From a virus (Duplodnaviria; Caudoviricetes): a DNA stretch of 64,000 nucleotides. Positions 1 to 64,000 of the stretch are shown one piece after another. The stretch covers positions 96,001-160,000 of the IMG/VR virus record IMGVR_UViG_2974782369_000001; one strand, given 5' to 3'. Under the pieces are notes generated by a model. It made no database searches. It was given only the letters and a program-made list of their open reading frames with translations, and was not told where the DNA came from. A program made the position numbers and the translations under genes. The number at the start of each line of letters is the position of its first letter. Within the stretch, counting starts at the first letter, position 1.

Positions 1-348
1 TTCTTCAGCAGAATCACTTTGAGATTTTCCACTTGTTGCCTCCACTAATTCTTGGTATTTTTCGATGACTTCATCGTGTGTTTCATATGCTGTAATAACT
101 TCATCCAGTTTCAGCATAATTGCCTTCCCCTTCAGAAGAGGCATCCATGGCTCAAAAGAAATCTCTGGGGCGGTGAGTTTATGAATCTCACCGTCTGCCT
201 CTGCAGTCATACCACCTTGAATCCACACTGAATATGGATTGACAAGTTGAAAAGCAATGACGGTTTCCTGATCTTCCTTGGTAGTAACCTCATACAAATC
301 AGAGATTACATCTTCACCGCTTCTTGTTCTTACGATTCTTACGCTCAT
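1..348 (-). CDS. Conserved T4-like cyanophage hypothetical protein, possibly Sm-like (3' end runs off the window)
   Basis: Hand translation from ATG at 348: MSVRIVRTRSGEDVISDLYEV...EPWMPL..., open to position 1; not in the ORF track. Confidence 0.7.
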   Translation of the reverse strand, partial: MSVRIVRTRSGEDVISDLYEVTTKEDQETVIAFQLVNPYSVWIQGGMTAEADGEIHKLTAPEISFEPWMPLLKGKAIMLKLDEVITAYETHDEVIEKYQELVEATSGKSQSDSAEE

Positions 349-556
349 AACATCTTCTTTCGATTTCTAAAATTGATTCTCGGATAATATCCTTTAGCAT
401 CTTCTCGGAAGAAGATCCTGTCATTTCTGCGATAGGTCTAATAACCCTCAACAATTCGTCAGTATAGGATGCTGGCACCTCAACTGTCAAGAGATCCGAT
501 TCCCCATCATAATTTGGTTTAGTTAAATTGACATACACATTCATAGCATACTCCAA
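314..556 (-). CDS. Hypothetical protein
   Basis: 80-aa ORF; probable start at ATG 544, preceded by GGAG; overlaps the next gene. Confidence 0.6.
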   Translation of the reverse strand: MEYAMNVYVNLTKPNYDGESDLLTVEVPASYTDELLRVIRPIAEMTGSSSEKMLKDIIRESILEIERRCYERKNRKNKKR

Positions 557-588
557 AATAAAAAGAGACCCCCAGCGGGAGTCTCTTT
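557..588 (-). terminator. Rho-independent terminator
   Basis: On the - strand AAAGAGACTCCCGCTGGGGGTCTCTTTTTATTTT: stem plus U-tract after the 605-796 gene. Confidence 0.75.
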
Positions 589-604
589 AGTTGTATACTA
601 TATA

Positions 605-796
605 TCAATCAAAGTCAGAGATAATCCTCTCACACTTTTCAAGATTCTTTTTGCAGAAGTTACGGACGTAACTTTCAACATCAAGGTCCATATTGTAATG
701 AGCGTGAAGGTGGAGTCCCTGAATTGCAATCAGAAACCCCACAACCAACAGGTTGAATTGAGTAACTGGATGAAGTAATACCTTCAGGTATTTCAT
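605..796 (-). CDS. Small membrane-anchored hypothetical protein
   Basis: 63 aa with one hydrophobic helix and a Cys pair; translationally coupled (TGATG) to the upstream porin-like gene. Confidence 0.7.
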   Translation of the reverse strand: MKYLKVLLHPVTQFNLLVVGFLIAIQGLHLHAHYNMDLDVESYVRNFCKKNLEKCERIISDFD

Positions 797-1152
797 CAGA
801 AGCGATACTTAGTGCCGACTTCAACTTTCCAATCAGTCTTATTGCTGATTTGGATTGCCTCTGCCTTTACTTTAGCAGAAAGTTGCTTAGTCAGTTTGAT
901 GCCAGTACCAACTTCAGCAGAAACTAGACCTTTGCTGTCTCCACCATCGGGGGTCTTAGCACCACCACCAACTTCAACATAAGGGCTGGCAATACCAACC
1001 TTCCAGTCATAACCAAGACGTGCTTGGTTGACTGCTTCTTTATAATTGTCGTCGCTAAATTTGAATTCAGATTTAGTCATGACGTAGGGACCAGCAAGGG
1101 CAGGTGCTGCGATCATGGGCAGTGCCAGAGCAGCAAGAGCGAGTGCTTTCAT
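796..1152 (-). CDS. Small outer-membrane beta-barrel/porin-like protein
   Basis: Signal peptide MKALALAALALPMIAAPALA|GPYV, amphipathic beta-strands, C-terminal KYRF (terminal Phe); start re-assigned to ATG 1152, which follows AAGGA. Confidence 0.75.
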   Translation of the reverse strand: MKALALAALALPMIAAPALAGPYVMTKSEFKFSDDNYKEAVNQARLGYDWKVGIASPYVEVGGGAKTPDGGDSKGLVSAEVGTGIKLTKQLSAKVKAEAIQISNKTDWKVEVGTKYRF

Positions 1153-1246
1153 TTGAAAATTCCTTTGAGTAAATTTACTAGGTGCCCAACTCATGAGCAC
1201 CCATGTAATATAGCACACTTAGCACCAGATTACGGTAAAGGATCGT

Positions 1247-1702
1247 TTAAGGTTTTGTGCTAATCTCATAAACCTTGAGTTTTTGGTGGTCTGGGATGAT
1301 TCTCTTCAATTCAATTGTCAGCAATCCATTATCAAACTTGACATCTCCAACTTCAACATCATCCGATAAGTTGAATCCTCTAGCAAAGGTGCGAGTAGAA
1401 ATACCTCTGTGCATGTATTCTTCTTCACCCTTTGGTTTTCCTGCAATAGATCTAACTAGAAGGACATTACTTTCAGTTGAAACTTCAATCTCTTCCCTTG
1501 CCCAACCAGCAAGTGCTACTTCAATCCTCCACTTGACATTAGATTCTTCGACAATATTGTATGGGGGATATGCTTCATTAACCGATCCCATTCCATAAGA
1601 GTGCAATCTGTAGAATAGATCATCGAATCCTACACTATATCTTTGTGCAGCATCTACCACGGCATTAAGATCTTTCGTGGTGAACTTACGCAGTCCAGTC
1701 AT
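1247..1702 (-). CDS. hsp20: Small heat-shock protein (Hsp20/IbpA family)
   Basis: YPPYNI, EVALAG, YMHRGIS.R.F.R.F.L and NGLLTI alpha-crystallin motifs; strong SD. Confidence 0.95.
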   Translation of the reverse strand: MTGLRKFTTKDLNAVVDAAQRYSVGFDDLFYRLHSYGMGSVNEAYPPYNIVEESNVKWRIEVALAGWAREEIEVSTESNVLLVRSIAGKPKGEEEYMHRGISTRTFARGFNLSDDVEVGDVKFDNGLLTIELKRIIPDHQKLKVYEISTKP

Positions 1703-1710
1703 TTGTTATG

Positions 1711-1768
1711 CTCCTTTAATAAGCGAGTTTGATTGTGTGGTCCCCGAAGGCAACCATACTTATTTAAC
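1711..1768 (-). promoter_or_regulatory. hsp20 leader: late-promoter variant GTTAAATA, a UUCG hairpin and a ROSE-like SD-occluding hairpin
   Basis: - strand: GTTAAATA...TGGTTGCCTTCGGGGACCA...CTCGCTT-ATTA-AAGGAG-10 nt-ATG. Confidence 0.6.
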
Positions 1769-1832
1769 AGTAATACCTAGAAATACATTGTCAAGCAAAC
1801 CGAACACATCTGTAAAGTTTTCCCGACCTACA

Positions 1833-1840
1833 TATAGATA
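1833..1840 (+). promoter_or_regulatory. Putative late promoter (TATAGATA, variant of TATAAATA) for the + strand triplet
   Basis: One mismatch to the T4 gp55 consensus, about 21 nt upstream of ATG 1862. Confidence 0.5.
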
Positions 1841-1861
1841 GGACTCTTAATCGATGGAAAA

Positions 1862-2314
1862 ATGCGTAAACTTCTTCCTATCGTAATGCTATTGATGGCA
1901 ACACCTGCATACGCTGGTGGTCTTGTTACTAAACATGCTTCTTCAGTCCAACTGACTGTTGATGCTGCTCGCTCTACTGCGGTAAGAATCGGTGGTAGTT
2001 ATTCTGCTTCTGGTTCTAACATCACGGCAGGCACGATGGGTGGTGTTTCCACTGGTGCTGGCACATATACTGTCACCACATCTGGACAAGATTGGTCGTT
2101 GAGTGAAACATACAACGCAGCAGATAGTGTTCCTGCATCTGCTGTTAGCACAGGTGATGTTCCTAACTTCGGTAACCTTACCTCTTATGCTGCTGGTTCT
2201 GCTGGCACACTCGCAGGCACGATTGACAGAACTCATGCTATCACGCTGACTGCTGGTGGTGCTGGTTCATCTGCAACAGGACAATTCGTTACTGAGATCA
2301 CTGTTATCGACTAA
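1862..2314 (+). CDS. Secreted Gly/Ser/Thr-rich beta-strand protein (hypothetical)
   Basis: Sec signal MRKLLPIVMLLMATPAYA; first gene of the only + strand operon. Confidence 0.85.
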   Translation: MRKLLPIVMLLMATPAYAGGLVTKHASSVQLTVDAARSTAVRIGGSYSASGSNITAGTMGGVSTGAGTYTVTTSGQDWSLSETYNAADSVPASAVSTGDVPNFGNLTSYAAGSAGTLAGTIDRTHAITLTAGGAGSSATGQFVTEITVID

Positions 2315-2326
2315 TACTATATAACC

Positions 2327-2743
2327 ATGAAGAGATTATTTTTCGTGGCATTACTACTGGGATCACCAGCAATGGCAGTCCCAGTAGTCCCTAACTTCAC
2401 ACAGGGGTCGATGACAAGCCACACAGAGACGACACAAAAAATTACAGAGACCATCAACTCGATGGACTATAACACAGGGTATCAATACTCTGTGACAGGG
2501 AGTGGAATTACAGCATCAGGTTCTTTACAACCAGGAACAGGTGCTAACAATGTAACTATAGATGGCGTGACATCATCATGGACAGGACTAACAAGCAGAC
2601 CAAACTTTACGCAGACAACTCCAGGGGGAGCATTTCAGTTCACAGAATCTTACCAAGGTCCTGGTTTAAGCAATCAAACAATCATTCAAAGAACAACAGA
2701 AGTAACAAGCATAACCGACACTACCTCTATCTTCTCACAGTAG
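2327..2743 (+). CDS. Secreted Thr-rich protein (VPVVPNFTQG cyanophage hypothetical)
   Basis: Sec signal MKRLFFVALLLGSPAMA; Thr/Gly-rich mature region. Confidence 0.85.
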   Translation: MKRLFFVALLLGSPAMAVPVVPNFTQGSMTSHTETTQKITETINSMDYNTGYQYSVTGSGITASGSLQPGTGANNVTIDGVTSSWTGLTSRPNFTQTTPGGAFQFTESYQGPGLSNQTIIQRTTEVTSITDTTSIFSQ

Positions 2744-3423
2744 GTATCAATCTTGCTTTCCCAATTCAAGCATACGCTGAAGTCGGGGGTGTTAGTGCTA
2801 CAGCTGCTCCCGTTGCTAATTCTTCAGGCTCGGTAACCAACCAAGCTATTCAGGTTTTACAAGGACCCTACATTACAAACACCTATGGGAATGGGATTCA
2901 GTGTCAGGGTCCCACACTAAACTTCACACCCTATGTCACTGGTAGTGCTTCTGCTACCAAACCATACGAGCCATATTACTATGATCCTGTCTATGACATG
3001 AGGGACATGGATGACGATGGAGCACCTGACAATCCTGGGTCTGTTTTGTATCGTGTCCCTGTAAGGACTGGACAGAAGGATAACTACAACCTAGGTGTTG
3101 GTTTCTCTGCTACATGGTCTCGTCCTTTGGATAAGAAATTGCAGGATCAATGCAAAGAAGCAGCTGCTGCTAACATCGCACTGATGCAACAGCAAACTGC
3201 TAACAAGAGATTAGATTTTGAGATCGCTAGACTAAAGAATTGTGGCGAGTTGATGAAGCAGGGTATCATGTTCCACCCACGCTCACCTTATTATAAAGTC
3301 TGTGCTGATGTGGTTGTGAATAATCCTCCAGGTCATACTCACCCACACGTACATAAAATTCCTACTCCTGTGTCTCGGAATGCTGAGGACCTTGGTCCCG
3401 CTCTAACAACTGGTAAGGAGTGA
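2578..3423 (+). CDS. Secreted/envelope protein with Cys pairs, a DxDDDG motif and a coiled coil (hypothetical); start uncertain
   Basis: Signal-like segment YLYLLTVGINLAFPIQAYA|EVGG; QCQG, DMDDDGAPD, CKEAA, NCGE, VCAD. Confidence 0.8.
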   Translation: MDRTNKQTKLYADNSRGSISVHRILPRSWFKQSNNHSKNNRSNKHNRHYLYLLTVGINLAFPIQAYAEVGGVSATAAPVANSSGSVTNQAIQVLQGPYITNTYGNGIQCQGPTLNFTPYVTGSASATKPYEPYYYDPVYDMRDMDDDGAPDNPGSVLYRVPVRTGQKDNYNLGVGFSATWSRPLDKKLQDQCKEAAAANIALMQQQTANKRLDFEIARLKNCGELMKQGIMFHPRSPYYKVCADVVVNNPPGHTHPHVHKIPTPVSRNAEDLGPALTTGKE

Positions 3424-3727
3424 GTGCTTCATTCAATGCCTCAAGCACATTCTCTTTGAATGTACGATATGGAATGAACAGTTCATCATCCTCAGTCTTA
3501 TAGTCCTGGTGTGTCTCTTTGAACTTACGATCTACATCATAGGTCAGATTTGTTACGATATCATTGATGATTTCAATAGACTTTGCGGTAAGTCCGTTCC
3601 AAGATGTATTGGGAAACATATCATCCTTGACACGATCTAGCAGTGCTTTCTTGCAATGCCATTGTTGATCAAAGATTTGGGTAAATGCTTCCCAGTCGTG
3701 TTGGGATTTGAAATGGGGGATACTCAT
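3362..3727 (-). CDS. Hypothetical protein
   Basis: 121-aa ORF with AGGT upstream; its 3' end overlaps the convergent + strand gene by 62 nt. Confidence 0.7.
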   Translation of the reverse strand: MSIPHFKSQHDWEAFTQIFDQQWHCKKALLDRVKDDMFPNTSWNGLTAKSIEIINDIVTNLTYDVDRKFKETHQDYKTEDDELFIPYRTFKENVLEALNEALTPYQLLERDQGPQHSETQE

Positions 3728-3865
3728 AGTGATTCTACCTTTGATTTTACAGATTTGGGAGTTGCTCTTAACTCTTTCTCCCTTTTATATCATCATCTAA
3801 GATATTTTCTATTTCCTTAATCAAATCAATTTGGTGTTTATTCTCCATGTCTAAAATAAAATTGT

Positions 3866-3902
3866 GGGAAATTCTATAGGTAATTCCCTTATAGTTTTTT
3901 TT
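3866..3902. terminator. Possible bidirectional terminator hairpin
   Basis: GGGAAATT-ctataggt-AATTCCC flanked by A-rich and T-rich tracts. Confidence 0.35.
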
Positions 3903-3910
3903 ATATTCGG

Positions 3911-4690
3911 TCATTTAGGTTTGAGCGTTTGTCTCAATGCCATTATAGCACGGTTTCGGTCTCTTTGCTCGTTTCTACGCTCGGCAGTGGACAGTACAGT
4001 AACTGACTTCCCCCTGATAGCAGCAATCTTTTTCATAACTTTCTTGACCGTTGGTTTGATAACCTTTAGTAGGATATCTGCCAGCGGTTTTGCCATAAGT
4101 GCTGATGCTGTTGCCACTACAGCAATACTTGAGGTAGTTACAACTGTCCCAGCAGCAGGAAGACCAGCAATTACTTGCTCTGGTAGAGGCACAGGTTCTG
4201 TAATCTGAATACACTGGTTGCCAACTAACTGATAGTCAGTAACTTTCTTTCTAAACCCCTCAATGTATGTGCCTACAGGTTCCTTCGCTGCTTGTGCTGG
4301 TGTGGGGCAGTCTATCTTAGCAGTAGCAGCGGGAGTTTTAGGTATCGGTAGATCAGGTGCTTCGGGAGCTTTGGGTTGCCTTGTATCTACTCCCGAAGGT
4401 TTAGTAGGAACTATCTGGTTAGGTTCAAAATTAATAGGATTATAACTAGGGACGCCAGAATCGCAGTACGTAACCAGACCTCTGTCGTCATCACTTCCGA
4501 GAGTTTTAGATTTGTTATTCGCTTCGTGGGCTTCGACACAACCAGGCACGTCAACGATAGGCACACCAATATTTACCACTACAGGTGCTGCTAGTGGAGT
4601 TGATGTGTAATATTCGTTAGCAGTTACGACCTTTGGAATGTCAATCTCCCTGATGTTAATGTTGGGAGAAGTAATGTTAGGAATCTCCAT
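3911..4690 (-). CDS. Membrane-anchored hypothetical protein (Pro-rich, 4 Cys, C-terminal TM and basic tail)
   Basis: 259 aa; hydrophobic VVTTSSIAVVATASALMA followed by a K/R-rich tail. Confidence 0.85.
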   Translation of the reverse strand: MEIPNITSPNINIREIDIPKVVTANEYYTSTPLAAPVVVNIGVPIVDVPGCVEAHEANNKSKTLGSDDDRGLVTYCDSGVPSYNPINFEPNQIVPTKPSGVDTRQPKAPEAPDLPIPKTPAATAKIDCPTPAQAAKEPVGTYIEGFRKKVTDYQLVGNQCIQITEPVPLPEQVIAGLPAAGTVVTTSSIAVVATASALMAKPLADILLKVIKPTVKKVMKKIAAIRGKSVTVLSTAERRNEQRDRNRAIMALRQTLKPK

Positions 4691-4803
4691 CAGTCATCGT
4701 CTTTGAATAAATTCGCAATCGCAGTGAATACCGAGTGGAATGCAACATAAAGAAAAAACTTTCCTTCAGCATCCCTGTCTCTTTTCCTTCTTGTAGTAGT
4801 CAT
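4690..4803 (-). CDS. 37-aa single-TM microprotein
   Basis: Hand translation MTTTRRKRDRDAEGKFFLYVAFHSVFTAIANLFKDDD; TGATG coupling to the next gene. Confidence 0.6.
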   Translation of the reverse strand: MTTTRRKRDRDAEGKFFLYVAFHSVFTAIANLFKDDD

Positions 4804-4805
4804 AA

Positions 4806-5414
4806 TTAACAATCATTGAATACAGAACCAACTTGGCTACCAATATTAGATCCGACTCTACCACCTAGAAGAGTTACCCAACCAGCAGCCAACCATCCTA
4901 TATAGGGGATGTTGACCACTGCAGGCACGAGAGCACCAGCAGCAATGCTAGTCCCTGCTAGGGCACCTTGACTCCGTGCGCCAGCGTCCGCCCGTATGCA
5001 CTCTTCGCTTTTCGCACCCGTCTTTCCCATGCCGTCAGCGGCACCTCCTAGGTTTCTAGCACCATCCATAGTATATTGATCGACGCGATACTCTCTGCGA
5101 CTTTCAATACCACCTCCACCAAACAATCCACCTTTCTTCTGATCTAACTTTAGTTGTCTCTCAGAATTTAGAATAGCAGGATCGTTTGCTTTGTATTCAA
5201 TCTTATATCCATCCCTAGTTGCTTCCACCTTATAGGAAGAGTAGTCACCATTAGGAAAATTAATTACAGGATACTGCGGTCTGTTTACCAGATGACCGAG
5301 CACACCAATATGAGCAACACCTACAACACCAAGTAATGCCAATCCAGCAATCTTTATTGGCGATCTTTTCTTTGTTGGTGTTTCAGTTGATGTTTCGGTC
5401 TTCTTAGTAGTCAT
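4806..5414 (-). CDS. Membrane protein with N-terminal TM and C-terminal glycine-zipper hairpin
   Basis: IAGLALLGVVGVAHIGVLG; GALAGTSIAAG...GWLAAGWVTLLGGRVGSNIGSQVG. Confidence 0.85.
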   Translation of the reverse strand: MTTKKTETSTETPTKKRSPIKIAGLALLGVVGVAHIGVLGHLVNRPQYPVINFPNGDYSSYKVEATRDGYKIEYKANDPAILNSERQLKLDQKKGGLFGGGGIESRREYRVDQYTMDGARNLGGAADGMGKTGAKSEECIRADAGARSQGALAGTSIAAGALVPAVVNIPYIGWLAAGWVTLLGGRVGSNIGSQVGSVFNDC

Positions 5415-5416
5415 GG

Positions 5417-5695
5417 TTAGAAGGGGAGAGCAGGTCCAGTGACAGCAGGAGCACCTCCACCGACTCCAGGAGCGGCAGGAAGGGCACCACCAGTAACCTT
5501 AGGCATCTTGGGCATAGCAGATTCCAGCATCCCTGGGAGGGCACCAGCGACTGCTTCTGTTGCTGCCTTGGTGGCAGCAGTCTTTGCCTGCTCGATCAAA
5601 GCATCTTTATTAAGAAGCACATATGCACTACCGCCAATGAGAGCAGCAGATGTAAGACCAGACAGAAGAGCGATAACGTTAATTAGTTTTTGCAT
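5417..5695 (-). CDS. Type II membrane protein (N-terminal TM, helical Ala-rich then Pro/Gly tail)
   Basis: 92 aa, TM at residues ~5-28. Confidence 0.8.
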   Translation of the reverse strand: MQKLINVIALLSGLTSAALIGGSAYVLLNKDALIEQAKTAATKAATEAVAGALPGMLESAMPKMPKVTGGALPAAPGVGGGAPAVTGPALPF

Positions 5696-5699
5696 GGTT

Positions 5700-6176
5700 T
5701 TAGATAGTAGGCATTACAGGTGGCTCACCGTCCTTCTTAGGTGCAGTGGCAATTTGAATCGGGGCTTGCTCAATACGAATCGTTTGCGCTGGAGCCGTCT
5801 GCGCCGCAGCTTGGATGAGTTTCTCAAGATCTGCCTTGGAGACACCGCCGCCAGCAACACCCTTGAATGTGCCATCGCCATTCTTCTTTGCTGTCTGGAC
5901 GCCAAAGGTAGCGAGCACCCCTGTAAAAACAGACGCGATAAAAGTGGGATCGAGTTTCTGCTCTGGGATGCCGAGTGCGGGCGGCAACTTAATGTAAGCA
6001 AGGGTAAGGATGCCACCAGACCAGACGAGGATACCAAGACGCACGAAAGTGCTAATGATGGCAAGGTGTTCCTCGCTATCACCAGCAGCTTCCTTGAGCT
6101 TAGCAAAAGGTCCCTTCTTCTTTTCGGCCTGTTTTACCTCTTCCTTTTCAAGAGATTCTTTTACTTCTTCGGACAT
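5700..6176 (-). CDS. Two-TM membrane protein (holin-like topology)
   Basis: Two hydrophobic segments (IISTFVRLGILVWSGGILTLAYI; TFIASVFTGVLATFGV) between charged termini; late promoter upstream. Confidence 0.8.
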   Translation of the reverse strand: MSEEVKESLEKEEVKQAEKKKGPFAKLKEAAGDSEEHLAIISTFVRLGILVWSGGILTLAYIKLPPALGIPEQKLDPTFIASVFTGVLATFGVQTAKKNGDGTFKGVAGGGVSKADLEKLIQAAAQTAPAQTIRIEQAPIQIATAPKKDGEPPVMPTI

Positions 6177-6199
6177 TGAATGAGCTGACGAGGCTCATC

Positions 6200-6207
6200 T
6201 ATTTATG
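6200..6207 (-). promoter_or_regulatory. Late promoter (CATAAATA)
   Basis: Overlaps the regA stop codon, about 23 nt upstream of ATG 6176. Confidence 0.7.
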
Positions 6208-6625
6208 ATTCAGCAACTTGTTTTTTCTTACCGATATTATACTTAGATTCTAAAGACCATTCACCCTTATCTTTATAAGAGATAACTTTAATTTGACTTA
6301 GTGGTGCAGCATCTACAATCTCATCAGACTTTGCAACTTCAATCAAACCCCAATCGGATAAGAGTTGAATGATGCGATTGCGTCGTTGTAGATCGTTAGT
6401 AGAAATATTTGCTTTCTTACCATCAAGAGCAAACAACTCTTTGAAATGCACGATGTAATATTGACCCTTCTTATGAAGAATGTGGCACGACTGATAGAGT
6501 TTCTTTTCCTTTCGTGAGGCGACACCAATACGAGTCAGCGTCTCACGCACCTTAAGAAAATCATCAGGCTCCTTGAGCATCACTTGAATCATATTATCTT
6601 TAGACCATTGTAGATCTTCACTCAT
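6203..6625 (-). CDS. regA: Translational repressor RegA
   Basis: PDDFLKVRETLTRIGVAS, LYQSCHILHK, YIVHFKELF; follows gp62. Confidence 0.97.
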   Translation of the reverse strand: MSEDLQWSKDNMIQVMLKEPDDFLKVRETLTRIGVASRKEKKLYQSCHILHKKGQYYIVHFKELFALDGKKANISTNDLQRRNRIIQLLSDWGLIEVAKSDEIVDAAPLSQIKVISYKDKGEWSLESKYNIGKKKQVAES

Positions 6626-7026
6626 TTTTTCTTTCCCCCTTTATTCAGTTTATTTTTAATGACATCTAATTGATCAGGAGTCAGAATGTTAAGAGCCTGT
6701 CGTGCTTTTTCATTACTATAACCATAGTATTGCTTGACAACTTCCAAATCATTCATCTTCTGTTTTTTGTCCCAAGGCGAAAACCTTTTACGAGACCTGA
6801 CGATATTTATAAAAAAATCATATTGAAGTTTCTTATCAAGATGAGAATACATATTCATCTCGTTGGCATACATCACGGTATCCATGTGATGTGACATGCA
6901 CTTATTCACAATATAAGGGGGGTAATTCTTTTCCCAACTAGGATCATCAGATTCCATCACACTCTTTTTGGTATAGTTAATGGAGTTGAGGTAATCCTTC
7001 AGGGGATACCTGTCATCAATTGCCAT
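6622..7026 (-). CDS. g62: Clamp loader small subunit gp62
   Basis: YLNSIN, YPPYIVNK, LQYDF, VKQYYGYS.EKA. Confidence 0.93.
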   Translation of the reverse strand: MAIDDRYPLKDYLNSINYTKKSVMESDDPSWEKNYPPYIVNKCMSHHMDTVMYANEMNMYSHLDKKLQYDFFINIVRSRKRFSPWDKKQKMNDLEVVKQYYGYSNEKARQALNILTPDQLDVIKNKLNKGGKKK

Positions 7027-7849
7027 AGTTTAAAAGCAGTAATTCCTTTCGTTGTTTCTGGTCGCTCATGTACGATCCCACGGATCGCATAGTATAGGTG
7101 AGGTCGAATTCGCCTGCTTGCCACCCTTCAAACCTTTCCTTGACAAGTTGGTCCGAATTATAAGATACAAGTTGATCACCGACGAAGCGGTCACAATCAA
7201 CAGCAAAGGTATCATGATCGAAGCACTTGTGCATACTACCTCGCCTTCCGTATAGGTTAGATTTAATGTCGTAGGGGGGATCAAGGTAGGTGAAGCACTT
7301 TTTGTCATCAGTAAGGAGTTGCTCATAGGATAAGTTGGTAATCTTCCAATCTTTGATTAACATGGAATAGTGAGGAAGATTCTCTATCCCTCGCATTGAG
7401 AAGTTTGAATCGCTCGCCTGGGCAGAAAAGGATGAGGACTCAGAGAGACCAGAAAAAGAGCACTTGTTAATAACGTAAAAACTAACGGCACGATGAAAGG
7501 ATTCGGTTTTTCGGGCGTCATGAGACAGATACTCCTTTGCTTCTAGAAATAGTTTCTTTGCACTGACAGAATCACAGTGACGATTCTTGAGTTGCACCAA
7601 CTCGTCACGAAGTTGTCTGCCTTCATCTTGCAAAACCCTCCAAAAATTATATAGAGGTTCGTAAAGGTCATTGACCCAGATATCCAAATGAGGATATGTC
7701 TGAGTCATCCAGATAGCGAAAGATCCACCACCTAGAAATGCCTCACGATATTCAGTGTAGTTATTCATGTCAGGCAGAAACTGTGCCATCTTCTTGATGG
7801 CACGAGACTTTCCACCAGGATAACGAAGAGGGGTCTTTAGGACGGTCAT
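7016..7849 (-). CDS. dam: DNA adenine methyltransferase (Dam/D12 class)
   Basis: LRYPGGKSR, EAFLGGGS SAM-binding motif, YLDPPY. Confidence 0.93.
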   Translation of the reverse strand: MTVLKTPLRYPGGKSRAIKKMAQFLPDMNNYTEYREAFLGGGSFAIWMTQTYPHLDIWVNDLYEPLYNFWRVLQDEGRQLRDELVQLKNRHCDSVSAKKLFLEAKEYLSHDARKTESFHRAVSFYVINKCSFSGLSESSSFSAQASDSNFSMRGIENLPHYSMLIKDWKITNLSYEQLLTDDKKCFTYLDPPYDIKSNLYGRRGSMHKCFDHDTFAVDCDRFVGDQLVSYNSDQLVKERFEGWQAGEFDLTYTMRSVGSYMSDQKQRKELLLLNYGN

Positions 7850-8136
7850 CAGGTAATAATTTTCTTAGAGGGTGCAGATACTTTACCAAAGGTGTCGCAG
7901 TATTGTTGCTCCAGATTAGGAAGCAGTTTAGTCATGTAGAGCACATGCTGTTTGAGAATCTTCACTTCTTTCTCATCAGGATCACCGAGGGGACAGAAAG
8001 GAGCGAATCCAAGTTGATCATTGCCTTGGGGTGCAGCAATCAATGCATCACAAACAAGGAGATACTCATCAGTCTCTTCAATGAGATCAACAATCAATTG
8101 CTCTCCATTAGAGAGACGCACATTTTTTACAGTCAT
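7849..8136 (-). CDS. Conserved T4-like hypothetical protein (Sm-like)
   Basis: VRLSNGEQL...LGFAPF...YCDTFG; coupled to both neighbours. Confidence 0.75.
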   Translation of the reverse strand: MTVKNVRLSNGEQLIVDLIEETDEYLLVCDALIAAPQGNDQLGFAPFCPLGDPDEKEVKILKQHVLYMTKLLPNLEQQYCDTFGKVSAPSKKIIT

Positions 8137-8282
8137 TTTAGTTTTTCAATTACGGAGTTTACAGATTCGGACATCTGGCGGTAACCAGTGCCAACATAAA
8201 TTTGTCCTGCCACAACGGCAAAGGTGGCAATACCCCAGAAGATATAATACCACTTGGATTTTACTTGGTGCTTCTTTCCCAT
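8133..8282 (-). CDS. 49-aa single-TM microprotein
   Basis: MGKKHQVKSKWYYIFWGIATFAVVAGQIYVG...; GGAG SD before ATG 8282. Confidence 0.65.
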   Translation of the reverse strand: MGKKHQVKSKWYYIFWGIATFAVVAGQIYVGTGYRQMSESVNSVIEKLK

Positions 8283-8283
8283 T

Positions 8284-9033
8284 CTACTCCATCTCCTCGG
8301 TTTTGACAAACTCTTTGAGGATATCAACGAATGTTTCTCCAGGATCCTGCTCTCGCGCTTCAGCAATTTCTAATAGCATTCCATGCAGTCTTTCACCCTC
8401 CTTCCCAACAAATTCAATTTGAGTATCTTCCCACTCCTGAATTACAGGATTGTATCTTCCATCATGAATAACAATGGGATCAACTTGTTTGGATTTGTTT
8501 GTTACATTTCCTCCATAAAATTTGACTGCGGCTTGAATATTCTCTTTTTGAGTTGTATATTCTAAATTATCAACGCAATTATTAGTGGCATCATGATCTA
8601 TATGATTCACCACAACATTACCAGATATCCAAGATTTATAACTATCAGGGATGCGGGGTTGTCCAATCATGTCTGCAGTAATGACTTGATTCCATTCCGA
8701 TGCTAATCTATCTGGGGCATATTCATCCATTGGTCGATGTGCTTGCATCACCAATCTATGCACATCCTCAGTCCTTTTACAAGTTGTTTTGCTTCTACTA
8801 TTATAGACCCAATCACCATCAAAAAAATCTAGGGGATAATAAATATCCACCCTAGCATAAACATTATCCCGCGATCTATTAAAGCATTTAATTTTTCTCG
8901 AATATGAAGGATCTGCGATATTGCCCCCAGCAGTTCTTCGTATATGAGAAACAACATTACCAAGATTGGATACGGAATACCAATCATGGATTTTGCCATC
9001 GATTACAAGATGTTTCCAAATTTCGGTTGTCAT
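8284..9033 (-). mobile_element. Free-standing HNH homing endonuclease (NUMOD4-like N-terminus)
   Basis: EIWK...YSVSNLGNV; VHRLVM..H; VVNHIDHDATNNCVDNLEY..QKEN. Confidence 0.85.
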
Positions 9034-9052
9034 TTGAATTCACACTCCTTCA
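9030..9052. repeat. Direct repeat, copy 2 of the gp44 3' end
   Basis: tcatttgaattcacactccttca: 19/19 core and 22/23 overall identity to 9615-9637. Confidence 0.9.
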
Positions 9053-9618
9053 GTATAGTATCTTGGTGCTGATTCATACTCTTTTCCATCTCTATGCAAA
9101 ATATTATTTTGATGGTCAACCCATTCAAGATTTTCAATGGAGTTATCAGACCTGTTTTTATTTTTATGGTTTACTTCAGTAAATGTTTCGGGGTCAGGAT
9201 TTTTTAACCATGCCTCTGCCATTAAACGATGCACTAGTTTACCATTGTAAACTGCATATCCTTCTTCATTTAAATAAAAGTTAGAAACAGTCTCCTGCGT
9301 TTTGACATTTTTAATTCTTCCATCATAGTAGTAAATATAATTACCAACTTTTCGCATGTGAGGTCTGCATGAAGAAGAGGGCACTTTAACTTTACCATTT
9401 TCCCACAACCACATCAACCATTTTTTAATTGGTTTTCTTGCTTTAGTAGGAAGATTGCCATTCTCAAAGTCTTTCCTTAACCGATGTTTAATTTTTAAGT
9501 ATGACCTTTCAGTGTAATCATATCTAGGTGGAATTCCAACCAAAAATTTTTCAAAAGAAACTACTTCCTTTCCACTAATAACTTTCTGATAGATATCAAT
9601 TTCAAACTGTTTACTCAT
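9040..9618 (-). mobile_element. Free-standing HNH homing endonuclease
   Basis: VHRLMAEAWL.NP...EVNHKNKNRSDNSIENLEWV...NNILH; AT-rich. Confidence 0.88.
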
Positions 9619-9637
9619 TTGAATTCACACTCCATCA
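9615..9637. repeat. Direct repeat, copy 1 (native gp44 C-terminus MECEFK*)
   Basis: tcatttgaattcacactccatca. Confidence 0.9.
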
Positions 9638-10556
9638 TAATTTGAGTAAGTGCTGCTAAAAGATTGATCTCCTGGTCAGCAACGAATGCAGTCTTGTATT
9701 GATATTCAGCAATAATCAAAACTGCTGCTGCAATACTAGGACCTTCCATATTTTCTGCAAGACCATCATACAACTTACGAAGAATTGCGTTGGGGTCAGC
9801 ATCAAGATTCTGCGTGACCCACTTCTTCACATCATTGAATTTCTTATTCTTCAGAGCAGCAATAAGATCCTTGGTGTTTGCATCACCTAGCGTCGCCAGA
9901 ATGCCAGTGTCGATAGCGCCCGTGGAGGAGTATCGCTGCAATTCGTTGAGGGTGCGTCGGAAGTCTGGGAAGTATTTTTGGACGACCTCAGCAACAACTC
10001 TAGGTTCGAAGGAGACCTCTTCCCGTTTGAGGATATCTCGGCAACGATTGAAGAAAGCGCCTGCCAACTCTTGCTTAGTTTGTCCACGAACATTGAAGTC
10101 AACTACCGTTGTCCTACTATGTAGGGGGTCGATAATCTTGTTTTTGAAATTACAAGTGAATATGAACCGACAGTTTTTTTGAAACTCTTCGATACTGGCA
10201 CGAAGGAGTAGTTGGACATCTGGGGTTGTGTTGTCTGCCTCATCAATGATAAGGACTTTGTGACGAGCAGAAGCAGTGAGAGACACAGTAGAAGCAAAGG
10301 ATTTTGCCTGATTGCGTACAGTGTCCAAGAAACGTCCCTCATCAGACCCGTTGATAACATAGTAGTCTGCTCCCAATTCATTGCAGAGTGCTTTTGCGAT
10401 GGTGGTCTTGCCAACACCAGCAGTGCCAGAGAGGAGCAGATTGGGGATCTCACCCTGATCTACAAAACTCTGAAAGGTGGTCTTCACAGATTCGGGGAGA
10501 ATGCAGTCCTCAATAGTTTGAGGACGATACTTCTCTACCCAAAGGAAATCATTCAT
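9615..10556 (-). CDS. g44: Clamp loader large subunit gp44
   Basis: LWVEKYRP, Walker A GTAGVGKT, IIDEAD, PDFRR. Confidence 0.97.
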   Translation of the reverse strand: MNDFLWVEKYRPQTIEDCILPESVKTTFQSFVDQGEIPNLLLSGTAGVGKTTIAKALCNELGADYYVINGSDEGRFLDTVRNQAKSFASTVSLTASARHKVLIIDEADNTTPDVQLLLRASIEEFQKNCRFIFTCNFKNKIIDPLHSRTTVVDFNVRGQTKQELAGAFFNRCRDILKREEVSFEPRVVAEVVQKYFPDFRRTLNELQRYSSTGAIDTGILATLGDANTKDLIAALKNKKFNDVKKWVTQNLDADPNAILRKLYDGLAENMEGPSIAAAVLIIAEYQYKTAFVADQEINLLAALTQIMMECEFK

Positions 10557-10888
10557 TCTAAAGGTCTTTGAAATTCACGACTAATAATATTAGATGCATG
10601 AAGCATCTGTTTCATGTATTCTACACCATCCTGAGGTGTAGTGTGGTCTCCACAAGTAAAGACATCACAAACTGCCATACCCAACTCTGGCCAAGTGTGA
10701 ATGCTGATATGACTTTCAGCGAGCATTGCCACACAAGTTACACCTTGAGGATCAAACTTGTGTGAGTTGAGTGCCAGCAGCGTAGACTGACACTTCACAC
10801 TGGCGTGATAGATTACATCCCTAATGTATTGCTCATCATCCAGAAGAGCCATACTGCACCCCTTAAGGGTGAAAAGGATGTGTCTCAT
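10553..10888 (-). CDS. speD: S-adenosylmethionine decarboxylase proenzyme
   Basis: F.PQGVT...LAESHISIHTWPE...DVFTCG. Confidence 0.93.
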   Translation of the reverse strand: MRHILFTLKGCSMALLDDEQYIRDVIYHASVKCQSTLLALNSHKFDPQGVTCVAMLAESHISIHTWPELGMAVCDVFTCGDHTTPQDGVEYMKQMLHASNIISREFQRPLE

Positions 10889-11550
10889 TAGTTGTTAGGC
10901 TCCAACGCAATGAGATACTTAACGTTGTCTGCTTCAAAGCGAGCAACATTGTGCTTGCTGATAGTGACATCATAACCCTGATTATAGAGTTTCAGATTCT
11001 CCATCTTGAAGCAATAGCAAAACTCATCATCGGTCTCACCAACTTCGATCGAATAAGAGTTGGAAGTTTCATTCTTCTTGTCGGTCAGACACAGATTCAT
11101 AGTGCCTTCATGACCATACAAGCAGAGATCGGGCACACCACAAATAGACCATGCCTTGCGGATTTGCTGCAGGACAGGTGCCTCAAGACGGAAGCGCACA
11201 TCTTCAGTAGGAAGATCAACGTCCTTCTCGGGTGGTTGCACAATGATATCTGGGTCGGAGTAGAAGAATTTAACCTTAGAGCGACCACCAGGATTACTGA
11301 TCACGAGATGTTGATCAGCATCAGTATCAATGACGGGAGTGCCATCAAACAGATTGAAAACTGCAATCAGAGAAGGGAGATCATAGATTGCCATGTCTCG
11401 GGTAAACGTTTCCTCAACCTTTGCCTTAGCAAGGATATTCTTATTCAGACTCAGGGTCTGAATCTGATTGCCAGGTTTGATAACAATCGACTTGTTGATG
11501 GTCGAAAAGTTTTGAAGTAGGTCAATAGTCTCTTTGGAGATTACGGTCAT
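10888..11550 (-). CDS. g45: Sliding clamp gp45
   Basis: LQNFSTINKSI, AIYDL, FKMENLKL, YLIALE. Confidence 0.95.
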   Translation of the reverse strand: MTVISKETIDLLQNFSTINKSIVIKPGNQIQTLSLNKNILAKAKVEETFTRDMAIYDLPSLIAVFNLFDGTPVIDTDADQHLVISNPGGRSKVKFFYSDPDIIVQPPEKDVDLPTEDVRFRLEAPVLQQIRKAWSICGVPDLCLYGHEGTMNLCLTDKKNETSNSYSIEVGETDDEFCYCFKMENLKLYNQGYDVTISKHNVARFEADNVKYLIALEPNN

Positions 11551-11831
11551 CGGTTGGGATACTCCTCACGGGTTGCATTTTTATCGTTAAAGTGTAGCAG
11601 CAAAAGTGCATAGTGCAAGATCTTAATAATGTCTCGCCGTGCGCTGCCTTTCTTATCGTAGCGAGAGGCATACTTAAGGATATTACTCCGACAGAATGCT
11701 TCACCATCGCCACAAGATTCAATCAAATCAAGGGTTTGAATACCAGCATCACCAGTAGAGTAATGCTGGTTGTAGGTCCCTTGAATATACTGCTTCAGTT
11801 CTTCAAGCAGTGCTTCTTCATTGTATTTCAT
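11547..11831 (-). CDS. DUF3310-like protein (T7 gp1.7-like, putative nucleotide kinase)
   Basis: HY...FCRSNILKYASRY.KKG..RRDI.KILHY. Confidence 0.75.
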   Translation of the reverse strand: MKYNEEALLEELKQYIQGTYNQHYSTGDAGIQTLDLIESCGDGEAFCRSNILKYASRYDKKGSARRDIIKILHYALLLLHFNDKNATREEYPNR

Positions 11832-11833
11832 AA

Positions 11834-12904
11834 TCAGAATGGGGCTTCCTCCTCATTGTACTCGGATTCCTCTCCTGCGTCAACCTTAGTATACAGATCG
11901 AGGAAAGATTGTTTGGTATCAGTGTCGAAACGATTGATACAGTTGGTGATTGCTTTGATGCGATCACCGAAGATTTGATTCGCTTGGACAATATGCACCA
12001 GGCGACGGGTGGTGATAATCTCATCCACACCACCATCGTAGAAGGTCTTGCGGATCACACCTGCCCACTTAACAAGGTTATCAGCAAACTGCTCATCACA
12101 ACCATTGTTGATGAGGATCTTGGTTTCAGTGGTTGCAGTAGGATACTCCTGCTCAAAAGTCACAGGGAAACGCTCAAGGAATGCTTCGTTGAGCACATTG
12201 GTGCCAACAAAACGACCGTCATCGCTACCCTTACCTTTGGTGTTGGCAGTGGCAAAAACAGTGAAACCAACAGCAGGTTTCACATACTTACCAATCTTCT
12301 TCAGGAAGATACCTTTACCTTCAAGCACAGACTGAAGACACAGGATCTTATTGGATGCCAGGTCAACCTCGTCTAGAAGCAGCACAGCTCCGCGTGAAAG
12401 AGCTTCCACGACGGGTCCATTATGCCAGACAGTTTCGCCGTCAACAAGACGAAACCCACCAATAAGATCATCCTCGTCAGTCTCAATGGTAATGTTTACA
12501 CGAATGAGCTCTCTATTTAGAGCAGCACATGCTTGCTCAACAGAGACAGTCTTACCATTACCAGACAGACCAGTGATGAAAGTAGGATAAAACTGACGAG
12601 AAGAGATAATCTTCTTCACATCAGAGAAATTCCCGAACGGGACATAGTTAGCATCTTTGTCAGGAATGAAGCACTGATCTTCCCGTACGGTATCATCAAG
12701 TTGCTTTTCAAGACGCTCAGCAATAGTCAGATTCCACTTGCCACGACCAGTTTTATATTCATCTAGACGCTTACATGCAGTGGGATATGAAACATCAAGA
12801 TTCTCAGCAATAGCACGGACATGCTCTGTGCAGACTTCAGCACCATAGGCATTGATCAGGTTTTCGACGATCTGGGCGGTAGTAACTTCAGACTTGCGGG
12901 GCAT
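11834..12904 (-). CDS. cobS: MoxR/CobS-like AAA+ ATPase
   Basis: GLSGNGKT, TDEDDLIGGF, LLLDE, ATANTKGKG, NEAFLERF. Confidence 0.92.
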   Translation of the reverse strand: MPRKSEVTTAQIVENLINAYGAEVCTEHVRAIAENLDVSYPTACKRLDEYKTGRGKWNLTIAERLEKQLDDTVREDQCFIPDKDANYVPFGNFSDVKKIISSRQFYPTFITGLSGNGKTVSVEQACAALNRELIRVNITIETDEDDLIGGFRLVDGETVWHNGPVVEALSRGAVLLLDEVDLASNKILCLQSVLEGKGIFLKKIGKYVKPAVGFTVFATANTKGKGSDDGRFVGTNVLNEAFLERFPVTFEQEYPTATTETKILINNGCDEQFADNLVKWAGVIRKTFYDGGVDEIITTRRLVHIVQANQIFGDRIKAITNCINRFDTDTKQSFLDLYTKVDAGEESEYNEEEAPF

Positions 12905-12927
12905 TGCTCTCCTTTGATTACCTTGTA

Positions 12928-12972
12928 ATTATAGCAGAAAACCTGCCTTGTGGGGCAGGTCGGTGGACAGTT
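12928..12972 (-). promoter_or_regulatory. Early promoter with stem-loop and AACTGTCCAC box
   Basis: AACTGTCCAC-cg-ACCTGCC(ccacaa)GGCAGGT-tttcTGc-TATAAT, then a GGAG SD. Confidence 0.7.
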
Positions 12973-12980
12973 TTTAATCG

Positions 12981-13499
12981 TCACACCCAATCTGGTTTGC
13001 GGGATCCGTCACGAAGATAATTAGATGCAACCCAAGGTTTGCTGCTAATGTAATTTTTGTAAGCAGTAAAAGTGTCAATGCTTGTGTCAAATTTAAACTC
13101 ATTGGGCATTGCTCGTGCGAAAGGAGTTAAGTCAGTAAAGTGTGCTGGATCTAGAGGAAATATCTTATTCGCATACGCTAGTGTATGTAGGCAAGAATGT
13201 ATTTTTTTATAGCGATGGGAATACTCTTCACATAATGCAAGACCATGTTTGATCAACCATCTTGCGTTTGCTATAGTTTCATTTGCCCAGATAGTGCAGG
13301 GATGATTACGAAAGGCACCCTTAGCAGTTGCATATGGTGTGCCGTCTGCTTTGGGAAGAGTGCCATAACCATGACCCCACTTCTCGGATGCTACGATAGA
13401 GAGCATTTGACAGCACTCTAAGGGCATTTTAACAACGTGCTTGTCAGGGAGACACTGTGCCGATTTGACTGGAGATGGATCAGTGACAAAAATATTCAT
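12981..13499 (-). CDS. Pyrimidine dimer DNA glycosylase/DenV-like protein
   Basis: MNIF...DKHVVKMPLECCQMLS, NHPCTIW, LCEEY..RY.K.H, PFARAMP. Confidence 0.8.
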   Translation of the reverse strand: MNIFVTDPSPVKSAQCLPDKHVVKMPLECCQMLSIVASEKWGHGYGTLPKADGTPYATAKGAFRNHPCTIWANETIANARWLIKHGLALCEEYSHRYKKIHSCLHTLAYANKIFPLDPAHFTDLTPFARAMPNEFKFDTSIDTFTAYKNYISSKPWVASNYLRDGSRKPDWV

Positions 13500-13639
13500 T
13501 TAAATTTGGTTGTTACGCTTACTACTGTAGCACCAGGATTGCGAGCAAGAGCAACTTTTCTTGCATCTTGATAGTCCGTAGCAATTACTTCTTCAGTAAA
13601 TACGGTGCCAGCCTTGAATAGTTTAACTTCACATTTCAT
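13496..13639 (-). CDS. 47-aa conserved-type cyanophage hypothetical protein
   Basis: Hand translation MKCEVKLFKAGTVFTEEVIATDYQDARKVALARNPGATVVSVTTKFK; ATGA overlaps at both ends. Confidence 0.75.
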   Translation of the reverse strand: MKCEVKLFKAGTVFTEEVIATDYQDARKVALARNPGATVVSVTTKFK

Positions 13640-15711
13640 GCAATTTGCTCAATGAATGCATTGAGGATAGTTTTGTTTGTCATTTTGGACCCCATGTGCT
13701 TTTTAAATGCACGGGTCAATTCTGCCTTAGTGGCAACTTCTTTCTTCTGCTTGACTTCTAGATCTTCAGTGCCATTTCCAATATAGTTATTGGGCATAAA
13801 GAACTGTTTGTTGAATCCAGTCTCTCCGTCAAGGGCAACGAATCGCTCCTTTGTCCATTGCTTATTGTATTTGTCCTGCATTTCAAACGGGACATACTCA
13901 TTCAACATACGATTCAAGTCAGACTTGGAGCAGAGACGAATACCGATCCAGTTGTAGTCAGTAATCTCTTTGTAGAAAGAAACAATCTCAGAAGTAGTTT
14001 GATAAGGACTACTAGAAATTTTACGGGAGTATCCAGTCTCAGGGTCACGAAGAATAAAGACTTTATTGCGATGATGGCAAAGGTAATCGCAACGAACATC
14101 ACCGTGACGATAATGATCTTCGGGATAGGTGCCAACAACCCAACTCATAGGATTTGCTTCACCATCTGTCAAAGCAACCACATTAACTTTCTGCACATTC
14201 TCAACACGCTTCATCTCTTTGACTGCCTGACGCATACACATAGTTGCTTCTGCGAGAGGAGTGCCGCCGAGAGAATACATGGGATTGGGTTTTACATTGT
14301 ATGCATTCTGACCCCATGCCTGCGCCCAGATATAACGCATCTGCTTATCAAGGGTTTTAGCATTCATCTGAGATGAGAAGAATTCTAGTAGACGAAAATC
14401 ATCAGAGATGTGCAGAGTTTTGTCTTCTCCGCCACGGACAACATCACTTCCATAACCACTCTGGAAAGCATAGACACGAAATGCGATGCCAACCTTACGG
14501 CAAAACCAGATCAGATTATAGGTTTGCTTGAGGGTATCCATAAGCACATTCGCCATAGATCCAGACCAGTCAAGAAGCATCACCAATCCATGATTCTTAC
14601 CATCAGGGACAACTGCAACCTTCTTGAAGACATCTTCATTGTAACGATAGGTGTGCAGTTTGTTAGTATCAAGCACACCAGTCTTGGACATAGAAGTGCG
14701 AGCATACTGATCAGCAGACTTCTTCATCTCAAACTGTTTGACCAGATAGTTTACAGATTTCTGGGCAGACTTCTTATATTCTTCACACTTATCAAAAGTA
14801 AACTGAAGACCATTGCTATCATACTCGGTGAAGTGCTCCTCCAGAGAATAATAAATTGTCTTCCAAGTAACCAGATACTCATCTAGTTTAATCTTAGGAA
14901 GATCAAGATACACCCACTCCTTTGCATTATCATCAACCAAAGTCTCAAGTGCTTCGCGCAATGCTTCTTCGGTTACAGATTGCGTTTCGTCAAAGGTTTC
15001 TCCACCAAGACCATAGGAAGGAGTGTTGAGATCGGCAGGGTCATCTCCGATCGGATCTTCGTCTGTATCACCCATATCTTGAGTGGCATCACTCCCCTCT
15101 GGGGTGACTTCTTCACTCTGCTGCTCACCAGGACCATCCTGAGTTTGTGGTGCAGGGAGATCCATCTCTTTCTCTTTCTGCTTCTCTTCAGCAAATCCGT
15201 AGATCTCTTTGGCGAGAGCAATCACCTCTTCAAAGGTATTGGTGTTTGCTGCACGAGTGACAAAATCCTTTTCATCATCGGCAAAGTTTACACCAGGATT
15301 GCCCTTGAAGTAAAGATTGATACGATCGATAAGAGGCAGAGTATCAACATTACACTCTTTAACACCGAAGAAATCTTTCTCCCACAACTCACGATAACCT
15401 TGAAAGAAGGACTTACGGAGACCAGGATAGGTGCGCTTCATCATCTTCTCGATACGAGCATCCTCCAAGACATTCACAAAGTCCTTCGGAGCACCCTCAT
15501 AATCAACGTTGGGGGTATAGAGAGCATGACCCACCTCATGACCCACCAGAAGGTCATACACGGTCGCTGAGGCAGTCTTCCAGATAGGAAGGATCAGCAC
15601 ACGGTTATTGACATCAAAACAAGCGGTGGTGATCTTACGGTGCTCTACCTTGAGATTCTCAGTAGCGAGCAGTTTGGCAAGAGTGCCTTTCACTTCGGTG
15701 TTGACGATCAT
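13636..15711 (-). CDS. CobT-like protein: N-terminal HExxH metallopeptidase-like domain, acidic linker, C-terminal vWA domain
   Basis: GHEVGHALYT, NVLEDARIE, MIDAS DWSGSM, GGTPL, LTDGE; start re-assigned to ATG 15711 (AGAGGA SD). Confidence 0.88.
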   Translation of the reverse strand: MIVNTEVKGTLAKLLATENLKVEHRKITTACFDVNNRVLILPIWKTASATVYDLLVGHEVGHALYTPNVDYEGAPKDFVNVLEDARIEKMMKRTYPGLRKSFFQGYRELWEKDFFGVKECNVDTLPLIDRINLYFKGNPGVNFADDEKDFVTRAANTNTFEEVIALAKEIYGFAEEKQKEKEMDLPAPQTQDGPGEQQSEEVTPEGSDATQDMGDTDEDPIGDDPADLNTPSYGLGGETFDETQSVTEEALREALETLVDDNAKEWVYLDLPKIKLDEYLVTWKTIYYSLEEHFTEYDSNGLQFTFDKCEEYKKSAQKSVNYLVKQFEMKKSADQYARTSMSKTGVLDTNKLHTYRYNEDVFKKVAVVPDGKNHGLVMLLDWSGSMANVLMDTLKQTYNLIWFCRKVGIAFRVYAFQSGYGSDVVRGGEDKTLHISDDFRLLEFFSSQMNAKTLDKQMRYIWAQAWGQNAYNVKPNPMYSLGGTPLAEATMCMRQAVKEMKRVENVQKVNVVALTDGEANPMSWVVGTYPEDHYRHGDVRCDYLCHHRNKVFILRDPETGYSRKISSSPYQTTSEIVSFYKEITDYNWIGIRLCSKSDLNRMLNEYVPFEMQDKYNKQWTKERFVALDGETGFNKQFFMPNNYIGNGTEDLEVKQKKEVATKAELTRAFKKHMGSKMTNKTILNAFIEQIA

Positions 15712-15732
15712 GTCCTCTTTGCGTATGGACCT

Positions 15733-15776
15733 ATTATAGGTCATCTTCCCCTCCCAGGTCAATGAGGTAGACAGTT
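15733..15776 (-). promoter_or_regulatory. Early sigma70 promoter with AACTGTCTAC box
   Basis: AACTGTCTAC-ctca-TTGACC-N18-TATAAT. Confidence 0.7.
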
Positions 15777-17346
15777 ATTCTTCTGGCACATTAGCATAGA
15801 TACCATCTTTCAAAAATTGATAATGACTCGGACACTCTCTAGCAAACTCATGTAGTTTTGCTTTCATTTGATTCCATTGATAATCAATTTTACCAACTAT
15901 AGATTCTGCGTTGATGTTATTATAAAACTCAATTTCTTTAAGCATCGATGGAGTGATTCGATCGTATCCCAATCCAATGGCAACAAAATTCATACCATCA
16001 TAATACTCTTCTGGATTATCTTTCAATACAGACAATCCCATAAAACGAGCACCATCACATGCCATACCCCTATGATTTAGAGGAATCTTTGCAGTATCTT
16101 TCCAGTATGGAGTGTCTCTTCTCTGACTAAAGACATAGTGTGCTGAAACAAAATCTGCAAATTCACTAAAATATTTAAACACTGCAGTATTATAAATGTC
16201 CCGATCATATTGAGTGATATACTCTCTTCCCAAGATTCTCACAAGTTTCAATGCAAACTCATGAATCGTTAGCAGTCCATTACCTTCCAAAGGTTCCATG
16301 AATCCTGCAGACAACCCAATAGCAATACAGTTTTTAACCCAGGTCCGTTTATGGATACCGACTCGGAATGACAAATCTCTAAATTCAAGATCATCAATTT
16401 CCTTACCTAGAGAAACTAGATGGTCTTTAAATTCTTGTAATGCATCTTCTTTACTAACATAATTATCGGAATAAACATATCCCATACCAATTCTAGTCCA
16501 GGTAGGAGTATTCCAAACCCACCCATTAGAGAGTGCTACACAATCAGTATATGGTTTCATCTCAGTTTCTTTATCTGAGTATGGGACTCTTGCTGCCCAA
16601 GCACGATTATTTGGAAGTTGATCATTAAATGAAACAAACTCTTCACCGAGAGCATCGCCAATCAATAGACTCTTGAATCCTGTACAATCAATATACACAT
16701 CAGACGTAATGAATCTACCAGCATCATCAAGATAAATTCTCTCAATACCCTCTTCACCAACATCAACTGAAGTGACCGTTGCTGGAATATGATTTACGCC
16801 CCGAGGAATACAGTATTCATCACGCAACCAGTTTGCAAACTTAACAGCATCAACGTGGAAAGCACTATCCTGCTTTACATCAAAGTTTCCAAATTTTCCC
16901 TCTTCATTATAATCCAATTTTCCAGCATCAATGAGTGCCATCTGTGGATAATATGATTTGGCAAAATCTTGGACTGGAGTATTGGGATACAATGCTTTTT
17001 TCATTCTCCAATCATTCAATCCACTATATGAATCGGGGAAAAAGTGGGGTGATCCGAAAGGATAATGAAATCCAGTCTTGTCATTTTCATTACTAAATCC
17101 AGTGAATTTTACACTCAACTTATAAGTTGCATCACACGCTGCCATAAAATCACTATCCTGAATACCAACAACATGCATCCAAGATCTAAGAAGTTGGAGT
17201 GTGCTTTCACCAACACCAATTCTAGGCACATCAGGACTTTCAACAACAGTTATTTGTTTGTATGGGTGAGTTGCAACGATCGTTGCTGCAGTCATCCACC
17301 CAGCTGTGCCACCACCAACAATTACAATTTTTTCAGTCTTCATCAT
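15775..17346 (-). CDS. Flavin-dependent tryptophan halogenase family protein (PrnA-like)
   Basis: VGGGTAGW, IGVGEST, ATYKL, IDCTGF, GWVWNTP, AGFMEPLE. Confidence 0.9.
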   Translation of the reverse strand: MMKTEKIVIVGGGTAGWMTAATIVATHPYKQITVVESPDVPRIGVGESTLQLLRSWMHVVGIQDSDFMAACDATYKLSVKFTGFSNENDKTGFHYPFGSPHFFPDSYSGLNDWRMKKALYPNTPVQDFAKSYYPQMALIDAGKLDYNEEGKFGNFDVKQDSAFHVDAVKFANWLRDEYCIPRGVNHIPATVTSVDVGEEGIERIYLDDAGRFITSDVYIDCTGFKSLLIGDALGEEFVSFNDQLPNNRAWAARVPYSDKETEMKPYTDCVALSNGWVWNTPTWTRIGMGYVYSDNYVSKEDALQEFKDHLVSLGKEIDDLEFRDLSFRVGIHKRTWVKNCIAIGLSAGFMEPLEGNGLLTIHEFALKLVRILGREYITQYDRDIYNTAVFKYFSEFADFVSAHYVFSQRRDTPYWKDTAKIPLNHRGMACDGARFMGLSVLKDNPEEYYDGMNFVAIGLGYDRITPSMLKEIEFYNNINAESIVGKIDYQWNQMKAKLHEFARECPSHYQFLKDGIYANVPEE

Positions 17347-19064
17347 GAATCATCCGATAGTTTTGAAAAGTCATTAACCTTTTCAAATTTTAATGTGCGT
17401 AAGAATTTATCTACCAAGATCTCACCCTTATGTGAGATTACAAATACGTTGGTCTCATTACCGAGACTGCGAAGAATTTTAAGGAGCTCATTAGTGCCTT
17501 CCGTATCAAGAGATGAGTCAAAGACTTCATCCAAGATAAGAAGATTAGTTGCTACAGAGTTTTTCATTCTTGCAACTTCTCTCCAAGTAAACAAAAGTGC
17601 TAGATCGATCTTTTGCTTTTCTCCTTCAGAAAACGAAGCATAACTAAATTCATCCCTGAAGCGACTCTTAATAACTTCGTTAAACTCTTCGTCAAGTGTG
17701 AAGTTGACATAGAAGTCCATCGATTGCAAATATTTATTAATCAGTTGATTAAAAACTGGAATATATTTTTTGATAATCTGACTTTTAATACCACTGTCTT
17801 TTAGAAGATACGAAGCAACGTTGTATTCATCAAGTCTCCTACTAATATCTCCACAATTAATTCTATTTTTTTCCAATTCTTTAGTAGCAACACTAAGACT
17901 GGTTTCGGCATCAGAAATAGTAGTAGTATTTGAGTGATGATCAATCAGTTGTTTTTGAATTTCTAGATTCTCAAACTCAAGACGGACAATTTCTCTCTCA
18001 AGAATATTGATCTCACTACGAATTTCATGTGCCTGAGAAGACTTCTCATCCATCTCAGTAAGTTGTGCTGTCAGTCTATCAATCTCCTTTTCAATATTCC
18101 AAACTTCTTTTGTAATAACGCTACCCTGATCACTCAAGGATTCGATTTGTTTTTCTTTGAAGTTATCTTGAATACTTTGTCCACAAGTAGGACAATCACT
18201 ATGACTTTCAAAAAACTTAACGTCTCCAATAAGTCTCTTAATGTCAGACTTTTTGACTGCTCGGTCTTGCTTGAATTTTGAAACATTCTGCTTCGTCTCA
18301 TTATATGCGGTCAAATCAAATTCCACCATGCCGAGTTGCTTCTGCTTTTCGACAAGTTTGATTTGCGTATCATCAATTTTAATAAGATTTTCCGATACCT
18401 TATTTTCTTTCTCTTTTAGATAATTTGTATTAACTTCTCGGAGTGAATCAATAAGTTTTTTCTTTGATGTTACTTTCTCTACAGATAACTCAAGCAAATG
18501 CTCACAATCTTTACTCTGTGCTTGTGCTGCTCGTATCTTGTCTTTTAGCATCGAATTCATCGATGAGAAAATACCAATATCTAGAAGATCTTCGATAACC
18601 TCTCTTCGATGAGCAGCAGCAAGCTGCATAAAAGGCACAAAAGTGCTACTACCAAGAATAACAACCTGAGTGAAAGACTTGTAGTTAAGTTTAAGTACAG
18701 ACTGCTCAAGGTATTTCTGAGTGTCTTTTGCTGCCGCATCTTGATCTACCAGTTTGTTGTTTTTGTAAATCTCGAATGTGTTGGGTTTGATCCCACGAAA
18801 CACCCGATAGTCATCAGGACCAATACTAAAACAAACTTCAACCTTCAAACCCTTTTCGTTAATACTATTAACAAGTTGAGGTTTGTTAATCTTACGAAAC
18901 GGTTTATTGAATAAAGCAAAACATAGTGCATCTAAAATGGTGGACTTTCCTGCACCATTCTGACCGATAATAAGAGTAGATGGACTTTCATCAAATTTAA
19001 CTTCAGTCCACTGGTCACCTGTTGAGAGAAAATTCTTCCAACGAATAGTTTCAAATAAGATCAT
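17343..19064 (-). CDS. g46: Recombination endonuclease ATPase subunit gp46 (SbcC-like)
   Basis: KNFLSTG, GQNGAGKST, CPTC hook, FSEGEK, LILDE. Confidence 0.96.
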   Translation of the reverse strand: MILFETIRWKNFLSTGDQWTEVKFDESPSTLIIGQNGAGKSTILDALCFALFNKPFRKINKPQLVNSINEKGLKVEVCFSIGPDDYRVFRGIKPNTFEIYKNNKLVDQDAAAKDTQKYLEQSVLKLNYKSFTQVVILGSSTFVPFMQLAAAHRREVIEDLLDIGIFSSMNSMLKDKIRAAQAQSKDCEHLLELSVEKVTSKKKLIDSLREVNTNYLKEKENKVSENLIKIDDTQIKLVEKQKQLGMVEFDLTAYNETKQNVSKFKQDRAVKKSDIKRLIGDVKFFESHSDCPTCGQSIQDNFKEKQIESLSDQGSVITKEVWNIEKEIDRLTAQLTEMDEKSSQAHEIRSEINILEREIVRLEFENLEIQKQLIDHHSNTTTISDAETSLSVATKELEKNRINCGDISRRLDEYNVASYLLKDSGIKSQIIKKYIPVFNQLINKYLQSMDFYVNFTLDEEFNEVIKSRFRDEFSYASFSEGEKQKIDLALLFTWREVARMKNSVATNLLILDEVFDSSLDTEGTNELLKILRSLGNETNVFVISHKGEILVDKFLRTLKFEKVNDFSKLSDDS

Positions 19065-19315
19065 TGGTTGGGGGGTATAACAAAATCATTAGATGTAATT
19101 ACTGAATATCCATATCCATAATTTTCACAATTCACTGCCACGGTGCTCAATTCAACTTCCATGACCTCAAGATCATCATCAAGATCATCTGCTAGTAGCA
19201 ACTCCTGATATCTAATGGCATCATCTTCTTCTTCAAAAACCTGCACAGTTTTGACTCGATCTTTATCAAAGACGGCATAAACACCACCAGTATTTTTGTC
19301 CGTAAGGATATACAT
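19061..19315 (-). CDS. DUF3110-like hypothetical protein
   Basis: FEEEDDAIRY..LL.A; lies between g47 and g46. Confidence 0.7.
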   Translation of the reverse strand: MYILTDKNTGGVYAVFDKDRVKTVQVFEEEDDAIRYQELLLADDLDDDLEVMEVELSTVAVNCENYGYGYSVITSNDFVIPPNQ

Positions 19316-20337
19316 TAGAGCTCACATGCTTCGATGTACAGAGATCTCATAAGAGATTTGATGTTGTTATTGTCAACTTTTAGGTCGATACCATCTATGT
19401 ATTTATCCAGGAGGGTTAAGGTGTCTTCGGTTTCCATCACTTCGCCACTCATTTCAACAGAAAGATCTTCAATAATTTTTAGATCTGCAAGACCAATATC
19501 CTGCAAGAGTTTGACATCATAATCAAAATTGGCATTGTCTCCTTTATCCTCAACAATAAGTTTGACGTATGTGCCTTGCAAATTATCTGGCACATCCATA
19601 CCAGCATTGTAATTGATTTTATGAAACATGTCAAATGGATTGCGGTAGAAGGTGGTCTTTAATGTCTCAGTATCAAAAACATGGAATCCCCTTTTACATC
19701 CATAGTCATTCCAATACAACTGATATGGATTACCAAGATATGTAATGTTACCTTTAGTGGACTTCATATGATAGTGTCCACTGAATACTTTTTTGAATTT
19801 GGAGAATATAGAAGACTCCATACCAGACTCCATCACATGCCCAGGGTGAGCCTCAAAACCGTTAAGCTCAAGATGGCCCATGCAGACATCAGCAGTACTG
19901 TTTGCAATTTCATCGAATGCTCGATCTCTGTTGTCATCACAAATCCAAGGAAGAAGAAGTATATCACGACCGCCAAAGTTAACAGTGGTAGGACTGTCAT
20001 GGACTGTGATATTTCCGTATTCTCCAAGTAGCTCTCTAGGGGCATTGACTCTCAGGGTATTCTTGTAATAGATGTCATGATTACCCGCGAGCATATGCAT
20101 CGATACACCCATGTCCTCAAGAGGATTAAACCACATTTCCTTTGCCTCATTCAGAGACATGAAATTGATAGACCTTCGTTTATCAAAGGTATCACCAAGA
20201 GCAATCACTGTGCTAATCTTAGATACCTTGATAAAAGGGACAACTATTTGGTTGTAAAACTTTTTATATAAATTTAGAAATGCCTGATTGTCATTGCGTA
20301 CACCAAAATGCTGGTCAGTTATCAGGAGAATCTTCAT
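19315..20337 (-). CDS. g47: Recombination endonuclease nuclease subunit gp47 (SbcD-like)
   Basis: TDQHFG, GDTFD, GNHD, SGHYH phosphoesterase motifs. Confidence 0.96.
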   Translation of the reverse strand: MKILLITDQHFGVRNDNQAFLNLYKKFYNQIVVPFIKVSKISTVIALGDTFDKRRSINFMSLNEAKEMWFNPLEDMGVSMHMLAGNHDIYYKNTLRVNAPRELLGEYGNITVHDSPTTVNFGGRDILLLPWICDDNRDRAFDEIANSTADVCMGHLELNGFEAHPGHVMESGMESSIFSKFKKVFSGHYHMKSTKGNITYLGNPYQLYWNDYGCKRGFHVFDTETLKTTFYRNPFDMFHKINYNAGMDVPDNLQGTYVKLIVEDKGDNANFDYDVKLLQDIGLADLKIIEDLSVEMSGEVMETEDTLTLLDKYIDGIDLKVDNNNIKSLMRSLYIEACEL

Positions 20338-20807
20338 CGTTTGGTGTTTATTGCAATGCGTGATTTAATCTGATTATACTCGGATCCACCATCTCCGTCA
20401 ACCGAGAAGACTTCATCGTATCCAGACTTCTCAAGAATTTTCTCCTTAATATCCATCTGCCTTTTTTCTTTAGCGATGCGTCTCAAGAAAGCATAGTATA
20501 CAATCTGTGTAAAGTATGCAAATGGATTCTTAGATTTTTCTGGATCGAAGTTATCAATATATTGAATACAGTTTTCAATGCCATCACACACCATGTCGTC
20601 CTTATACATGTAGTTAATGAAGTTGGGACGATATGATAGGTGGGTAGCAATCTTCAAGAAGCATCCGCCAATGTAATTGTTGACTCGTGGTTTTGGAAGT
20701 CCACGAATTTCAGCAATCTCCACCTTCTCCTTATACTTGATAAGAGCAGCAAGAAATTCCTTATTATCAACGTAATGTTGTTTTTTCTTTGGTGGAGTTG
20801 ATTTCAT
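20334..20807 (-). CDS. g55: Late sigma factor gp55
   Basis: HYVDNKEF, PNFINY, NPFAYFTQI.YYAFLRRI.KEK. Confidence 0.96.
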   Translation of the reverse strand: MKSTPPKKKQHYVDNKEFLAALIKYKEKVEIAEIRGLPKPRVNNYIGGCFLKIATHLSYRPNFINYMYKDDMVCDGIENCIQYIDNFDPEKSKNPFAYFTQIVYYAFLRRIAKEKRQMDIKEKILEKSGYDEVFSVDGDGGSEYNQIKSRIAINTKR

Positions 20808-20832
20808 ATGACGTATACTTTTTCATGTTTGT

Positions 20833-20861
20833 ATTATAGCACACTAGTAAAGACTTGACAA
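20833..20861 (-). promoter_or_regulatory. Sigma70 promoter for g55
   Basis: TTGTCA-N17-TATAAT with extended -10 TGc. Confidence 0.75.
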
Positions 20862-20883
20862 CTACCTATTTTCTCTGTAGAAT
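20855..20883 (+). promoter_or_regulatory. Divergent (antisense) sigma70 promoter
   Basis: TTGACA-N17-TAGAAT pointing into the 3' end of the 20891-21325 gene. Confidence 0.55.
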
Positions 20884-20890
20884 AACACTG

Positions 20891-21325
20891 TCAGGGTTGA
20901 TTGGGATTCTTATAGATCTTTTCAAAGATCTTTCTTGCATCATCAATACTTCCTAGGTATCCCATTTCTTTTTGGGGTGCCACTTTTTTTCGGTCGGTTG
21001 GTTTAACAACTTGCTCACCGTTTACATATGCCTCATACATGAAGATGTATTCTTTAGACATCGATGCTAGAGAAATAACATCCTTCTCTCTGACAATGAA
21101 AAAATCTTCATCAGATAGTTGCATCCAGTGAGCAAAACCCATTCCTCGGGCAACTCTACCATCTTCGGTTTCTTTGGTGAAGATCTCGATCGTAACTGGA
21201 TTAGTTAAGAAAATAATTGATTCGCCTTGATCTTCTGTAATTACTGCTCTACCGCAAACTTCTTCACCATTTACTAGTTTGAAAATGCCGTAGAATTCTT
21301 CGTCGTGTTTTGCGTAATTAATCAT
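20891..21325 (-). CDS. Conserved T4-like cyanophage hypothetical protein (Sm-like) downstream of uvsW
   Basis: FKLVNGEE...WMQLSDEDFF...MGYLGSIDDARKIFEKIY. Confidence 0.8.
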   Translation of the reverse strand: MINYAKHDEEFYGIFKLVNGEEVCGRAVITEDQGESIIFLTNPVTIEIFTKETEDGRVARGMGFAHWMQLSDEDFFIVREKDVISLASMSKEYIFMYEAYVNGEQVVKPTDRKKVAPQKEMGYLGSIDDARKIFEKIYKNPNQP

Positions 21326-22787
21326 AAGCTTTTACTTTTACGTCTATGATTTCATAATCAAATTTTTCTTCGTTATATACTTTGATTCTTTCCATCAAAT
21401 GATTCAGAGTATAGTTATTTCCCCTGTCGGTAGAAATATCGTCAGCAAGATCATATAGTGTTGCTTGTGATTTGTTTTCGCCTTTCCTTAGCACACGACC
21501 AATTGATTGTAGATTGCGTACTCTGGACTTAGAAGGAGAAGCGAAAATAACGTTATGTAATCTTTTAATGTTGATGCCTGTAGAAAATGTGCCGTATGAA
21601 GCAACGATAATAGCATTATCAGATTGCTCAGTTAATACACGGATGTCCTCACGGTCATCAACATCAACACCACCATGCACTAGATGCACGGGTCTGTTTG
21701 TATGACTATTTATCAATTCGTAAAGGGGGATCCCGTGACGATCTACATAATTGAATAGGACTAAAGTATTTCCTTTTAGATCGCAGGCAAGGTTGCGAAT
21801 AAATTTATTTCTCCCCTCATGCTCAATTAGGTAATCAATCTCATCTTGATATCCCTCAAATAGTTTTTCTTCATGTTTCATCAGGACAATTTTAACTTTA
21901 AGTTTGGCAACATGCCCTGCCTTCATTAATTCATTAGTGCGTGTGACTTGAGAGCATCTACCAAATACACCTTCTAGCACCAGTTGATTTACATTTGCAC
22001 CGTCTAATGTCCCAGTAAATCCGATTCGATACTTACACTCATGCAACTTAGACATCAAAGAGGTAAGAGATTTAGCTTTGAAAAGGTGTGCCTCGTCACC
22101 AATCACGACATCAAACCTGTCAAACCACTTACGCGGTTCCTTATAGATAGACTGCCAAGTGGTAATTACCACCTGATGTTTCGTGTATTTTTCTGCCCCC
22201 GCATATATTTTGTGGCAGTATTCGGACGCCATCCATCCATATTCTTCAAAGTCCTTATACATCTGCTCCACCAAGCTGGTGGTAGGGACTACAATGAGAA
22301 TATCTCTATTTAAATTCACATGATATCTAACCAATGCGTAAATCATTAACGACTTACCTGATGCTGTTGGTGATAGCAGTAAACGTCTATTATACTTTAG
22401 AGCTTCATAGATTGCTTTATACTGATAGTCCCGCACAGGGAATGGTAAGTGTAGAGACTTCACAAACCCCGCTACACCTTGAGGAGTAATTAAATCATTC
22501 TGTGCTAAAGGGTGACCGAAGAATTTACATTCCTCCATCTCATACCTATATCCCCTTTCATCCGCCCAGTCCAAGAGGTAGTCAATGAGACCAACATATA
22601 TCTCTCCTGTTCCTGGGGAATAGAGACGGATTTTTCCATCCCATCCTTTATATCTTTTATTCTTCTGCATGAATTTTGCAGACTCTACCTCAAATGTAAA
22701 GAAGTCTGCTAATTCGTAATTGATGTGTGGCTCTGCTTCGACCTTTAGATAAACTTCATTCTTCTTTCTGATCTTCAAATCAAACAT
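21318..22787 (-). CDS. uvsW: RNA-DNA/DNA-DNA helicase UvsW
   Basis: RDYQ, PTASGKS, DEAH, TGT, STGINI, QSIGRVLR. Confidence 0.96.
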   Translation of the reverse strand: MFDLKIRKKNEVYLKVEAEPHINYELADFFTFEVESAKFMQKNKRYKGWDGKIRLYSPGTGEIYVGLIDYLLDWADERGYRYEMEECKFFGHPLAQNDLITPQGVAGFVKSLHLPFPVRDYQYKAIYEALKYNRRLLLSPTASGKSLMIYALVRYHVNLNRDILIVVPTTSLVEQMYKDFEEYGWMASEYCHKIYAGAEKYTKHQVVITTWQSIYKEPRKWFDRFDVVIGDEAHLFKAKSLTSLMSKLHECKYRIGFTGTLDGANVNQLVLEGVFGRCSQVTRTNELMKAGHVAKLKVKIVLMKHEEKLFEGYQDEIDYLIEHEGRNKFIRNLACDLKGNTLVLFNYVDRHGIPLYELINSHTNRPVHLVHGGVDVDDREDIRVLTEQSDNAIIVASYGTFSTGINIKRLHNVIFASPSKSRVRNLQSIGRVLRKGENKSQATLYDLADDISTDRGNNYTLNHLMERIKVYNEEKFDYEIIDVKVKAYD

Positions 22788-23331
22788 AAGGCGGACCATA
22801 AAACCATGCTACAAGGGATTTTCTATGTCCAGCAGTGACGGGACGGACCCTATGCCATTGATCTGCTAGAAAGAAAACTGCGGAATACTTTTTGGGTTTG
22901 ATAGTAACAAACCTTTGTGTATCCCCTGGTTTATATATCTCCAAATCAAACTCGCCTCCTTCGTAGTCATCATTAAGGAAGAGAGACATGCTGATTTTTC
23001 TTACCACACCATTGATTATCTTTGGATGCTGATCAATATGCCAATCGTAGAATCCACCTTCACCGTAAGATCCAAACTGCACAGGTTCTACACCAGTGAT
23101 GTTTAGATTCCAATGTGCTCCTCTGTTAATTTGTTTTACCATACGCAAAAGCATGAGCAAAAGACTTTGGTCTTTCACCCATGCTACGTCGGTCATTCTT
23201 TTTGTGCCGCTTTTTTGATTATATAATCTTCCTTCTTCCCACTCTAATGTAGCAGTTGTTATTGCTTTCTGGACTGTTGCTATGGAGTCACGATTGAAGG
23301 TGACTTGCTTGTAGAAGAGACCGTAATTCAT
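22780..23331 (-). CDS. 2OG-Fe(II) oxygenase
   Basis: YDWHID, RKISMS, YEGGEF, WHRVRPV..G.RKSLV.W. Confidence 0.9.
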   Translation of the reverse strand: MNYGLFYKQVTFNRDSIATVQKAITTATLEWEEGRLYNQKSGTKRMTDVAWVKDQSLLLMLLRMVKQINRGAHWNLNITGVEPVQFGSYGEGGFYDWHIDQHPKIINGVVRKISMSLFLNDDYEGGEFDLEIYKPGDTQRFVTIKPKKYSAVFFLADQWHRVRPVTAGHRKSLVAWFYGPPYV

Positions 23332-23765
23332 TAGAAACCATTCTTAAATTTCTCCCACTCAATTGCATTTTTGATTTGGAATGTCCTGTTGTTTATTTGT
23401 TTCAGTACACTTTCAAGAAATACTAGAGTCTGATCTATGTATGCAATCTTATACTGAAGTTTTTTGATGTCGTCATCAGCATCAATAAACATAGAGATCT
23501 CTTCCTTAGTGGTGAGTTTGAGATCAAATGGCATCTCCTTATAGACCGAAGATGGTGCCTTACCCTTATAATACAACCACTTATCACGGACAAGTTGATT
23601 CAATTCCAACTCTCTTTCTTTTTTCATTAAGGAGTATGTATTGAAAAACTCCATATATTTCATATGAAGTTGTGGCACTTTAGTGGATTCTTCACAATAT
23701 AGATCAGTGTCAATGACACTATCTTTTCTCCACATTCCTTGAAGCGTTTCTAAATTCATTATCAA
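23331..23765 (-). CDS. uvsY: Recombination mediator UvsY
   Basis: W.KDS.ID, PQLH.KY, WLYYKGK, NNRTFQIKNAIEW. Confidence 0.92.
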   Translation of the reverse strand: MIMNLETLQGMWRKDSVIDTDLYCEESTKVPQLHMKYMEFFNTYSLMKKERELELNQLVRDKWLYYKGKAPSSVYKEMPFDLKLTTKEEISMFIDADDDIKKLQYKIAYIDQTLVFLESVLKQINNRTFQIKNAIEWEKFKNGF

Positions 23766-24162
23766 ATCCTATAAATGCGTCGTTCCAGTCCCCCGAGTAA
23801 TCCCACGGGTCAGGTATTTGTATCTTAGTGCTTGAAGGTGCCACGCTTGTGCTAGGCTCTTCGGTCCCTCTTTCAACAACTGGATTTCTAATTCTGAGAG
23901 AGGGAAGGTTGGGCACGCTAGAAGGTCCCTCTTCCACTGTTGGTCGTTGCTCATTTTCTTGCCATTGTTTTTTAATTTCCTCTGCTTGACGGTCAACGGA
24001 GTCCATCTCCAACTCTACTTTACCATCTACCCAGTGTTTATACAACCATTCAATGAAACCCAATGCGAGATGATTGATGGGAAACTTTTGTTTGTTTGCC
24101 CACCTCTTACTTTTGGTATACCAAGTATCTTCACCACCCCATTGGTGCTCAAATTTGATCAT
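23719..24162 (-). CDS. Hypothetical protein
   Basis: 147 aa, ATGA-coupled to g3; the C-terminal half overlaps a nested ORF. Confidence 0.65.
   Translation of the reverse strand: MIKFEHQWGGEDTWYTKSKRWANKQKFPINHLALGFIEWLYKHWVDGKVELEMDSVDRQAEEIKKQWQENEQRPTVEEGPSSVPNLPSLRIRNPVVERGTEEPSTSVAPSSTKIQIPDPWDYSGDWNDAFIGFDNEFRNASRNVEKR
23769..23954 (-). CDS. 61-aa hypothetical protein nested in another frame
   Basis: MSNDQQWKRDLL...LKEGPKSLAQAWHLQALRYKY; ends 3 nt before the uvsY ORF. Confidence 0.5.
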   Translation of the reverse strand: MSNDQQWKRDLLACPTFPLSELEIQLLKEGPKSLAQAWHLQALRYKYLTRGITRGTGTTHL

Positions 24163-24707
24163 CGCCGTGTCTGCCTATTCTTTTCTCTTACTTCGTAGAG
24201 AGTATACTTGAATGTGACTGTTGCGGTTAAGAAATCATTGTCCCCACCAGTGACATCAAACGACAGTGTAGATAATTCTGTTGGCCAAAGACTCTTAAAC
24301 ACAACGTCAAAGTTTACATTGTTGTTGTTATTTAAAACTTGGAGAGTGCCATCGGAGAAACGATACTCCTGTCTTTCTACGGTTTGATTCGTATCTTTAA
24401 AATCAGTCCTATCAGAAATACTTTGTGGCGTGCCTAATGCACGCATCCAGTTGTGAATTTCCATGTAGTTGCGTAGATCTTCATCCACGATAAACTCCAA
24501 ACTAAAATCGCCATAGGAAATATTACCTTCCACAGGAATAGGGACTAAACCCCTAGTTGGAATCTGCACATCACCTACAGAAATTGATGGAATCTCTGCC
24601 GACTGGCACAAGAAAGAAACCTTTCTTGCCTTATCCAATGTGAATATAAATCCAATTGGAGAAAGAAAGTTTCTATTTGTTAGTTGATCTTCGTACCAGT
24701 TTGCCAT
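24159..24707 (-). CDS. g3: Tail completion/tube terminator gp3
   Basis: NRNFLSPIGF, FIVDEDLRNY.EIHNW, SDGTL, P..LS.L.F; late promoter CATAAATA at 24721-24728. Confidence 0.9.
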   Translation of the reverse strand: MANWYEDQLTNRNFLSPIGFIFTLDKARKVSFLCQSAEIPSISVGDVQIPTRGLVPIPVEGNISYGDFSLEFIVDEDLRNYMEIHNWMRALGTPQSISDRTDFKDTNQTVERQEYRFSDGTLQVLNNNNNVNFDVVFKSLWPTELSTLSFDVTGGDNDFLTATVTFKYTLYEVREKNRQTRR

Positions 24708-24715
24708 GTTGGTTT

Positions 24716-25360
24716 TTAGTTATTTATGATTGTGCTGGTGTCCAATCCAATATTTCCTGAGACTGAAATTCTATCCTCAGCACAATCGAAAAATGGATAG
24801 ACCTGATGATTTAATTTAGATGGAAACATTACTAACATTCCCTCATGCTCATCCGAAAGTTTATATTGGTGCAGAGAAATTTCTCCTAATATATTTGTAT
24901 ATGCAAATTCAAATGCTGATATTACTTGTGAATTTGCATTTTTACTTATTGGATTTTTATTTTGCTGCTCAAATGTAGTTGGTATTTTCATCCAAATAGC
25001 AAAACTATATACACCAGTGTGGCAGTGTATAGGATTAAATTCATTTTGTTTTTGGTAGTTTACCCACCAAGAGTGTAACTGAAATGCATGTTTATGATTT
25101 ACGGGAATTTTATCTCCCAAATTTGAGAATGCCTCTCCATAAATTTGTACGAGTGGTAGAAGAGTATTGTGCCAAAATAGATCCTCAATATCTTCTAACA
25201 AATTACTTTCATGTATATTGCCAGCAAGATTGCCCTTAAATGTTTCCGTTTCTCTTTGTTCTATGCATTTCCAGATGTGACCAATTTCATCCCTATTTAA
25301 TTTTTTCTCCAACCATCCAACGTTTGGTGGAGTAACAACACGAATTTCACCTTCTTTCAT
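24716..25360 (-). CDS. Putative 2OG-Fe(II) oxygenase
   Basis: WVNYQ...EFNPIHCH...FPSKLNHQVYPF...RISVSGN. Confidence 0.8.
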   Translation of the reverse strand: MKEGEIRVVTPPNVGWLEKKLNRDEIGHIWKCIEQRETETFKGNLAGNIHESNLLEDIEDLFWHNTLLPLVQIYGEAFSNLGDKIPVNHKHAFQLHSWWVNYQKQNEFNPIHCHTGVYSFAIWMKIPTTFEQQNKNPISKNANSQVISAFEFAYTNILGEISLHQYKLSDEHEGMLVMFPSKLNHQVYPFFDCAEDRISVSGNIGLDTSTIINN

Positions 25361-25617
25361 TAGACAAACAAACCCCGATCTTTCATATATTGAAGAGTTT
25401 CTTTCAAACCACCAACGTGCTTAAACCCTATATTAATTTGTGGATAATCGGCACCTTCACCAAACTCTTTATCAAATCCTTTTTGGGTAAAATGCTGTCC
25501 TAGTTTATATTCTAAAAATTCACCGCCAAGAGATTTAAGGAGCATTGCAATACGCTCACATTCTTGACTGCCATTACTGTAAATCACTACCGTTTCAGTC
25601 ACGTTGCCTCCAATCAT
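25360..25617 (-). CDS. Glutaredoxin-like protein lacking CxxC
   Basis: IYS...QECER...YPQI...HVGG thioredoxin-fold pattern; a single Cys. Confidence 0.75.
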   Translation of the reverse strand: MIGGNVTETVVIYSNGSQECERIAMLLKSLGGEFLEYKLGQHFTQKGFDKEFGEGADYPQINIGFKHVGGLKETLQYMKDRGLFV

Positions 25618-25909
25618 CAGATTTGTCTTGCTTAAACCAATCTACAATTTCATCTGCAGATTGAAACCCCTTTTTGTAATTAGATGGGTCGGGGTCTCCT
25701 AGTCCCATCTTATTCATAAAATCATCCATGCTTCCTTCTTGGATGTCGCCAGATGCTTGTCGTCTTGCTTTATTTAACCAGTCTCTAGCAGTTGTATATC
25801 TCTTGGCAAGTTTCTCTGCCCAAATCATATCCTCTAGTTTTACTTCTTCGTTGTTTGCAATACGCTGGCAAATAAATTCTAACCGCAGTCGGTATTGTGT
25901 AGACAGCAT
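25595..25909 (-). CDS. Conserved cyanophage hypothetical protein
   Basis: MLSTQYRLRLEFIC...DMIWAEKL...GLGDPDP; late promoter CCTAAATA at 25932-25939. Confidence 0.8.
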   Translation of the reverse strand: MLSTQYRLRLEFICQRIANNEEVKLEDMIWAEKLAKRYTTARDWLNKARRQASGDIQEGSMDDFMNKMGLGDPDPSNYKKGFQSADEIVDWFKQDKSDDWRQRD

Positions 25910-25941
25910 ACACCCCTCTTCACACCTTGATTATTTAGGAC

Positions 25942-25968
25942 AAAAAAAGAGGGGTCCGAAGACCCCTC
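25942..25968 (-). terminator. Rho-independent terminator after g23
   Basis: GAGGGGTC-TTCG-GACCCCTC-TTTTTTT. Confidence 0.92.
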
Positions 25969-26001
25969 AACACTTCCTTCACACGGTAAAGGTATTTATC
26001 A

Positions 26002-27378
26002 TCACATGAGGTTAGCAACCTGGACGCGACGATAGTAGCGGTTGCTATTAGCGGTGAGAGCACCGCTGCCCTGGGTGAGACCTTGAGCGAAGGGATTCGA
26101 GACCATGCCGTAGCGAGTCTTGAAGCCAATCTTGGGCTGGAAGGTGTCAGGGTTGATAGCACGGACCTGCTGGAGGGGGACGTAGGGGCAATAGAAGAGA
26201 CCTGCGTCATAGGGGCTGGTGCCCTTATAACCAGCAACGTAGAAGTGCTTATCAGCAACGTTTGCCGAATAAGGATCAACGTAGACCTTGATGCGACCGT
26301 TGAGAGTACCAACGAGAGTGCTGGAGGTGTCATCAACACCAGTCAGACCATTGTTGCCAGCGAGAGCAGGGGTGTAATCGAGGACGCCTGCCATGCCGAG
26401 TGCCGAAGCAACGTCAGCGGAGCAGATCAGGACATTACCCTTGCCACGACGAGTTTGCTGACCGATTGCGTTTGCATCGCGCTCGATCTGGAAAAGCAGA
26501 CCCTTAAACTTCTCAACCGACCAACGACCGTTGGAATCAACGTCAAGGTCAAAGATACCAGCGTTAGCGGTGTTGTTTTGAGCACCAGCAACAGCGTTAG
26601 TGTAGATGGTACGGACAACTTCACGGTTGATCTCAGCGAGGATCTCAGTGCTGAGGATGTTTGCGAGCTCTTGCTCAGCATCGAGACCATGGATCGCCTT
26701 GAGATCCTGTGCCATTTCGATGCTGTATTCTGCCTTCAGGGCGCGTGCTCTTGCGGTGACGGTGACCTTCTCGATCGAGAAACCCATCTCACGGAAAGCA
26801 GTGCCAGCTGCAGCGTCAGAAAGTGCTTCAGCAGTAGCGGTGGTCATGCCAGTTGCATCGCCTGCCTGCTCATAGGTGCCAGCGGGGCTGTCATTGAGGA
26901 GACCAGGGTTGTTACCTTCTGCATCGTTGTCGGCAGAGCCAGATGCACCAGGATCGTAGGTGCCAGGACCACCAGAGAAACCAGCGTTGGGCTCGTTGAA
27001 GAATGCTTCATCGTAGCCAGCTGCTGCGGGGTTACGCTCTGCGCCATAGTTGGTACGCATTGCGAAGATAAGACCTGTAGGACCAGTCATTGGCTGGACG
27101 CCTGCAACGTCATAAGCGATCAGTTGGGGCATCGAGCGACGGATCAGGGAGATCAGTACGGGATCGAAACCAGCAACGGGACCAGTTGCGGTGTCACCAC
27201 CAGTGTAGCCTGTGGTTTGGAGAGTTTCGGTGAGGATCTTACCTTCCTCAGCGATTGCTCTTTCTTGGTTTTCAAGAAGTTGTGCGACAACGCCTTTCTT
27301 ATAGGTGTCCTTGATCTCAGGAAGAGAATCGTGGTTAAGAACGGGTGCCCACTTTTCTTGTAAGGATGCGAATGCCAT
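26002..27378 (-). CDS. g23: Major capsid protein gp23
   Basis: EKWAPVL, GVQPMTGPTGLIFAMR, EILAEINRE, YCPYVP, FQPKIGFKTRYG. Confidence 0.99.
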   Translation of the reverse strand: MAFASLQEKWAPVLNHDSLPEIKDTYKKGVVAQLLENQERAIAEEGKILTETLQTTGYTGGDTATGPVAGFDPVLISLIRRSMPQLIAYDVAGVQPMTGPTGLIFAMRTNYGAERNPAAAGYDEAFFNEPNAGFSGGPGTYDPGASGSADNDAEGNNPGLLNDSPAGTYEQAGDATGMTTATAEALSDAAAGTAFREMGFSIEKVTVTARARALKAEYSIEMAQDLKAIHGLDAEQELANILSTEILAEINREVVRTIYTNAVAGAQNNTANAGIFDLDVDSNGRWSVEKFKGLLFQIERDANAIGQQTRRGKGNVLICSADVASALGMAGVLDYTPALAGNNGLTGVDDTSSTLVGTLNGRIKVYVDPYSANVADKHFYVAGYKGTSPYDAGLFYCPYVPLQQVRAINPDTFQPKIGFKTRYGMVSNPFAQGLTQGSGALTANSNRYYRRVQVANLM

Positions 27379-27420
27379 TGATTGTTGCTCCGTTTAAAAA
27401 AAAGTAGTTTTACAAATTAA

Positions 27421-28443
27421 TCATTTAGACCACATCTTAAGTGCATCCACGTACTTCGACATGGTGCCAGATGTAGTGTCTTCTACAAGGGGCTCACTTC
27501 TGTCCTCGGTAGGATCCACAGATTGCTCTGCTACCTTGCGAGTGAAGTAGGATTCCTTGATTGTTTCGATTTTCTTACGAAAATCTGCTTCAGTTTCAAA
27601 CTCAACACCCTCTGCTAGAGAAGCGAGCTTCTCTTTTTGGGTCTCTGCGAGACCTGCAGCGCACTCGTTCACGATTTCCATTTTGATATAAGAACCAACT
27701 CTCTTATTGAGTTGGACGTTGGCGTCGATTTGCTCGTTGAGTTTAGCTTCCATCTCATCAAGCTCTTCAACCATGCCGTCAAGCAGGTTGAATTTCTCTT
27801 CGGGCACACTCATGTTGTGCTCAATGAAGAGAGTCTTTAGACCGTCAAAGAACGACTCCGAAATTTCATTCTTAATGCCGTGCTCGATCTGGAGTGCATT
27901 TTCCTTCATCCAGGTCTCAGCGACATAAGAAAGGTAGTCGTCAACTTTAGCAGCCAATTCTGTTTTGATGCTCTCGACTTCTTCAGTCAGAGTAGCTTCA
28001 AATGCTTCGGTGATCGCTGCAACTTCATCATTGACTTTAGCAGTTACTGCTGCTTCAAAGATTGTTGCTGCGCGTTGTCTGAATTCTTCGGAGAGCTCTT
28101 CACCAGCGACAAGAGCGTCAACATCCTCAGTAAAGTCGTATTTGGTTTCAGCGAGGGTTTCCTCTTCGCCATCTTCTACGTCCTCCATTTTAGCGGATGC
28201 ATCAGAAGGTTTGGTCTTCAGGGACTTGTCACCTTCGTGCTTCACTGCACCTGCAGCAGAAGCGCCAGCATTTTTAGTGCCCTTAGCACCTTCTTCGGAA
28301 TCAGAGGTTACCGTGATCACCTTAGTAGCGCCACCCTTAGAGGTGTCGATTTTCTCACCAGGCTTAGCATTTTTGGTGACGGGATCAGAACCTTCGGCCA
28401 CTGTTTCCATGTTATCTAACTCTTTGTCGAGGGATTCAGACAT
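27421..28443 (-). CDS. g22: Prohead core scaffold gp22
   Basis: LSEEF...TIFEAAV, VDDYL.YV.E.W..EN, KIETIKESYF; start at 28443 with GGAG SD. Confidence 0.93.
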   Translation of the reverse strand: MSESLDKELDNMETVAEGSDPVTKNAKPGEKIDTSKGGATKVITVTSDSEEGAKGTKNAGASAAGAVKHEGDKSLKTKPSDASAKMEDVEDGEEETLAETKYDFTEDVDALVAGEELSEEFRQRAATIFEAAVTAKVNDEVAAITEAFEATLTEEVESIKTELAAKVDDYLSYVAETWMKENALQIEHGIKNEISESFFDGLKTLFIEHNMSVPEEKFNLLDGMVEELDEMEAKLNEQIDANVQLNKRVGSYIKMEIVNECAAGLAETQKEKLASLAEGVEFETEADFRKKIETIKESYFTRKVAEQSVDPTEDRSEPLVEDTTSGTMSKYVDALKMWSK

Positions 28444-28479
28444 TTGATCTACTCCGTTTAGCATTTGTTTGTCTATGTT

Positions 28480-28487
28480 TATTTATA
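28480..28487 (-). promoter_or_regulatory. Late promoter TATAAATA (g22)
   Basis: Perfect T4 late consensus. Confidence 0.85.
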
Positions 28488-28489
28488 AA

Positions 28490-29134
28490 TTACAAACTCT
28501 TCAGAAACGCCTTGAACGCGGAAATCTTGCGCTCTTGAAGATTGATTAGAGTTGCTTGGTCAATTTCATCCTTAATTGCTGCTACAGCAGACTCTTTGAG
28601 GATTCCATTTTCCCAAACCCACTCTTTTCCTTCCATAATTCCATCAACAAATGCATCAGGAGCAGAAGGATCTGCTACGATATCAGCAGCGGTGGCAAGC
28701 ATAAAGTCATCTGCAACAACGTTGCAACCTTCTCTTTTAACTAGGGATCCCATTCCGCGAGAAGAGACACCTAACTTGACACCTTCATCAAGCAGACTTT
28801 TTGCAATGTTGCCCATTGGTGTATCAAGAATTTGAGCACGACCAATGAAGTTATTGCCTTCTTGTTTGAGAGATGTAATACGATGAGAAACACGATCTAA
28901 ATTGATCGAGGGACCATCAGGATGACCCAACTCACCAAGAGCACGTCCTTTCTGGATGTAACTCTCATCATATTTAGCAACTTCTCTAGCGAGAGTTTTC
29001 ACAGGATACATTCTGCCATTGCGGTTTTGGATCTCCGCTTGCAGAAAGATACCTTCGATGAAGTGACGCTTTTTGCCATCACTCTCTTCGGTAAGAAAAT
29101 CTACTTGTGTTACTTCTTCACTGATCAGTTTCAT
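28490..29134 (-). CDS. g21: Prohead protease gp21
   Basis: NRNGRMY, GELGHP, VSSRGMGS, DIVADPSAP; start at MKLISE (29134). Confidence 0.95.
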   Translation of the reverse strand: MKLISEEVTQVDFLTEESDGKKRHFIEGIFLQAEIQNRNGRMYPVKTLAREVAKYDESYIQKGRALGELGHPDGPSINLDRVSHRITSLKQEGNNFIGRAQILDTPMGNIAKSLLDEGVKLGVSSRGMGSLVKREGCNVVADDFMLATAADIVADPSAPDAFVDGIMEGKEWVWENGILKESAVAAIKDEIDQATLINLQERKISAFKAFLKSL

Positions 29135-29420
29135 CGGTTGTTTCCTCTTCGGTTTCTGGGGTTTCTTCTTCCGCCGAAGCTTCAACTTCGGTTTCATCTT
29201 CATCTGGGGTATTATCGGGTAGTGCATCAGAAACTGCATCTGCAGCATCTTGAGCAGTATCACCCAAATCAAAACCCATCGTCTTAGCAAATTCCAACTT
29301 TCGTTGTTGGACTAAATCGTAGGTAATACCAGCAAGGGCATCTTTTGTCGCGTCAAGTGCTTTGGATTTTTCATCTCCAAAGATACGATTAATAATTTCA
29401 GCAGCAATTTCAGAAGGCAT
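29118..29420 (-). CDS. Acidic prohead core protein (gp67/68-like)
   Basis: Lies between g20 and g21, acidic tail; late promoter AATAAATA at 29442-29449. Confidence 0.7.
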   Translation of the reverse strand: MPSEIAAEIINRIFGDEKSKALDATKDALAGITYDLVQQRKLEFAKTMGFDLGDTAQDAADAVSDALPDNTPDEDETEVEASAEEETPETEEETTDETDQ

Positions 29421-29451
29421 GATAATAGTGTCCAATACTAATATTTATTAT

Positions 29452-31053
29452 TTAGAATTCTCCTCGTTTTAGGTCCGAGGGATCAGGACCCATTTCTTCC
29501 GCAGGTGGTTGTGCCATTTCTGCAGGAGGTGCTTCACCACCCATAGCAGCAGGATCTTCCATAGCAGCAGGATCAGCAATAATACCTGCTTCCATTTCCG
29601 CTTCAATCTGCTCATCAATTTCCTTGATTTCAACGTCAGTTTGTTTCAGGACTTGACGGCGAATGTATTCGACGCTAAAGTATTTTCCAACATAGGGATC
29701 CATCGAGTTGACAATATTGAGACGCTCGTTAGTAATCTCATTATCTTTCAACTCACTGAAGTAGTTGTCCGCAATGTAATCAAACTGGACATGCTCCTTC
29801 ATCTCATCCCATTCTTCAATGGTAATGATGCCTTTGAGGACGAGTTGTGTCTTCAGAAGATCAGTAAACAATTCGGAGAAACGCTTACGAAGACGAGCAA
29901 CAAACTTTTGGAATTTAACTTCGTCACGAGTGATTTCAGCAGCACGACCAATATTGAAAGTCGTTTCTGTTTCTAAACGAGACGAGGGAACGTTGAGTGC
30001 CTTGTAAAGTTTCTTTTGGAAATACTTAACGTCTTCCAACTCACCCAAGTTTTGACCACCAGGAAGAGTTGTGATCTCAGTGCCACGACCACCTTCACGA
30101 CGAGGAAGCCAGAAGTCTTCCAACATGGACATAAACTTCTTGTCGTCTTTAATCTCGCCAGTGTTGGCATCGTATACAAGTTTGTTACGATAGCGACCCA
30201 TGACTTCGCGCAGATATTGCTCTGCCTTATTCTTGGGAAGATTACCAACATCGATGTAGAAAATTCTACGCTCAGGTGCTCTACTCAAACGATAGATAAC
30301 CAGAGAGTCTTCAATCATGCGGAGTTGGTTAACCGCTTTGATTGCTTTGTGTAGGTGCGAAAGCACCATGTTTTTGTTGAGATCTTGAATACCAGAGTGG
30401 CAATAGCAGATAGAATCTGGTGCAATCTTCAAACCCTGGTTGGTAGAATTCTTTAAACCTTTTGGATCATACAAGAAATACTCTGCTGCCTTTGCAGTCA
30501 GTGCTTCATTGAGAGGAGCACCACGCAACTGCTCAGGTCTCTTTTGCTCATGCTCTGTAATTTTGCGAATCTTACGGGGATCGATATAACGTAACTCAAT
30601 CAAACCACCACTGGGATTCTGTGGATCAATTACTTTATGATAGAATAGTCTGCCGTCAACATACCAACGACGGAAGATTTCATACGAGCGATTTTCAAAA
30701 TCGAGAAGACGAAGAATCTCATGAAACTCTTCTCGGATTAACTTTTTAATTTTATCAGAAACTTTGAGATTTGATAACTCCACCTCTACAGGCACGTCAT
30801 CAAAGTTTCCACAAATAGTTTCATTGACAATATCATCAACTGCACTATCACATTCTGGTTGTAAAACCATCTCTCGATATCGAGAGATTAACTGATATTC
30901 ATTACGAACAGTTCCGTCGAAGTCAACGGTATAACCATAGTAACCACCACCAGATACTGGCTGTGATCCATCTAAGTTATCCTTTTGCACGAAAGAAGGC
31001 CCTTTTGGGGCCTTCTTAGCACGATCCAACGAAAATCCAAATAGTTGAGACAT
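29452..31053 (-). CDS. g20: Portal protein gp20
   Basis: YRLSRAPERRIFYIDVGNLP, EDFWLPRREGGRGTEI, EITRDE; late promoter GATAAATA at 31081-31088. Confidence 0.98.
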   Translation of the reverse strand: MSQLFGFSLDRAKKAPKGPSFVQKDNLDGSQPVSGGGYYGYTVDFDGTVRNEYQLISRYREMVLQPECDSAVDDIVNETICGNFDDVPVEVELSNLKVSDKIKKLIREEFHEILRLLDFENRSYEIFRRWYVDGRLFYHKVIDPQNPSGGLIELRYIDPRKIRKITEHEQKRPEQLRGAPLNEALTAKAAEYFLYDPKGLKNSTNQGLKIAPDSICYCHSGIQDLNKNMVLSHLHKAIKAVNQLRMIEDSLVIYRLSRAPERRIFYIDVGNLPKNKAEQYLREVMGRYRNKLVYDANTGEIKDDKKFMSMLEDFWLPRREGGRGTEITTLPGGQNLGELEDVKYFQKKLYKALNVPSSRLETETTFNIGRAAEITRDEVKFQKFVARLRKRFSELFTDLLKTQLVLKGIITIEEWDEMKEHVQFDYIADNYFSELKDNEITNERLNIVNSMDPYVGKYFSVEYIRRQVLKQTDVEIKEIDEQIEAEMEAGIIADPAAMEDPAAMGGEAPPAEMAQPPAEEMGPDPSDLKRGEF

Positions 31054-31102
31054 TATGTGCTTTGAATTAATTCCCTGATATATTTATCAGGGTTTAAATT
31101 CC

Positions 31103-31687
31103 TCAGTTTCCTTCGACTGCTTGAGGTGCCCAATACTGGACTTGAAGCTCAACAGTGAATTCTTCAATAGCATCATTGTTGCCGTAATCAAGATCGATTG
31201 CGGAAATGTTGCTGGGGAATACGTTGTAGAATTTGTAAGACTTGAGAATCTTGGGAGACTCACCATCCTTGATATCACGAGCGAGTTGATGGACGCTCAT
31301 GTCTGCAAAGTAACCAGTTGCGTCACTTGCATCACCAAGAGAACCAGCGGCAGTAAAGTTTTCATTTGCTGCTTGAATGCTGTTTGCCCAAAGTTCGAAT
31401 GCATTTCTAAGGACAAACTTGCTATCATTCATGATAGTAATTGTCCAAGGCTCGAATGTGCGGTCACCAGCGATCTTTAATACACGACCTCTGAAAGGCA
31501 CTTCGATAACACCAATCTGAGAAGCAGGAAGGTTTGCTGCTCTTACCGTAAACTTGCCGAAGGTGCTGAGTGCAGATTCGTTAATAATTCCAGTAGGGAA
31601 GTTAAGGTCTACTTGGAATAGATTAGGTCTAGCAAAGTCACTGACTACACTAGCCTTAAAGTCATCAATAGTTCCTCTAATTGCCAT
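31103..31687 (-). CDS. g19: Tail tube protein gp19
   Basis: ARPNLFQV, VPFRGR.LKIAGDRTFEPWT, IEEFTV; late promoter at 31713-31720. Confidence 0.96.
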   Translation of the reverse strand: MAIRGTIDDFKASVVSDFARPNLFQVDLNFPTGIINESALSTFGKFTVRAANLPASQIGVIEVPFRGRVLKIAGDRTFEPWTITIMNDSKFVLRNAFELWANSIQAANENFTAAGSLGDASDATGYFADMSVHQLARDIKDGESPKILKSYKFYNVFPSNISAIDLDYGNNDAIEEFTVELQVQYWAPQAVEGN

Positions 31688-31727
31688 GGTTCTTAAATGT
31701 CTCCGTCGTTAATATTTAGACTAATTA

Positions 31728-31758
31728 AAAATTTCAGGGGGTCTTTCGACCCCCCTTT
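31728..31758 (-). terminator. Hairpin/terminator after g18
   Basis: GGGGGTC-GAAA-GACCCCC followed by TGAAATTTT (displaced U-tract). Confidence 0.6.
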
Positions 31759-31761
31759 AAA

Positions 31762-34020
31762 TCAGTTAGCGACTTCGCTGAAGGAAACGCCCGTGCGGGT
31801 TGCCACGAAGGACAAGGTTACGAAGTTAATCGTGCGGGTTGGTTTCACGAAGATCTCAGCGTAGAATTCGCCACGATCAACTGCATCAGGTGGGTTGTTG
31901 GTTTCATCGCACTTGACGAGGAAGTCAGTTACACCACGACGACCTTGGACATCACGGAGATATGGCTCAACGATGTTGATAAAGAGGTTTCTTTGTGCCT
32001 CATCGTTTTGCTCAAAGAGTTGAGTCTTCGCTGCTTGACCGATAACTCTCTCGATAACGAGGAAGAGACGGCGGACGTTGATGCGATCAAATGCAGAAGC
32101 GAAACCTTGTGCAGTTTTATCACCGAAGAGGACAATGCCCTGACCAGGGAAAGAAACGACTGGGTTGACACGGTTTGCATATAATGTATCACGCTGAGTC
32201 TTATTGGGGGAGAATGCTAGTTTAATTGCATTTCTCAAAACACCACGAGAGAAACCTGCGGGCGAATACCAGGGCTCTGCAGTCTCAGCAGTTTGTAAGC
32301 AAAGACCTGCAACGTCACCATTGCAAGGGACATAACGATAAACATCATTATACTTATCGTAGATATACTTATAACCGCTGTCAAATACAGCATAGTTAGA
32401 AGAAGAAACCTGATCAAAGTAGTTTACAATATTGTTTGTGATTTGCTGTGTATCGGTCAAACCAATAACATCAGATCTCTTAGGCGAGAAGAATGCCATG
32501 CAATCGCGGCGCTCTTCAACAATATTGATTAAGGTTGTTGCTTTTGCAATTGCAGAAGCATCATCAGCACCTGCAGGACCAGAGAGGAGGAAATCAACGG
32601 TCTGCGACTCGGGGTCATCAACTAAACCATAGGCAGTTGCAATTGCGGTGTTGGTAACAGAGTATGCACCACCAACGTTGGTGTAAGTTACACCACCAGC
32701 GAGTCTATAGTAGAAAGTGCCATTATTTTTAGATCCAACAGTGATTGCACCAGATGGATATGCAGTTGTGCCAGCAGCAGAGCGAAGAAGATTAAAACGA
32801 CGGTTAAGTGCAGTCTGTCCCCAATCACCATCAGAAGCAACAGTATTACCAGCAAATGCTGCTGTTTCGTGGGATCCCCAATAGATGTATCTGGACTTTT
32901 GCTTAATTACTTCCTTATAGTAATTAACTTCGCCAACGGAAGTCTTAGCATCGCTGCCCTTTGAAACACCAATGAAACGCTCAAGGACCGAACCAGGGTT
33001 GCCAGTGACTTTGCCATCAACGTCAATGACTAAGATGTGCAATTCGTCATTAGATCCACCAACACCATTTGCATAGAGAGAGGTGCCAGGGCGAGGAGCA
33101 ACGTTGATCCACTTAGAACCAGGAAGATACTCACGCTCGTTATACTCGGTGCGAGCAGAAGTAACTGCAACAGAAGTGGAGTTGGTATCCAGAATAGCGT
33201 CGGTTGCTGCGAAACCAACACTTGCATCATTTAAACCAACATAAAGTAAACGTTGAATGCCACCAGTTGCAACGTCTGCAGTGTTAGTGCCTTGAGTTAC
33301 GGTTTGACCGTCAGCAATGATACCAGTAACACCACCACCAGGAAGTGCAATTTCTAGGATTTTGTTTGCAGAATCCCATGCGAGGACATCAACAGCTTCG
33401 TTAGATCCACCGATGTTAATTGTAGTTGCGTCACCAGGAACAAAAGCACCAACAACGCTGGTTAATGTTAAACGAAGACCATACTTGTATACTTTACCAG
33501 CAGCGCCAGATGCAGTGGAGACTGCTTCGTCAGCAACAAACTCATGCTCGTTACCTGCACTAGGAGCAGGGAGGACAAGAATTTGATCTGGACCAGCGTC
33601 AGTTACAAAGACACCAATGGAGTTACCCAGAGTGCCAGGAGTGCGTGCTGCCCATTCCCAAGTATTAGAGTTGCTAGCTTCGTAAGTTGTTTCGTAATCT
33701 TGGAGATTTTTGATTAGTGGTGCAGTACCAACATTAACTGCGCTCTTCAGTGCAGTGTCTGCAAGACGGATAGTCTTGAGGATACCACCATAAGAAAGGA
33801 ATTGCGATGCGGTAAACCAAAACTCGTAGTTGTAATCGTCAGGCTCACCAAAAGTATTTACAAGTTGTCTCTCGGAAGAAATGTCAACAATTTCCTCTAC
33901 AGGACCTTGCGAAAATGGTGCCGCCAATACACCTACATTAAGACCAACGGGAGTAGTTACTGTAGTAAGGTCTCTCTCCTGAATAACTACGCCTGGCGAA
34001 AGCTGATTGGATGCACTCAT
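31762..34020 (-). CDS. g18: Tail sheath protein gp18
   Basis: SPGV...ERDLT, WYSPAG..RG, FDRINVRRLF, FEQND, KPTRTINFV; TATAAATA at 34062-34069. Confidence 0.98.
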   Translation of the reverse strand: MSASNQLSPGVVIQERDLTTVTTPVGLNVGVLAAPFSQGPVEEIVDISSERQLVNTFGEPDDYNYEFWFTASQFLSYGGILKTIRLADTALKSAVNVGTAPLIKNLQDYETTYEASNSNTWEWAARTPGTLGNSIGVFVTDAGPDQILVLPAPSAGNEHEFVADEAVSTASGAAGKVYKYGLRLTLTSVVGAFVPGDATTINIGGSNEAVDVLAWDSANKILEIALPGGGVTGIIADGQTVTQGTNTADVATGGIQRLLYVGLNDASVGFAATDAILDTNSTSVAVTSARTEYNEREYLPGSKWINVAPRPGTSLYANGVGGSNDELHILVIDVDGKVTGNPGSVLERFIGVSKGSDAKTSVGEVNYYKEVIKQKSRYIYWGSHETAAFAGNTVASDGDWGQTALNRRFNLLRSAAGTTAYPSGAITVGSKNNGTFYYRLAGGVTYTNVGGAYSVTNTAIATAYGLVDDPESQTVDFLLSGPAGADDASAIAKATTLINIVEERRDCMAFFSPKRSDVIGLTDTQQITNNIVNYFDQVSSSNYAVFDSGYKYIYDKYNDVYRYVPCNGDVAGLCLQTAETAEPWYSPAGFSRGVLRNAIKLAFSPNKTQRDTLYANRVNPVVSFPGQGIVLFGDKTAQGFASAFDRINVRRLFLVIERVIGQAAKTQLFEQNDEAQRNLFINIVEPYLRDVQGRRGVTDFLVKCDETNNPPDAVDRGEFYAEIFVKPTRTINFVTLSFVATRTGVSFSEVAN

Positions 34021-34080
34021 GTTTATAACTCCTAGAAAACGGTTCAGCGATTGTCTAGGATTATTTATATTTTTGAAACT

Positions 34081-35730
34081 TTACCTATACTCCCACATGT
34101 ATGATTTATCTCCGTATTCTGCGGTGGTCCAAACGTCTCCTTCAGCATCTTTATAGTAGTCAGATCCCAAACCATCATCCATGAAACCAAAAGGTGCCAT
34201 GTCCTGCTCAATCGCTTCTCTTTGGTCCGCGTAGATTCTCGCCCTTACATCATTATCATTCAATTCTTTAAAGTATGGTTGCATGGTCATCCACGCAAAA
34301 ATTACCATACACATTGCCAAGTCATCATTACAACCTTCTTCCGCTTGGAATGTCTGACCCTTTTGGATGAAAGTGGTTAACTCAGCAATACAATCATAAT
34401 CAGGAATCAATAATTTATCGTCTTCAATCAATACTTTTAGATTAGAGCAACCAACTTGCTTGACCGCCGAAGACATTTTAATCCCCATTTGAGTTTTCTT
34501 ACCTGAAAAACCTTGACCAAGTTGTTGACCTGCTCTTCCGCGCATTGCAACCATTAGAAGATTATCATACTCAAGATCATACTGAATAATATCAGCAACC
34601 TGACCACCAACATCATTCACCTCAACCAAAACAAATGCATGATTATAATTTTTGGCAACGTCTACAATCACATTGGGAAATAGGATTGGTTTGATGTCGT
34701 TATTTCTATATCGTGCAACTACTCGATAGGGAATTGTAGTTGTATCAACCACCAAGAACGCAGAATAATCTCCTGATACTCCTCTAGCAACGTCTGCTGT
34801 AATGACATATTGATGCCCCTCCTCCGTTTTTTCATACATTGAAAGTCCGTTTTTTTCCGCAATGGGATCCCCATATGCCATTGTCCTCAACTTACTTGGA
34901 CTGATTAAAGTATCGACAGATCCTAGAAATTCACACTCAAACTCAACTCGGAATTGAGATTCAGAAGTGTTTTTAATCGTCTGCTCTTTCCATGCAGCAT
35001 CTCTACCAGGGACTTGCGACCAGTGGACTTCTGTTGGTATGTATTCATTTGCGCCACGCTCTGCATCATGCCAGAGCTTGTAAAACATATTCATCCCGTG
35101 TGGCGTTGAGATGATAATTACTTTGGTTGACTTACCAGAAGATACAGTAGGATAAACAGAGCTAAAGAACTGGTCAGCGATATGATTCGGAACGAACGCG
35201 AATTCGTCCAGAAAAATAACGTTAAAAGACATACCCCTGACGGCACTAGCCGAAGTAGATGCAGCCAGGATTTTGCTTCCATTTTCCAATTCCAAACTAC
35301 CTCTGTTCCATTGGAGGATTCCCTGTTGGAGCCATTTGGGGAGGTTTTCATATGATAACTGCAGACGACCTAACATTTCACGGGCAGTCGCTGCTTTGTT
35401 TGCAAGGATTGCTACGTTGACATTTTGATTGAATAGGACATACCAAAGAAGGTATGCGGTAACGATAGTAGACTTACCAGACTGACGAGGTAACTTAGCA
35501 ATGTTAAATCTATTCTCATGAAAACTTTTCACCATATCGACTTGGAAGTCATACATGGTGAAAGGAATAACACCTTCATCCAGAGAAACGATCTTGATAT
35601 AATTTAGAATAAAATATACAGGATCTTCGGAGCATCGAATATACTCCTGCACTTCTTCAGGAGAAAACTCAGTAGCAACGTTTGCTTTCTTTAGATTTGG
35701 ATTACCAAGATATACGTCATTCGTGCTCAT
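34081..35730 (-). CDS. g17: Terminase large subunit gp17
   Basis: YLGNPNLK, PRQSGKST, FLDEFAF, ISTP.G, DVARG, DDLAM. Confidence 0.98.
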   Translation of the reverse strand: MSTNDVYLGNPNLKKANVATEFSPEEVQEYIRCSEDPVYFILNYIKIVSLDEGVIPFTMYDFQVDMVKSFHENRFNIAKLPRQSGKSTIVTAYLLWYVLFNQNVNVAILANKAATAREMLGRLQLSYENLPKWLQQGILQWNRGSLELENGSKILAASTSASAVRGMSFNVIFLDEFAFVPNHIADQFFSSVYPTVSSGKSTKVIIISTPHGMNMFYKLWHDAERGANEYIPTEVHWSQVPGRDAAWKEQTIKNTSESQFRVEFECEFLGSVDTLISPSKLRTMAYGDPIAEKNGLSMYEKTEEGHQYVITADVARGVSGDYSAFLVVDTTTIPYRVVARYRNNDIKPILFPNVIVDVAKNYNHAFVLVEVNDVGGQVADIIQYDLEYDNLLMVAMRGRAGQQLGQGFSGKKTQMGIKMSSAVKQVGCSNLKVLIEDDKLLIPDYDCIAELTTFIQKGQTFQAEEGCNDDLAMCMVIFAWMTMQPYFKELNDNDVRARIYADQREAIEQDMAPFGFMDDGLGSDYYKDAEGDVWTTAEYGDKSYMWEYR

Positions 35731-35810
35731 TTTCTATTTCTCACAGGCCAAGTTGATTCCATTCCTACTACTAGTAAGATTGCGAATCCAAAAACAAAGA
35801 GTGCGCTCAT
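35727..35810 (-). CDS. 27-aa single-TM microprotein
   Basis: MSALFVFGFAILLVVGMESTWPVRNRK; ATGA coupling on both sides. Confidence 0.55.
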   Translation of the reverse strand: MSALFVFGFAILLVVGMESTWPVRNRK

Positions 35811-36265
35811 ACTAATGTCCCATGCTGTCTGCGGATTTCACGCAACTCTTCAAAGTCTTTTTGCTTAGTGCCACCATCGTATGCCCAAGCATAACCCTCT
35901 TCGATCATTTGCTCGTTGAGCGAGAGCTCTGCGTCTCCAATGTATAACCATCCGAGTAGTCTGCCATATTTGCCAACACCCCCAACAAGCTCAGTACGAA
36001 CAGTGAGCTCATCATCACCAGCAATCGCACCTTCGAGTTTTTCTTTGAGCCAGTTTGTTGCGTCATATCCCAGTGCTTTTTCTTCGTCGTCTTTTGTGCG
36101 TTTTTCTGGGGTGTCAACACCAGCAACTCTAACTCTTTCTTTTTTATAAAGATCAAAACCGAGATCAATCGTGACATCGATCGTGTCTCCATCCAGCACC
36201 CTATCTATGCTGATCACTCGGAAATTGTAACAACTCTTCCGACTGGGGGGTGTCATCGCTCCCAT
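35807..36265 (-). CDS. Thermonuclease (SNase-like) family nuclease
   Basis: VLDGDTIDV, RVAGVDTPE, GKYGRLLG, LNEQMIEEGYA. Confidence 0.9.
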   Translation of the reverse strand: MGAMTPPSRKSCYNFRVISIDRVLDGDTIDVTIDLGFDLYKKERVRVAGVDTPEKRTKDDEEKALGYDATNWLKEKLEGAIAGDDELTVRTELVGGVGKYGRLLGWLYIGDAELSLNEQMIEEGYAWAYDGGTKQKDFEELREIRRQHGTLV

Positions 36266-36476
36266 AATTTTCCTTCCTATGAAATCCTTCAGGTTCAGTA
36301 TTATGTATCCAAGTTTTTAATCTTGATACATATTGCCTCAATAAGTCTGCCTGGTTCAGATGAAATGTATCTTGAGATTCAAAATACAACTTGTTGTGGA
36401 GATCAACCCCATCTAAGCACTTCTTTATAATAGGATTCCAGGGCTCCCTAAAAGAAGTATTCCATTCTCGTGGCAT
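36201..36476 (-). CDS. Hypothetical protein
   Basis: MPREWNT..REPWN...; part of the tightly packed microgene run. Confidence 0.65.
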   Translation of the reverse strand: MPREWNTSFREPWNPIIKKCLDGVDLHNKLYFESQDTFHLNQADLLRQYVSRLKTWIHNTEPEGFHRKENYGSDDTPQSEELLQFPSDQHR

Positions 36477-36479
36477 ACT

Positions 36480-36581
36480 TTACTTTTTTTTACCCCCGTT
36501 CTTTGCCTTCTTCGCTGTTGCGTTGCCCTGATTCTGTTTGCTGTTGTTGCCCTTCTTGCCCTTGTTTGGACTCTTGGCCAT
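36480..36581 (-). CDS. 33-aa Lys/Gly/Asn-rich basic peptide
   Basis: Hand translation MAKSPNKGKKGNNSKQNQGNATAKKAKNGGKKK, overprinted on the 3' end of 36490-36720. Confidence 0.5.
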   Translation of the reverse strand: MAKSPNKGKKGNNSKQNQGNATAKKAKNGGKKK

Positions 36582-36720
36582 CTTCTTCTAGTTCCTTAAA
36601 TGATAGGCGTAGAATATATATGACACAATATAGCGTAAAAATAAGTCCGCAACCAAGAAGGATGATTACAGACCAAGTGGGATCATTAATATCATTCAGT
36701 GGGCGGAGTAGGAGGTTCAT
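36490..36720 (-). CDS. Single-TM small protein
   Basis: DPTWSVIILLGCGLIFTLYCVIYIL. Confidence 0.65.
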   Translation of the reverse strand: MNLLLRPLNDINDPTWSVIILLGCGLIFTLYCVIYILRLSFKELEEDGQESKQGQEGQQQQTESGQRNSEEGKERG

Positions 36721-36860
36721 GGATTATTTGGATCTATTCCTAAGTTAATTAGATATTCTTTCCACCATTTAGGGTCACTTTTTTTCCAATCTGGCACTGG
36801 GCGACCCTGCTCAGAATACCACTCATAGAGAGCATCATCGATAATCTGTGCTACTTCCAT
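36717..36860 (-). CDS. 47-aa Trp-rich hypothetical protein
   Basis: MEVAQIIDDALYEWY...WWKEYLINLGIDP. Confidence 0.55.
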   Translation of the reverse strand: MEVAQIIDDALYEWYSEQGRPVPDWKKSDPKWWKEYLINLGIDPNNP

Positions 36861-37044
36861 ATTCTTCTTCCTTTTCATCAACGTCTGCATATGGATTGTC
36901 CACGAAGGGTCCTCGTTTTCGTAGAGGTTCTTTTCTGACATAATCAGTCTCCTCGTTTACTGCTTCAATCCAAACAGCAAGTTTCATGATTATAAAAATT
37001 ATAACCAGTGGTGTAAAACAACCAACTAGAATGATTGGATTCAT
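36835..37044 (-). CDS. Single-TM small protein
   Basis: GCFTPLVIIFIIMKLAVWI. Confidence 0.65.
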   Translation of the reverse strand: MNPIILVGCFTPLVIIFIIMKLAVWIEAVNEETDYVRKEPLRKRGPFVDNPYADVDEKEEEYGSSTDYR

Positions 37045-37199
37045 TTGTGGCTCCTATGAAAAGGTTCCCAGTGCTCCCATCCATATTTATGGACTGCCCA
37101 CATTCCAAGGATGGGGACAAACACCAGAAGGAATCCCATGATGCCTAAGCACCACGGACGCTCCATTACCATTCTTGCTATGTGTCCTAGTTCGTGCAT
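37041..37199 (-). CDS. 52-aa single-TM microprotein
   Basis: MHELGHIARMVMERPWCLGIMGFLLVFVPILGMWAVHKYGWEHWEPFHRSHK; coupled at both ends. Confidence 0.7.
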   Translation of the reverse strand: MHELGHIARMVMERPWCLGIMGFLLVFVPILGMWAVHKYGWEHWEPFHRSHK

Positions 37200-37285
37200 C
37201 ATTGGTCTGATAAAATTGAAATGAGAAAAAGAAAGATGCCAAAGGAAAGCATAAAACCTAAGATGAATGCTTCTGAGAAATCCAT
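37199..37285 (-). CDS. 28-aa TM micropeptide
   Basis: MDFSEAFILGFMLSFGIFLFLISILSDQ. Confidence 0.5.
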   Translation of the reverse strand: MDFSEAFILGFMLSFGIFLFLISILSDQ

Positions 37286-37428
37286 GTCGCCCAAGGGTCG
37301 CAATTGTTTAAACAAGATTCTGGATGCTTCCAGTCGTTATCTCTAAGGATACTCAACTCAAGCTTGAGTCTTTTTATCTCGGTCTTAAGTATGCAGTTTT
37401 CTTTCTCTAATTCTGTGATTCTGTCCAT
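37258..37428 (-). CDS. 56-aa coiled-coil microprotein
   Basis: MDRITELEKENCILKTEIKRLKLEL...HPESCLNNCDPW. Confidence 0.55.
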   Translation of the reverse strand: MDRITELEKENCILKTEIKRLKLELSILRDNDWKHPESCLNNCDPWATWISQKHSS

Positions 37429-37601
37429 AAGTCTCTAAAGTAACGATCTACATGATATAGACAATCGAGTGGTGCTATTTCCTCATGTAATGCCCATCCC
37501 AAACAAAAGTCGGACATTTCTTGAGTAACGTGTGACACTCCATACATTCTTGAGAATGATGACATAGCAAACCAATACCGCCTTTTAGTGGGCAGTTCCA
37601 T
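37407..37601 (-). CDS. Hypothetical protein
   Basis: MELPTKRRYWFAMSSFSRMYG... Confidence 0.6.
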   Translation of the reverse strand: MELPTKRRYWFAMSSFSRMYGVSHVTQEMSDFCLGWALHEEIAPLDCLYHVDRYFRDLWTESQN

Positions 37602-37716
37602 TTCCTTTGTACATATCGGTGTCATAGTAACCTCCCTTTCTTGATCCGAAATAGAGTGTAGTTAAAACAAAAGGCACCGCTACAATTAGCAATGCCCGTC
37701 CCAGTAGATGCTCCAT
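37585..37716 (-). CDS. ndhP: NDH-1L small subunit NdhP homolog (43 aa)
   Basis: MEHLLGRALLIVAVPFVLTTLYFGSRKGGYYDTDMYKGNGTAH; single TM plus an FG..KGGYYDTD.Y.GNG.AH tail matching cyanobacterial NdhP (FGTRNGFYDTDQYHGNGSAH, recalled). Confidence 0.85.
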   Translation of the reverse strand: MEHLLGRALLIVAVPFVLTTLYFGSRKGGYYDTDMYKGNGTAH

Positions 37717-37822
37717 GTTTTTTTATTTGGAATGTGTGAAATGACTGAAGTTAATACGAACCATTCAGATGCTGTAGAATAAACTACATGCTTGATATCG
37801 TTTACTGTAACGATATACTTCC

Positions 37823-37990
37823 TCATATAATTCGACCAGGCACATAATCCATACCATCTAGAATTTCATCTAGCATTGCGCCATATTCATTAAATTGCTT
37901 ATCACCAGCAATAAAAGATCTTTGTCTCCTCCAAACTGCCTCTGCTAGCATCTGCCTTTCTCTGGTGCTGAAATTTGTGTCGTATCTCAT
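37823..37990 (-). CDS. 55-aa hypothetical protein
   Basis: MRYDTNFSTRERQMLAEAVWRRQRSFIAGD...; ATGA coupling. Confidence 0.6.
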   Translation of the reverse strand: MRYDTNFSTRERQMLAEAVWRRQRSFIAGDKQFNEYGAMLDEILDGMDYVPGRII

Positions 37991-38166
37991 TTTTTAAATA
38001 GGTCCTCTACTTGTTTGCGAGCGTCGATCATTTTTTTATTTTCCCTTTCAGCATGTTTATAACCGTGCTTTCCAGTTACAATAAAATGTCCCTGACATAT
38101 CATAGTTATACCGAAAAGAAAGAGGGTAATTACACCCAACCAATCTACAATGTGATGTTGAGCCAT
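37987..38166 (-). CDS. 59-aa single-TM microprotein
   Basis: MAQHHIVDWLGVITLFLFGITMICQGHFIVTGKHGYKHAERE... Confidence 0.6.
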   Translation of the reverse strand: MAQHHIVDWLGVITLFLFGITMICQGHFIVTGKHGYKHAERENKKMIDARKQVEDLFKK

Positions 38167-38369
38167 GGTAATACTGGGGGAATGACACCAATAAGTCTTA
38201 GAAGTCCTTCAGCAAATAAAGCAAGAACCACCCAACCAACACACATAGAAATAATGGAAGCATTCCGATTGTGCTTTCGTATAGCAGCATCGATCATCTC
38301 CTGCACTCTTTCTTCTGTTAATCTTTCGGGTGGATCCACCCCCTTGCCCCAGTCTTTAAACATCGTCAT
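38145..38369 (-). CDS. Small membrane protein
   Basis: VQEMIDAAIRKHNRNASIISMCVGWVVLALFAEGLLRL. Confidence 0.7.
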   Translation of the reverse strand: MTMFKDWGKGVDPPERLTEERVQEMIDAAIRKHNRNASIISMCVGWVVLALFAEGLLRLIGVIPPVLPWLNITL

Positions 38370-38526
38370 CTTCCTCGTAATCGTATGATGTTAAACGGCA
38401 ATCCCAAAAGTCTTCCCACCCAGGTTCGTATAATGGGCAAGGCTCCTCAAAAAGGTGTGCCATCCTAAGATGATACACCCTTTCTCTCAACTCTTTATAG
38501 AATTCCCTTTTTTCTTTAGGGTCCAT
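38356..38526 (-). CDS. 56-aa hypothetical protein
   Basis: MDPKEKREFYKELRER...HLFEEPCPLYEP. Confidence 0.6.
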   Translation of the reverse strand: MDPKEKREFYKELRERVYHLRMAHLFEEPCPLYEPGWEDFWDCRLTSYDYEEDDDV

Positions 38527-38661
38527 TTACGGATTGTGATTTTTATTCGATTTGATTTGATTATATCCCCAGACTGCGAGGGTGCCGATACCTAGACCAG
38601 CAATACAACAGAGTAACATGTGAATAATATGTTCGTAGGTTGAGTGATCAGCGTGATTCAT
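38527..38661 (-). CDS. 44-aa His-rich single-TM microprotein
   Basis: MNHADHSTYEHIIHMLLCCIAGLGIGTLAVWGY... Confidence 0.55.
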   Translation of the reverse strand: MNHADHSTYEHIIHMLLCCIAGLGIGTLAVWGYNQIKSNKNHNP

Positions 38662-38771
38662 CCAAAATACATTACAGAAAGTGTGAAGACAACAAAGATG
38701 ATTACCGTAAATATCATCAATCCTATGCCCGCCCAGATTACCCAATTGGGCATAGGTTCATATTGATGCAT
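38658..38771 (-). CDS. 37-aa TM micropeptide coupled to petF
   Basis: [37 protein letters not shown]; TGATG overlap with the petF stop. Confidence 0.55.
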   Translation of the reverse strand: MHQYEPMPNWVIWAGIGLMIFTVIIFVVFTLSVMYFG

Positions 38772-39061
38772 CAGAGGTTTTCTTCTTGCTCAGTCAGGAT
38801 AACACAATCGCTGGTGGGATATGCCACACAGGTAAGCACCCAACCTTCAGCGATTTGATCATCGTCAAGGAAGGATTGCTCTTCGTTATCTACGGTACCA
38901 GAGATGAGTTTTCCCGCGCAAGCCGAGCAAGCACCTGCTTTGCATGATGAAGGGAGGTCAACACCCGCTTCTTCTGCAGCTTCAAGAATATACTGATCTT
39001 CCTCACATTGAATGACAGTCTCGGTGCCATCGGGAGATTGGAGAGTAACATTGTATGCCAT
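38771..39061 (-). CDS. petF: Plant-type [2Fe-2S] ferredoxin
   Basis: [13 protein letters not shown]...EQSFLDDDQ...VLTCVAYP. Confidence 0.97.
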
Positions 39062-39063
39062 AG

Positions 39064-39387
39064 TTAATTAACGTGAATAGTGCCAATCATGCCCGCACCT
39101 TTATGTGGGGCACACCAGTAAGTATAATCGCCTACTTCGGGGAAGTCAATACTAAAGTCTTCACCTGGCAACATTGCCAGACCTTCGTGAGACAACTCAG
39201 GATGATCCTCAACAATCACGTTATGGGGAGGAAGCATGTTGTTGATAAAATGAACCGATTCCCCAGCAGAGATTGTTACTTCAGCAGGATCAAATACTAG
39301 ATTGCCATTGGCACCCATTTGGACATCGACTGCCCATGCAGGAAGGGCAAAAAATAGAGTAGCAAGAAGAGAGAAAAGAAATCTCAT
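39064..39387 (-). CDS. petE: Plastocyanin
   Basis: Signal peptide, [15 protein letters not shown] copper ligands. Confidence 0.96.
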
Positions 39388-39451
39388 TGAGTATTTGCAA
39401 CTAATACTATCTAGGTCCTTTTACTCAGTTGTTACACTTTATTATCAGCAA

Positions 39452-39703
39452 TTACTCACTTGGATAATCTTGATCCAATTGTTGTAGACGTTTTTCCCAT
39501 GTTATGCCAGAGTCAGATCCTTTGCATGGATTTATACAAGTATGATCACCTAGTTTGTTACAAACAAGTCCAGCAAGATCGTGAGGATCGCCTTCCTTTC
39601 CAGTGCCAGACCAGTAGTGTTGTCCATTCAACCATAAAGCACCACACTTGGGACATTCCTTCCTATCTATCGATAGGTCAGACATTTCTTTATCGTTTGC
39701 CAT
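39452..39703 (-). CDS. Cys-rich, putatively metal-binding hypothetical protein
   Basis: CPKC..W.NGQHYW...LAGLVCN...CINPC. Confidence 0.75.
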   Translation of the reverse strand: MANDKEMSDLSIDRKECPKCGALWLNGQHYWSGTGKEGDPHDLAGLVCNKLGDHTCINPCKGSDSGITWEKRLQQLDQDYPSE

Positions 39704-39905
39704 AGGTTTGATAGTGCTCCTTGAAACTAGTTGGTTTGATACCGAGATCTTTTTCCAACTTTCTTCGCATGAAGTATGCTCGGAAAATTACCCAGTGCCA
39801 GCGCACCTCAATATCTGCATAAGCGACAAGTCTCATCGTGCTGTCAACACCCGCATATGCTACGAGCACGACAAACACTGCAACCAATAAGTAAAATGAG
39901 ACCAT
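39690..39905 (-). CDS. Membrane-anchored hypothetical protein
   Basis: MVSFYLLVAVFVVLVAYAG... Confidence 0.7.
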   Translation of the reverse strand: MVSFYLLVAVFVVLVAYAGVDSTMRLVAYADIEVRWHWVIFRAYFMRRKLEKDLGIKPTSFKEHYQTYGKR

Positions 39906-39928
39906 ACGAGTATCACGCTGATACAACT

Positions 39929-39980
39929 ATTATAGTCACTATTTAACGCTTGTAAAGCTACAAATGATTACAATTTGTAG
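39929..39980 (-). promoter_or_regulatory. Composite promoter of the petE/petF island with an upstream inverted repeat
   Basis: TTTACA-N16-TATAAT with an embedded GTTAAATA; CTACAAAT-N7-ATTTGTAG at 39958-39980. Confidence 0.5.
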
Positions 39981-40015
39981 ATATATGAAGAAATCCTGAA
40001 TAAATTATAAACTTT

Positions 40016-40765
40016 TTATGGCCAAGCGTAGTCTGTATTACCAGGAATCGGTGTATCGTCCTTAACTAAAATGCCTTCGCCAAAGACACCAGCATAAGTT
40101 GTGCCTGAGAGCGTCCTAATCTGCAACTCAATATCAGACTTCTCAGTATACTTAAATGGAAAACGACGCTGGATATTCATCTGGTTTAGATAAGGAGTAT
40201 CAGCAACTCGTAAAATCCTACCATCTGAGAATGTAACTTTATTTCTAAACAATCCAGGTTTTGCTGCAGATGCGTCATTCATAAACGCATCAATACGATA
40301 CAGATAGAAACAATATCCAGCAGGGACAGTGAAGATAGATGCCTGATTTCTGCCACGACCAGCATCAATCCTCGCATAGGTTACCGCACTATTAACAACG
40401 GAGATATCACCAGTTGCATTACCACTGATGACGATAGCATCATTGATACGAAAGAAACCAAGAGTTGTTACTGCTGGTGTAGCATTGTTGAGTGTAACAT
40501 TCTCTGAAATCTCTTCATAGTCTGCATCCAGACCAATCAATCTGACGACGATACCATCATCCGCTGCACCAGTAGAACTGGTCACTGTCATATTCAGAGC
40601 AGCAGAAGGAAACACATAGTCAGTTGTGCCTGCCAACTCCCACAGTGCTCTCATCGTTGTAGTGGTAGCAGCATTAAAACCAAAGATGTTTCTTACAGAT
40701 GCACCTTTCACTTTGCCGCGAGCAACTGACAGCGGAAAGTTGTCTTCAATAATAAAATTCTTCAT
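40016..40765 (-). CDS. Beta-rich phage hypothetical protein (possibly virion-associated)
   Basis: 249 aa; NIFGFN, YVFPS, FFRIN, IFTVPAGY, EKSDIE. Confidence 0.75.
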   Translation of the reverse strand: MKNFIIEDNFPLSVARGKVKGASVRNIFGFNAATTTTMRALWELAGTTDYVFPSAALNMTVTSSTGAADDGIVVRLIGLDADYEEISENVTLNNATPAVTTLGFFRINDAIVISGNATGDISVVNSAVTYARIDAGRGRNQASIFTVPAGYCFYLYRIDAFMNDASAAKPGLFRNKVTFSDGRILRVADTPYLNQMNIQRRFPFKYTEKSDIELQIRTLSGTTYAGVFGEGILVKDDTPIPGNTDYAWP

Positions 40766-41091
40766 CAGAATGCTCCGTACTTATGACCCTCGCCATCAAT
40801 CGTAACTTTGTTTGACTTGGTGATATTCAGTCTGCTCTTCTCTACAGGATAGATCGCTTGGACCATTGCACCAGGATATTCACCCTGAAGCATTTCTACA
40901 AGACCATGTTTCGTAGGAGTGTCTTCGGAAACAAACTCAATGTTATACAACTCACCATTGTAGAGCACATCAGCAGAATAGGTTTCACCTACCTGTTGTG
41001 GCTCTTCTGGTTGAGAGTTGATGTATAGATTTCCGTTGAAATCTCCCGAGATATTGACACTCTCGGACATGAATTGACTATAGGATTTCAT
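40765..41091 (-). CDS. Candidate capsid-internal protein with CTS-like N-terminus
   Basis: MKSYSQFMSE|S resembles the T4 internal-protein CTS MKTYQEFIAE. Confidence 0.6.
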   Translation of the reverse strand: MKSYSQFMSESVNISGDFNGNLYINSQPEEPQQVGETYSADVLYNGELYNIEFVSEDTPTKHGLVEMLQGEYPGAMVQAIYPVEKSRLNITKSNKVTIDGEGHKYGAF

Positions 41092-41092
41092 A

Positions 41093-42538
41093 TTAGCAAT
41101 TCCAAGCTCTTAGTGATTTGTTGATCCTGCTATCAGGATCGTTGGCGGTTTTCTTAGAAGTTAATTTCTTTTTCATGCCGTCCATTCTAGCGCAGAAGGA
41201 TGTCCTGCGGGGATTTCCAACCTTCTTGCTAGGTGCTTTAAGGTCAGATCCTGGATTTTCCTCCTCGTAGGATTTTCTGCCTTTTTCGTTAAGTCCACCT
41301 TCTGAGTTTTTTCCTGCCGTCCTTGTCCAGGCTGCGGATTCATTTGTTACTTCTTCGTTTTTACTGTCACAAGTGCAAGATCCCTTTGTGCCAGCAACTG
41401 TGCCAGGCACACGTCTGCAACCTTTCCAGCACTTCATTGCTGCTTCAAAGGTGAATTCTTCAGACTTGTTACCCCAGTTATCTGCACCGACCTTACGACA
41501 TTGGACAAGTGCTCCAGATGCATATGCACTTGGCCAAACCTTATAACGAGATTTTACTTTTTTATAGCAAGCATCTTTCTCGCCTGCTGCTTCATCAAAC
41601 TGCTCTTCTGTGAGCCATTCTAACGACTCTTCCATGCCAACATTGGTGACACGCTCTTTCTTTTTCTTATCTCTTTGCGTAAGATACTGATTAAGTTGTC
41701 TCTGCTTGAGGCGACGAATCATCTCAGATCTCTTGCTGAGATACTTGGGAGATTCGCCCTGAGTTGCACGGATTGCTTTGATGGCAATATCAGTTACTTT
41801 ACCCTCTTCAATTGCCTCACCTTCAGGTTCGAAGGAATTATTTAGACCTAACCTACGTTTGATCTTATCACGAATACCCTCCTTCTTTTTGGGGGGAGTA
41901 TAACCTTTCTGACGCTTGGCATAGTCCATGTAGGACTCACCAGGACGCAGTTTCTTGGAGTCGGACTTGGGTTTGGGTTTCGATGCCGAAGCACGATCTT
42001 CACGGGCCCGCTGGTTAGCACCAGGACCACCTAGTTTACGATCCTCATCGGGATCAGGATGCCAGAAATCGCCACGCTCTAGGATAGTTTCTTCAGTTGC
42101 CACGTTTTTCGCTTTCCCTTTTCTATCTGGATTTGGGTCTTCAGCATTCTTTCTACGGAATGCCTTTTCCTCTTCGTCACTATTTAGTGCTCTCCTCATT
42201 TTTGAAGAACCGCACTTTGGTTTTGTTTTTTGTCCTGGCTGTCTTGCACAAGGCTTTCCTGCGTATTTACCACCAATTTGAGGCCAACCAGGGGTGCCAT
42301 CATCAGCACTATTCTGAGCAAACCAGTCATGCAGAGAATCATCACCACTCTTGTTCGCTTCTCCGAAAATTTCATTGTAAGTAGGGGGCATTTTTACTTG
42401 CTCTTGTTGTGCCAATTTATTGGCAGTAGCATACATCACCTCTCTGGCACGCTTGCCATAGAGACGACGAAAACGAGAGGCACTACGCCTCTTCATTCCT
42501 CTGATAATTCTTTCTGCTTCCTGATTTACTGCAGGCAT
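41093..42538 (-). CDS. Modular basic protein (DUF5872-like and C-terminal DUF6321-like modules), candidate head-internal polyprotein
   Basis: Basic blocks separated by acidic linkers; DACYKKVKSRYKVWPSAYASGALVQCRK; GGLNEKGRKSY...RRTSFCARM...SLRAWNC. Confidence 0.75.
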   Translation of the reverse strand: MPAVNQEAERIIRGMKRRSASRFRRLYGKRAREVMYATANKLAQQEQVKMPPTYNEIFGEANKSGDDSLHDWFAQNSADDGTPGWPQIGGKYAGKPCARQPGQKTKPKCGSSKMRRALNSDEEEKAFRRKNAEDPNPDRKGKAKNVATEETILERGDFWHPDPDEDRKLGGPGANQRAREDRASASKPKPKSDSKKLRPGESYMDYAKRQKGYTPPKKKEGIRDKIKRRLGLNNSFEPEGEAIEEGKVTDIAIKAIRATQGESPKYLSKRSEMIRRLKQRQLNQYLTQRDKKKKERVTNVGMEESLEWLTEEQFDEAAGEKDACYKKVKSRYKVWPSAYASGALVQCRKVGADNWGNKSEEFTFEAAMKCWKGCRRVPGTVAGTKGSCTCDSKNEEVTNESAAWTRTAGKNSEGGLNEKGRKSYEEENPGSDLKAPSKKVGNPRRTSFCARMDGMKKKLTSKKTANDPDSRINKSLRAWNC

Positions 42539-42539
42539 A

Positions 42540-43076
42540 TCAGCTACCTACGACTTGGATTTCCTCTACGGTAATCGCAGCACCTGCACCCGCAGTGATC
42601 TTTACGCATCTCTTGACAACTGCTTGGGGTCCGCTATAAGCGTAAGTGTAATCAGCAGAAGCAGCTGAAGAGTCCACATCAGTTGTAATTGTGCTACCAG
42701 TTGCTGCTGTGATGGACTTACCAGCGGTGCCAGCAGATAAAAATTCACTGCCAATTGCAGGGGAAGTTGAATCATCTTCTACAGCGATAAAATCGCCAAC
42801 AGAGAAAGGATGAGTGCTGCTAATTTCACCGAGATTTGTACCAAGAGTATATACTGCTGTAGCAGAATCAGTTGCTTTTACAACTCTTGCTTGTCCTGGT
42901 TTGCCACCTTTCAGAAGCACAGCTTCATTTGCAAATACTTGAATTGCAGGACCATCATTGAAGGAAACGGTCGTTGCGGTTGTAGCACTCACTCTATAAA
43001 AACCACTCTTTACTACCTGATACTCGGTAGCAGATGCCGAAATAGAATTAGTGCTAATTACGTTAATTACTGTCAT
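42540..43076 (-). CDS. Hypothetical late (probably virion) protein
   Basis: 178 aa, beta-rich; late promoter GATAAATA at 43100-43107. Confidence 0.75.
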   Translation of the reverse strand: MTVINVISTNSISASATEYQVVKSGFYRVSATTATTVSFNDGPAIQVFANEAVLLKGGKPGQARVVKATDSATAVYTLGTNLGEISSTHPFSVGDFIAVEDDSTSPAIGSEFLSAGTAGKSITAATGSTITTDVDSSAASADYTYAYSGPQAVVKRCVKITAGAGAAITVEEIQVVGS

Positions 43077-43082
43077 GTCGTG

Positions 43083-43508
43083 TTAATTCGAGTCTGTATT
43101 ATTTATCTCCTTTTGTTTCTTTAGCATCTTTTGGAGATCTGCTGTGCTACCAATAAACATCGTATTGTTGACTGTAGAAGGACCAGTCTTCTTTTCTTCA
43201 GCATCCAACTCTTTCATCTTCTTCTGCAAGTCGATGAGTTTATCTGCTACGTCTCCAACGTTTTTAATAAGTTGACCTGCCACTTCATAAGCACGAGGAT
43301 GATCTGACGCTCGTGCCACATCAAGTATGCCATCAACTGCTTCCTGCCCTTTCATAACTAAGTTATGTAGTTGAGCACGAGTTGTCTCATAGTCCTGCTT
43401 TACATCAGCAGTTTCACTCTTTTTCAATGATGGTTTGTCACTCTCAATCTTTTGAATTTCAGAAGGCTCAGTGCCAAACGCATCATTTAAACCATCAAAT
43501 GCACCCAT
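43083..43508 (-). CDS. g16: Terminase small subunit gp16
   Basis: DYE.TR, HPRAYEVAGQLIK, FIGSTADLQK. Confidence 0.95.
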   Translation of the reverse strand: MGAFDGLNDAFGTEPSEIQKIESDKPSLKKSETADVKQDYETTRAQLHNLVMKGQEAVDGILDVARASDHPRAYEVAGQLIKNVGDVADKLIDLQKKMKELDAEEKKTGPSTVNNTMFIGSTADLQKMLKKQKEINNTDSN

Positions 43509-43509
43509 A

Positions 43510-44295
43510 TTAAATGTCCTCGTCTACGCCGCTTTGTGGATTACGTTTCTTATTATCTGTAAAGTCTTCTGATGTAACACCGAATCCGAAGTCATCATCA
43601 GCATCTGCTGTGATGGGATCAGGCACAACAGTATATCTGACGTTTCTTGGTGCCGATGTAGTATTTGTCTCGGCATAGATATCTGCGATTGCCTTTTTGA
43701 TGACCTTCGCATCGCTGACAGGACCGTATAGATAAGTCTTTGCGGTGAAACCTAGTGTGTAGATGATTGCTCTACGGGTCGAGAAGTCGCCCTCATAGTC
43801 ATCTTCATAGTCTACACTATTCAAGACAACAGGCACATCCTTAGTTTCATTCATCTCTTCCAACAATTTAATTGGAAGATTGTAGTGGGGTTGGAAGTAT
43901 GGAAGAATCTGCTCAAGAATTTCAAGACCATCTTCCTGTGTTTTAGAAATGATTGCTAACTCAAATCCAACATTGTATGGCACAGGCATGAAGACATTTT
44001 TGTTGTCTGTATTGTCCTTTGCAATTTTAATCTTTTGAGTTGGCGATACTTTTCTAGAAGGATCGTATGTAATGCCATTAATCTCAAAAGAAATTCTTGG
44101 CAAGGTGATTTGAGCCCTGACATTTGTAGGATCAGGAGTTGCATCCAAACGTGCTAAAAACTTCTGTTTTGGACCGTATGCCAAAGGCACCTTCATAACT
44201 TCATCGTCCTTATGGATTTCGATGTTATTAAAGAGTGTGCCAAAGGCAACAACAGTCTTTCTAAAAATTTGGTGATATGAATATGTGCCTAACAT
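43510..44295 (-). CDS. g15: Tail sheath stabiliser gp15
   Basis: AFGTLFNNI, VPLAYGPKQKF, LPRISFE, EQILPYFQP. Confidence 0.95.
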   Translation of the reverse strand: MLGTYSYHQIFRKTVVAFGTLFNNIEIHKDDEVMKVPLAYGPKQKFLARLDATPDPTNVRAQITLPRISFEINGITYDPSRKVSPTQKIKIAKDNTDNKNVFMPVPYNVGFELAIISKTQEDGLEILEQILPYFQPHYNLPIKLLEEMNETKDVPVVLNSVDYEDDYEGDFSTRRAIIYTLGFTAKTYLYGPVSDAKVIKKAIADIYAETNTTSAPRNVRYTVVPDPITADADDDFGFGVTSEDFTDNKKRNPQSGVDEDI

Positions 44296-45467
44296 CAGAT
44301 TGTCGTGTCAGTAGTGGACCCAATGCTACCGAAAGGATTATTTTCGGTGAAGTCGATGATATCGTCATCTTCAGTCTCGAAGGAGTAATTCTGATCGATG
44401 GTATCAGCAGTGTTGGTATTATTTAGAGTGTTATAAGACTCAGGACTCCACTTAGCACCAGAAGTAAGACCAGTGACTACCTCAGCAGTATTGAATGTTC
44501 CTGTGCGGTTAATGATTTGGAGCTCTCTTGTAGAAGCATTCCAGGACTTGACTTCTGCTCTGGAGTCTTTTGGTGAGTAGTCGATTGTGACTGTTGGAGC
44601 ACTAGTGTAACCATTACCACCAGATGTAATAGTAATGCCAGTGACGATGCCAGCAGAGCTGACTGTTGCGGTTGCAGTTGCACCTGTCCCTCCTCCCCCA
44701 CTAATTGTAACTGTAGGTGGCAGAGCAGACTTATAGTATTCTCCACCATCTGTAACTGTAATTGCATTGACAGCATCACCACTTATCGTGGCAGTCGCCG
44801 TAGCCAAGTAGAGATCACCAACGATTTCTTCACCCACTGTAAATGCTCCAGTGCCACCCGCATCCATAACCAACTTAATAGAATTGGCGAATGCAGTTTC
44901 GATAGCATCGATCTCCGCAACACCAGTGTCGATCTCTTCGTCACTATACTCGAAGAGTTCGCATTGACATTCCCAGACATACCCCTTACCTAGTTGATAG
45001 AATGGTCTTTCTGCTTCTACGAACGTAATTTCAAATAAGTGCTTTGCTCTTGGAAACCAAATTAAGTCTCCTTCATTAGGACGACCCTCAACATTCAAGG
45101 TAGCATTATCATCAACTTTCTCCTCAAACTTCTTACGAGAGAAAACAAAAGTCGTTTTATCTTCAATCCTCACACCAAACTTACTTAAAAGATCTCCCTG
45201 ACCTTCCCAACCTTCTACATCGTTAATATATGCTCTAACTGCCAGTGCCTGATTAAATTCACTGGTCTCCACCTCATTAAGAATAGTGTCTCTATTGACG
45301 TAAGTTCTGGGTAGATAGTAGATATCCTGACCATAGAGCTCGATGCTTTCTACAATCAAATTCTCAATGAATGTCTGCTCTTGGGCAGATCCATTGAGAT
45401 TCAATCGACAACTACTTGAATAGTTTGATTGAATGCAATTGTTTGGAGGATCGTTACGGTAAGTCAT
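44295..45467 (-). CDS. g14: Neck protein gp14 (with a beta-repeat insertion)
   Basis: ESIELYGQD.YYLPR, LSKFG, RPNEGDLI, FYQLGK, CELFEYS, FTENNPFG. Confidence 0.93.
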   Translation of the reverse strand: MTYRNDPPNNCIQSNYSSSCRLNLNGSAQEQTFIENLIVESIELYGQDIYYLPRTYVNRDTILNEVETSEFNQALAVRAYINDVEGWEGQGDLLSKFGVRIEDKTTFVFSRKKFEEKVDDNATLNVEGRPNEGDLIWFPRAKHLFEITFVEAERPFYQLGKGYVWECQCELFEYSDEEIDTGVAEIDAIETAFANSIKLVMDAGGTGAFTVGEEIVGDLYLATATATISGDAVNAITVTDGGEYYKSALPPTVTISGGGGTGATATATVSSAGIVTGITITSGGNGYTSAPTVTIDYSPKDSRAEVKSWNASTRELQIINRTGTFNTAEVVTGLTSGAKWSPESYNTLNNTNTADTIDQNYSFETEDDDIIDFTENNPFGSIGSTTDTTI

Positions 45468-45468
45468 A

Positions 45469-46275
45469 TTAGCCTACAAGGTCCATTGGGGGGATTTCAT
45501 AATCTCTACGGATCTGTTGCTCTAGGTCTGTCTTGAATTGACTTGCATCTTCAAGAATTTGACGACCATTTAGAGTAACACCACCAAGCATTTGAATGCC
45601 GTCATACTTGCTGAGGTTGCGACCCCATTGCTGTTGGAAGAGTGCTTCGGTATAATCTTTCAACCAAGCATCATTATACATTGCAGGATATTGATCTGGA
45701 TCTTGACGCATTGTCAAATCGACAAGAATCCAATCACCTGCTTGTAAAGTATCCCAATCAAAATCAAGATACAATCTACCTTGCATTTCATTAAACTTAA
45801 CTCTACGATTTGCTTGAGAATTAGTGACCCAATCCAAAGTCTCAAGATATTGGGAAGTCATAAAGTAATGTAGAATTTGTCCGTGCGTCATCGCATAGAT
45901 GTCATTCAAGAAGATTTGGTATTTGATGTTAAAGATATTACCAGGAACGACGCTAGAAGCACCAATATTTGTATAGACGTGGTTTACACCTAGAACGCCA
46001 GGAGGAAGATCGACATAGTTGTTATTTTCATACCAATTGGTCACACCTTGCTGAGATGAAGATGTTGCAGCAGACTTGATAGCATCTGTCACCTGAATCT
46101 TCATCAGTGACTGATAACTTCCGTTATAAGCAAACTCTTGGAAGTAATCAATTGCTTCTTCAATTAGGTCATCCAATTGCTCATCACACACGTTGATGTC
46201 AATGGCAGGATAACCTAATCTACGAAGAGCGTAGTTTTTTAACTCTGTCTTAGAGGCGGGTCTAGTTGCGGACAT
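45469..46275 (-). CDS. g13: Neck protein gp13
   Basis: LRRLGYP.I.INV, QQWGRNLSKY.GIQMLGGVTLNG. Confidence 0.95.
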   Translation of the reverse strand: MSATRPASKTELKNYALRRLGYPAIDINVCDEQLDDLIEEAIDYFQEFAYNGSYQSLMKIQVTDAIKSAATSSSQQGVTNWYENNNYVDLPPGVLGVNHVYTNIGASSVVPGNIFNIKYQIFLNDIYAMTHGQILHYFMTSQYLETLDWVTNSQANRRVKFNEMQGRLYLDFDWDTLQAGDWILVDLTMRQDPDQYPAMYNDAWLKDYTEALFQQQWGRNLSKYDGIQMLGGVTLNGRQILEDASQFKTDLEQQIRRDYEIPPMDLVG

Positions 46276-46280
46276 TTAGT

Positions 46281-49200
46281 TTACCAAGTAGCGTGGGCGG
46301 CACGTTGCCAGGTGTTAGCGGCAACACAGATATAAATGTAATTTGCATCATAACGAATATCACCTGCAGTGCCAGGATCGGTTGCAGTGGTGGGAGCAGT
46401 GCCAGTTGCTCTCAGGTTTGCTTCAACACTGTTGAATACAACATCATCTGTAGTTGCAAGTGCCTGATCAACATCAGTCAGATCAGTTACAGATGCAGCA
46501 GCAATACGAGCATCAGCACGAGTATTCGTAAAGTAGAGGTTAGTGCCCTCCGTCAAGTCTGTGGTAGTTTGATTGGTGAGATCAAGGTTTACACCAGTAG
46601 CAGCTGCAACTCTAGCGTCAGCACGAGCATCAGTGTAATAAAGATTGGCAACACCTTCCGTCAGATCATCAGTGGTTGCAGCAGCAATTCTTGCATCAGC
46701 GCGAGCATCGGCACGGGCATTAGTGAAGTAGAGGTTAGTCCCTTCTGCCAAATCTGTTGTGGTTGCAAGTGCCATTTTGCCATCAAATGATGCTTCAGCA
46801 CGACCAGCAGTATAGTAAAGATTTGTGCTACCCTCAGCAATGTCATCAGTGTCAAAGTCAGCAGGGACTGCACTCAGAGACAGAATGTTACCTGCATCGT
46901 TGTAGGTTGCAGAAATACCTGTGCCAGCAGAAATCAGAGCAGCGACACGATCATCAACACGCTCATTGGTGAAGTAGAGGTTGGTGCCTTCCGCAAGATC
47001 CCCAGTGTCATGATTTGCAATACTGGAAACTTGACCAGTTACATCGCCAACCAAATCAGCAGTGATGACGTTAGCAGCAAAGTTACCAGATCCATCACGA
47101 AGGACGAGGTTGTTAGATGCGTTTGTGCTTGCAGACGCAACGTTAATCGTTGGATTGCCTGCAACACCATCAGCATTGGTTAGGGTGATACCAGACGATG
47201 CTGTAACCTGCAGAGTGCGTTGTGCATAGGTATTAGCAGCAGTCCTAGAAACAAAACCAGTGCCTGCCATTGCAGCGAGTGCAGTGATGTCTGCATCGTT
47301 ATAGACGGTGCTGATGGTTACGTTTGCAGATCCATCGAAGGAGACGCTACCATCAACAACGCCGTCGATTGTGATTGTCCTTGCGGTTCTGAGTGCATCA
47401 GCAGTAGTAGCATTACCTTGAATGCCAGCAAGAGCGCCAATGCCATTATTAACTGTAATTTGATTAGCGGCGAAGTCTCCATTAGAGTCTCTATTAACAA
47501 CGGTTGTAGGTGTTGCTGCCGAAGCAGTTGTCATGCTGTCCAGCAAGTCAGCATTCAGGTTATTAATTTTAGTAGTGTTAGGAATAACCAGAGCAGGACC
47601 AGATGTAACCTGAGAGATAATCTGACCATCAACAGTCAGAGTGCCATCAATATTAGCATTAGCATCAACATCAAGAGCAGTGCCAGAACCAGTTAGATTC
47701 AGACTACCAGCACGAAGGGCACCGTCTGTGCCAGCAAGCACTTCGGAAGTATTAGTTGCACTGGTTAGGAATGCGAATTGCTGTGCGGATCTGTCGAATC
47801 CAAAGAAACCCACTTTCGCAGAGCCGTCGTAATAACGGAATTCAACACCACGATCCTTAGCGTCGTTAGACGTTGGTGCTGTGTCACCACCCAAAGTAAT
47901 AATAGGGTCATCGAGAGTTGTGACCGTAGAATTGATAGTAGTGGTTGTGCCATTTACAACTAAGTCTCCACCAACAGTAAGTGTATTGTGTAGTGTAGCA
48001 TCACCAGTTGAGTTATCAACAAAGAATGAAGCACGAGAATTTACAGGATCCCAAACATAGAAATCTCCACCAATATATGCATTTTTCTCTGCTCTAAAAC
48101 CACCTTCTGTCGATAGAGCAACTGTATTATCAGTATAAGAAGTGATATCAGAAGTATTGGTAATCGTAACACGACCACTGAAACCAGTGTTACCAGACTG
48201 AGTTGTGCTACCAGAGATCTCAAAGTCTCCGTAGACGCGCATATTACCGCCTACAGCAAGGTTTCTCTGGACACCAAGACCACCAGTCATCCTTACAGCG
48301 CCATCGGCGGCATAGAGTCCTGTGAGGGTCTGATCTGTGTTGTTTGTTAAAGTAACGATACCAGATGCACCAAAGGTGTCATTGATCTGAGTTGCATCAC
48401 CAACGGTCAGTGTGCCGATGATGTTAGTATTACCGTTATCAAAGTCAACACTAAACTTCTCGACAGCAGATCCATTTCTAATAGAAAGTATTTCATTGTT
48501 ACTCTGAAGAATCAGAGAGTCGTAGATAGTTGTTTGACCGTCAACAACCAGAGTGCTATTGAAATCAACGGCACCATCAACATTGAGAGTTTGATCAAAG
48601 TCAACCCCATTCGTAACGTTGAGGGTATTCGTGATTTGTGTTGCGCCATTAACGTCTAGAGTGCCTTGAATGTCGGTGTTACCTGTGACATTATCGACAA
48701 AGAATTTATCGGTTGTGCCACTTCTAACAGCAAAGTCCGCATCAACATCAACAGTGCCATTAAACTCGGAGTTTGCTTGGACAGTCAGAGTATCGCTAGT
48801 TGCATTACCAAGAGTGATATTGCCATTAGCAAACAGGTCTCTGTTGAATGTTACATCACCATGGACAGTCAGTGTGCCTACCGATGCAGTGCCTGCACCA
48901 GAGCGACCGATTGTGGTATTACCATTCTCACCAAGGACTTGGAATTCAATAGTATCACTACTGTTAACCTTACCAATATAGAAGTCATCCCCAACATGGA
49001 GATCGGTAGCAATACCAGCACCACCATAAACTCTTAGGTTGGAAGTATCATCTGTAGCATAGCTAGGTGTATATGCTGCTCTGGTGCCAGTGCGGAGTTT
49101 ATATCTGACTTCTAGGTAGTTTTGTCTGTTATAGTTTGCGGTTGTATCTTCTCTCTGAAGAATCTGACCGTTTACATATACATGATCATTAAAGACTGTC

Positions 49201-51692
49201 GTTCCAGCAACATAACCACCACCATCAAATCGGAAAGCACCATAATCGCTGCTTTGAATCTCATAGAAACCAGTAGTTTGATTTAAAGCGACTGTTGGTA
49301 CATCAGTATCTTCAAGATAAGTGAAACCAGAAACATTCAGAGTGTTGTTGAGATCCAGAGCACCCGTTAGAGTTGTAGCACCAGTTACTCCAAGTGTGCC
49401 TGCAATGAGAGTGTTACCAGTTGCAGAAGCAACATTAAATTTATTAGTGTTGATGTTAAGGTCATTGGTAATATTGACGATACCATAGAAATCGGCATTA
49501 CCAGTTGTAGATTGCAACTCAATACGAGTTGTGCCACTACCATTATTCAGTTGCAGTGTCTTAGAAGCACCTTGAATGACCATGCTGTCATCAAAGCGAG
49601 AGGTGCTATGGACGCGCAGAGTGCTGTCAATATCAACCAGACCACCGATGTTAACATCTTGAGTAATGCCAACGCCACCAGCAACTGCAAGGTCACCAGT
49701 AGTATTAGAAGTGGAGTTAGTGCCAGTGGTAAGTCTGAGGTTACCGCCAATCAGACCAGCGTCGGTGCCACTGAAGACTTCAGAAGTGTTAGTAGCATCG
49801 TATAGGAATCTGAATCCACCGACATGACCCGCGAGATCAGTGTACGAATCATCGTATCCATAGAAACCAATCTTTGCAGCAGTGTCATAATACCTAAATT
49901 CGATTCCTCGATCAAGGTTATCATCAGCAACAGGAGCAGTATCACCACCAAGAGTGATAACAACATCATCGACCTGTAGGGTGGTCGAATTAACTGTCGT
50001 CGTGGTGCCGTCAACCTGAAGATCGCCCCAGATTCTGACGAGACCAGTAACGGCGCGATCATCACCAGGATCAAGGTTGAGGGTCGCATTAGTTGTAGCA
50101 ATGTAGTTGCTTTGGAAGCGAGCATCTTCAACATGGACTTTACCAGTAGATTCGGTTGCCTGTATGCTAACAACATCTTCGGCAGTTAAATTCAATGTGC
50201 TAGAACCAGCACCTGTATTGGTAATGCCAATATTAAATTCTTTACCAACCCCGTCGTTTTGGACACTAGTAATATTGAGATTGCCAGTTGCAACTTTTGA
50301 GATGGTTTGATCTAGTAAACCATCCAGCATGATATCTGGATCGGAGAAGTATGTTCTTACATTGATATCAACTTCACCAGCACCACCGTCGCCAGTATTA
50401 TTAGCACCAAAGAGGAGATTGCCGTTGGTGTTATTTACTTTAATATAGTTGAGATAGTCAAAACCAGTATGTGCAGTAGAAGTCGTGAGCTCATTATCTA
50501 ACTCAAATTCCTGTACTGTATTCTGGTCAGTAAAGATAATTCTATTGTTTTGTAATTGTGTATTATCTACACCAGCGGCGGAAATGGTGACGTGCCCGTT
50601 GCTGTCAACGTCGAAATCTTCCTGTGCAAAGGAAGCCAATCCCTTCTGCTCTGTTGCCGCAGCCGCGAGGAACCGCCATCCTCCAGTATCGCTGCTATCA
50701 GTATGAGCTGGGGCACCAGCGCCCGCAAGAATATCTTGAATGGCTTGATAGACGTTACCACCTTCTTCGATGATGTCATATCGGGAATAAGCTGCCCCAG
50801 CACTATATGTAGCATACTTGCTACCCTCAGTAGCGGTAGCAATAGGTACGTTTGTGGCAGATGTTAAACGACCCCATTGATCAACAGTAAATTTAACTGC
50901 ATTAACTGTTTCTGTGCCGAAAGGCTCACTATTGGGACCAGCAGCAGAAACCGAAGTTAAAGATTCTGTATTATAATTACCATCTACAACCGTTGTGTTG
51001 ATTAGATCAATAGAAGGATTTGCTGAAATACCTCTTCCATTATCAACCGAAATTCTTCCAGCATTTCCTTCAATTTCTCTAGTTGTTACCGTGCCACTAG
51101 CAATTCTGGAAATAAAACCTGTAGTGCCTAGATTGGAAATTGAGGACAACTCATTATTATATGGTTGTGCGGAAGATCCTTCTGTGGTGCCATCAAGACC
51201 ATAATCCTGAATAGTTGTTGGAATTGATCCACTAGTGATTCTACCTTTGGCATCAACTACTACTTTAGTATATGTGCCAGACGAAGTATCTGTGCCATCA
51301 TAATGAGGAAGCGTTGTAACAAGTTGCAGGACAGCATTAAGAGTTAAGTTTTGAGATCCATCAAAAACACCAGATGCTTGAATGTCCTGGGCAAGACTAA
51401 TCTGTCTCTGTGAAGCAAGACGAGCCGCAGTAGAAGAGTTGCCAATCAGTGTTGCAGTAATTGTACCTGCTGCAAAGTTACCATCAGCATCACGCTGCAC
51501 AAGTGTATTTGCAGTATTTGAAGTTGATTCAATAGGTCTCTCATATCTAAGAGAGTTCCATGGTGTAACGCCATCCCCGATCTTGATTCGCCCCGTATCT
51601 AGCTCGACGCCGAATTCACCCTGAGCAAGGGTTGGGTTTGCGTTTGCCCATTCCTGAGCGCCACCTCTTCTTAGTTGAATTCTATTTGCCAT
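46281..51692 (-). CDS. Large fibre/virion structural protein (1803 aa)
   Basis: N-terminal RIQLRRG...NPTLAQGE.G.E.DTGRIKIGDG (Mtd_N/hyaluronidase-like anchor), long beta-helix-like Gly/Thr/Asn repeats, C-terminal YIYICVA.NTW.R. Confidence 0.85.
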   Translation of the reverse strand: MANRIQLRRGGAQEWANANPTLAQGEFGVELDTGRIKIGDGVTPWNSLRYERPIESTSNTANTLVQRDADGNFAAGTITATLIGNSSTAARLASQRQISLAQDIQASGVFDGSQNLTLNAVLQLVTTLPHYDGTDTSSGTYTKVVVDAKGRITSGSIPTTIQDYGLDGTTEGSSAQPYNNELSSISNLGTTGFISRIASGTVTTREIEGNAGRISVDNGRGISANPSIDLINTTVVDGNYNTESLTSVSAAGPNSEPFGTETVNAVKFTVDQWGRLTSATNVPIATATEGSKYATYSAGAAYSRYDIIEEGGNVYQAIQDILAGAGAPAHTDSSDTGGWRFLAAAATEQKGLASFAQEDFDVDSNGHVTISAAGVDNTQLQNNRIIFTDQNTVQEFELDNELTTSTAHTGFDYLNYIKVNNTNGNLLFGANNTGDGGAGEVDINVRTYFSDPDIMLDGLLDQTISKVATGNLNITSVQNDGVGKEFNIGITNTGAGSSTLNLTAEDVVSIQATESTGKVHVEDARFQSNYIATTNATLNLDPGDDRAVTGLVRIWGDLQVDGTTTTVNSTTLQVDDVVITLGGDTAPVADDNLDRGIEFRYYDTAAKIGFYGYDDSYTDLAGHVGGFRFLYDATNTSEVFSGTDAGLIGGNLRLTTGTNSTSNTTGDLAVAGGVGITQDVNIGGLVDIDSTLRVHSTSRFDDSMVIQGASKTLQLNNGSGTTRIELQSTTGNADFYGIVNITNDLNINTNKFNVASATGNTLIAGTLGVTGATTLTGALDLNNTLNVSGFTYLEDTDVPTVALNQTTGFYEIQSSDYGAFRFDGGGYVAGTTVFNDHVYVNGQILQREDTTANYNRQNYLEVRYKLRTGTRAAYTPSYATDDTSNLRVYGGAGIATDLHVGDDFYIGKVNSSDTIEFQVLGENGNTTIGRSGAGTASVGTLTVHGDVTFNRDLFANGNITLGNATSDTLTVQANSEFNGTVDVDADFAVRSGTTDKFFVDNVTGNTDIQGTLDVNGATQITNTLNVTNGVDFDQTLNVDGAVDFNSTLVVDGQTTIYDSLILQSNNEILSIRNGSAVEKFSVDFDNGNTNIIGTLTVGDATQINDTFGASGIVTLTNNTDQTLTGLYAADGAVRMTGGLGVQRNLAVGGNMRVYGDFEISGSTTQSGNTGFSGRVTITNTSDITSYTDNTVALSTEGGFRAEKNAYIGGDFYVWDPVNSRASFFVDNSTGDATLHNTLTVGGDLVVNGTTTTINSTVTTLDDPIITLGGDTAPTSNDAKDRGVEFRYYDGSAKVGFFGFDRSAQQFAFLTSATNTSEVLAGTDGALRAGSLNLTGSGTALDVDANANIDGTLTVDGQIISQVTSGPALVIPNTTKINNLNADLLDSMTTASAATPTTVVNRDSNGDFAANQITVNNGIGALAGIQGNATTADALRTARTITIDGVVDGSVSFDGSANVTISTVYNDADITALAAMAGTGFVSRTAANTYAQRTLQVTASSGITLTNADGVAGNPTINVASASTNASNNLVLRDGSGNFAANVITADLVGDVTGQVSSIANHDTGDLAEGTNLYFTNERVDDRVAALISAGTGISATYNDAGNILSLSAVPADFDTDDIAEGSTNLYYTAGRAEASFDGKMALATTTDLAEGTNLYFTNARADARADARIAAATTDDLTEGVANLYYTDARADARVAAATGVNLDLTNQTTTDLTEGTNLYFTNTRADARIAAASVTDLTDVDQALATTDDVVFNSVEANLRATGTAPTTATDPGTAGDIRYDANYIYICVAANTWQRAAHATW
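46500..47010 (-). repeat. Five TxDLxEGxNLY(F/Y)TxxR peptide repeats in the fibre C-terminus
   Basis: GDLAEGTNLYFTNER, DDIAEGSTNLYYTAGR, TDLAEGTNLYFTNAR, DDLTEGVANLYYTDAR, TDLTEGTNLYFTNTR. Confidence 0.85.
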
Positions 51693-51728
51693 TTGTTACG
51701 ACAACCCGATTAGTTAATGCTTCTAAGT

Positions 51729-51767
51729 TATTTATGCCGAATAAAAAAGAGGGGCATTGCGCCCCCC
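51729..51767 (-). terminator. Terminator followed by a late promoter (CATAAATA) for the fibre gene
   Basis: GGGGC-GCAAT-GCCCC-TCTTTTTT at 51743-51767; CATAAATA at 51729-51736. Confidence 0.8.
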
Positions 51768-51770
51768 AAA

Positions 51771-51986
51771 TCACTCTTCAGTTGTTTCTTCAGGGGGATG
51801 AGAAGCAGTTTCCTCCTCCTGAGAATTGTAATATTCCAGTGTCTCAATAGCACCCTGAAGTTTCAGTGCTTGAATCTCATTTGCTTTGATTTTCTCTGCC
51901 AACTGTTTGTTTTCTTCAACCAGGGCAGCATAACGCTGTTTAAATTGTGCAAGCATTTCGTCTTGCGAAACTTTTTCAATTGTCAT
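51771..51986 (-). CDS. Small coiled-coil hypothetical protein
   Basis: LKLQGAIETLEYY heptad pattern. Confidence 0.75.
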   Translation of the reverse strand: MTIEKVSQDEMLAQFKQRYAALVEENKQLAEKIKANEIQALKLQGAIETLEYYNSQEEETASHPPEETTEE

Positions 51987-52212
51987 GATTTTGATTTTGG
52001 ACTAACGTTAGTAATAGTGACTTAATATCACCCAACTCAGATTTTAGGTCAGAAACATCTTTTTGTAAAGTCTCTACCTGCCTTTCTTTAGCACTCTCAT
52101 ACTTCTTTGCTGCCATATACTTATCGTATGAATCAGCATTTCCACAATTTATCGCACCAGAGGTGGTATCTTTAAACCACCCCTCATGATCTTTAATTGG
52201 TTTTACCGTCAT
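51976..52212 (-). CDS. Small coiled-coil hypothetical protein
   Basis: SGAIN...LKSELGDIKSLL; coupled to the VrlC-like gene. Confidence 0.75.
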   Translation of the reverse strand: MTVKPIKDHEGWFKDTTSGAINCGNADSYDKYMAAKKYESAKERQVETLQKDVSDLKSELGDIKSLLLTLVQNQNHDN

Positions 52213-55200
52213 AATGCAAGTGCAATTGCTCTGAAGTCTTGGAGGACTGGTGTGTATGCCTGGTTTGAAGAAACCATTACCACCTTGATTTGATATTCAT
52301 CGAAACTCAAACCATTGATCTCATATGAGTAATCTTTAAAGATCTGAGTGTCAGTAGGTGCTGGGACTTGATTCAAGTCGCCATCAATAAAATCAAATCC
52401 GAAGGACTCAATTGGGTCTGTGCTTCCAACTGGACGCACTCTATATAGGACCTTAATTGTAGACCCTGCTGGGCGGTATGCCGAAAACATAACTTTGAGA
52501 GCCGAGGAAGGATTGGTTAAGCTAGCAACCCTGGTGATATAAACTGCTTCGTGGTCATCGCCAGTAGCGAGTTTTGCACTATTTGGATTTGCTGGATTAT
52601 TAATCCTGTTGGAAACCAAAATGGCAGACATTCTGTCAGTATCGATGATTGGTGAAACATTATCCTTTGTAGTGGAGAGGGTTAGGTCCATTCTAAAGGA
52701 CTTCTCACCACTCAATTCCTCAGATTCATTAATACCCGAGCAGATGAGTTTTGGTCTGGTTAGGTAGTTATCTTCATTTAGAAGGACATCTGTAAAGGTG
52801 CCATCATTAGAGAAAGATCCTGTCAGATTATTAGTGCCGTCATTAATTGACGTGCCACTGATGGTATTGACTCTAGCAGTAACTTCCGTCTTAGGAAGAA
52901 TCATTCTTTGAATCTGAGGTCTAATTGTTTCATACTGAATATTTTGAGTTGCTGTTGCACCGTCTCCACCACCTCTAATACCAACATTGCCAAGAGAAGA
53001 AACCGAGATTTCATACGAATCTAATGTTGGATTCTGGATAGAATTGTGAACCTTATTGATTTCCGTCAAAGGAATACCATCAAGATTGTAACACTCCACA
53101 ATTGATTCATCAGCATGAGATACTGCAGTTGTGCTATTTGCACCTCTATTCAATACCGTGATAGTTTTACCGTCAGAGCTAATTGCACTGTATGTGATAA
53201 TCTCATTGCCAATCTTAATAAATCCAGGATTACCAATACCAACAGTAGCACCATCAACTCTCTTATGGAAAGCAGAAGCATCATTAACAGCAATACTTGT
53301 TTCAGAATCTGATAATGCTGCAGTCAAGAATGTTGGAGAAATCTCGGACTGCATACCCGTCAGAGTAACATTATTATTGAGATCGTGCATACCATGATTA
53401 GAATGGTAGATCTTGATCTTTCTTTGATCGGAGTTGTAAGAAGGTGTGATGCCTGTTGCAGGGAATGCGGAAGAGATGGAACCAGTTTCAACAGCATCAC
53501 CACTATAAGTTACAGAACTAACCGTTGCTGTTGTATCTGATGTGCCACCATTGACGGTCTCTGTAGAAACGGTGAAGTTGGTGGAAACAGACTCAAGGGT
53601 AAGAGTGCTGGTGCCAGCATCCCAATTAGTAACTGTTGCTGTTGGTGCATTAGCAGAGTTGCCAGTGATTGTTTCACCAACAGTAAATGCACCTGTGCCA
53701 CCAGTAATACTAGTAACGACCATTGTTGCAACTGTCTTAGAAGAGACAATTCTGTTAACAACAACGCCACCACCTTCAGATCCAGCTTGGAATGTGCCAG
53801 TTACATCATCAAGAGTAATAGTGACACCATTAACTTCAGATCCCACAGCGGCGATTGTGCCTTGTGCAAGAGTTGTCTTCTGATAAATTCTTGCACCAAC
53901 AGTAAATGGCAATGTTAGTGAGTTGAGAAGAAGTGTCAATTGAGGAGAAACCGTTTCAATAGGATCTCTTCTCAGAGATACAACACCACCATTGCCAAGA
54001 CCGAGAGCAGAATTATTTAAAACTAATCTACCATTTGTAGCGGTCTCAAACTGTGCTCTATAGATAGAGAATTTGAGATCTTCATATTGATCAGCAGTCC
54101 AAGTCGATGCGTTTTGCGACTTGAATAAGACACCAGCATAGGGTTGCTCCGAAATGGTGCGGTCACCAGTAATATCCAATTCACCCATTCTGGAAATCCA
54201 AACTTGATAAGAGTTAGAGTCGGAGAGAAGGACGAAGCAATGCTCCACAGACTGAGGAATATAAACAGGTGCTCTAAACGTAAACTTAGTTGCAATTGCA
54301 CCAGTTTCCGATAACTGGACTTGGGATGGGTTCAGAGTAACATCAGAGAATGGAAGAATGGTGGTTGTAGGATAACCATTTTCCATTGTTCTGATCTGCA
54401 TCGAGATGGGGATATTTTCATCTTTTGCATTAAAGAATACATCAACAGATGTTAAGAATACACCACCTTCTTCATCAGAGATGAAAGATTGTGCAAGAGG
54501 GTCATACCAACCAATCTGACGTGTCTCAGTCCTGGTTGTTTGAATCGTGCGTTCTTGATTTACTGTGTCTCTAACAACATCAGCATTACGGACTGCCAAA
54601 ACGTTTTCTTGGACGGTATTTAGTTGACCTCTTGCTTCATATGTTGTTTCTGCAGAAGACGCAACAGCGCCAGCAAGTCTACTATCACTGGTGCTAGTAG
54701 AGAATCTTAGAGTTCTAGATCCAGTTGCCCAGCGAGGATTGCTGTCCAACGTTGGAGATGGAATGAAGAAAGATCCACTAAACTGACCCAATCTATCGCT
54801 AAGAATTCTTCTGTTTTTAACAACAGCGGTTGCACCAGAATCACCAACCAAGACCTCACCAACTTGCATATTTCCATAGAAATCACCAACTGCTTGTGCT
54901 GCCAATTCCTGAATATCGACGTTGATAAAATTAGTTGTCGATGCATAAGAATCTGGCAACTCAGAATCATCATATGGATTATAAACAAACTTATCGTTAG
55001 GAGCAGCAACTTTAAATACAACCCCACTAGTTTGACCTCTTACAGTCTCACCAATAACAAATGGAGTCGAGTTTGTCCTAGTATCGACTGTAGGATCTTT
55101 AATCAACTCAACAATCTTAGGCATGATGTAACCATCTACCGACTGACCATCAAAGAATGCATAGAATTGTGTCCTGGGCTTAAGACGGACAACATCCATT

Positions 55201-58200
55201 GCAATATTTCTAGATCTAATCCAAGGAATAGCAGTCTGAGAAACAATGCTATCTCCCAGGGATTGTCTATCAATTCTGGGGACAACACGAGTCCTAATAC
55301 CAGATCTGACTTGACCTTGAGTAGATGCAATTGTGGAAGTCCTATTAACGCGACGCATACCACGACCACCCCAAACACCAGGAGCAGGGGATCTTCCAAT
55401 ATCTTCTGCCAACCAACCAGAATTTCTAGTAACCGAAGAAGATATAGTGGTTTCACCAACCCAGTTAGTAGTCCAAGATGCCCACTCAATAGGAGCAAAA
55501 CCATTTTGGTCTGCATTTAACTCATTGGAAACCTGTTGGAAATCACCCTCAATCTGAGTTACTCTCTGTGGAATTCTGTTTGTATCAACCCAGTCATCAG
55601 AAGCAGGTGTGATATCAATTCTACCGATATATGTAAACACGTTAAATGGGTTTACGTTCTCAACTCTAGATGCATAAGGTTGATCAACAATCTTCAATTC
55701 ACTATATGGAAGTGAAATGATTGGACCAGTTTTTTGATAACCATTAGATAGAGACTCATTTACAATTAGAGAAACGTTGGTGCAATAGTGAGATGCTCTT
55801 GCCTGACCATTTCTATAATCAATCGATGCAGCATAGTCTTCGTGATCTACAGCAGACTTACTATGATCACTGAAATCATCTACAATGAAACCATTCTTAA
55901 ATCTATTTTTGCCAGAAGCATCTAAAATCTGAGTATTAAATGTATCTGCCTCCAACATATTCAAGGAAGTGTAATACTCAACTTGGTCAAGACGACGCTC
56001 AAGCGCACCAATATCTCTCATGGTGTAACGCTTGTTATCAGATCTTCTAATTACAGTATCCGTTTCAGGATCAAAACCATATGGTCTATGGTATAGTGTG
56101 CCCAAAAGCATACCATCCTTAAGATTGTCTGGCTCTTGTGGCTCTTCAGCAGACTTACCCTTAACAACTTGGAATTCACCACTAGGAAGGACATAAACCT
56201 TATCAACCCTAGGTAGATACCAGTCAAAGTCACAACGGAAATCGCTATTGATCTTAGGAATGTCGAAGATTGTTGCGTTAACTGTGCCACCAGATGTAAA
56301 TACTCTTGACTTAAAGTCAAAGGTAGAGCACTCAACACGAGCGGGGGAAGCAACTGTGCCAGTTCCAGTATAGAGATTCTTAGCACCAGGACGGAAGTCT
56401 AGGTAATCTGCAAGGAAGTTAAACTTGTAGAAAGGAATATCATCATAAGCAGTATTCAAATAAGACTGACCACCAAAATAATCACCCGTAGAAGAGTGTG
56501 TATAGAAATCACAAACAATCTTCAGTTTTCTAATAGGGGTAGAAGCACCTTTTTTGCGTACAATTCTAGATGTATCGTAAATAAATCCAGTTTGAGAAAC
56601 TTCCAAGTAGTAATTATCGGTAACTACTTTCGATCCAGCAACTACAGAATTCTCATTATCATTAATAATTGCTGTAAGGGGACTACCATTACTATCAAAA
56701 CCAGTGATTGTTTCGCCAGGAGTGAATGAACCTGAGATATAAACAATACTCAGTCTGAGATTACCAGAAGAAAATTCAACAACTTTCGCTCTGGCACCAG
56801 AAGTCCTACCAGTAACAATAGTATTCTTAGCAAAAAAGACTGGCTCGACTAGAGTCAAGTTTGGAATAACAGCATCGTTATCATCTAGAGACTCATATAC
56901 TGCATGTAATCTATAAGCATCTACCGCACCGATAGAAATTTCCTTATCTTGAATTCTTGTGCCATATAGATGAGTATATGCAAGACCATAATTTTGTTTG
57001 TCGAGATCTTGAGTGGTCTTATCGACCTTCAAGACAAACATTTCCTGCTCAGATTTCGTCTTTCTGGTAGTTACGTTTTTAGAAATAGACGCGGTTACCT
57101 TAACAGATGTAATATTTGTGAGATTATCAATCTGTAGTGTAGTTCTATCGGCACTAGTAAATGTCGAATAACCAATACTACCACTATTTGTTGTGTTAAT
57201 TTCAATCTGATCACCGACAGGATATGTTCCGTTGCTACCCGCTAATACTGTAATGTTATAAGCATCTTGAGAAAGGGAAATAAACTGCTCATTCTCTGGG
57301 AGAGTGATAGAGATAGAATTAGAAGAAACCGTTTGTGCATCAAATGTTCTTCTGACAATCATAGATTCGTCAGCAATGCTCTTAACATACTTCTTAGGCA
57401 TGGGGCTAAGAAGATTTGCATTAGCAACATCTGCAAGTTTTGCACGATATCTAACAATAGTTGTATATGTGCCTGCCGCTGGGAAATTGCTTCCAGGTGG
57501 GGTTACATTAACCACCTGATCTCCGTAATTAAAGATAGATGATAAACCAGCACCTGCGAGATTAGATGGATCTACAAAATCAACATCAACATATTCTGTT
57601 GCGGAGAAATAGATACGATCGCCAGCACGAAGATCATTAGCAAAATCAGAATTCAAACCAGTGATTGTTTCTGATCCAGGGGTTGCATCATAGGTAAAAG
57701 CATCACCACGAAGTCTAGCTGCATCATCAATAACAATATCTGAAGTAAATTCAACGGTGGAAGTACTTTCATCTCTAGACAAAATTTGTCTAGCATCCGA
57801 ATACTTATAAGTATGGACTTGACTGACCACATCTTTGTTTCTACCATCAACTGTGATCATCTCTCCAACTAGGAAAGTGCCCTCTACCTGATATACGCTA
57901 AATGTAGCACCCGCAGTTACAGTATCGACGATGTATGCTCTAGCACCAGAAGATGCACCAACCAATTGAGATCCCTGAGTGATAGTAACTGCAGACCCTA
58001 GGGTCATAACAGTAATCATCTGGACATCAAACAGGTTTAGTTTATATTTGTCATCCGCATCTCCAAACGTTGTATTTGGATCTTCAACATACTCAAAACC
58101 TGCTGCACGAGCATAACCAATGAGATTACCAACAGAAACGCCAGGAGTTGCAGTAAATCTATCTCTAAGTTCTAATACCTGATAAGAATTGGTAACAGAA

Positions 58201-59432
58201 GATCCAGCAATATTTGGGAATCCATAGACATTATTGACCATGGAGTAATTACCCATTTCAAATGGAATAATTACGTTTTCTGCAGATAGCGTTTCTCTGG
58301 GTTTCTCTACATCAACATAAGTTGGAGAAAGAGTCTTAACTCTATAACCTCTTACATATGCAACACCAGGACTTACTTCGAGAGAGAATAACGACTCTGC
58401 AGCAGTTGCACCGCTAGATGTTGTTTGACCTACGTTATAAACACCATTATTAAATCCATCATTTAAGTTGTGGCGTAATCTCAGACCAAAATCCTTTACG
58501 ACATAATCGCCAGACTCCTCATAAGTCCTCGTAGCAAGAGACTTTTCTAACTCATCATATGCAGTGCGATCAACAATCTTTTCAATTTTATTGCCATTAA
58601 TACGAAGTAATTCGATGAAGTCCTTGTCGGCATCATCATCCAATACTTTTTTGGATAATTTTGTTGTGATTCTAAATCTATGTGATCCAGGCGCAGCGTA
58701 GTTAGATGTGCCTGCTGCATTATCATTCAGAGACGCATCATCTTCTGGAGTAACAATAGATTCTAGAATTTCTAAACCAACTCTATACTTAGGATCGGTT
58801 GAATACTGCTCAAGAAGAATATACTGATATGGTACGTCTACAAAGAATCCACGAATAAAGTAGACACCATCTTGTACGTATGCAACAGATCCCTGCTGAA
58901 TAGCAGCAGTTGGTAGTAGTTGAGCAAAAGGAGATCCAATTTCAATCAGTGTTGTACCGAAAGTAATTTCAGCATCGGTAACTAACTGCTCATTATTTGC
59001 AAAAACCTCAGTATTATTTTCTTCTCCACCAGACTCAATATACTTTACATATAATGTGATATATCCCTTCTCAGACTCAGAAGCAGAAATACTGTAAAGG
59101 ACCTTTGCTTTAACACCAGTTGTCAAACCAGTGATGATTCTACCATCGAGTTGAGATCTGTATTCTTCAATATTAGCACCCAGGAAACTTTCCTGAAGCA
59201 TAATGGCATCAACCGTTAGGTCATAACCCACTTGACCTGGGATGACCATAGCACCGTCTTTAAACAAGTGCGATCCAACGCTTTCAACCTGATGCTGTAG
59301 AATCGACTGTGACGTTGTAAGCTCTCTCGCCTGAATCGGGTATCCAGGACGATACAACACTCGATAAAAGTTTTTAGTTTTATCGAAATCGTCGTAGTAA
59401 GGTGTGACGTTTAGGTTGGTATTTTGTGCCAT
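52209..59432 (-). CDS. VrlC-like/DUF4815 large virion structural protein (2407 aa)
   Basis: NLNVTPYYDDF, PIQARELT, APGSHR, RTYEESGDY, YTMRDIG.LE.R, YDPLAQSF, LFKSQNASTW. Confidence 0.9.
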   Translation of the reverse strand: MAQNTNLNVTPYYDDFDKTKNFYRVLYRPGYPIQARELTTSQSILQHQVESVGSHLFKDGAMVIPGQVGYDLTVDAIMLQESFLGANIEEYRSQLDGRIITGLTTGVKAKVLYSISASESEKGYITLYVKYIESGGEENNTEVFANNEQLVTDAEITFGTTLIEIGSPFAQLLPTAAIQQGSVAYVQDGVYFIRGFFVDVPYQYILLEQYSTDPKYRVGLEILESIVTPEDDASLNDNAAGTSNYAAPGSHRFRITTKLSKKVLDDDADKDFIELLRINGNKIEKIVDRTAYDELEKSLATRTYEESGDYVVKDFGLRLRHNLNDGFNNGVYNVGQTTSSGATAAESLFSLEVSPGVAYVRGYRVKTLSPTYVDVEKPRETLSAENVIIPFEMGNYSMVNNVYGFPNIAGSSVTNSYQVLELRDRFTATPGVSVGNLIGYARAAGFEYVEDPNTTFGDADDKYKLNLFDVQMITVMTLGSAVTITQGSQLVGASSGARAYIVDTVTAGATFSVYQVEGTFLVGEMITVDGRNKDVVSQVHTYKYSDARQILSRDESTSTVEFTSDIVIDDAARLRGDAFTYDATPGSETITGLNSDFANDLRAGDRIYFSATEYVDVDFVDPSNLAGAGLSSIFNYGDQVVNVTPPGSNFPAAGTYTTIVRYRAKLADVANANLLSPMPKKYVKSIADESMIVRRTFDAQTVSSNSISITLPENEQFISLSQDAYNITVLAGSNGTYPVGDQIEINTTNSGSIGYSTFTSADRTTLQIDNLTNITSVKVTASISKNVTTRKTKSEQEMFVLKVDKTTQDLDKQNYGLAYTHLYGTRIQDKEISIGAVDAYRLHAVYESLDDNDAVIPNLTLVEPVFFAKNTIVTGRTSGARAKVVEFSSGNLRLSIVYISGSFTPGETITGFDSNGSPLTAIINDNENSVVAGSKVVTDNYYLEVSQTGFIYDTSRIVRKKGASTPIRKLKIVCDFYTHSSTGDYFGGQSYLNTAYDDIPFYKFNFLADYLDFRPGAKNLYTGTGTVASPARVECSTFDFKSRVFTSGGTVNATIFDIPKINSDFRCDFDWYLPRVDKVYVLPSGEFQVVKGKSAEEPQEPDNLKDGMLLGTLYHRPYGFDPETDTVIRRSDNKRYTMRDIGALERRLDQVEYYTSLNMLEADTFNTQILDASGKNRFKNGFIVDDFSDHSKSAVDHEDYAASIDYRNGQARASHYCTNVSLIVNESLSNGYQKTGPIISLPYSELKIVDQPYASRVENVNPFNVFTYIGRIDITPASDDWVDTNRIPQRVTQIEGDFQQVSNELNADQNGFAPIEWASWTTNWVGETTISSSVTRNSGWLAEDIGRSPAPGVWGGRGMRRVNRTSTIASTQGQVRSGIRTRVVPRIDRQSLGDSIVSQTAIPWIRSRNIAMDVVRLKPRTQFYAFFDGQSVDGYIMPKIVELIKDPTVDTRTNSTPFVIGETVRGQTSGVVFKVAAPNDKFVYNPYDDSELPDSYASTTNFINVDIQELAAQAVGDFYGNMQVGEVLVGDSGATAVVKNRRILSDRLGQFSGSFFIPSPTLDSNPRWATGSRTLRFSTSTSDSRLAGAVASSAETTYEARGQLNTVQENVLAVRNADVVRDTVNQERTIQTTRTETRQIGWYDPLAQSFISDEEGGVFLTSVDVFFNAKDENIPISMQIRTMENGYPTTTILPFSDVTLNPSQVQLSETGAIATKFTFRAPVYIPQSVEHCFVLLSDSNSYQVWISRMGELDITGDRTISEQPYAGVLFKSQNASTWTADQYEDLKFSIYRAQFETATNGRLVLNNSALGLGNGGVVSLRRDPIETVSPQLTLLLNSLTLPFTVGARIYQKTTLAQGTIAAVGSEVNGVTITLDDVTGTFQAGSEGGGVVVNRIVSSKTVATMVVTSITGGTGAFTVGETITGNSANAPTATVTNWDAGTSTLTLESVSTNFTVSTETVNGGTSDTTATVSSVTYSGDAVETGSISSAFPATGITPSYNSDQRKIKIYHSNHGMHDLNNNVTLTGMQSEISPTFLTAALSDSETSIAVNDASAFHKRVDGATVGIGNPGFIKIGNEIITYSAISSDGKTITVLNRGANSTTAVSHADESIVECYNLDGIPLTEINKVHNSIQNPTLDSYEISVSSLGNVGIRGGGDGATATQNIQYETIRPQIQRMILPKTEVTARVNTISGTSINDGTNNLTGSFSNDGTFTDVLLNEDNYLTRPKLICSGINESEELSGEKSFRMDLTLSTTKDNVSPIIDTDRMSAILVSNRINNPANPNSAKLATGDDHEAVYITRVASLTNPSSALKVMFSAYRPAGSTIKVLYRVRPVGSTDPIESFGFDFIDGDLNQVPAPTDTQIFKDYSYEINGLSFDEYQIKVVMVSSNQAYTPVLQDFRAIALAL

Positions 59433-60964
59433 TAGAACTCGATTACGATTTTAATATCTTCGATCTGGTCGTTAGCACGACCGATTGCTCTTCTATTATC
59501 TATGTAAATAATTTGACCGTCATTTGACTTAATTTCGGGTTTTGCATACCCGTTATTAAACTTCATACCCAAGTCATACTCAGTATTGTTAATGGTCCTT
59601 GAAGAAGAATTGGGGACCGCAGGGAAGTTAACATCGGGTTGACCTGCCGCACCAGAGGTTGCACCACTGACGACATTAGATCCATCAAACTCATTAAGAG
59701 TGCCAATAACTTCAGGGAAAATACCATCAACATTATTTTGATAGTATTTTAAAACTTTAGTTACAGAATTCCAAGAAATCACACGACCTCTTGCTGTAAC
59801 GTTAGTGCCACCAACAACTCTAGTTTGAGTAATGATTTCATCAGGCACATAGTTGCCTTGGAAAGTTGGAGGGAAGATAACCGCCTTTGCAGCAGAGACT
59901 GTAAGATCGGAGATCAATTCTTCAGTACCAAACTTTTTGGGATTGGTAATTAGACCAATACGACGGTAGTCGTTATCAACTGGAAAGTCGCCTGCACCTT
60001 CAGCATAAGATAACTTAGCGTTAATCATTACACGGAAAGCACCCAATTCAACAACAGAATCAAAACCATGACCACCTGGGGGTGGAATAATGACATCAAT
60101 TTGACCACCTGTGCCTGTGCCGATACCAGTGATGTTATCTACACTGATCTTACCGAAGGTGTATCCCGTGCCACCAGAAGTAACAGTAGCAGAGATAATT
60201 TTACCACCATCAACAACAACTGAAACACGACCACCAGCACCATCACCGTTAATGGCAACGTTATCATAAGTGCCGTTGTTGTAACCAGATCCTGCAGCGT
60301 TAATAACAACGGTATCAATTTCACCAGCAACAGCATTTGTCTTCACCGCATCATTGGTGAAAACGGGCATGTAGTCATTGGAGAAGAATTTTAAGACAGA
60401 GGCGACAGGAATTGTGTATAGATACTTCCAACGATAACCATCTCCAGTAGTGATGATAGAAGTAGACGTGCCTGTTGGCTCGACAGTTGATGGTTTGCCA
60501 TTAGGATCAGAAGGAGAAGTGCCGTTGTAGATGCACTTGTAAACCTGATACTGAGAGTTTACGACGTAAAAGTCAGAGTCATATAGTTTAGTAGCACCAG
60601 AGGAAGCGGTCTTACTGGGAGAGTAATCATGACGATACATGTCATAGGTGAAACCCAAACCACCAGTAGTTTGCTCAGGAGAAACCCAATCAATTCTCCT
60701 TACAACTTGCACCGTATCAGCAGCCAGGACACGCTTCAATGAGATCATGTCATCATAAGATCCAGAAAACTCTAAGAAAGAGTCAACTGCTTGAGGGGGA
60801 GAATTTTCATCATCCCACGATTGTGGTCTGCCAATAAAAATATAAAGGCGATCTCTAGTTTCTCCTGCTGCATCATCGCTCTGAGTTGCAACTGGACCCT
60901 CTAGTGCCTTAATAAATTTTCTCGCAGAGAAAATCCTAAATTGATCAGTAAGTAACGCTGCCAT
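59432..60964 (-). CDS. g8: Baseplate wedge subunit gp8
   Basis: YDMYRHDYS, FYVVNS.YQVYKC, DGYRWKYLYTI, YIDNR, EDIKIVIEF; CATAAATA at 61003-61010. Confidence 0.92.
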   Translation of the reverse strand: MAALLTDQFRIFSARKFIKALEGPVATQSDDAAGETRDRLYIFIGRPQSWDDENSPPQAVDSFLEFSGSYDDMISLKRVLAADTVQVVRRIDWVSPEQTTGGLGFTYDMYRHDYSPSKTASSGATKLYDSDFYVVNSQYQVYKCIYNGTSPSDPNGKPSTVEPTGTSTSIITTGDGYRWKYLYTIPVASVLKFFSNDYMPVFTNDAVKTNAVAGEIDTVVINAAGSGYNNGTYDNVAINGDGAGGRVSVVVDGGKIISATVTSGGTGYTFGKISVDNITGIGTGTGGQIDVIIPPPGGHGFDSVVELGAFRVMINAKLSYAEGAGDFPVDNDYRRIGLITNPKKFGTEELISDLTVSAAKAVIFPPTFQGNYVPDEIITQTRVVGGTNVTARGRVISWNSVTKVLKYYQNNVDGIFPEVIGTLNEFDGSNVVSGATSGAAGQPDVNFPAVPNSSSRTINNTEYDLGMKFNNGYAKPEIKSNDGQIIYIDNRRAIGRANDQIEDIKIVIEF

Positions 60965-61014
60965 TTGTTAGGGGGTGCTTGGGTTTTATCAGTCCTAATG
61001 TTTATTTATGAAGG

Positions 61015-64000
61015 TTATTCGGACCTAATAATTGTCGAATATTCAATTCTCTTGATTCTGTAAGATGCTCCAGCATTTCCATTAATCCTTTCACCACCAA
61101 TAACTGCTTGAATTTCCGCTCCAGATCCTGTTGTATCCGAAGGGTCATTAGTTACAGTAACAGTTGGTTTGGAGTTATATGTTGGATCGACATATTGTCG
61201 GTATCCATATCCACCATTATTAACAGTAACCGATAATACTTGGTCGCCTGCCGTTGTCATAACTGCTGTTGCAGTTGCTAGAATGTCACCAGCATTTTCT
61301 ACGGTAATAGTAGGTACAGCAGAATAATCGGATCCAGGATTCAGGACAATGTAATCAACAATTGTGCTATCTTCAGAGAATTTATAAAGAAGTCCAGCAA
61401 CACCAACATTAACATTGCCTGTATTATATGGAGTTATGTTATTGACGGTAAGTATTCCATTGGTGGGATCCCAGGAAACAACGGTTCCTGTAACACCAGA
61501 AATATCACCAGTAACAATTTCATTCACACTATAGTTTCCACCATTACTAAAGTTTCCATCTACATAAATTCTAACTAATGCTTCTTGAGGACGACCTTCA
61601 GATAATTGACCCGCTTCAACAATTGTTGCATATTTAAATGGTAGCGAGGCATCTTTAATACTATCGCCAACTTGGAATAGCGTGGTATTTTGTCCACCAA
61701 CAGTTTCTTCGATACCATAAAGCGAACTGTAAATACCACCATCAAGATTAATCTGGTTTTCAAAATCTGTGCCTGTATTTACTAGATCGGGAATACCATC
61801 CCCAATAAATGTGCCAGGATTATCAGGATCTTCAACGTTTTGATCTTGGAATGCCGAATTATTTAATGTTGAAATTGGGTCGGTTAATAATGCAATAGAT
61901 TCTGTATTTGACGGAAGAATTATATGTGGATCATACCCAGCAGCTGCACTAGTAGAAACACCAGCATCAAACTGGACGACAGCATCTTCTGTTGAAGGAA
62001 TACCACCATCAATGAATGCCAATTCGTCAACTTCAAATGTGACAAGCAACTCTCGATTGTTTGGATTCCAATCATAGACCTTTGCAATTTTACTAGTTGC
62101 ATTTTCAACTCTTCTAATTACTCGGTCACCTACACTAAAATTGTATAGAGAAATACCGTCTTGATCAACCTGAGAATCATCAAGGACTACACGTTGATCG
62201 TAATTGAAGTTAATACCTCTAGTGACACCAGTAAATCTTTCTCTACTCTTAGATGCGTATCTAATAATCTCATTATTAATCAATAATTCACCAGATCCAG
62301 GGAATGCATCGGTAGAATCAACGTAAATAGTATCTTCACTAGAATTCAAAGATTTTAAAAGACCAGTTAGATATGCAGGTCTTGAGTTATTTGCCTGTCT
62401 TGCATTGACTCTTCTCTTTAAATTAACCAGTTTGTTGAAGATAATGGTTGGGGGATTGACATAACCTCTACCTTCCTCAATAACATCAATACCAACGACT
62501 TCTCCCTGATCAATTCTCGCAACTGCTTTGGCACCAGATCCACCACCACCAGTTATTAAAATATATGGAGGAGTCTCATAGAATTCCCCAGGATTAACAA
62601 CATCAATTCTAGTAATTCTACCACCAGTGTCAATTTCAGCAGCGCCTTTGGCACCCTGACCGTTACCACCACCTTCAAAAATTAGGGTTGGTGGTGTTGC
62701 AAAATCTCTACCAGCATTTAAGAGAGTTAGACCAGTAACCGTTTGTACGATAGGACTTACAATTGCTCCAGATCCTTCACCACCGAGAATCTTTGCTTGT
62801 GCTTGACCAAAGTATCCATCACCAGTCTTGGTCATCTTCACATAGTTTACAGATCCATCTGCATTGAGAATTACTTCACCTTCTGCACCAGAGGGAAACT
62901 CTGTAGTTGAAGGTGGTAATTCATCGCCTTCAAAAACTGGAGTGCCGTAAAATTCAGGACCAATTACATATGGATAAACTGGATTGTTACTAGAATCCGT
63001 TGACATAAAGTATGCATATGTCCCATTTGGATATTCTGGAGTAACAGCAAACTTACCATTAAATGCATCAAGATCACCGACTTGATCATCGTAAATATAG
63101 TCTTGGATGAAATCTCCCAATAAATATCCATCTTGGACACTTCTAAATCCAAAATTAGTATCATTAAATGAGAAGATGTATAGCAGTCTTGGGGAATTAA
63201 CTCTTGGTGTAATTCTGAGCTCCCGTTGAGATGCAATAGCAAACCCTTGTTGATATTGATTATATGTTACTTCAACACCATCTAAGTGATAAGTAACTCC
63301 TTCAGAATAGACAAACTCTGGCAATCCAACTGTGCCACCATGCCACCCATCTTCCGTCTCGCTGAAAAGAAGAATATCTGGCACATTTGAAGCATCATCT
63401 TGATTGAAAATATATGTCTTGCCTCTATCGAGATTTAAAAATGCAGTTTCAGATCCATTAATATAAAACTTATTATTAGATACAGTAACTGTATAATTTA
63501 CGACACCAGGAGTTGTAACCTTAGGTCTAGTACCAACAATTTCATCACCGACTCTTAAACGGAATGATGATGAAAGTCTTGCTATAGATCCAGCGCCGTT
63601 ATACCCATAAGGTCCGTAAATTGGATATCCATCATAAGACATTCCCAAAATCTTTGAATGTCCATTCGCATGGCGAGAATAGTCGATACTACTACCATCA
63701 GTGTAATAATCGGTAATGTAGTAATTGTTTGGAAGAGGATCGTTGTCAACAACGGTGCTCAATTCCATATAACCTTCATAACCATTAGATCCAGACATGT
63801 ATCTATGGTTTTTACAATAATAATAAATCCTGCGAGTCTCGCCAGGATTCATTATGAATAGTGGTTGATACTCGTTTTCATAATCTGCTGCGGGCGCAGG
63901 AGGATTTTGATTTGTATCAAGATACAACTGACCACCATTTAGCAAACCATCTGGTGTGGTGCTAAATTGCATTGGGTGACCAACGTTTGATGAATCAGAC
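61015..64000 (-). CDS. Baseplate wedge initiator gp7-like protein with YHYH-associated domain (5' truncated)
   Basis: GHSKILG..YDGYPIYGPYG, DL.AFNGKF.VTPEYPNGTYAYF; the frame stays open upstream of 63972 to the window edge. Confidence 0.8.
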   Translation of the reverse strand, partial: SDSSNVGHPMQFSTTPDGLLNGGQLYLDTNQNPPAPAADYENEYQPLFIMNPGETRRIYYYCKNHRYMSGSNGYEGYMELSTVVDNDPLPNNYYITDYYTDGSSIDYSRHANGHSKILGMSYDGYPIYGPYGYNGAGSIARLSSSFRLRVGDEIVGTRPKVTTPGVVNYTVTVSNNKFYINGSETAFLNLDRGKTYIFNQDDASNVPDILLFSETEDGWHGGTVGLPEFVYSEGVTYHLDGVEVTYNQYQQGFAIASQRELRITPRVNSPRLLYIFSFNDTNFGFRSVQDGYLLGDFIQDYIYDDQVGDLDAFNGKFAVTPEYPNGTYAYFMSTDSSNNPVYPYVIGPEFYGTPVFEGDELPPSTTEFPSGAEGEVILNADGSVNYVKMTKTGDGYFGQAQAKILGGEGSGAIVSPIVQTVTGLTLLNAGRDFATPPTLIFEGGGNGQGAKGAAEIDTGGRITRIDVVNPGEFYETPPYILITGGGGSGAKAVARIDQGEVVGIDVIEEGRGYVNPPTIIFNKLVNLKRRVNARQANNSRPAYLTGLLKSLNSSEDTIYVDSTDAFPGSGELLINNEIIRYASKSRERFTGVTRGINFNYDQRVVLDDSQVDQDGISLYNFSVGDRVIRRVENATSKIAKVYDWNPNNRELLVTFEVDELAFIDGGIPSTEDAVVQFDAGVSTSAAAGYDPHIILPSNTESIALLTDPISTLNNSAFQDQNVEDPDNPGTFIGDGIPDLVNTGTDFENQINLDGGIYSSLYGIEETVGGQNTTLFQVGDSIKDASLPFKYATIVEAGQLSEGRPQEALVRIYVDGNFSNGGNYSVNEIVTGDISGVTGTVVSWDPTNGILTVNNITPYNTGNVNVGVAGLLYKFSEDSTIVDYIVLNPGSDYSAVPTITVENAGDILATATAVMTTAGDQVLSVTVNNGGYGYRQYVDPTYNSKPTVTVTNDPSDTTGSGAEIQAVIGGERINGNAGASYRIKRIEYSTIIRSE

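Follow-up and report, generated by a model that had tools for sequence, protein, structure and literature searches.

Does the block of genes for exported and membrane proteins at positions 1833-6207 form one envelope system, and if so, what might it do for the phage? The window, a 64,000-nucleotide stretch (positions 96,001 to 160,000 of IMG/VR record IMGVR_UViG_2974782369_000001), is DNA of a T4-like Synechococcus myovirus with 93% DNA identity to S-RIM4. Three + strand genes with exported products (g1, g2 and g3) converge here on the membrane-protein genes m259, a 37-aa ORF, m202, m92 and m158. All eight ORFs of the original prediction were found where it had placed them, and no enzyme domain was detected among the cassette genes by Pfam or PHROGs, as it had claimed; the sole matches were DUF6322 (g2), DUF6450 (m158) and PHROGs of unknown function, the m92 PHROG being labelled 'plasmid stability'. 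The + strand trio had been called the only such operon in the window, which held: four other + strand ORFs of a greedy gene call, beyond position 6600, had no PHROG match at E <= 1e-10, which leaves g1-g2-g3 as the one set of + strand genes with support. The halves do converge around 3362-3900 as proposed, but two additional, variable non-membrane genes lie between them: m121 (3362..3727, - strand; 121 aa, soluble-looking, phrog_10289), inserted between g3 and m259, and the 48-aa ORF m48 (3768..3914, - strand), which has no PHROG match. Neither contains a hydrophobic segment, they occur in 10/170 and 1/170 loci, respectively, and both fall outside the conserved cassette. The flanking hsp20 gene (1247..1702, - strand; PF00011 at 3e-13), a frequent cassette neighbour, diverges from g1, and a Phage_OMP gene with an exported product (PF24653 at 7.2e-40) adjoins the cassette.

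The block had been presented as a candidate undescribed apparatus, but as genes its members are already known, namely as T4-GC clusters and two Pfam DUFs. They correspond to the hypothetical clusters T4-GC 237/236/235, 234, 219, 414 and 218 of Sullivan 2010 (Syn9 gp167-gp161): the Syn9 and P-HM1 sequences, with the cluster numbers in its supplement, match the window proteins in order. The rows for T4-GC 218, 219, 234, 235 and 237 hold coordinates in 15/16 cyanophage columns, describing nearly core genes missing only from S-PM2 (Sullivan 2010), and T4-GC236 is blank where g2 was merely uncalled, e.g., in P-SSM7. The parts of Sullivan 2010 drawn on here list the clusters singly as hypothetical, with no function, unit, podovirus or TIM5-like link given. 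Our literature search found no paper that assigns the cassette genes a function or treats them as a unit.

Hydrophobic segments were scored as Kyte-Doolittle means (19-residue for g1 and g2) with a cut-off of 1.5; four or five cassette products carry membrane segments and three carry Sec-type export signals. Transmembrane helices had been predicted for all five - strand genes; hydrophobic segments were found in m158, m92, m202 and m259, whereas the 37-aa ORF (4690..4803, - strand; annotated in S-RIM4) is borderline, falling below the cut-off and giving ~1.7 in a hand sum over 18 residues; its profile matches 59/170 loci. The m158 product (5700..6176, - strand; 158 aa; T4-GC218 = Syn9 gp161; DUF6450, PF20048 at 1.7e-34) has two hydrophobic segments at about residues 38-62 and 77-93 and is holin-like in architecture only; neither Pfam nor PHROGs matched it to a named holin family. 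Membrane anchoring at the N-terminus and a tail rich in Ala and Pro characterise m92 (5417..5695, - strand; 92 aa; T4-GC414 = Syn9 gp162, annotated 'plasmid stability'; phrog_568 at 1.1e-35), and m202 (4806..5414, - strand; 202 aa; T4-GC219 = Syn9 gp163; phrog_605 at 1.5e-87) combines an N-terminal membrane segment with a Gly/Ala-rich, hydrophobic C-terminal stretch. The anchor gene of the conserved core, m259 (3911..4690, - strand; 259 aa; T4-GC234 = Syn9 gp164; phrog_570 at 4.9e-107), has tblastn matches in 395 phage records, and four of its Cys are invariant in the alignment; its middle is rich in Pro, and a hydrophobic helix in the C-terminal part leads into a strongly basic tail. The hydrophobic segment spans about residues 183-200, and the tail beyond it carries a net charge of +13; the charge is +13 over the last 60 residues and -6 over the first 170. 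The AlphaFold2 model is of low confidence (pLDDT 56.8), particularly at residues 1-100, with a helix at residues 186-225, and the juxtamembrane helix was not more amphipathic than shuffles, 291/2000 of which reached its moment. No export signal was seen in the 170-residue N-terminal part, so that an outward topology would follow only from the charge bias and the four invariant Cys.

On the opposite strand, g1 (1862..2314, + strand; 150 aa; T4-GC237 = Syn9 gp167; phrog_564 at 1e-56) encodes an exported, Thr/Ser/Gly-rich, beta-type protein labelled 'OMP1' in S-RIM8. It is a distant paralogue of the exported g2 product (2327..2743, + strand; 138 aa; T4-GC236 = Syn9 gp166; DUF6322, PF19847 at 5.5e-43; phrog_650 at 1.5e-69): g1 gave a weak cross-hit to phrog_650, and the ESM Atlas clusters nearest to it all carry DUF6322 (score 0.96). 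Sec-type signals had been predicted for all three + strand genes; those of g1 and g2 are N-terminal, with a basic start, a hydrophobic core (means 1.85 and 2.05) and an A-x-A site, whereas the g3 segment is internal to its ORF. The 281-aa ORF of g3 (2578..3423, + strand; T4-GC235 = Syn9 gp165; phrog_848 at 3e-144) opens at its only canonical start, the ATG at 2578, out of frame with g2, and its first 166 nt overlap g2; the hydrophobic segment starts at the g2 stop codon and ends at ~2778, leaving a mature part at 2779-3420. Phages of the Synechococcus, Prochlorococcus, TIM5 and T7 types retain this overlap, which two loci (L021 and L168) lack. The C-terminal domain of g3 is conserved, with invariant Cys and His residues in the alignment; the AlphaFold2 model of g3 (mean pLDDT 57.0, low) is rich in beta structure over its N-terminal half and has a helix spanning residues 119-160, and a Foldseek search with it returned no match (best E 0.51). 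The cleavable-type signals are conserved in form and not in sequence, and no lipobox cysteine follows the signal in g1, g2 or g3; hence none is a spanin-type lipoprotein.

Linkage was counted in metagenomic loci. Of the 94 that extended for 2 kb or more, 92 had an intact core of four genes, with m259 opposed to g3-g2-g1, regardless of the flanks (39/39 Synechococcus-type, 51/53 Prochlorococcus-type and 2/2 TIM5-type). The non-T4 phage S-TIM5 is annotated with the same arrangement, as is S-RSM4, where psbA, hli and virion genes lie next to it. The m92 gene lies upstream of m259 in 48/52 Synechococcus-type and 44/52 Prochlorococcus-type loci, and m202 lies within 4 kb upstream in 39/52, 15/52 and 0/3 Synechococcus-, Prochlorococcus- and TIM5-type loci. 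In P-HM1, m202 is ~50 kb from the core, and in S-TIM5 the DUF6450 gene stands alone, 142 kb away. All members had been expected to co-occur as one system of eight genes: the two convergent halves are indeed linked and the core stays together, but this is only partial support because m202 and DUF6450 are separable, sitting far from the core in some genomes, and the 37-aa ORF is found in a minority of loci. The location between regA and hsp20 is incidental, as the flanks change among loci: regA lies within 4 kb upstream in 11/52, 33/52 and 0/3 Synechococcus-, Prochlorococcus- and TIM5-type loci, and hsp20 adjoins g1 in 5/22, 24/43 and 2/2, respectively, and also in S-TIM5. A scan of one genome per species (185,579 species) yielded 9 loci, each on a contig from a MAG or a single cell and with 51-76% identity to g3; the cassette is phage-specific, not cellular, and mobile.

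Both S-TIM5 and the T7-like S-TIP37 match the m259 profile, the g3 profile, DUF6450 and DUF6322, whereas S-PM2 lacks the four families jointly, and this pattern of shared presence and absence supports the view that the two halves belong together. In T7-like cyanopodoviruses, these genes lie between the tail fibre and the small terminase, with E values in S-TIP37 and S-SBP1, respectively, of 1.5e-8 and 5.2e-7 for the m259-like ORF, 1.2e-9 and 3.2e-11 for g2, and 5.8e-12 and 3.8e-11 for g3, and of 1.2e-15 in both for DUF6450. The cassette homologues are all on one strand in these two phages, and the block also encodes a small protein that carries a membrane segment and, judged by eye, a predicted coiled coil. 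The core genes are inherited together across three unrelated phage types.

The late-type motif proposed for each half was confirmed. A T4 late-type promoter-like motif, TATAGATA (1833..1840, + strand), stands 29 nt ahead of the g1 ATG, and CATAAATA (6200..6207, - strand) lies 31 nt ahead of the m158 ATG and overlaps the stop codon of regA; the latter motif marks the upstream edge of the cassette, and RNA-library contigs from relatives stop matching the window at precisely 6206. In many relatives the spacing of these motifs is fixed: among distinct upstream regions, a NATAAATA/TATARATA motif was found 29-36 nt before the g1 ATG in 29/77 and a promoter motif 24-33 nt before m158 in 18/61, compared with 0/107 ahead of m259 and 0/42 ahead of regA. 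The weight of ATAAATA comes from its placement before genes, not from its bare count, which is not above chance (17 seen vs 13.0 +/- 4.2 expected; 21/100 shuffles reached 17). The same motif precedes the gp8, sheath, portal and scaffold genes in the window, and gp55, the late sigma factor, is among the genes encoded; the - strand genes could also be transcribed by read-through from the regA operon. In the published S-SBP1 time course, the right arm holds 15/23 late genes, and genes 34, 35, 37, 38, 39 and thyX are of the middle class (PMC7885011); from these class counts, and not from the figure, genes 40-54, including cassette genes 47-50, would be placed in the late class.

Taken together, the data suggest, at a probability of roughly 45%, that the cassette is a late envelope-breaching module, dealing with the membranes and outer layers during host lysis by marine picocyanophages, in which no spanins can be recognised. 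The lysis interpretation of the original prediction is reasonable, and the cassette is the best candidate for the means by which these marine phages breach the envelope of their hosts. Among 240 ORFs scanned across the genome, none was recognisable as a holin, a spanin or a free endolysin, and PF00959 had no match in the complete 174,231-base genome. A PHROGs scan of the 226 ORFs outside the cassette gave only two 'lysis' labels, both on large tail-region proteins and neither a holin nor a spanin, and no peptidoglycan hydrolase is encoded in or beside the cassette. According to Kongari 2018 (PMC6139136), Prochlorococcus or Synechococcus are the hosts of 20 of 91 phages that lack spanins, and a C-terminally anchored inner-membrane protein with an outer-membrane protein is suggested as a spanin substitute. 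In the proposed sequence of events, g1, g2 and g3 would pass through Sec to the periplasm or outer membrane ahead of lysis. The C-terminal helix would anchor the m259 product in the cytoplasmic membrane, with the basic tail inside and the Cys-bearing, Pro-rich N-terminal part extending outward to the exported proteins; the two-segment m158 may serve as a holin-like membrane trigger, with m92 and m202 as putative accessory membrane components. At the end of infection, the assembly would destabilise the cytoplasmic and outer membranes, doing work equivalent to that of spanins. Disruptin-type peptides do comparable membrane-destabilising work elsewhere. The whole S-PM2 record had no match to the m259 profile, the g3 profile, DUF6450 or DUF6322, and since S-PM2 is a lytic T4-like cyanophage, the cassette is not indispensable for lysis by this group.

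The absence from S-PM2 makes the cassette accessory, which also suits a role in surface masking or exclusion, with the exported proteins coating or altering the envelope and blocking the binding of further phages or newly released progeny to infected cells or debris; T4 Imm/Sp and T5 Llp are analogues. Three products are exported, several are membrane-bound, and the cassette travels as a unit between phage types with common hosts. Exclusion is an early function in known cases, however, and the late-type motifs and late-operon position in T7-like phages fit it poorly, and receptor-specific masking is hard to reconcile with a cassette conserved almost universally among myo- and podoviruses that use different receptors. 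We consider this role unlikely, and the superinfection-exclusion and surface filament or pore variants of the original prediction found no specific support. Alternatively, the products may be inserted into the host envelope to sustain transport or envelope integrity during infection, as with phage pstS or the beta-barrel gene Phage_OMP nearby. The adjoining Phage_OMP and hsp20 genes, and pstS, hli and psbA as neighbours in other phages, are in its favour, but no transporter, porin or binding-protein family was matched (Pfam, PHROGs), the homologues lie among late genes in T7-like phages, and the late motif is at odds with the report that auxiliary metabolic genes of P-HM2 have middle timing (PMC5082946), which leaves this explanation similarly improbable.

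Because cyanobacterial signal peptides and anchors may also target the thylakoid lumen and membrane, the cassette could instead remodel photosynthetic membranes, and parts of it do lie beside psbA, hli or ferredoxin genes in S-RSM4, P-HM1, S-H68 and S-TIM5. This is very unlikely, as no photosynthesis-related family was matched (Pfam, PHROGs), the neighbourhood differs from phage to phage and no positive targeting sign was seen. Structural genes border the cassette in S-RSM4, S-TIM5 and T7-like phages, which would fit proteins of the virion or its assembly with hydrophobic ends that do not serve in export. Yet the S-TIM5 record labels the neighbours, and not the cassette genes, as virion proteins. 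Of the 25 strict cyanophage core genes in Sullivan 2010, to which the near-core cassette clusters do not belong, T4-GC 15 and 190 are the only ones named as virion proteins. Cleavable signals that keep their form and not their sequence fit export, and a virion role is the least probable of these explanations.

The proposed envelope-breaching module can be compared with several known systems. In phiX174-type overprinting, phage genes overlap on the same strand and out of frame, and the g3 frame similarly opens 166 nt inside g2; it differs in that the overlapped g3 stretch precedes the g3 signal peptide and that two loci lack the overlap. In T7, the late lysis genes 17.5 (holin) and 18.5/18.7 (spanins) reside between the tail fibre and the small terminase, and the S-TIP37 and S-SBP1 homologues occupy the same slot on the late strand. 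No sequence relationship to the T7 lysis genes was found; unlike them, the cassette comprises a greater number of genes, lacks a lipoprotein and includes exported beta-rich proteins without an equivalent in T7. The lambda Rz/Rz1 two-component spanins differ in having an N-terminal anchor, that of m259 being C-terminal, and a lipobox, which the exported partners of the cassette lack. As judged from sequence, the cassette nevertheless appears to share with Rz/Rz1 an inner-membrane-anchored protein with exported partners, overlapping adjacent genes and probable late expression, and its layout of anchor and partners resembles the non-canonical topologies that Kongari 2018 (PMC6139136) proposes for phages lacking spanins.

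The virus record of which the window forms bases 96001-160000 is 174,231 bases long and rated complete, and the window encodes T4-type replication and virion genes together with the late sigma factor gp55. When the DNA of 1200-6700 was compared with phage records, 151 matched, nearly all of them from Synechococcus phages, and the closest was Cyanophage S-RIM4, with 96% of the query aligned at 93.3% identity. Every open reading frame (ORF) of the original prediction was present in the window. On the + strand, g1 (1862-2314, 150 aa) and g2 (2327-2743, 138 aa) have signal-like N-termini and are followed by g3 (2578-3423). On the - strand lie m121 (3362-3727) and m48 (3768-3914), two small genes without a hydrophobic segment; m259 (3911-4690), with a C-terminal hydrophobic helix and then a tail of net charge +13; a 37-aa ORF (4690-4803); m202 (4806-5414) and m92 (5417-5695), each with an N-terminal anchor, the latter annotated 'plasmid stability' in relatives; and m158 (5700-6176), with two hydrophobic segments. 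The signal peptides and membrane topology are predicted from sequence, and the proposed architecture agrees with the hydrophobicity profiles of g1, g2, m158, m92, m202 and m259. The g2 protein matched Pfam DUF6322 (146 bits, curated cut-off 30.6) and m158 matched DUF6450 (117.9 bits, cut-off 25); beyond these two, the cassette proteins matched only families of unknown function in Pfam and PHROGs. Contigs of relatives from RNA libraries depart from the window sequence exactly at 6206, which marks the edge of the cassette.

Structure and remote homology searches were uninformative. The g3 profile found nothing below E 0.31 among PDB sequences, and the top Foldseek hit for a low-confidence g3 model had an E of 0.51 and a TM-score of 0.15; the AlphaFold2 mean pLDDT (57.0 for g3, 56.8 for m259) was too low for fold assignment. 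A search of the ESM Atlas with g1 returned its own DUF6322-type clusters only, and an amphipathic helix in m259 did not stand out from shuffled sequences. Of the 8000 candidate protein clusters scored, drawn from public genomes and metagenomes, 7914 were related to g3.

The genes had been catalogued previously, but as hypotheticals only. In the supplement of Sullivan et al. (2010, PMC3037559; two files covered), m158, m92, m202, m259, g3, g2 and g1 correspond to T4-GC 218, 414, 219, 234, 235, 236 and 237, which are Syn9 gp161, gp162, gp163, gp164, gp165, gp166 and gp167, respectively. The window proteins resemble Syn9 gp161-gp167 in the same gene order (judged by eye and by shared PHROGs, with no formal clustering), and the Syn10 annotation reads 'similar to gp161-gp167' in an identical order. 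Sullivan et al. (2010) mention neither lysis, nor lysozyme, nor holin, and T4-GC 15 and 190 are the sole strict core genes that they identify as virion proteins. In the literature searched, DUF6450, DUF6322, PF19847, PF20048 and PF24653 were not mentioned, and no paper on a lysis system of marine picocyanophages turned up for cyanophage lysis genes, holins, endolysins or spanins; PMC7238727 contains nothing about the cassette genes.

To measure linkage of the two halves, 164 IMG/VR loci were collected, 80 around relatives of m259, 80 around relatives of its P-SSM7 homologue and four around those of its S-TIM5 homologue, and profiles built from the window's proteins were run on these and six pieces of named records (170 loci). 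Counts refer to the 164 IMG/VR loci, with near-identical loci kept in and room within the locus required for each feature; since the loci were chosen through m259, the counts are conditional on its presence. With 2 kb of downstream room, g3, g2 and g1 stood in order opposite m259 in 39/39 Synechococcus-type, 51/53 Prochlorococcus-type and 2/2 TIM5-type loci. With 4 kb of upstream room, m158 was found within 4 kb on the same strand in 47/52, 44/52 and 0/3 loci of the three types, m92 in 48/52, 44/52 and 0/3, and m202 in 39/52, 15/52 and 0/3. The stop-to-stop open frames of m259 and g3 overlap tail to tail in most loci; in the window, the variable m121 and m48 are inserted between them. Among named genomes, the block adjoins psbA, hli and virion genes in S-RSM4, m202 lies about 50 kb from the other cassette genes in P-HM1, and S-TIM5, which is not T4-like, carries the core and hsp20 together and a DUF6450 gene alone, 142 kb away. 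From the locus counts and named genomes, therefore, m259, g3, g2 and g1 form an invariant four-gene core, m158 and m92 are its usual companions, and m202 and the 37-aa ORF are looser members.

The flanking genes varied. A regA gene lay within 4 kb upstream (4 kb room) in 11/52 Synechococcus-type, 33/52 Prochlorococcus-type and 0/3 TIM5-type loci, and hsp20 lay beyond g1 (3 kb downstream room) in 5/22, 24/43 and 2/2; the location between regA and hsp20 is incidental. Beyond hsp20 in the window are a gene for an exported protein of Pfam Phage_OMP (796-1218, -; 7.2e-40), resembling a cyanophage outer-membrane beta barrel, and an adjoining gene for a 63-aa protein with one hydrophobic segment (605-796, -; phrog_2587); the two co-occur in some loci and are not linked to the cassette. 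Farther along, two adjacent HNH endonuclease genes (phrog_59; 8284-9030 and 9040-9615, -) sit inside the clamp-loader operon between gp44 and the small ORF that follows dam (7849-8133), an insert absent there in S-RIM4. Auxiliary genes for S-adenosylmethionine decarboxylase (phrog_3125), a 707-aa peptidase (phrog_459) and tryptophan halogenase (phrog_2928) occur among the replication genes on the - strand, at 10553-10885, 13636-15759 and 15775-17343.

In the region 2578-2778, the g3 frame begins within g2, on an out-of-frame ATG, and the two genes share 166 nt. In the start contexts inspected (70 of 103 distinct ones), the g2 stop codon marks the beginning of g3's signal-like segment, and the only canonical start ahead of the whole segment lies inside g2. 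This upstream start stands 69-74 codons before the mature-start motif GGVSAT in the Synechococcus and TIM5 types and about 119-135 codons before it in the Prochlorococcus type. A few contexts have an additional start in the last 16 codons, which leaves no room for a signal peptide; the exceptions were contexts cut by a contig end and two loci (L021 and L168) with a short signal peptide of their own. The g2/g3 overlap is kept in Synechococcus-, Prochlorococcus-, TIM5- and T7-type phages, and the upstream ATG is the favoured start of g3. A frameshift or non-canonical start is disfavoured, as no classical slippery site was seen by eye and an ATG is always at the head of the open frame. A g2-g3 fusion in P-SSM7 (annotated at 446 aa) was discarded: g2 is a separate 154-aa ORF there, and the long ORF overlaps it out of frame, as elsewhere.

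Carriers extended beyond myoviruses. A tblastn search with the g3 C-terminal domain matched 455 phage records, among which T7-like cyanopodoviruses showed 29-36% identity. In two of these podoviruses, S-TIP37 and S-SBP1, the cassette homologues all have the same orientation and are flanked by the tail-fibre genes and the small terminase, and profiles detected an m259-like ORF (E 1.5e-8 and 5.2e-7, respectively), DUF6450 (E 1.2e-15 in both), g2 (E 1.2e-9 and 3.2e-11) and g3 (E 5.8e-12 and 3.8e-11), which overlaps g2 in another frame. Also encoded in this slot is a small protein that has a membrane segment and a coiled coil predicted by eye. In T7, the holin and spanin genes occupy the slot between tail fibre and small terminase. 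Cassette genes in these two public records (S-TIP37, L171 4959-5499; S-SBP1, L198 2858-3328) are missing from the annotation or placed in a wrong frame: this concerns the m259-like ORF in both (in S-TIP37, the part of it in its own frame), DUF6450 is unannotated in S-TIP37, and g3 is annotated from an internal ATG only. An apparent siphovirus carrier, S-H68 (79.6 kb), was dropped; the record is a partial Kyanoviridae.

In whole-record profile and family searches, the m259-like, g3, DUF6450 and DUF6322 families were all found in S-TIM5 and S-TIP37, and S-PM2 gave no candidate for any of the four within the sensitivity of the tools; this all-or-none pattern speaks for a function shared by the four families. 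The S-TIM5 DUF6450 gene (L183 1429-1854), near a psbA-like gene, is nearly identical to the window's m158 over both membrane segments; recent single-gene exchange of DUF6450 between phage lineages is suggested. Against one genome per prokaryote species, the g3 alignment matched nine loci at 51-76% identity, all on contigs of metagenome-assembled or single-cell genomes; two of these contigs, at about 190 kb, are as large as an entire cyanomyovirus genome. We read these loci as phage DNA in bins, and therefore no cellular homologue is evident.

Expression timing was approached through promoter placement. In the window, the motif NATAAATA precedes the genes for gp8, an 1803-aa fibre-like protein, DUF7243, sheath, portal, DUF7216 and scaffold by 21-49 nt, counted to the start codon, and m158 by 31 nt. 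Relatives carry the motif ahead of g1 in 29 of 77 distinct upstream regions (spacing 29-36 nt) and ahead of m158 in 18 of 61 (24-33 nt), compared with 0/107 for m259, 0/42 for regA and 1/62 for m202; a TATATA-like element replaces it in several Prochlorococcus-type upstream regions. The motif count alone in the window was not above chance, and it is the placement that is informative for timing. A 7-bp inverted repeat (6180-6198) separates the CATAAATA motif from the start codon of m158; it was not seen in the few upstream regions of relatives inspected. Sigma-70-type promoters (9 found, 10.7 expected) and intrinsic terminators (2 found, 4.3 expected) in 1200-6700 were not above chance. For S-SBP1, section 3.3 of Huang et al. 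(2020, PMC7885011) counts 23 genes as late, with 15 in the right arm, and names 34, 35, 37, 38, 39 and thyX as middle genes; by count, genes 40-54, cassette included, would be late. Contigs of four metatranscriptome runs from four studies covered 30, 30, 28 and 28 of the 30 bins of 1200-6700 at a likeness of at least 90%, which records presence only, not strand, time or level, with DNA carry-over possible.

The complete genome was also searched for known lysis genes. PF00959 (Phage_lysozyme, the family of T4 e lysozyme) had no match in the 174,231 bases, the control being matches in 3 of 14 known genomes. Among 226 ORFs outside the cassette, none matched a holin or spanin PHROG, and the 'endolysin' matches were two large tail-module proteins of 729 and 831 aa, encoded outside the window in the same genome (L179 8050-10239 and 10242-12737). 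In the 729-aa protein, about residues 380-545 are hydrolase-like, and both proteins look like virion-borne wall-degrading proteins, not free endolysin. The genome is thus without a recognisable holin, spanin or free endolysin.

Taken together, this is a real, conserved and mobile cyanophage envelope cassette, and the original prediction was largely right in what it observed. Of several readings of its role, we favour late envelope breaching in lysis as the best, because no canonical lysis genes could be recognised and m259 with g1-g3 would fit the architecture proposed by Kongari et al. (2018) as a spanin substitute; the step that each protein would take is one we infer. Against it, S-PM2 lacks the cassette and still lyses its host, the cassette has no linked hydrolase, the exported proteins have no lipobox, and the N-terminal part of m259 has no export signal. 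The rival readings are that the cassette masks the surface or brings about exclusion, or that it lends support to the envelope; its proteins may also be targeted to thylakoids, or have a role in the virion. Within the lysis reading, we put at roughly 0.3 the tentative proposal of a trans-envelope lysis machine of a new kind, unrelated in sequence to holins, spanins and disruptins, which would consist of the Pro-rich m259, held in the inner membrane by its C-terminus, the Sec-exported beta-rich g1-g3 and a DUF6450 trigger and would spread horizontally among myo-, podo- and TIM5-type phages that infect marine picocyanobacteria.

Such a machine, if real, would explain how 'spanin-less' cyanophages release their progeny. 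Much of the photosynthesis in the ocean is carried out by Prochlorococcus and Synechococcus, whose carbon and nutrients go back to the water when cyanophages lyse them. Being phage-specific, late, envelope-directed and common to unrelated cyanophage families, the cassette offers a concrete knock-out target for the question of cyanophage lysis. Public annotation is corrected as well, for the g3 start inside g2 and for the missing m259-like and DUF6450 genes of S-TIP37 and m259-like gene of S-SBP1.

Compared with known systems, m158 resembles a class II holin in being small, with two hydrophobic peaks at about residues 38-62 and 77-93; its Syn9 homologue has 91 aa. It differs in matching only DUF6450 and unknown-function PHROGs (E <= 0.1 and 0.01), with no described holin family, and in having no endolysin beside it, as no hydrolase family was found in 1-9000 with Pfam or PHROGs. 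Unlike the o-spanin of a two-component spanin, an outer-membrane lipoprotein with a lipobox Cys, g1, g2 and g3 carry G, V and E, respectively, after A-x-A and have no Cys close to the cleavage site. An i-spanin combines a membrane anchor at the N-terminus with a helical domain in the periplasm; m92 is anchored at the N-terminus and its tail is short and Ala/Pro-rich, and the conserved core member m259 is anchored at the C-terminus instead. In the parts of Kongari et al. (2018, PMC6139136) covered, 677 phage genomes were surveyed for spanins; none was detected in 20 cyanophages, and these Prochlorococcus and Synechococcus phages are among the 91 spanin-less phages. The substitute suggested there, a C-terminally anchored inner-membrane protein together with an outer-membrane protein, has the same architecture as m259 with g1-g3.
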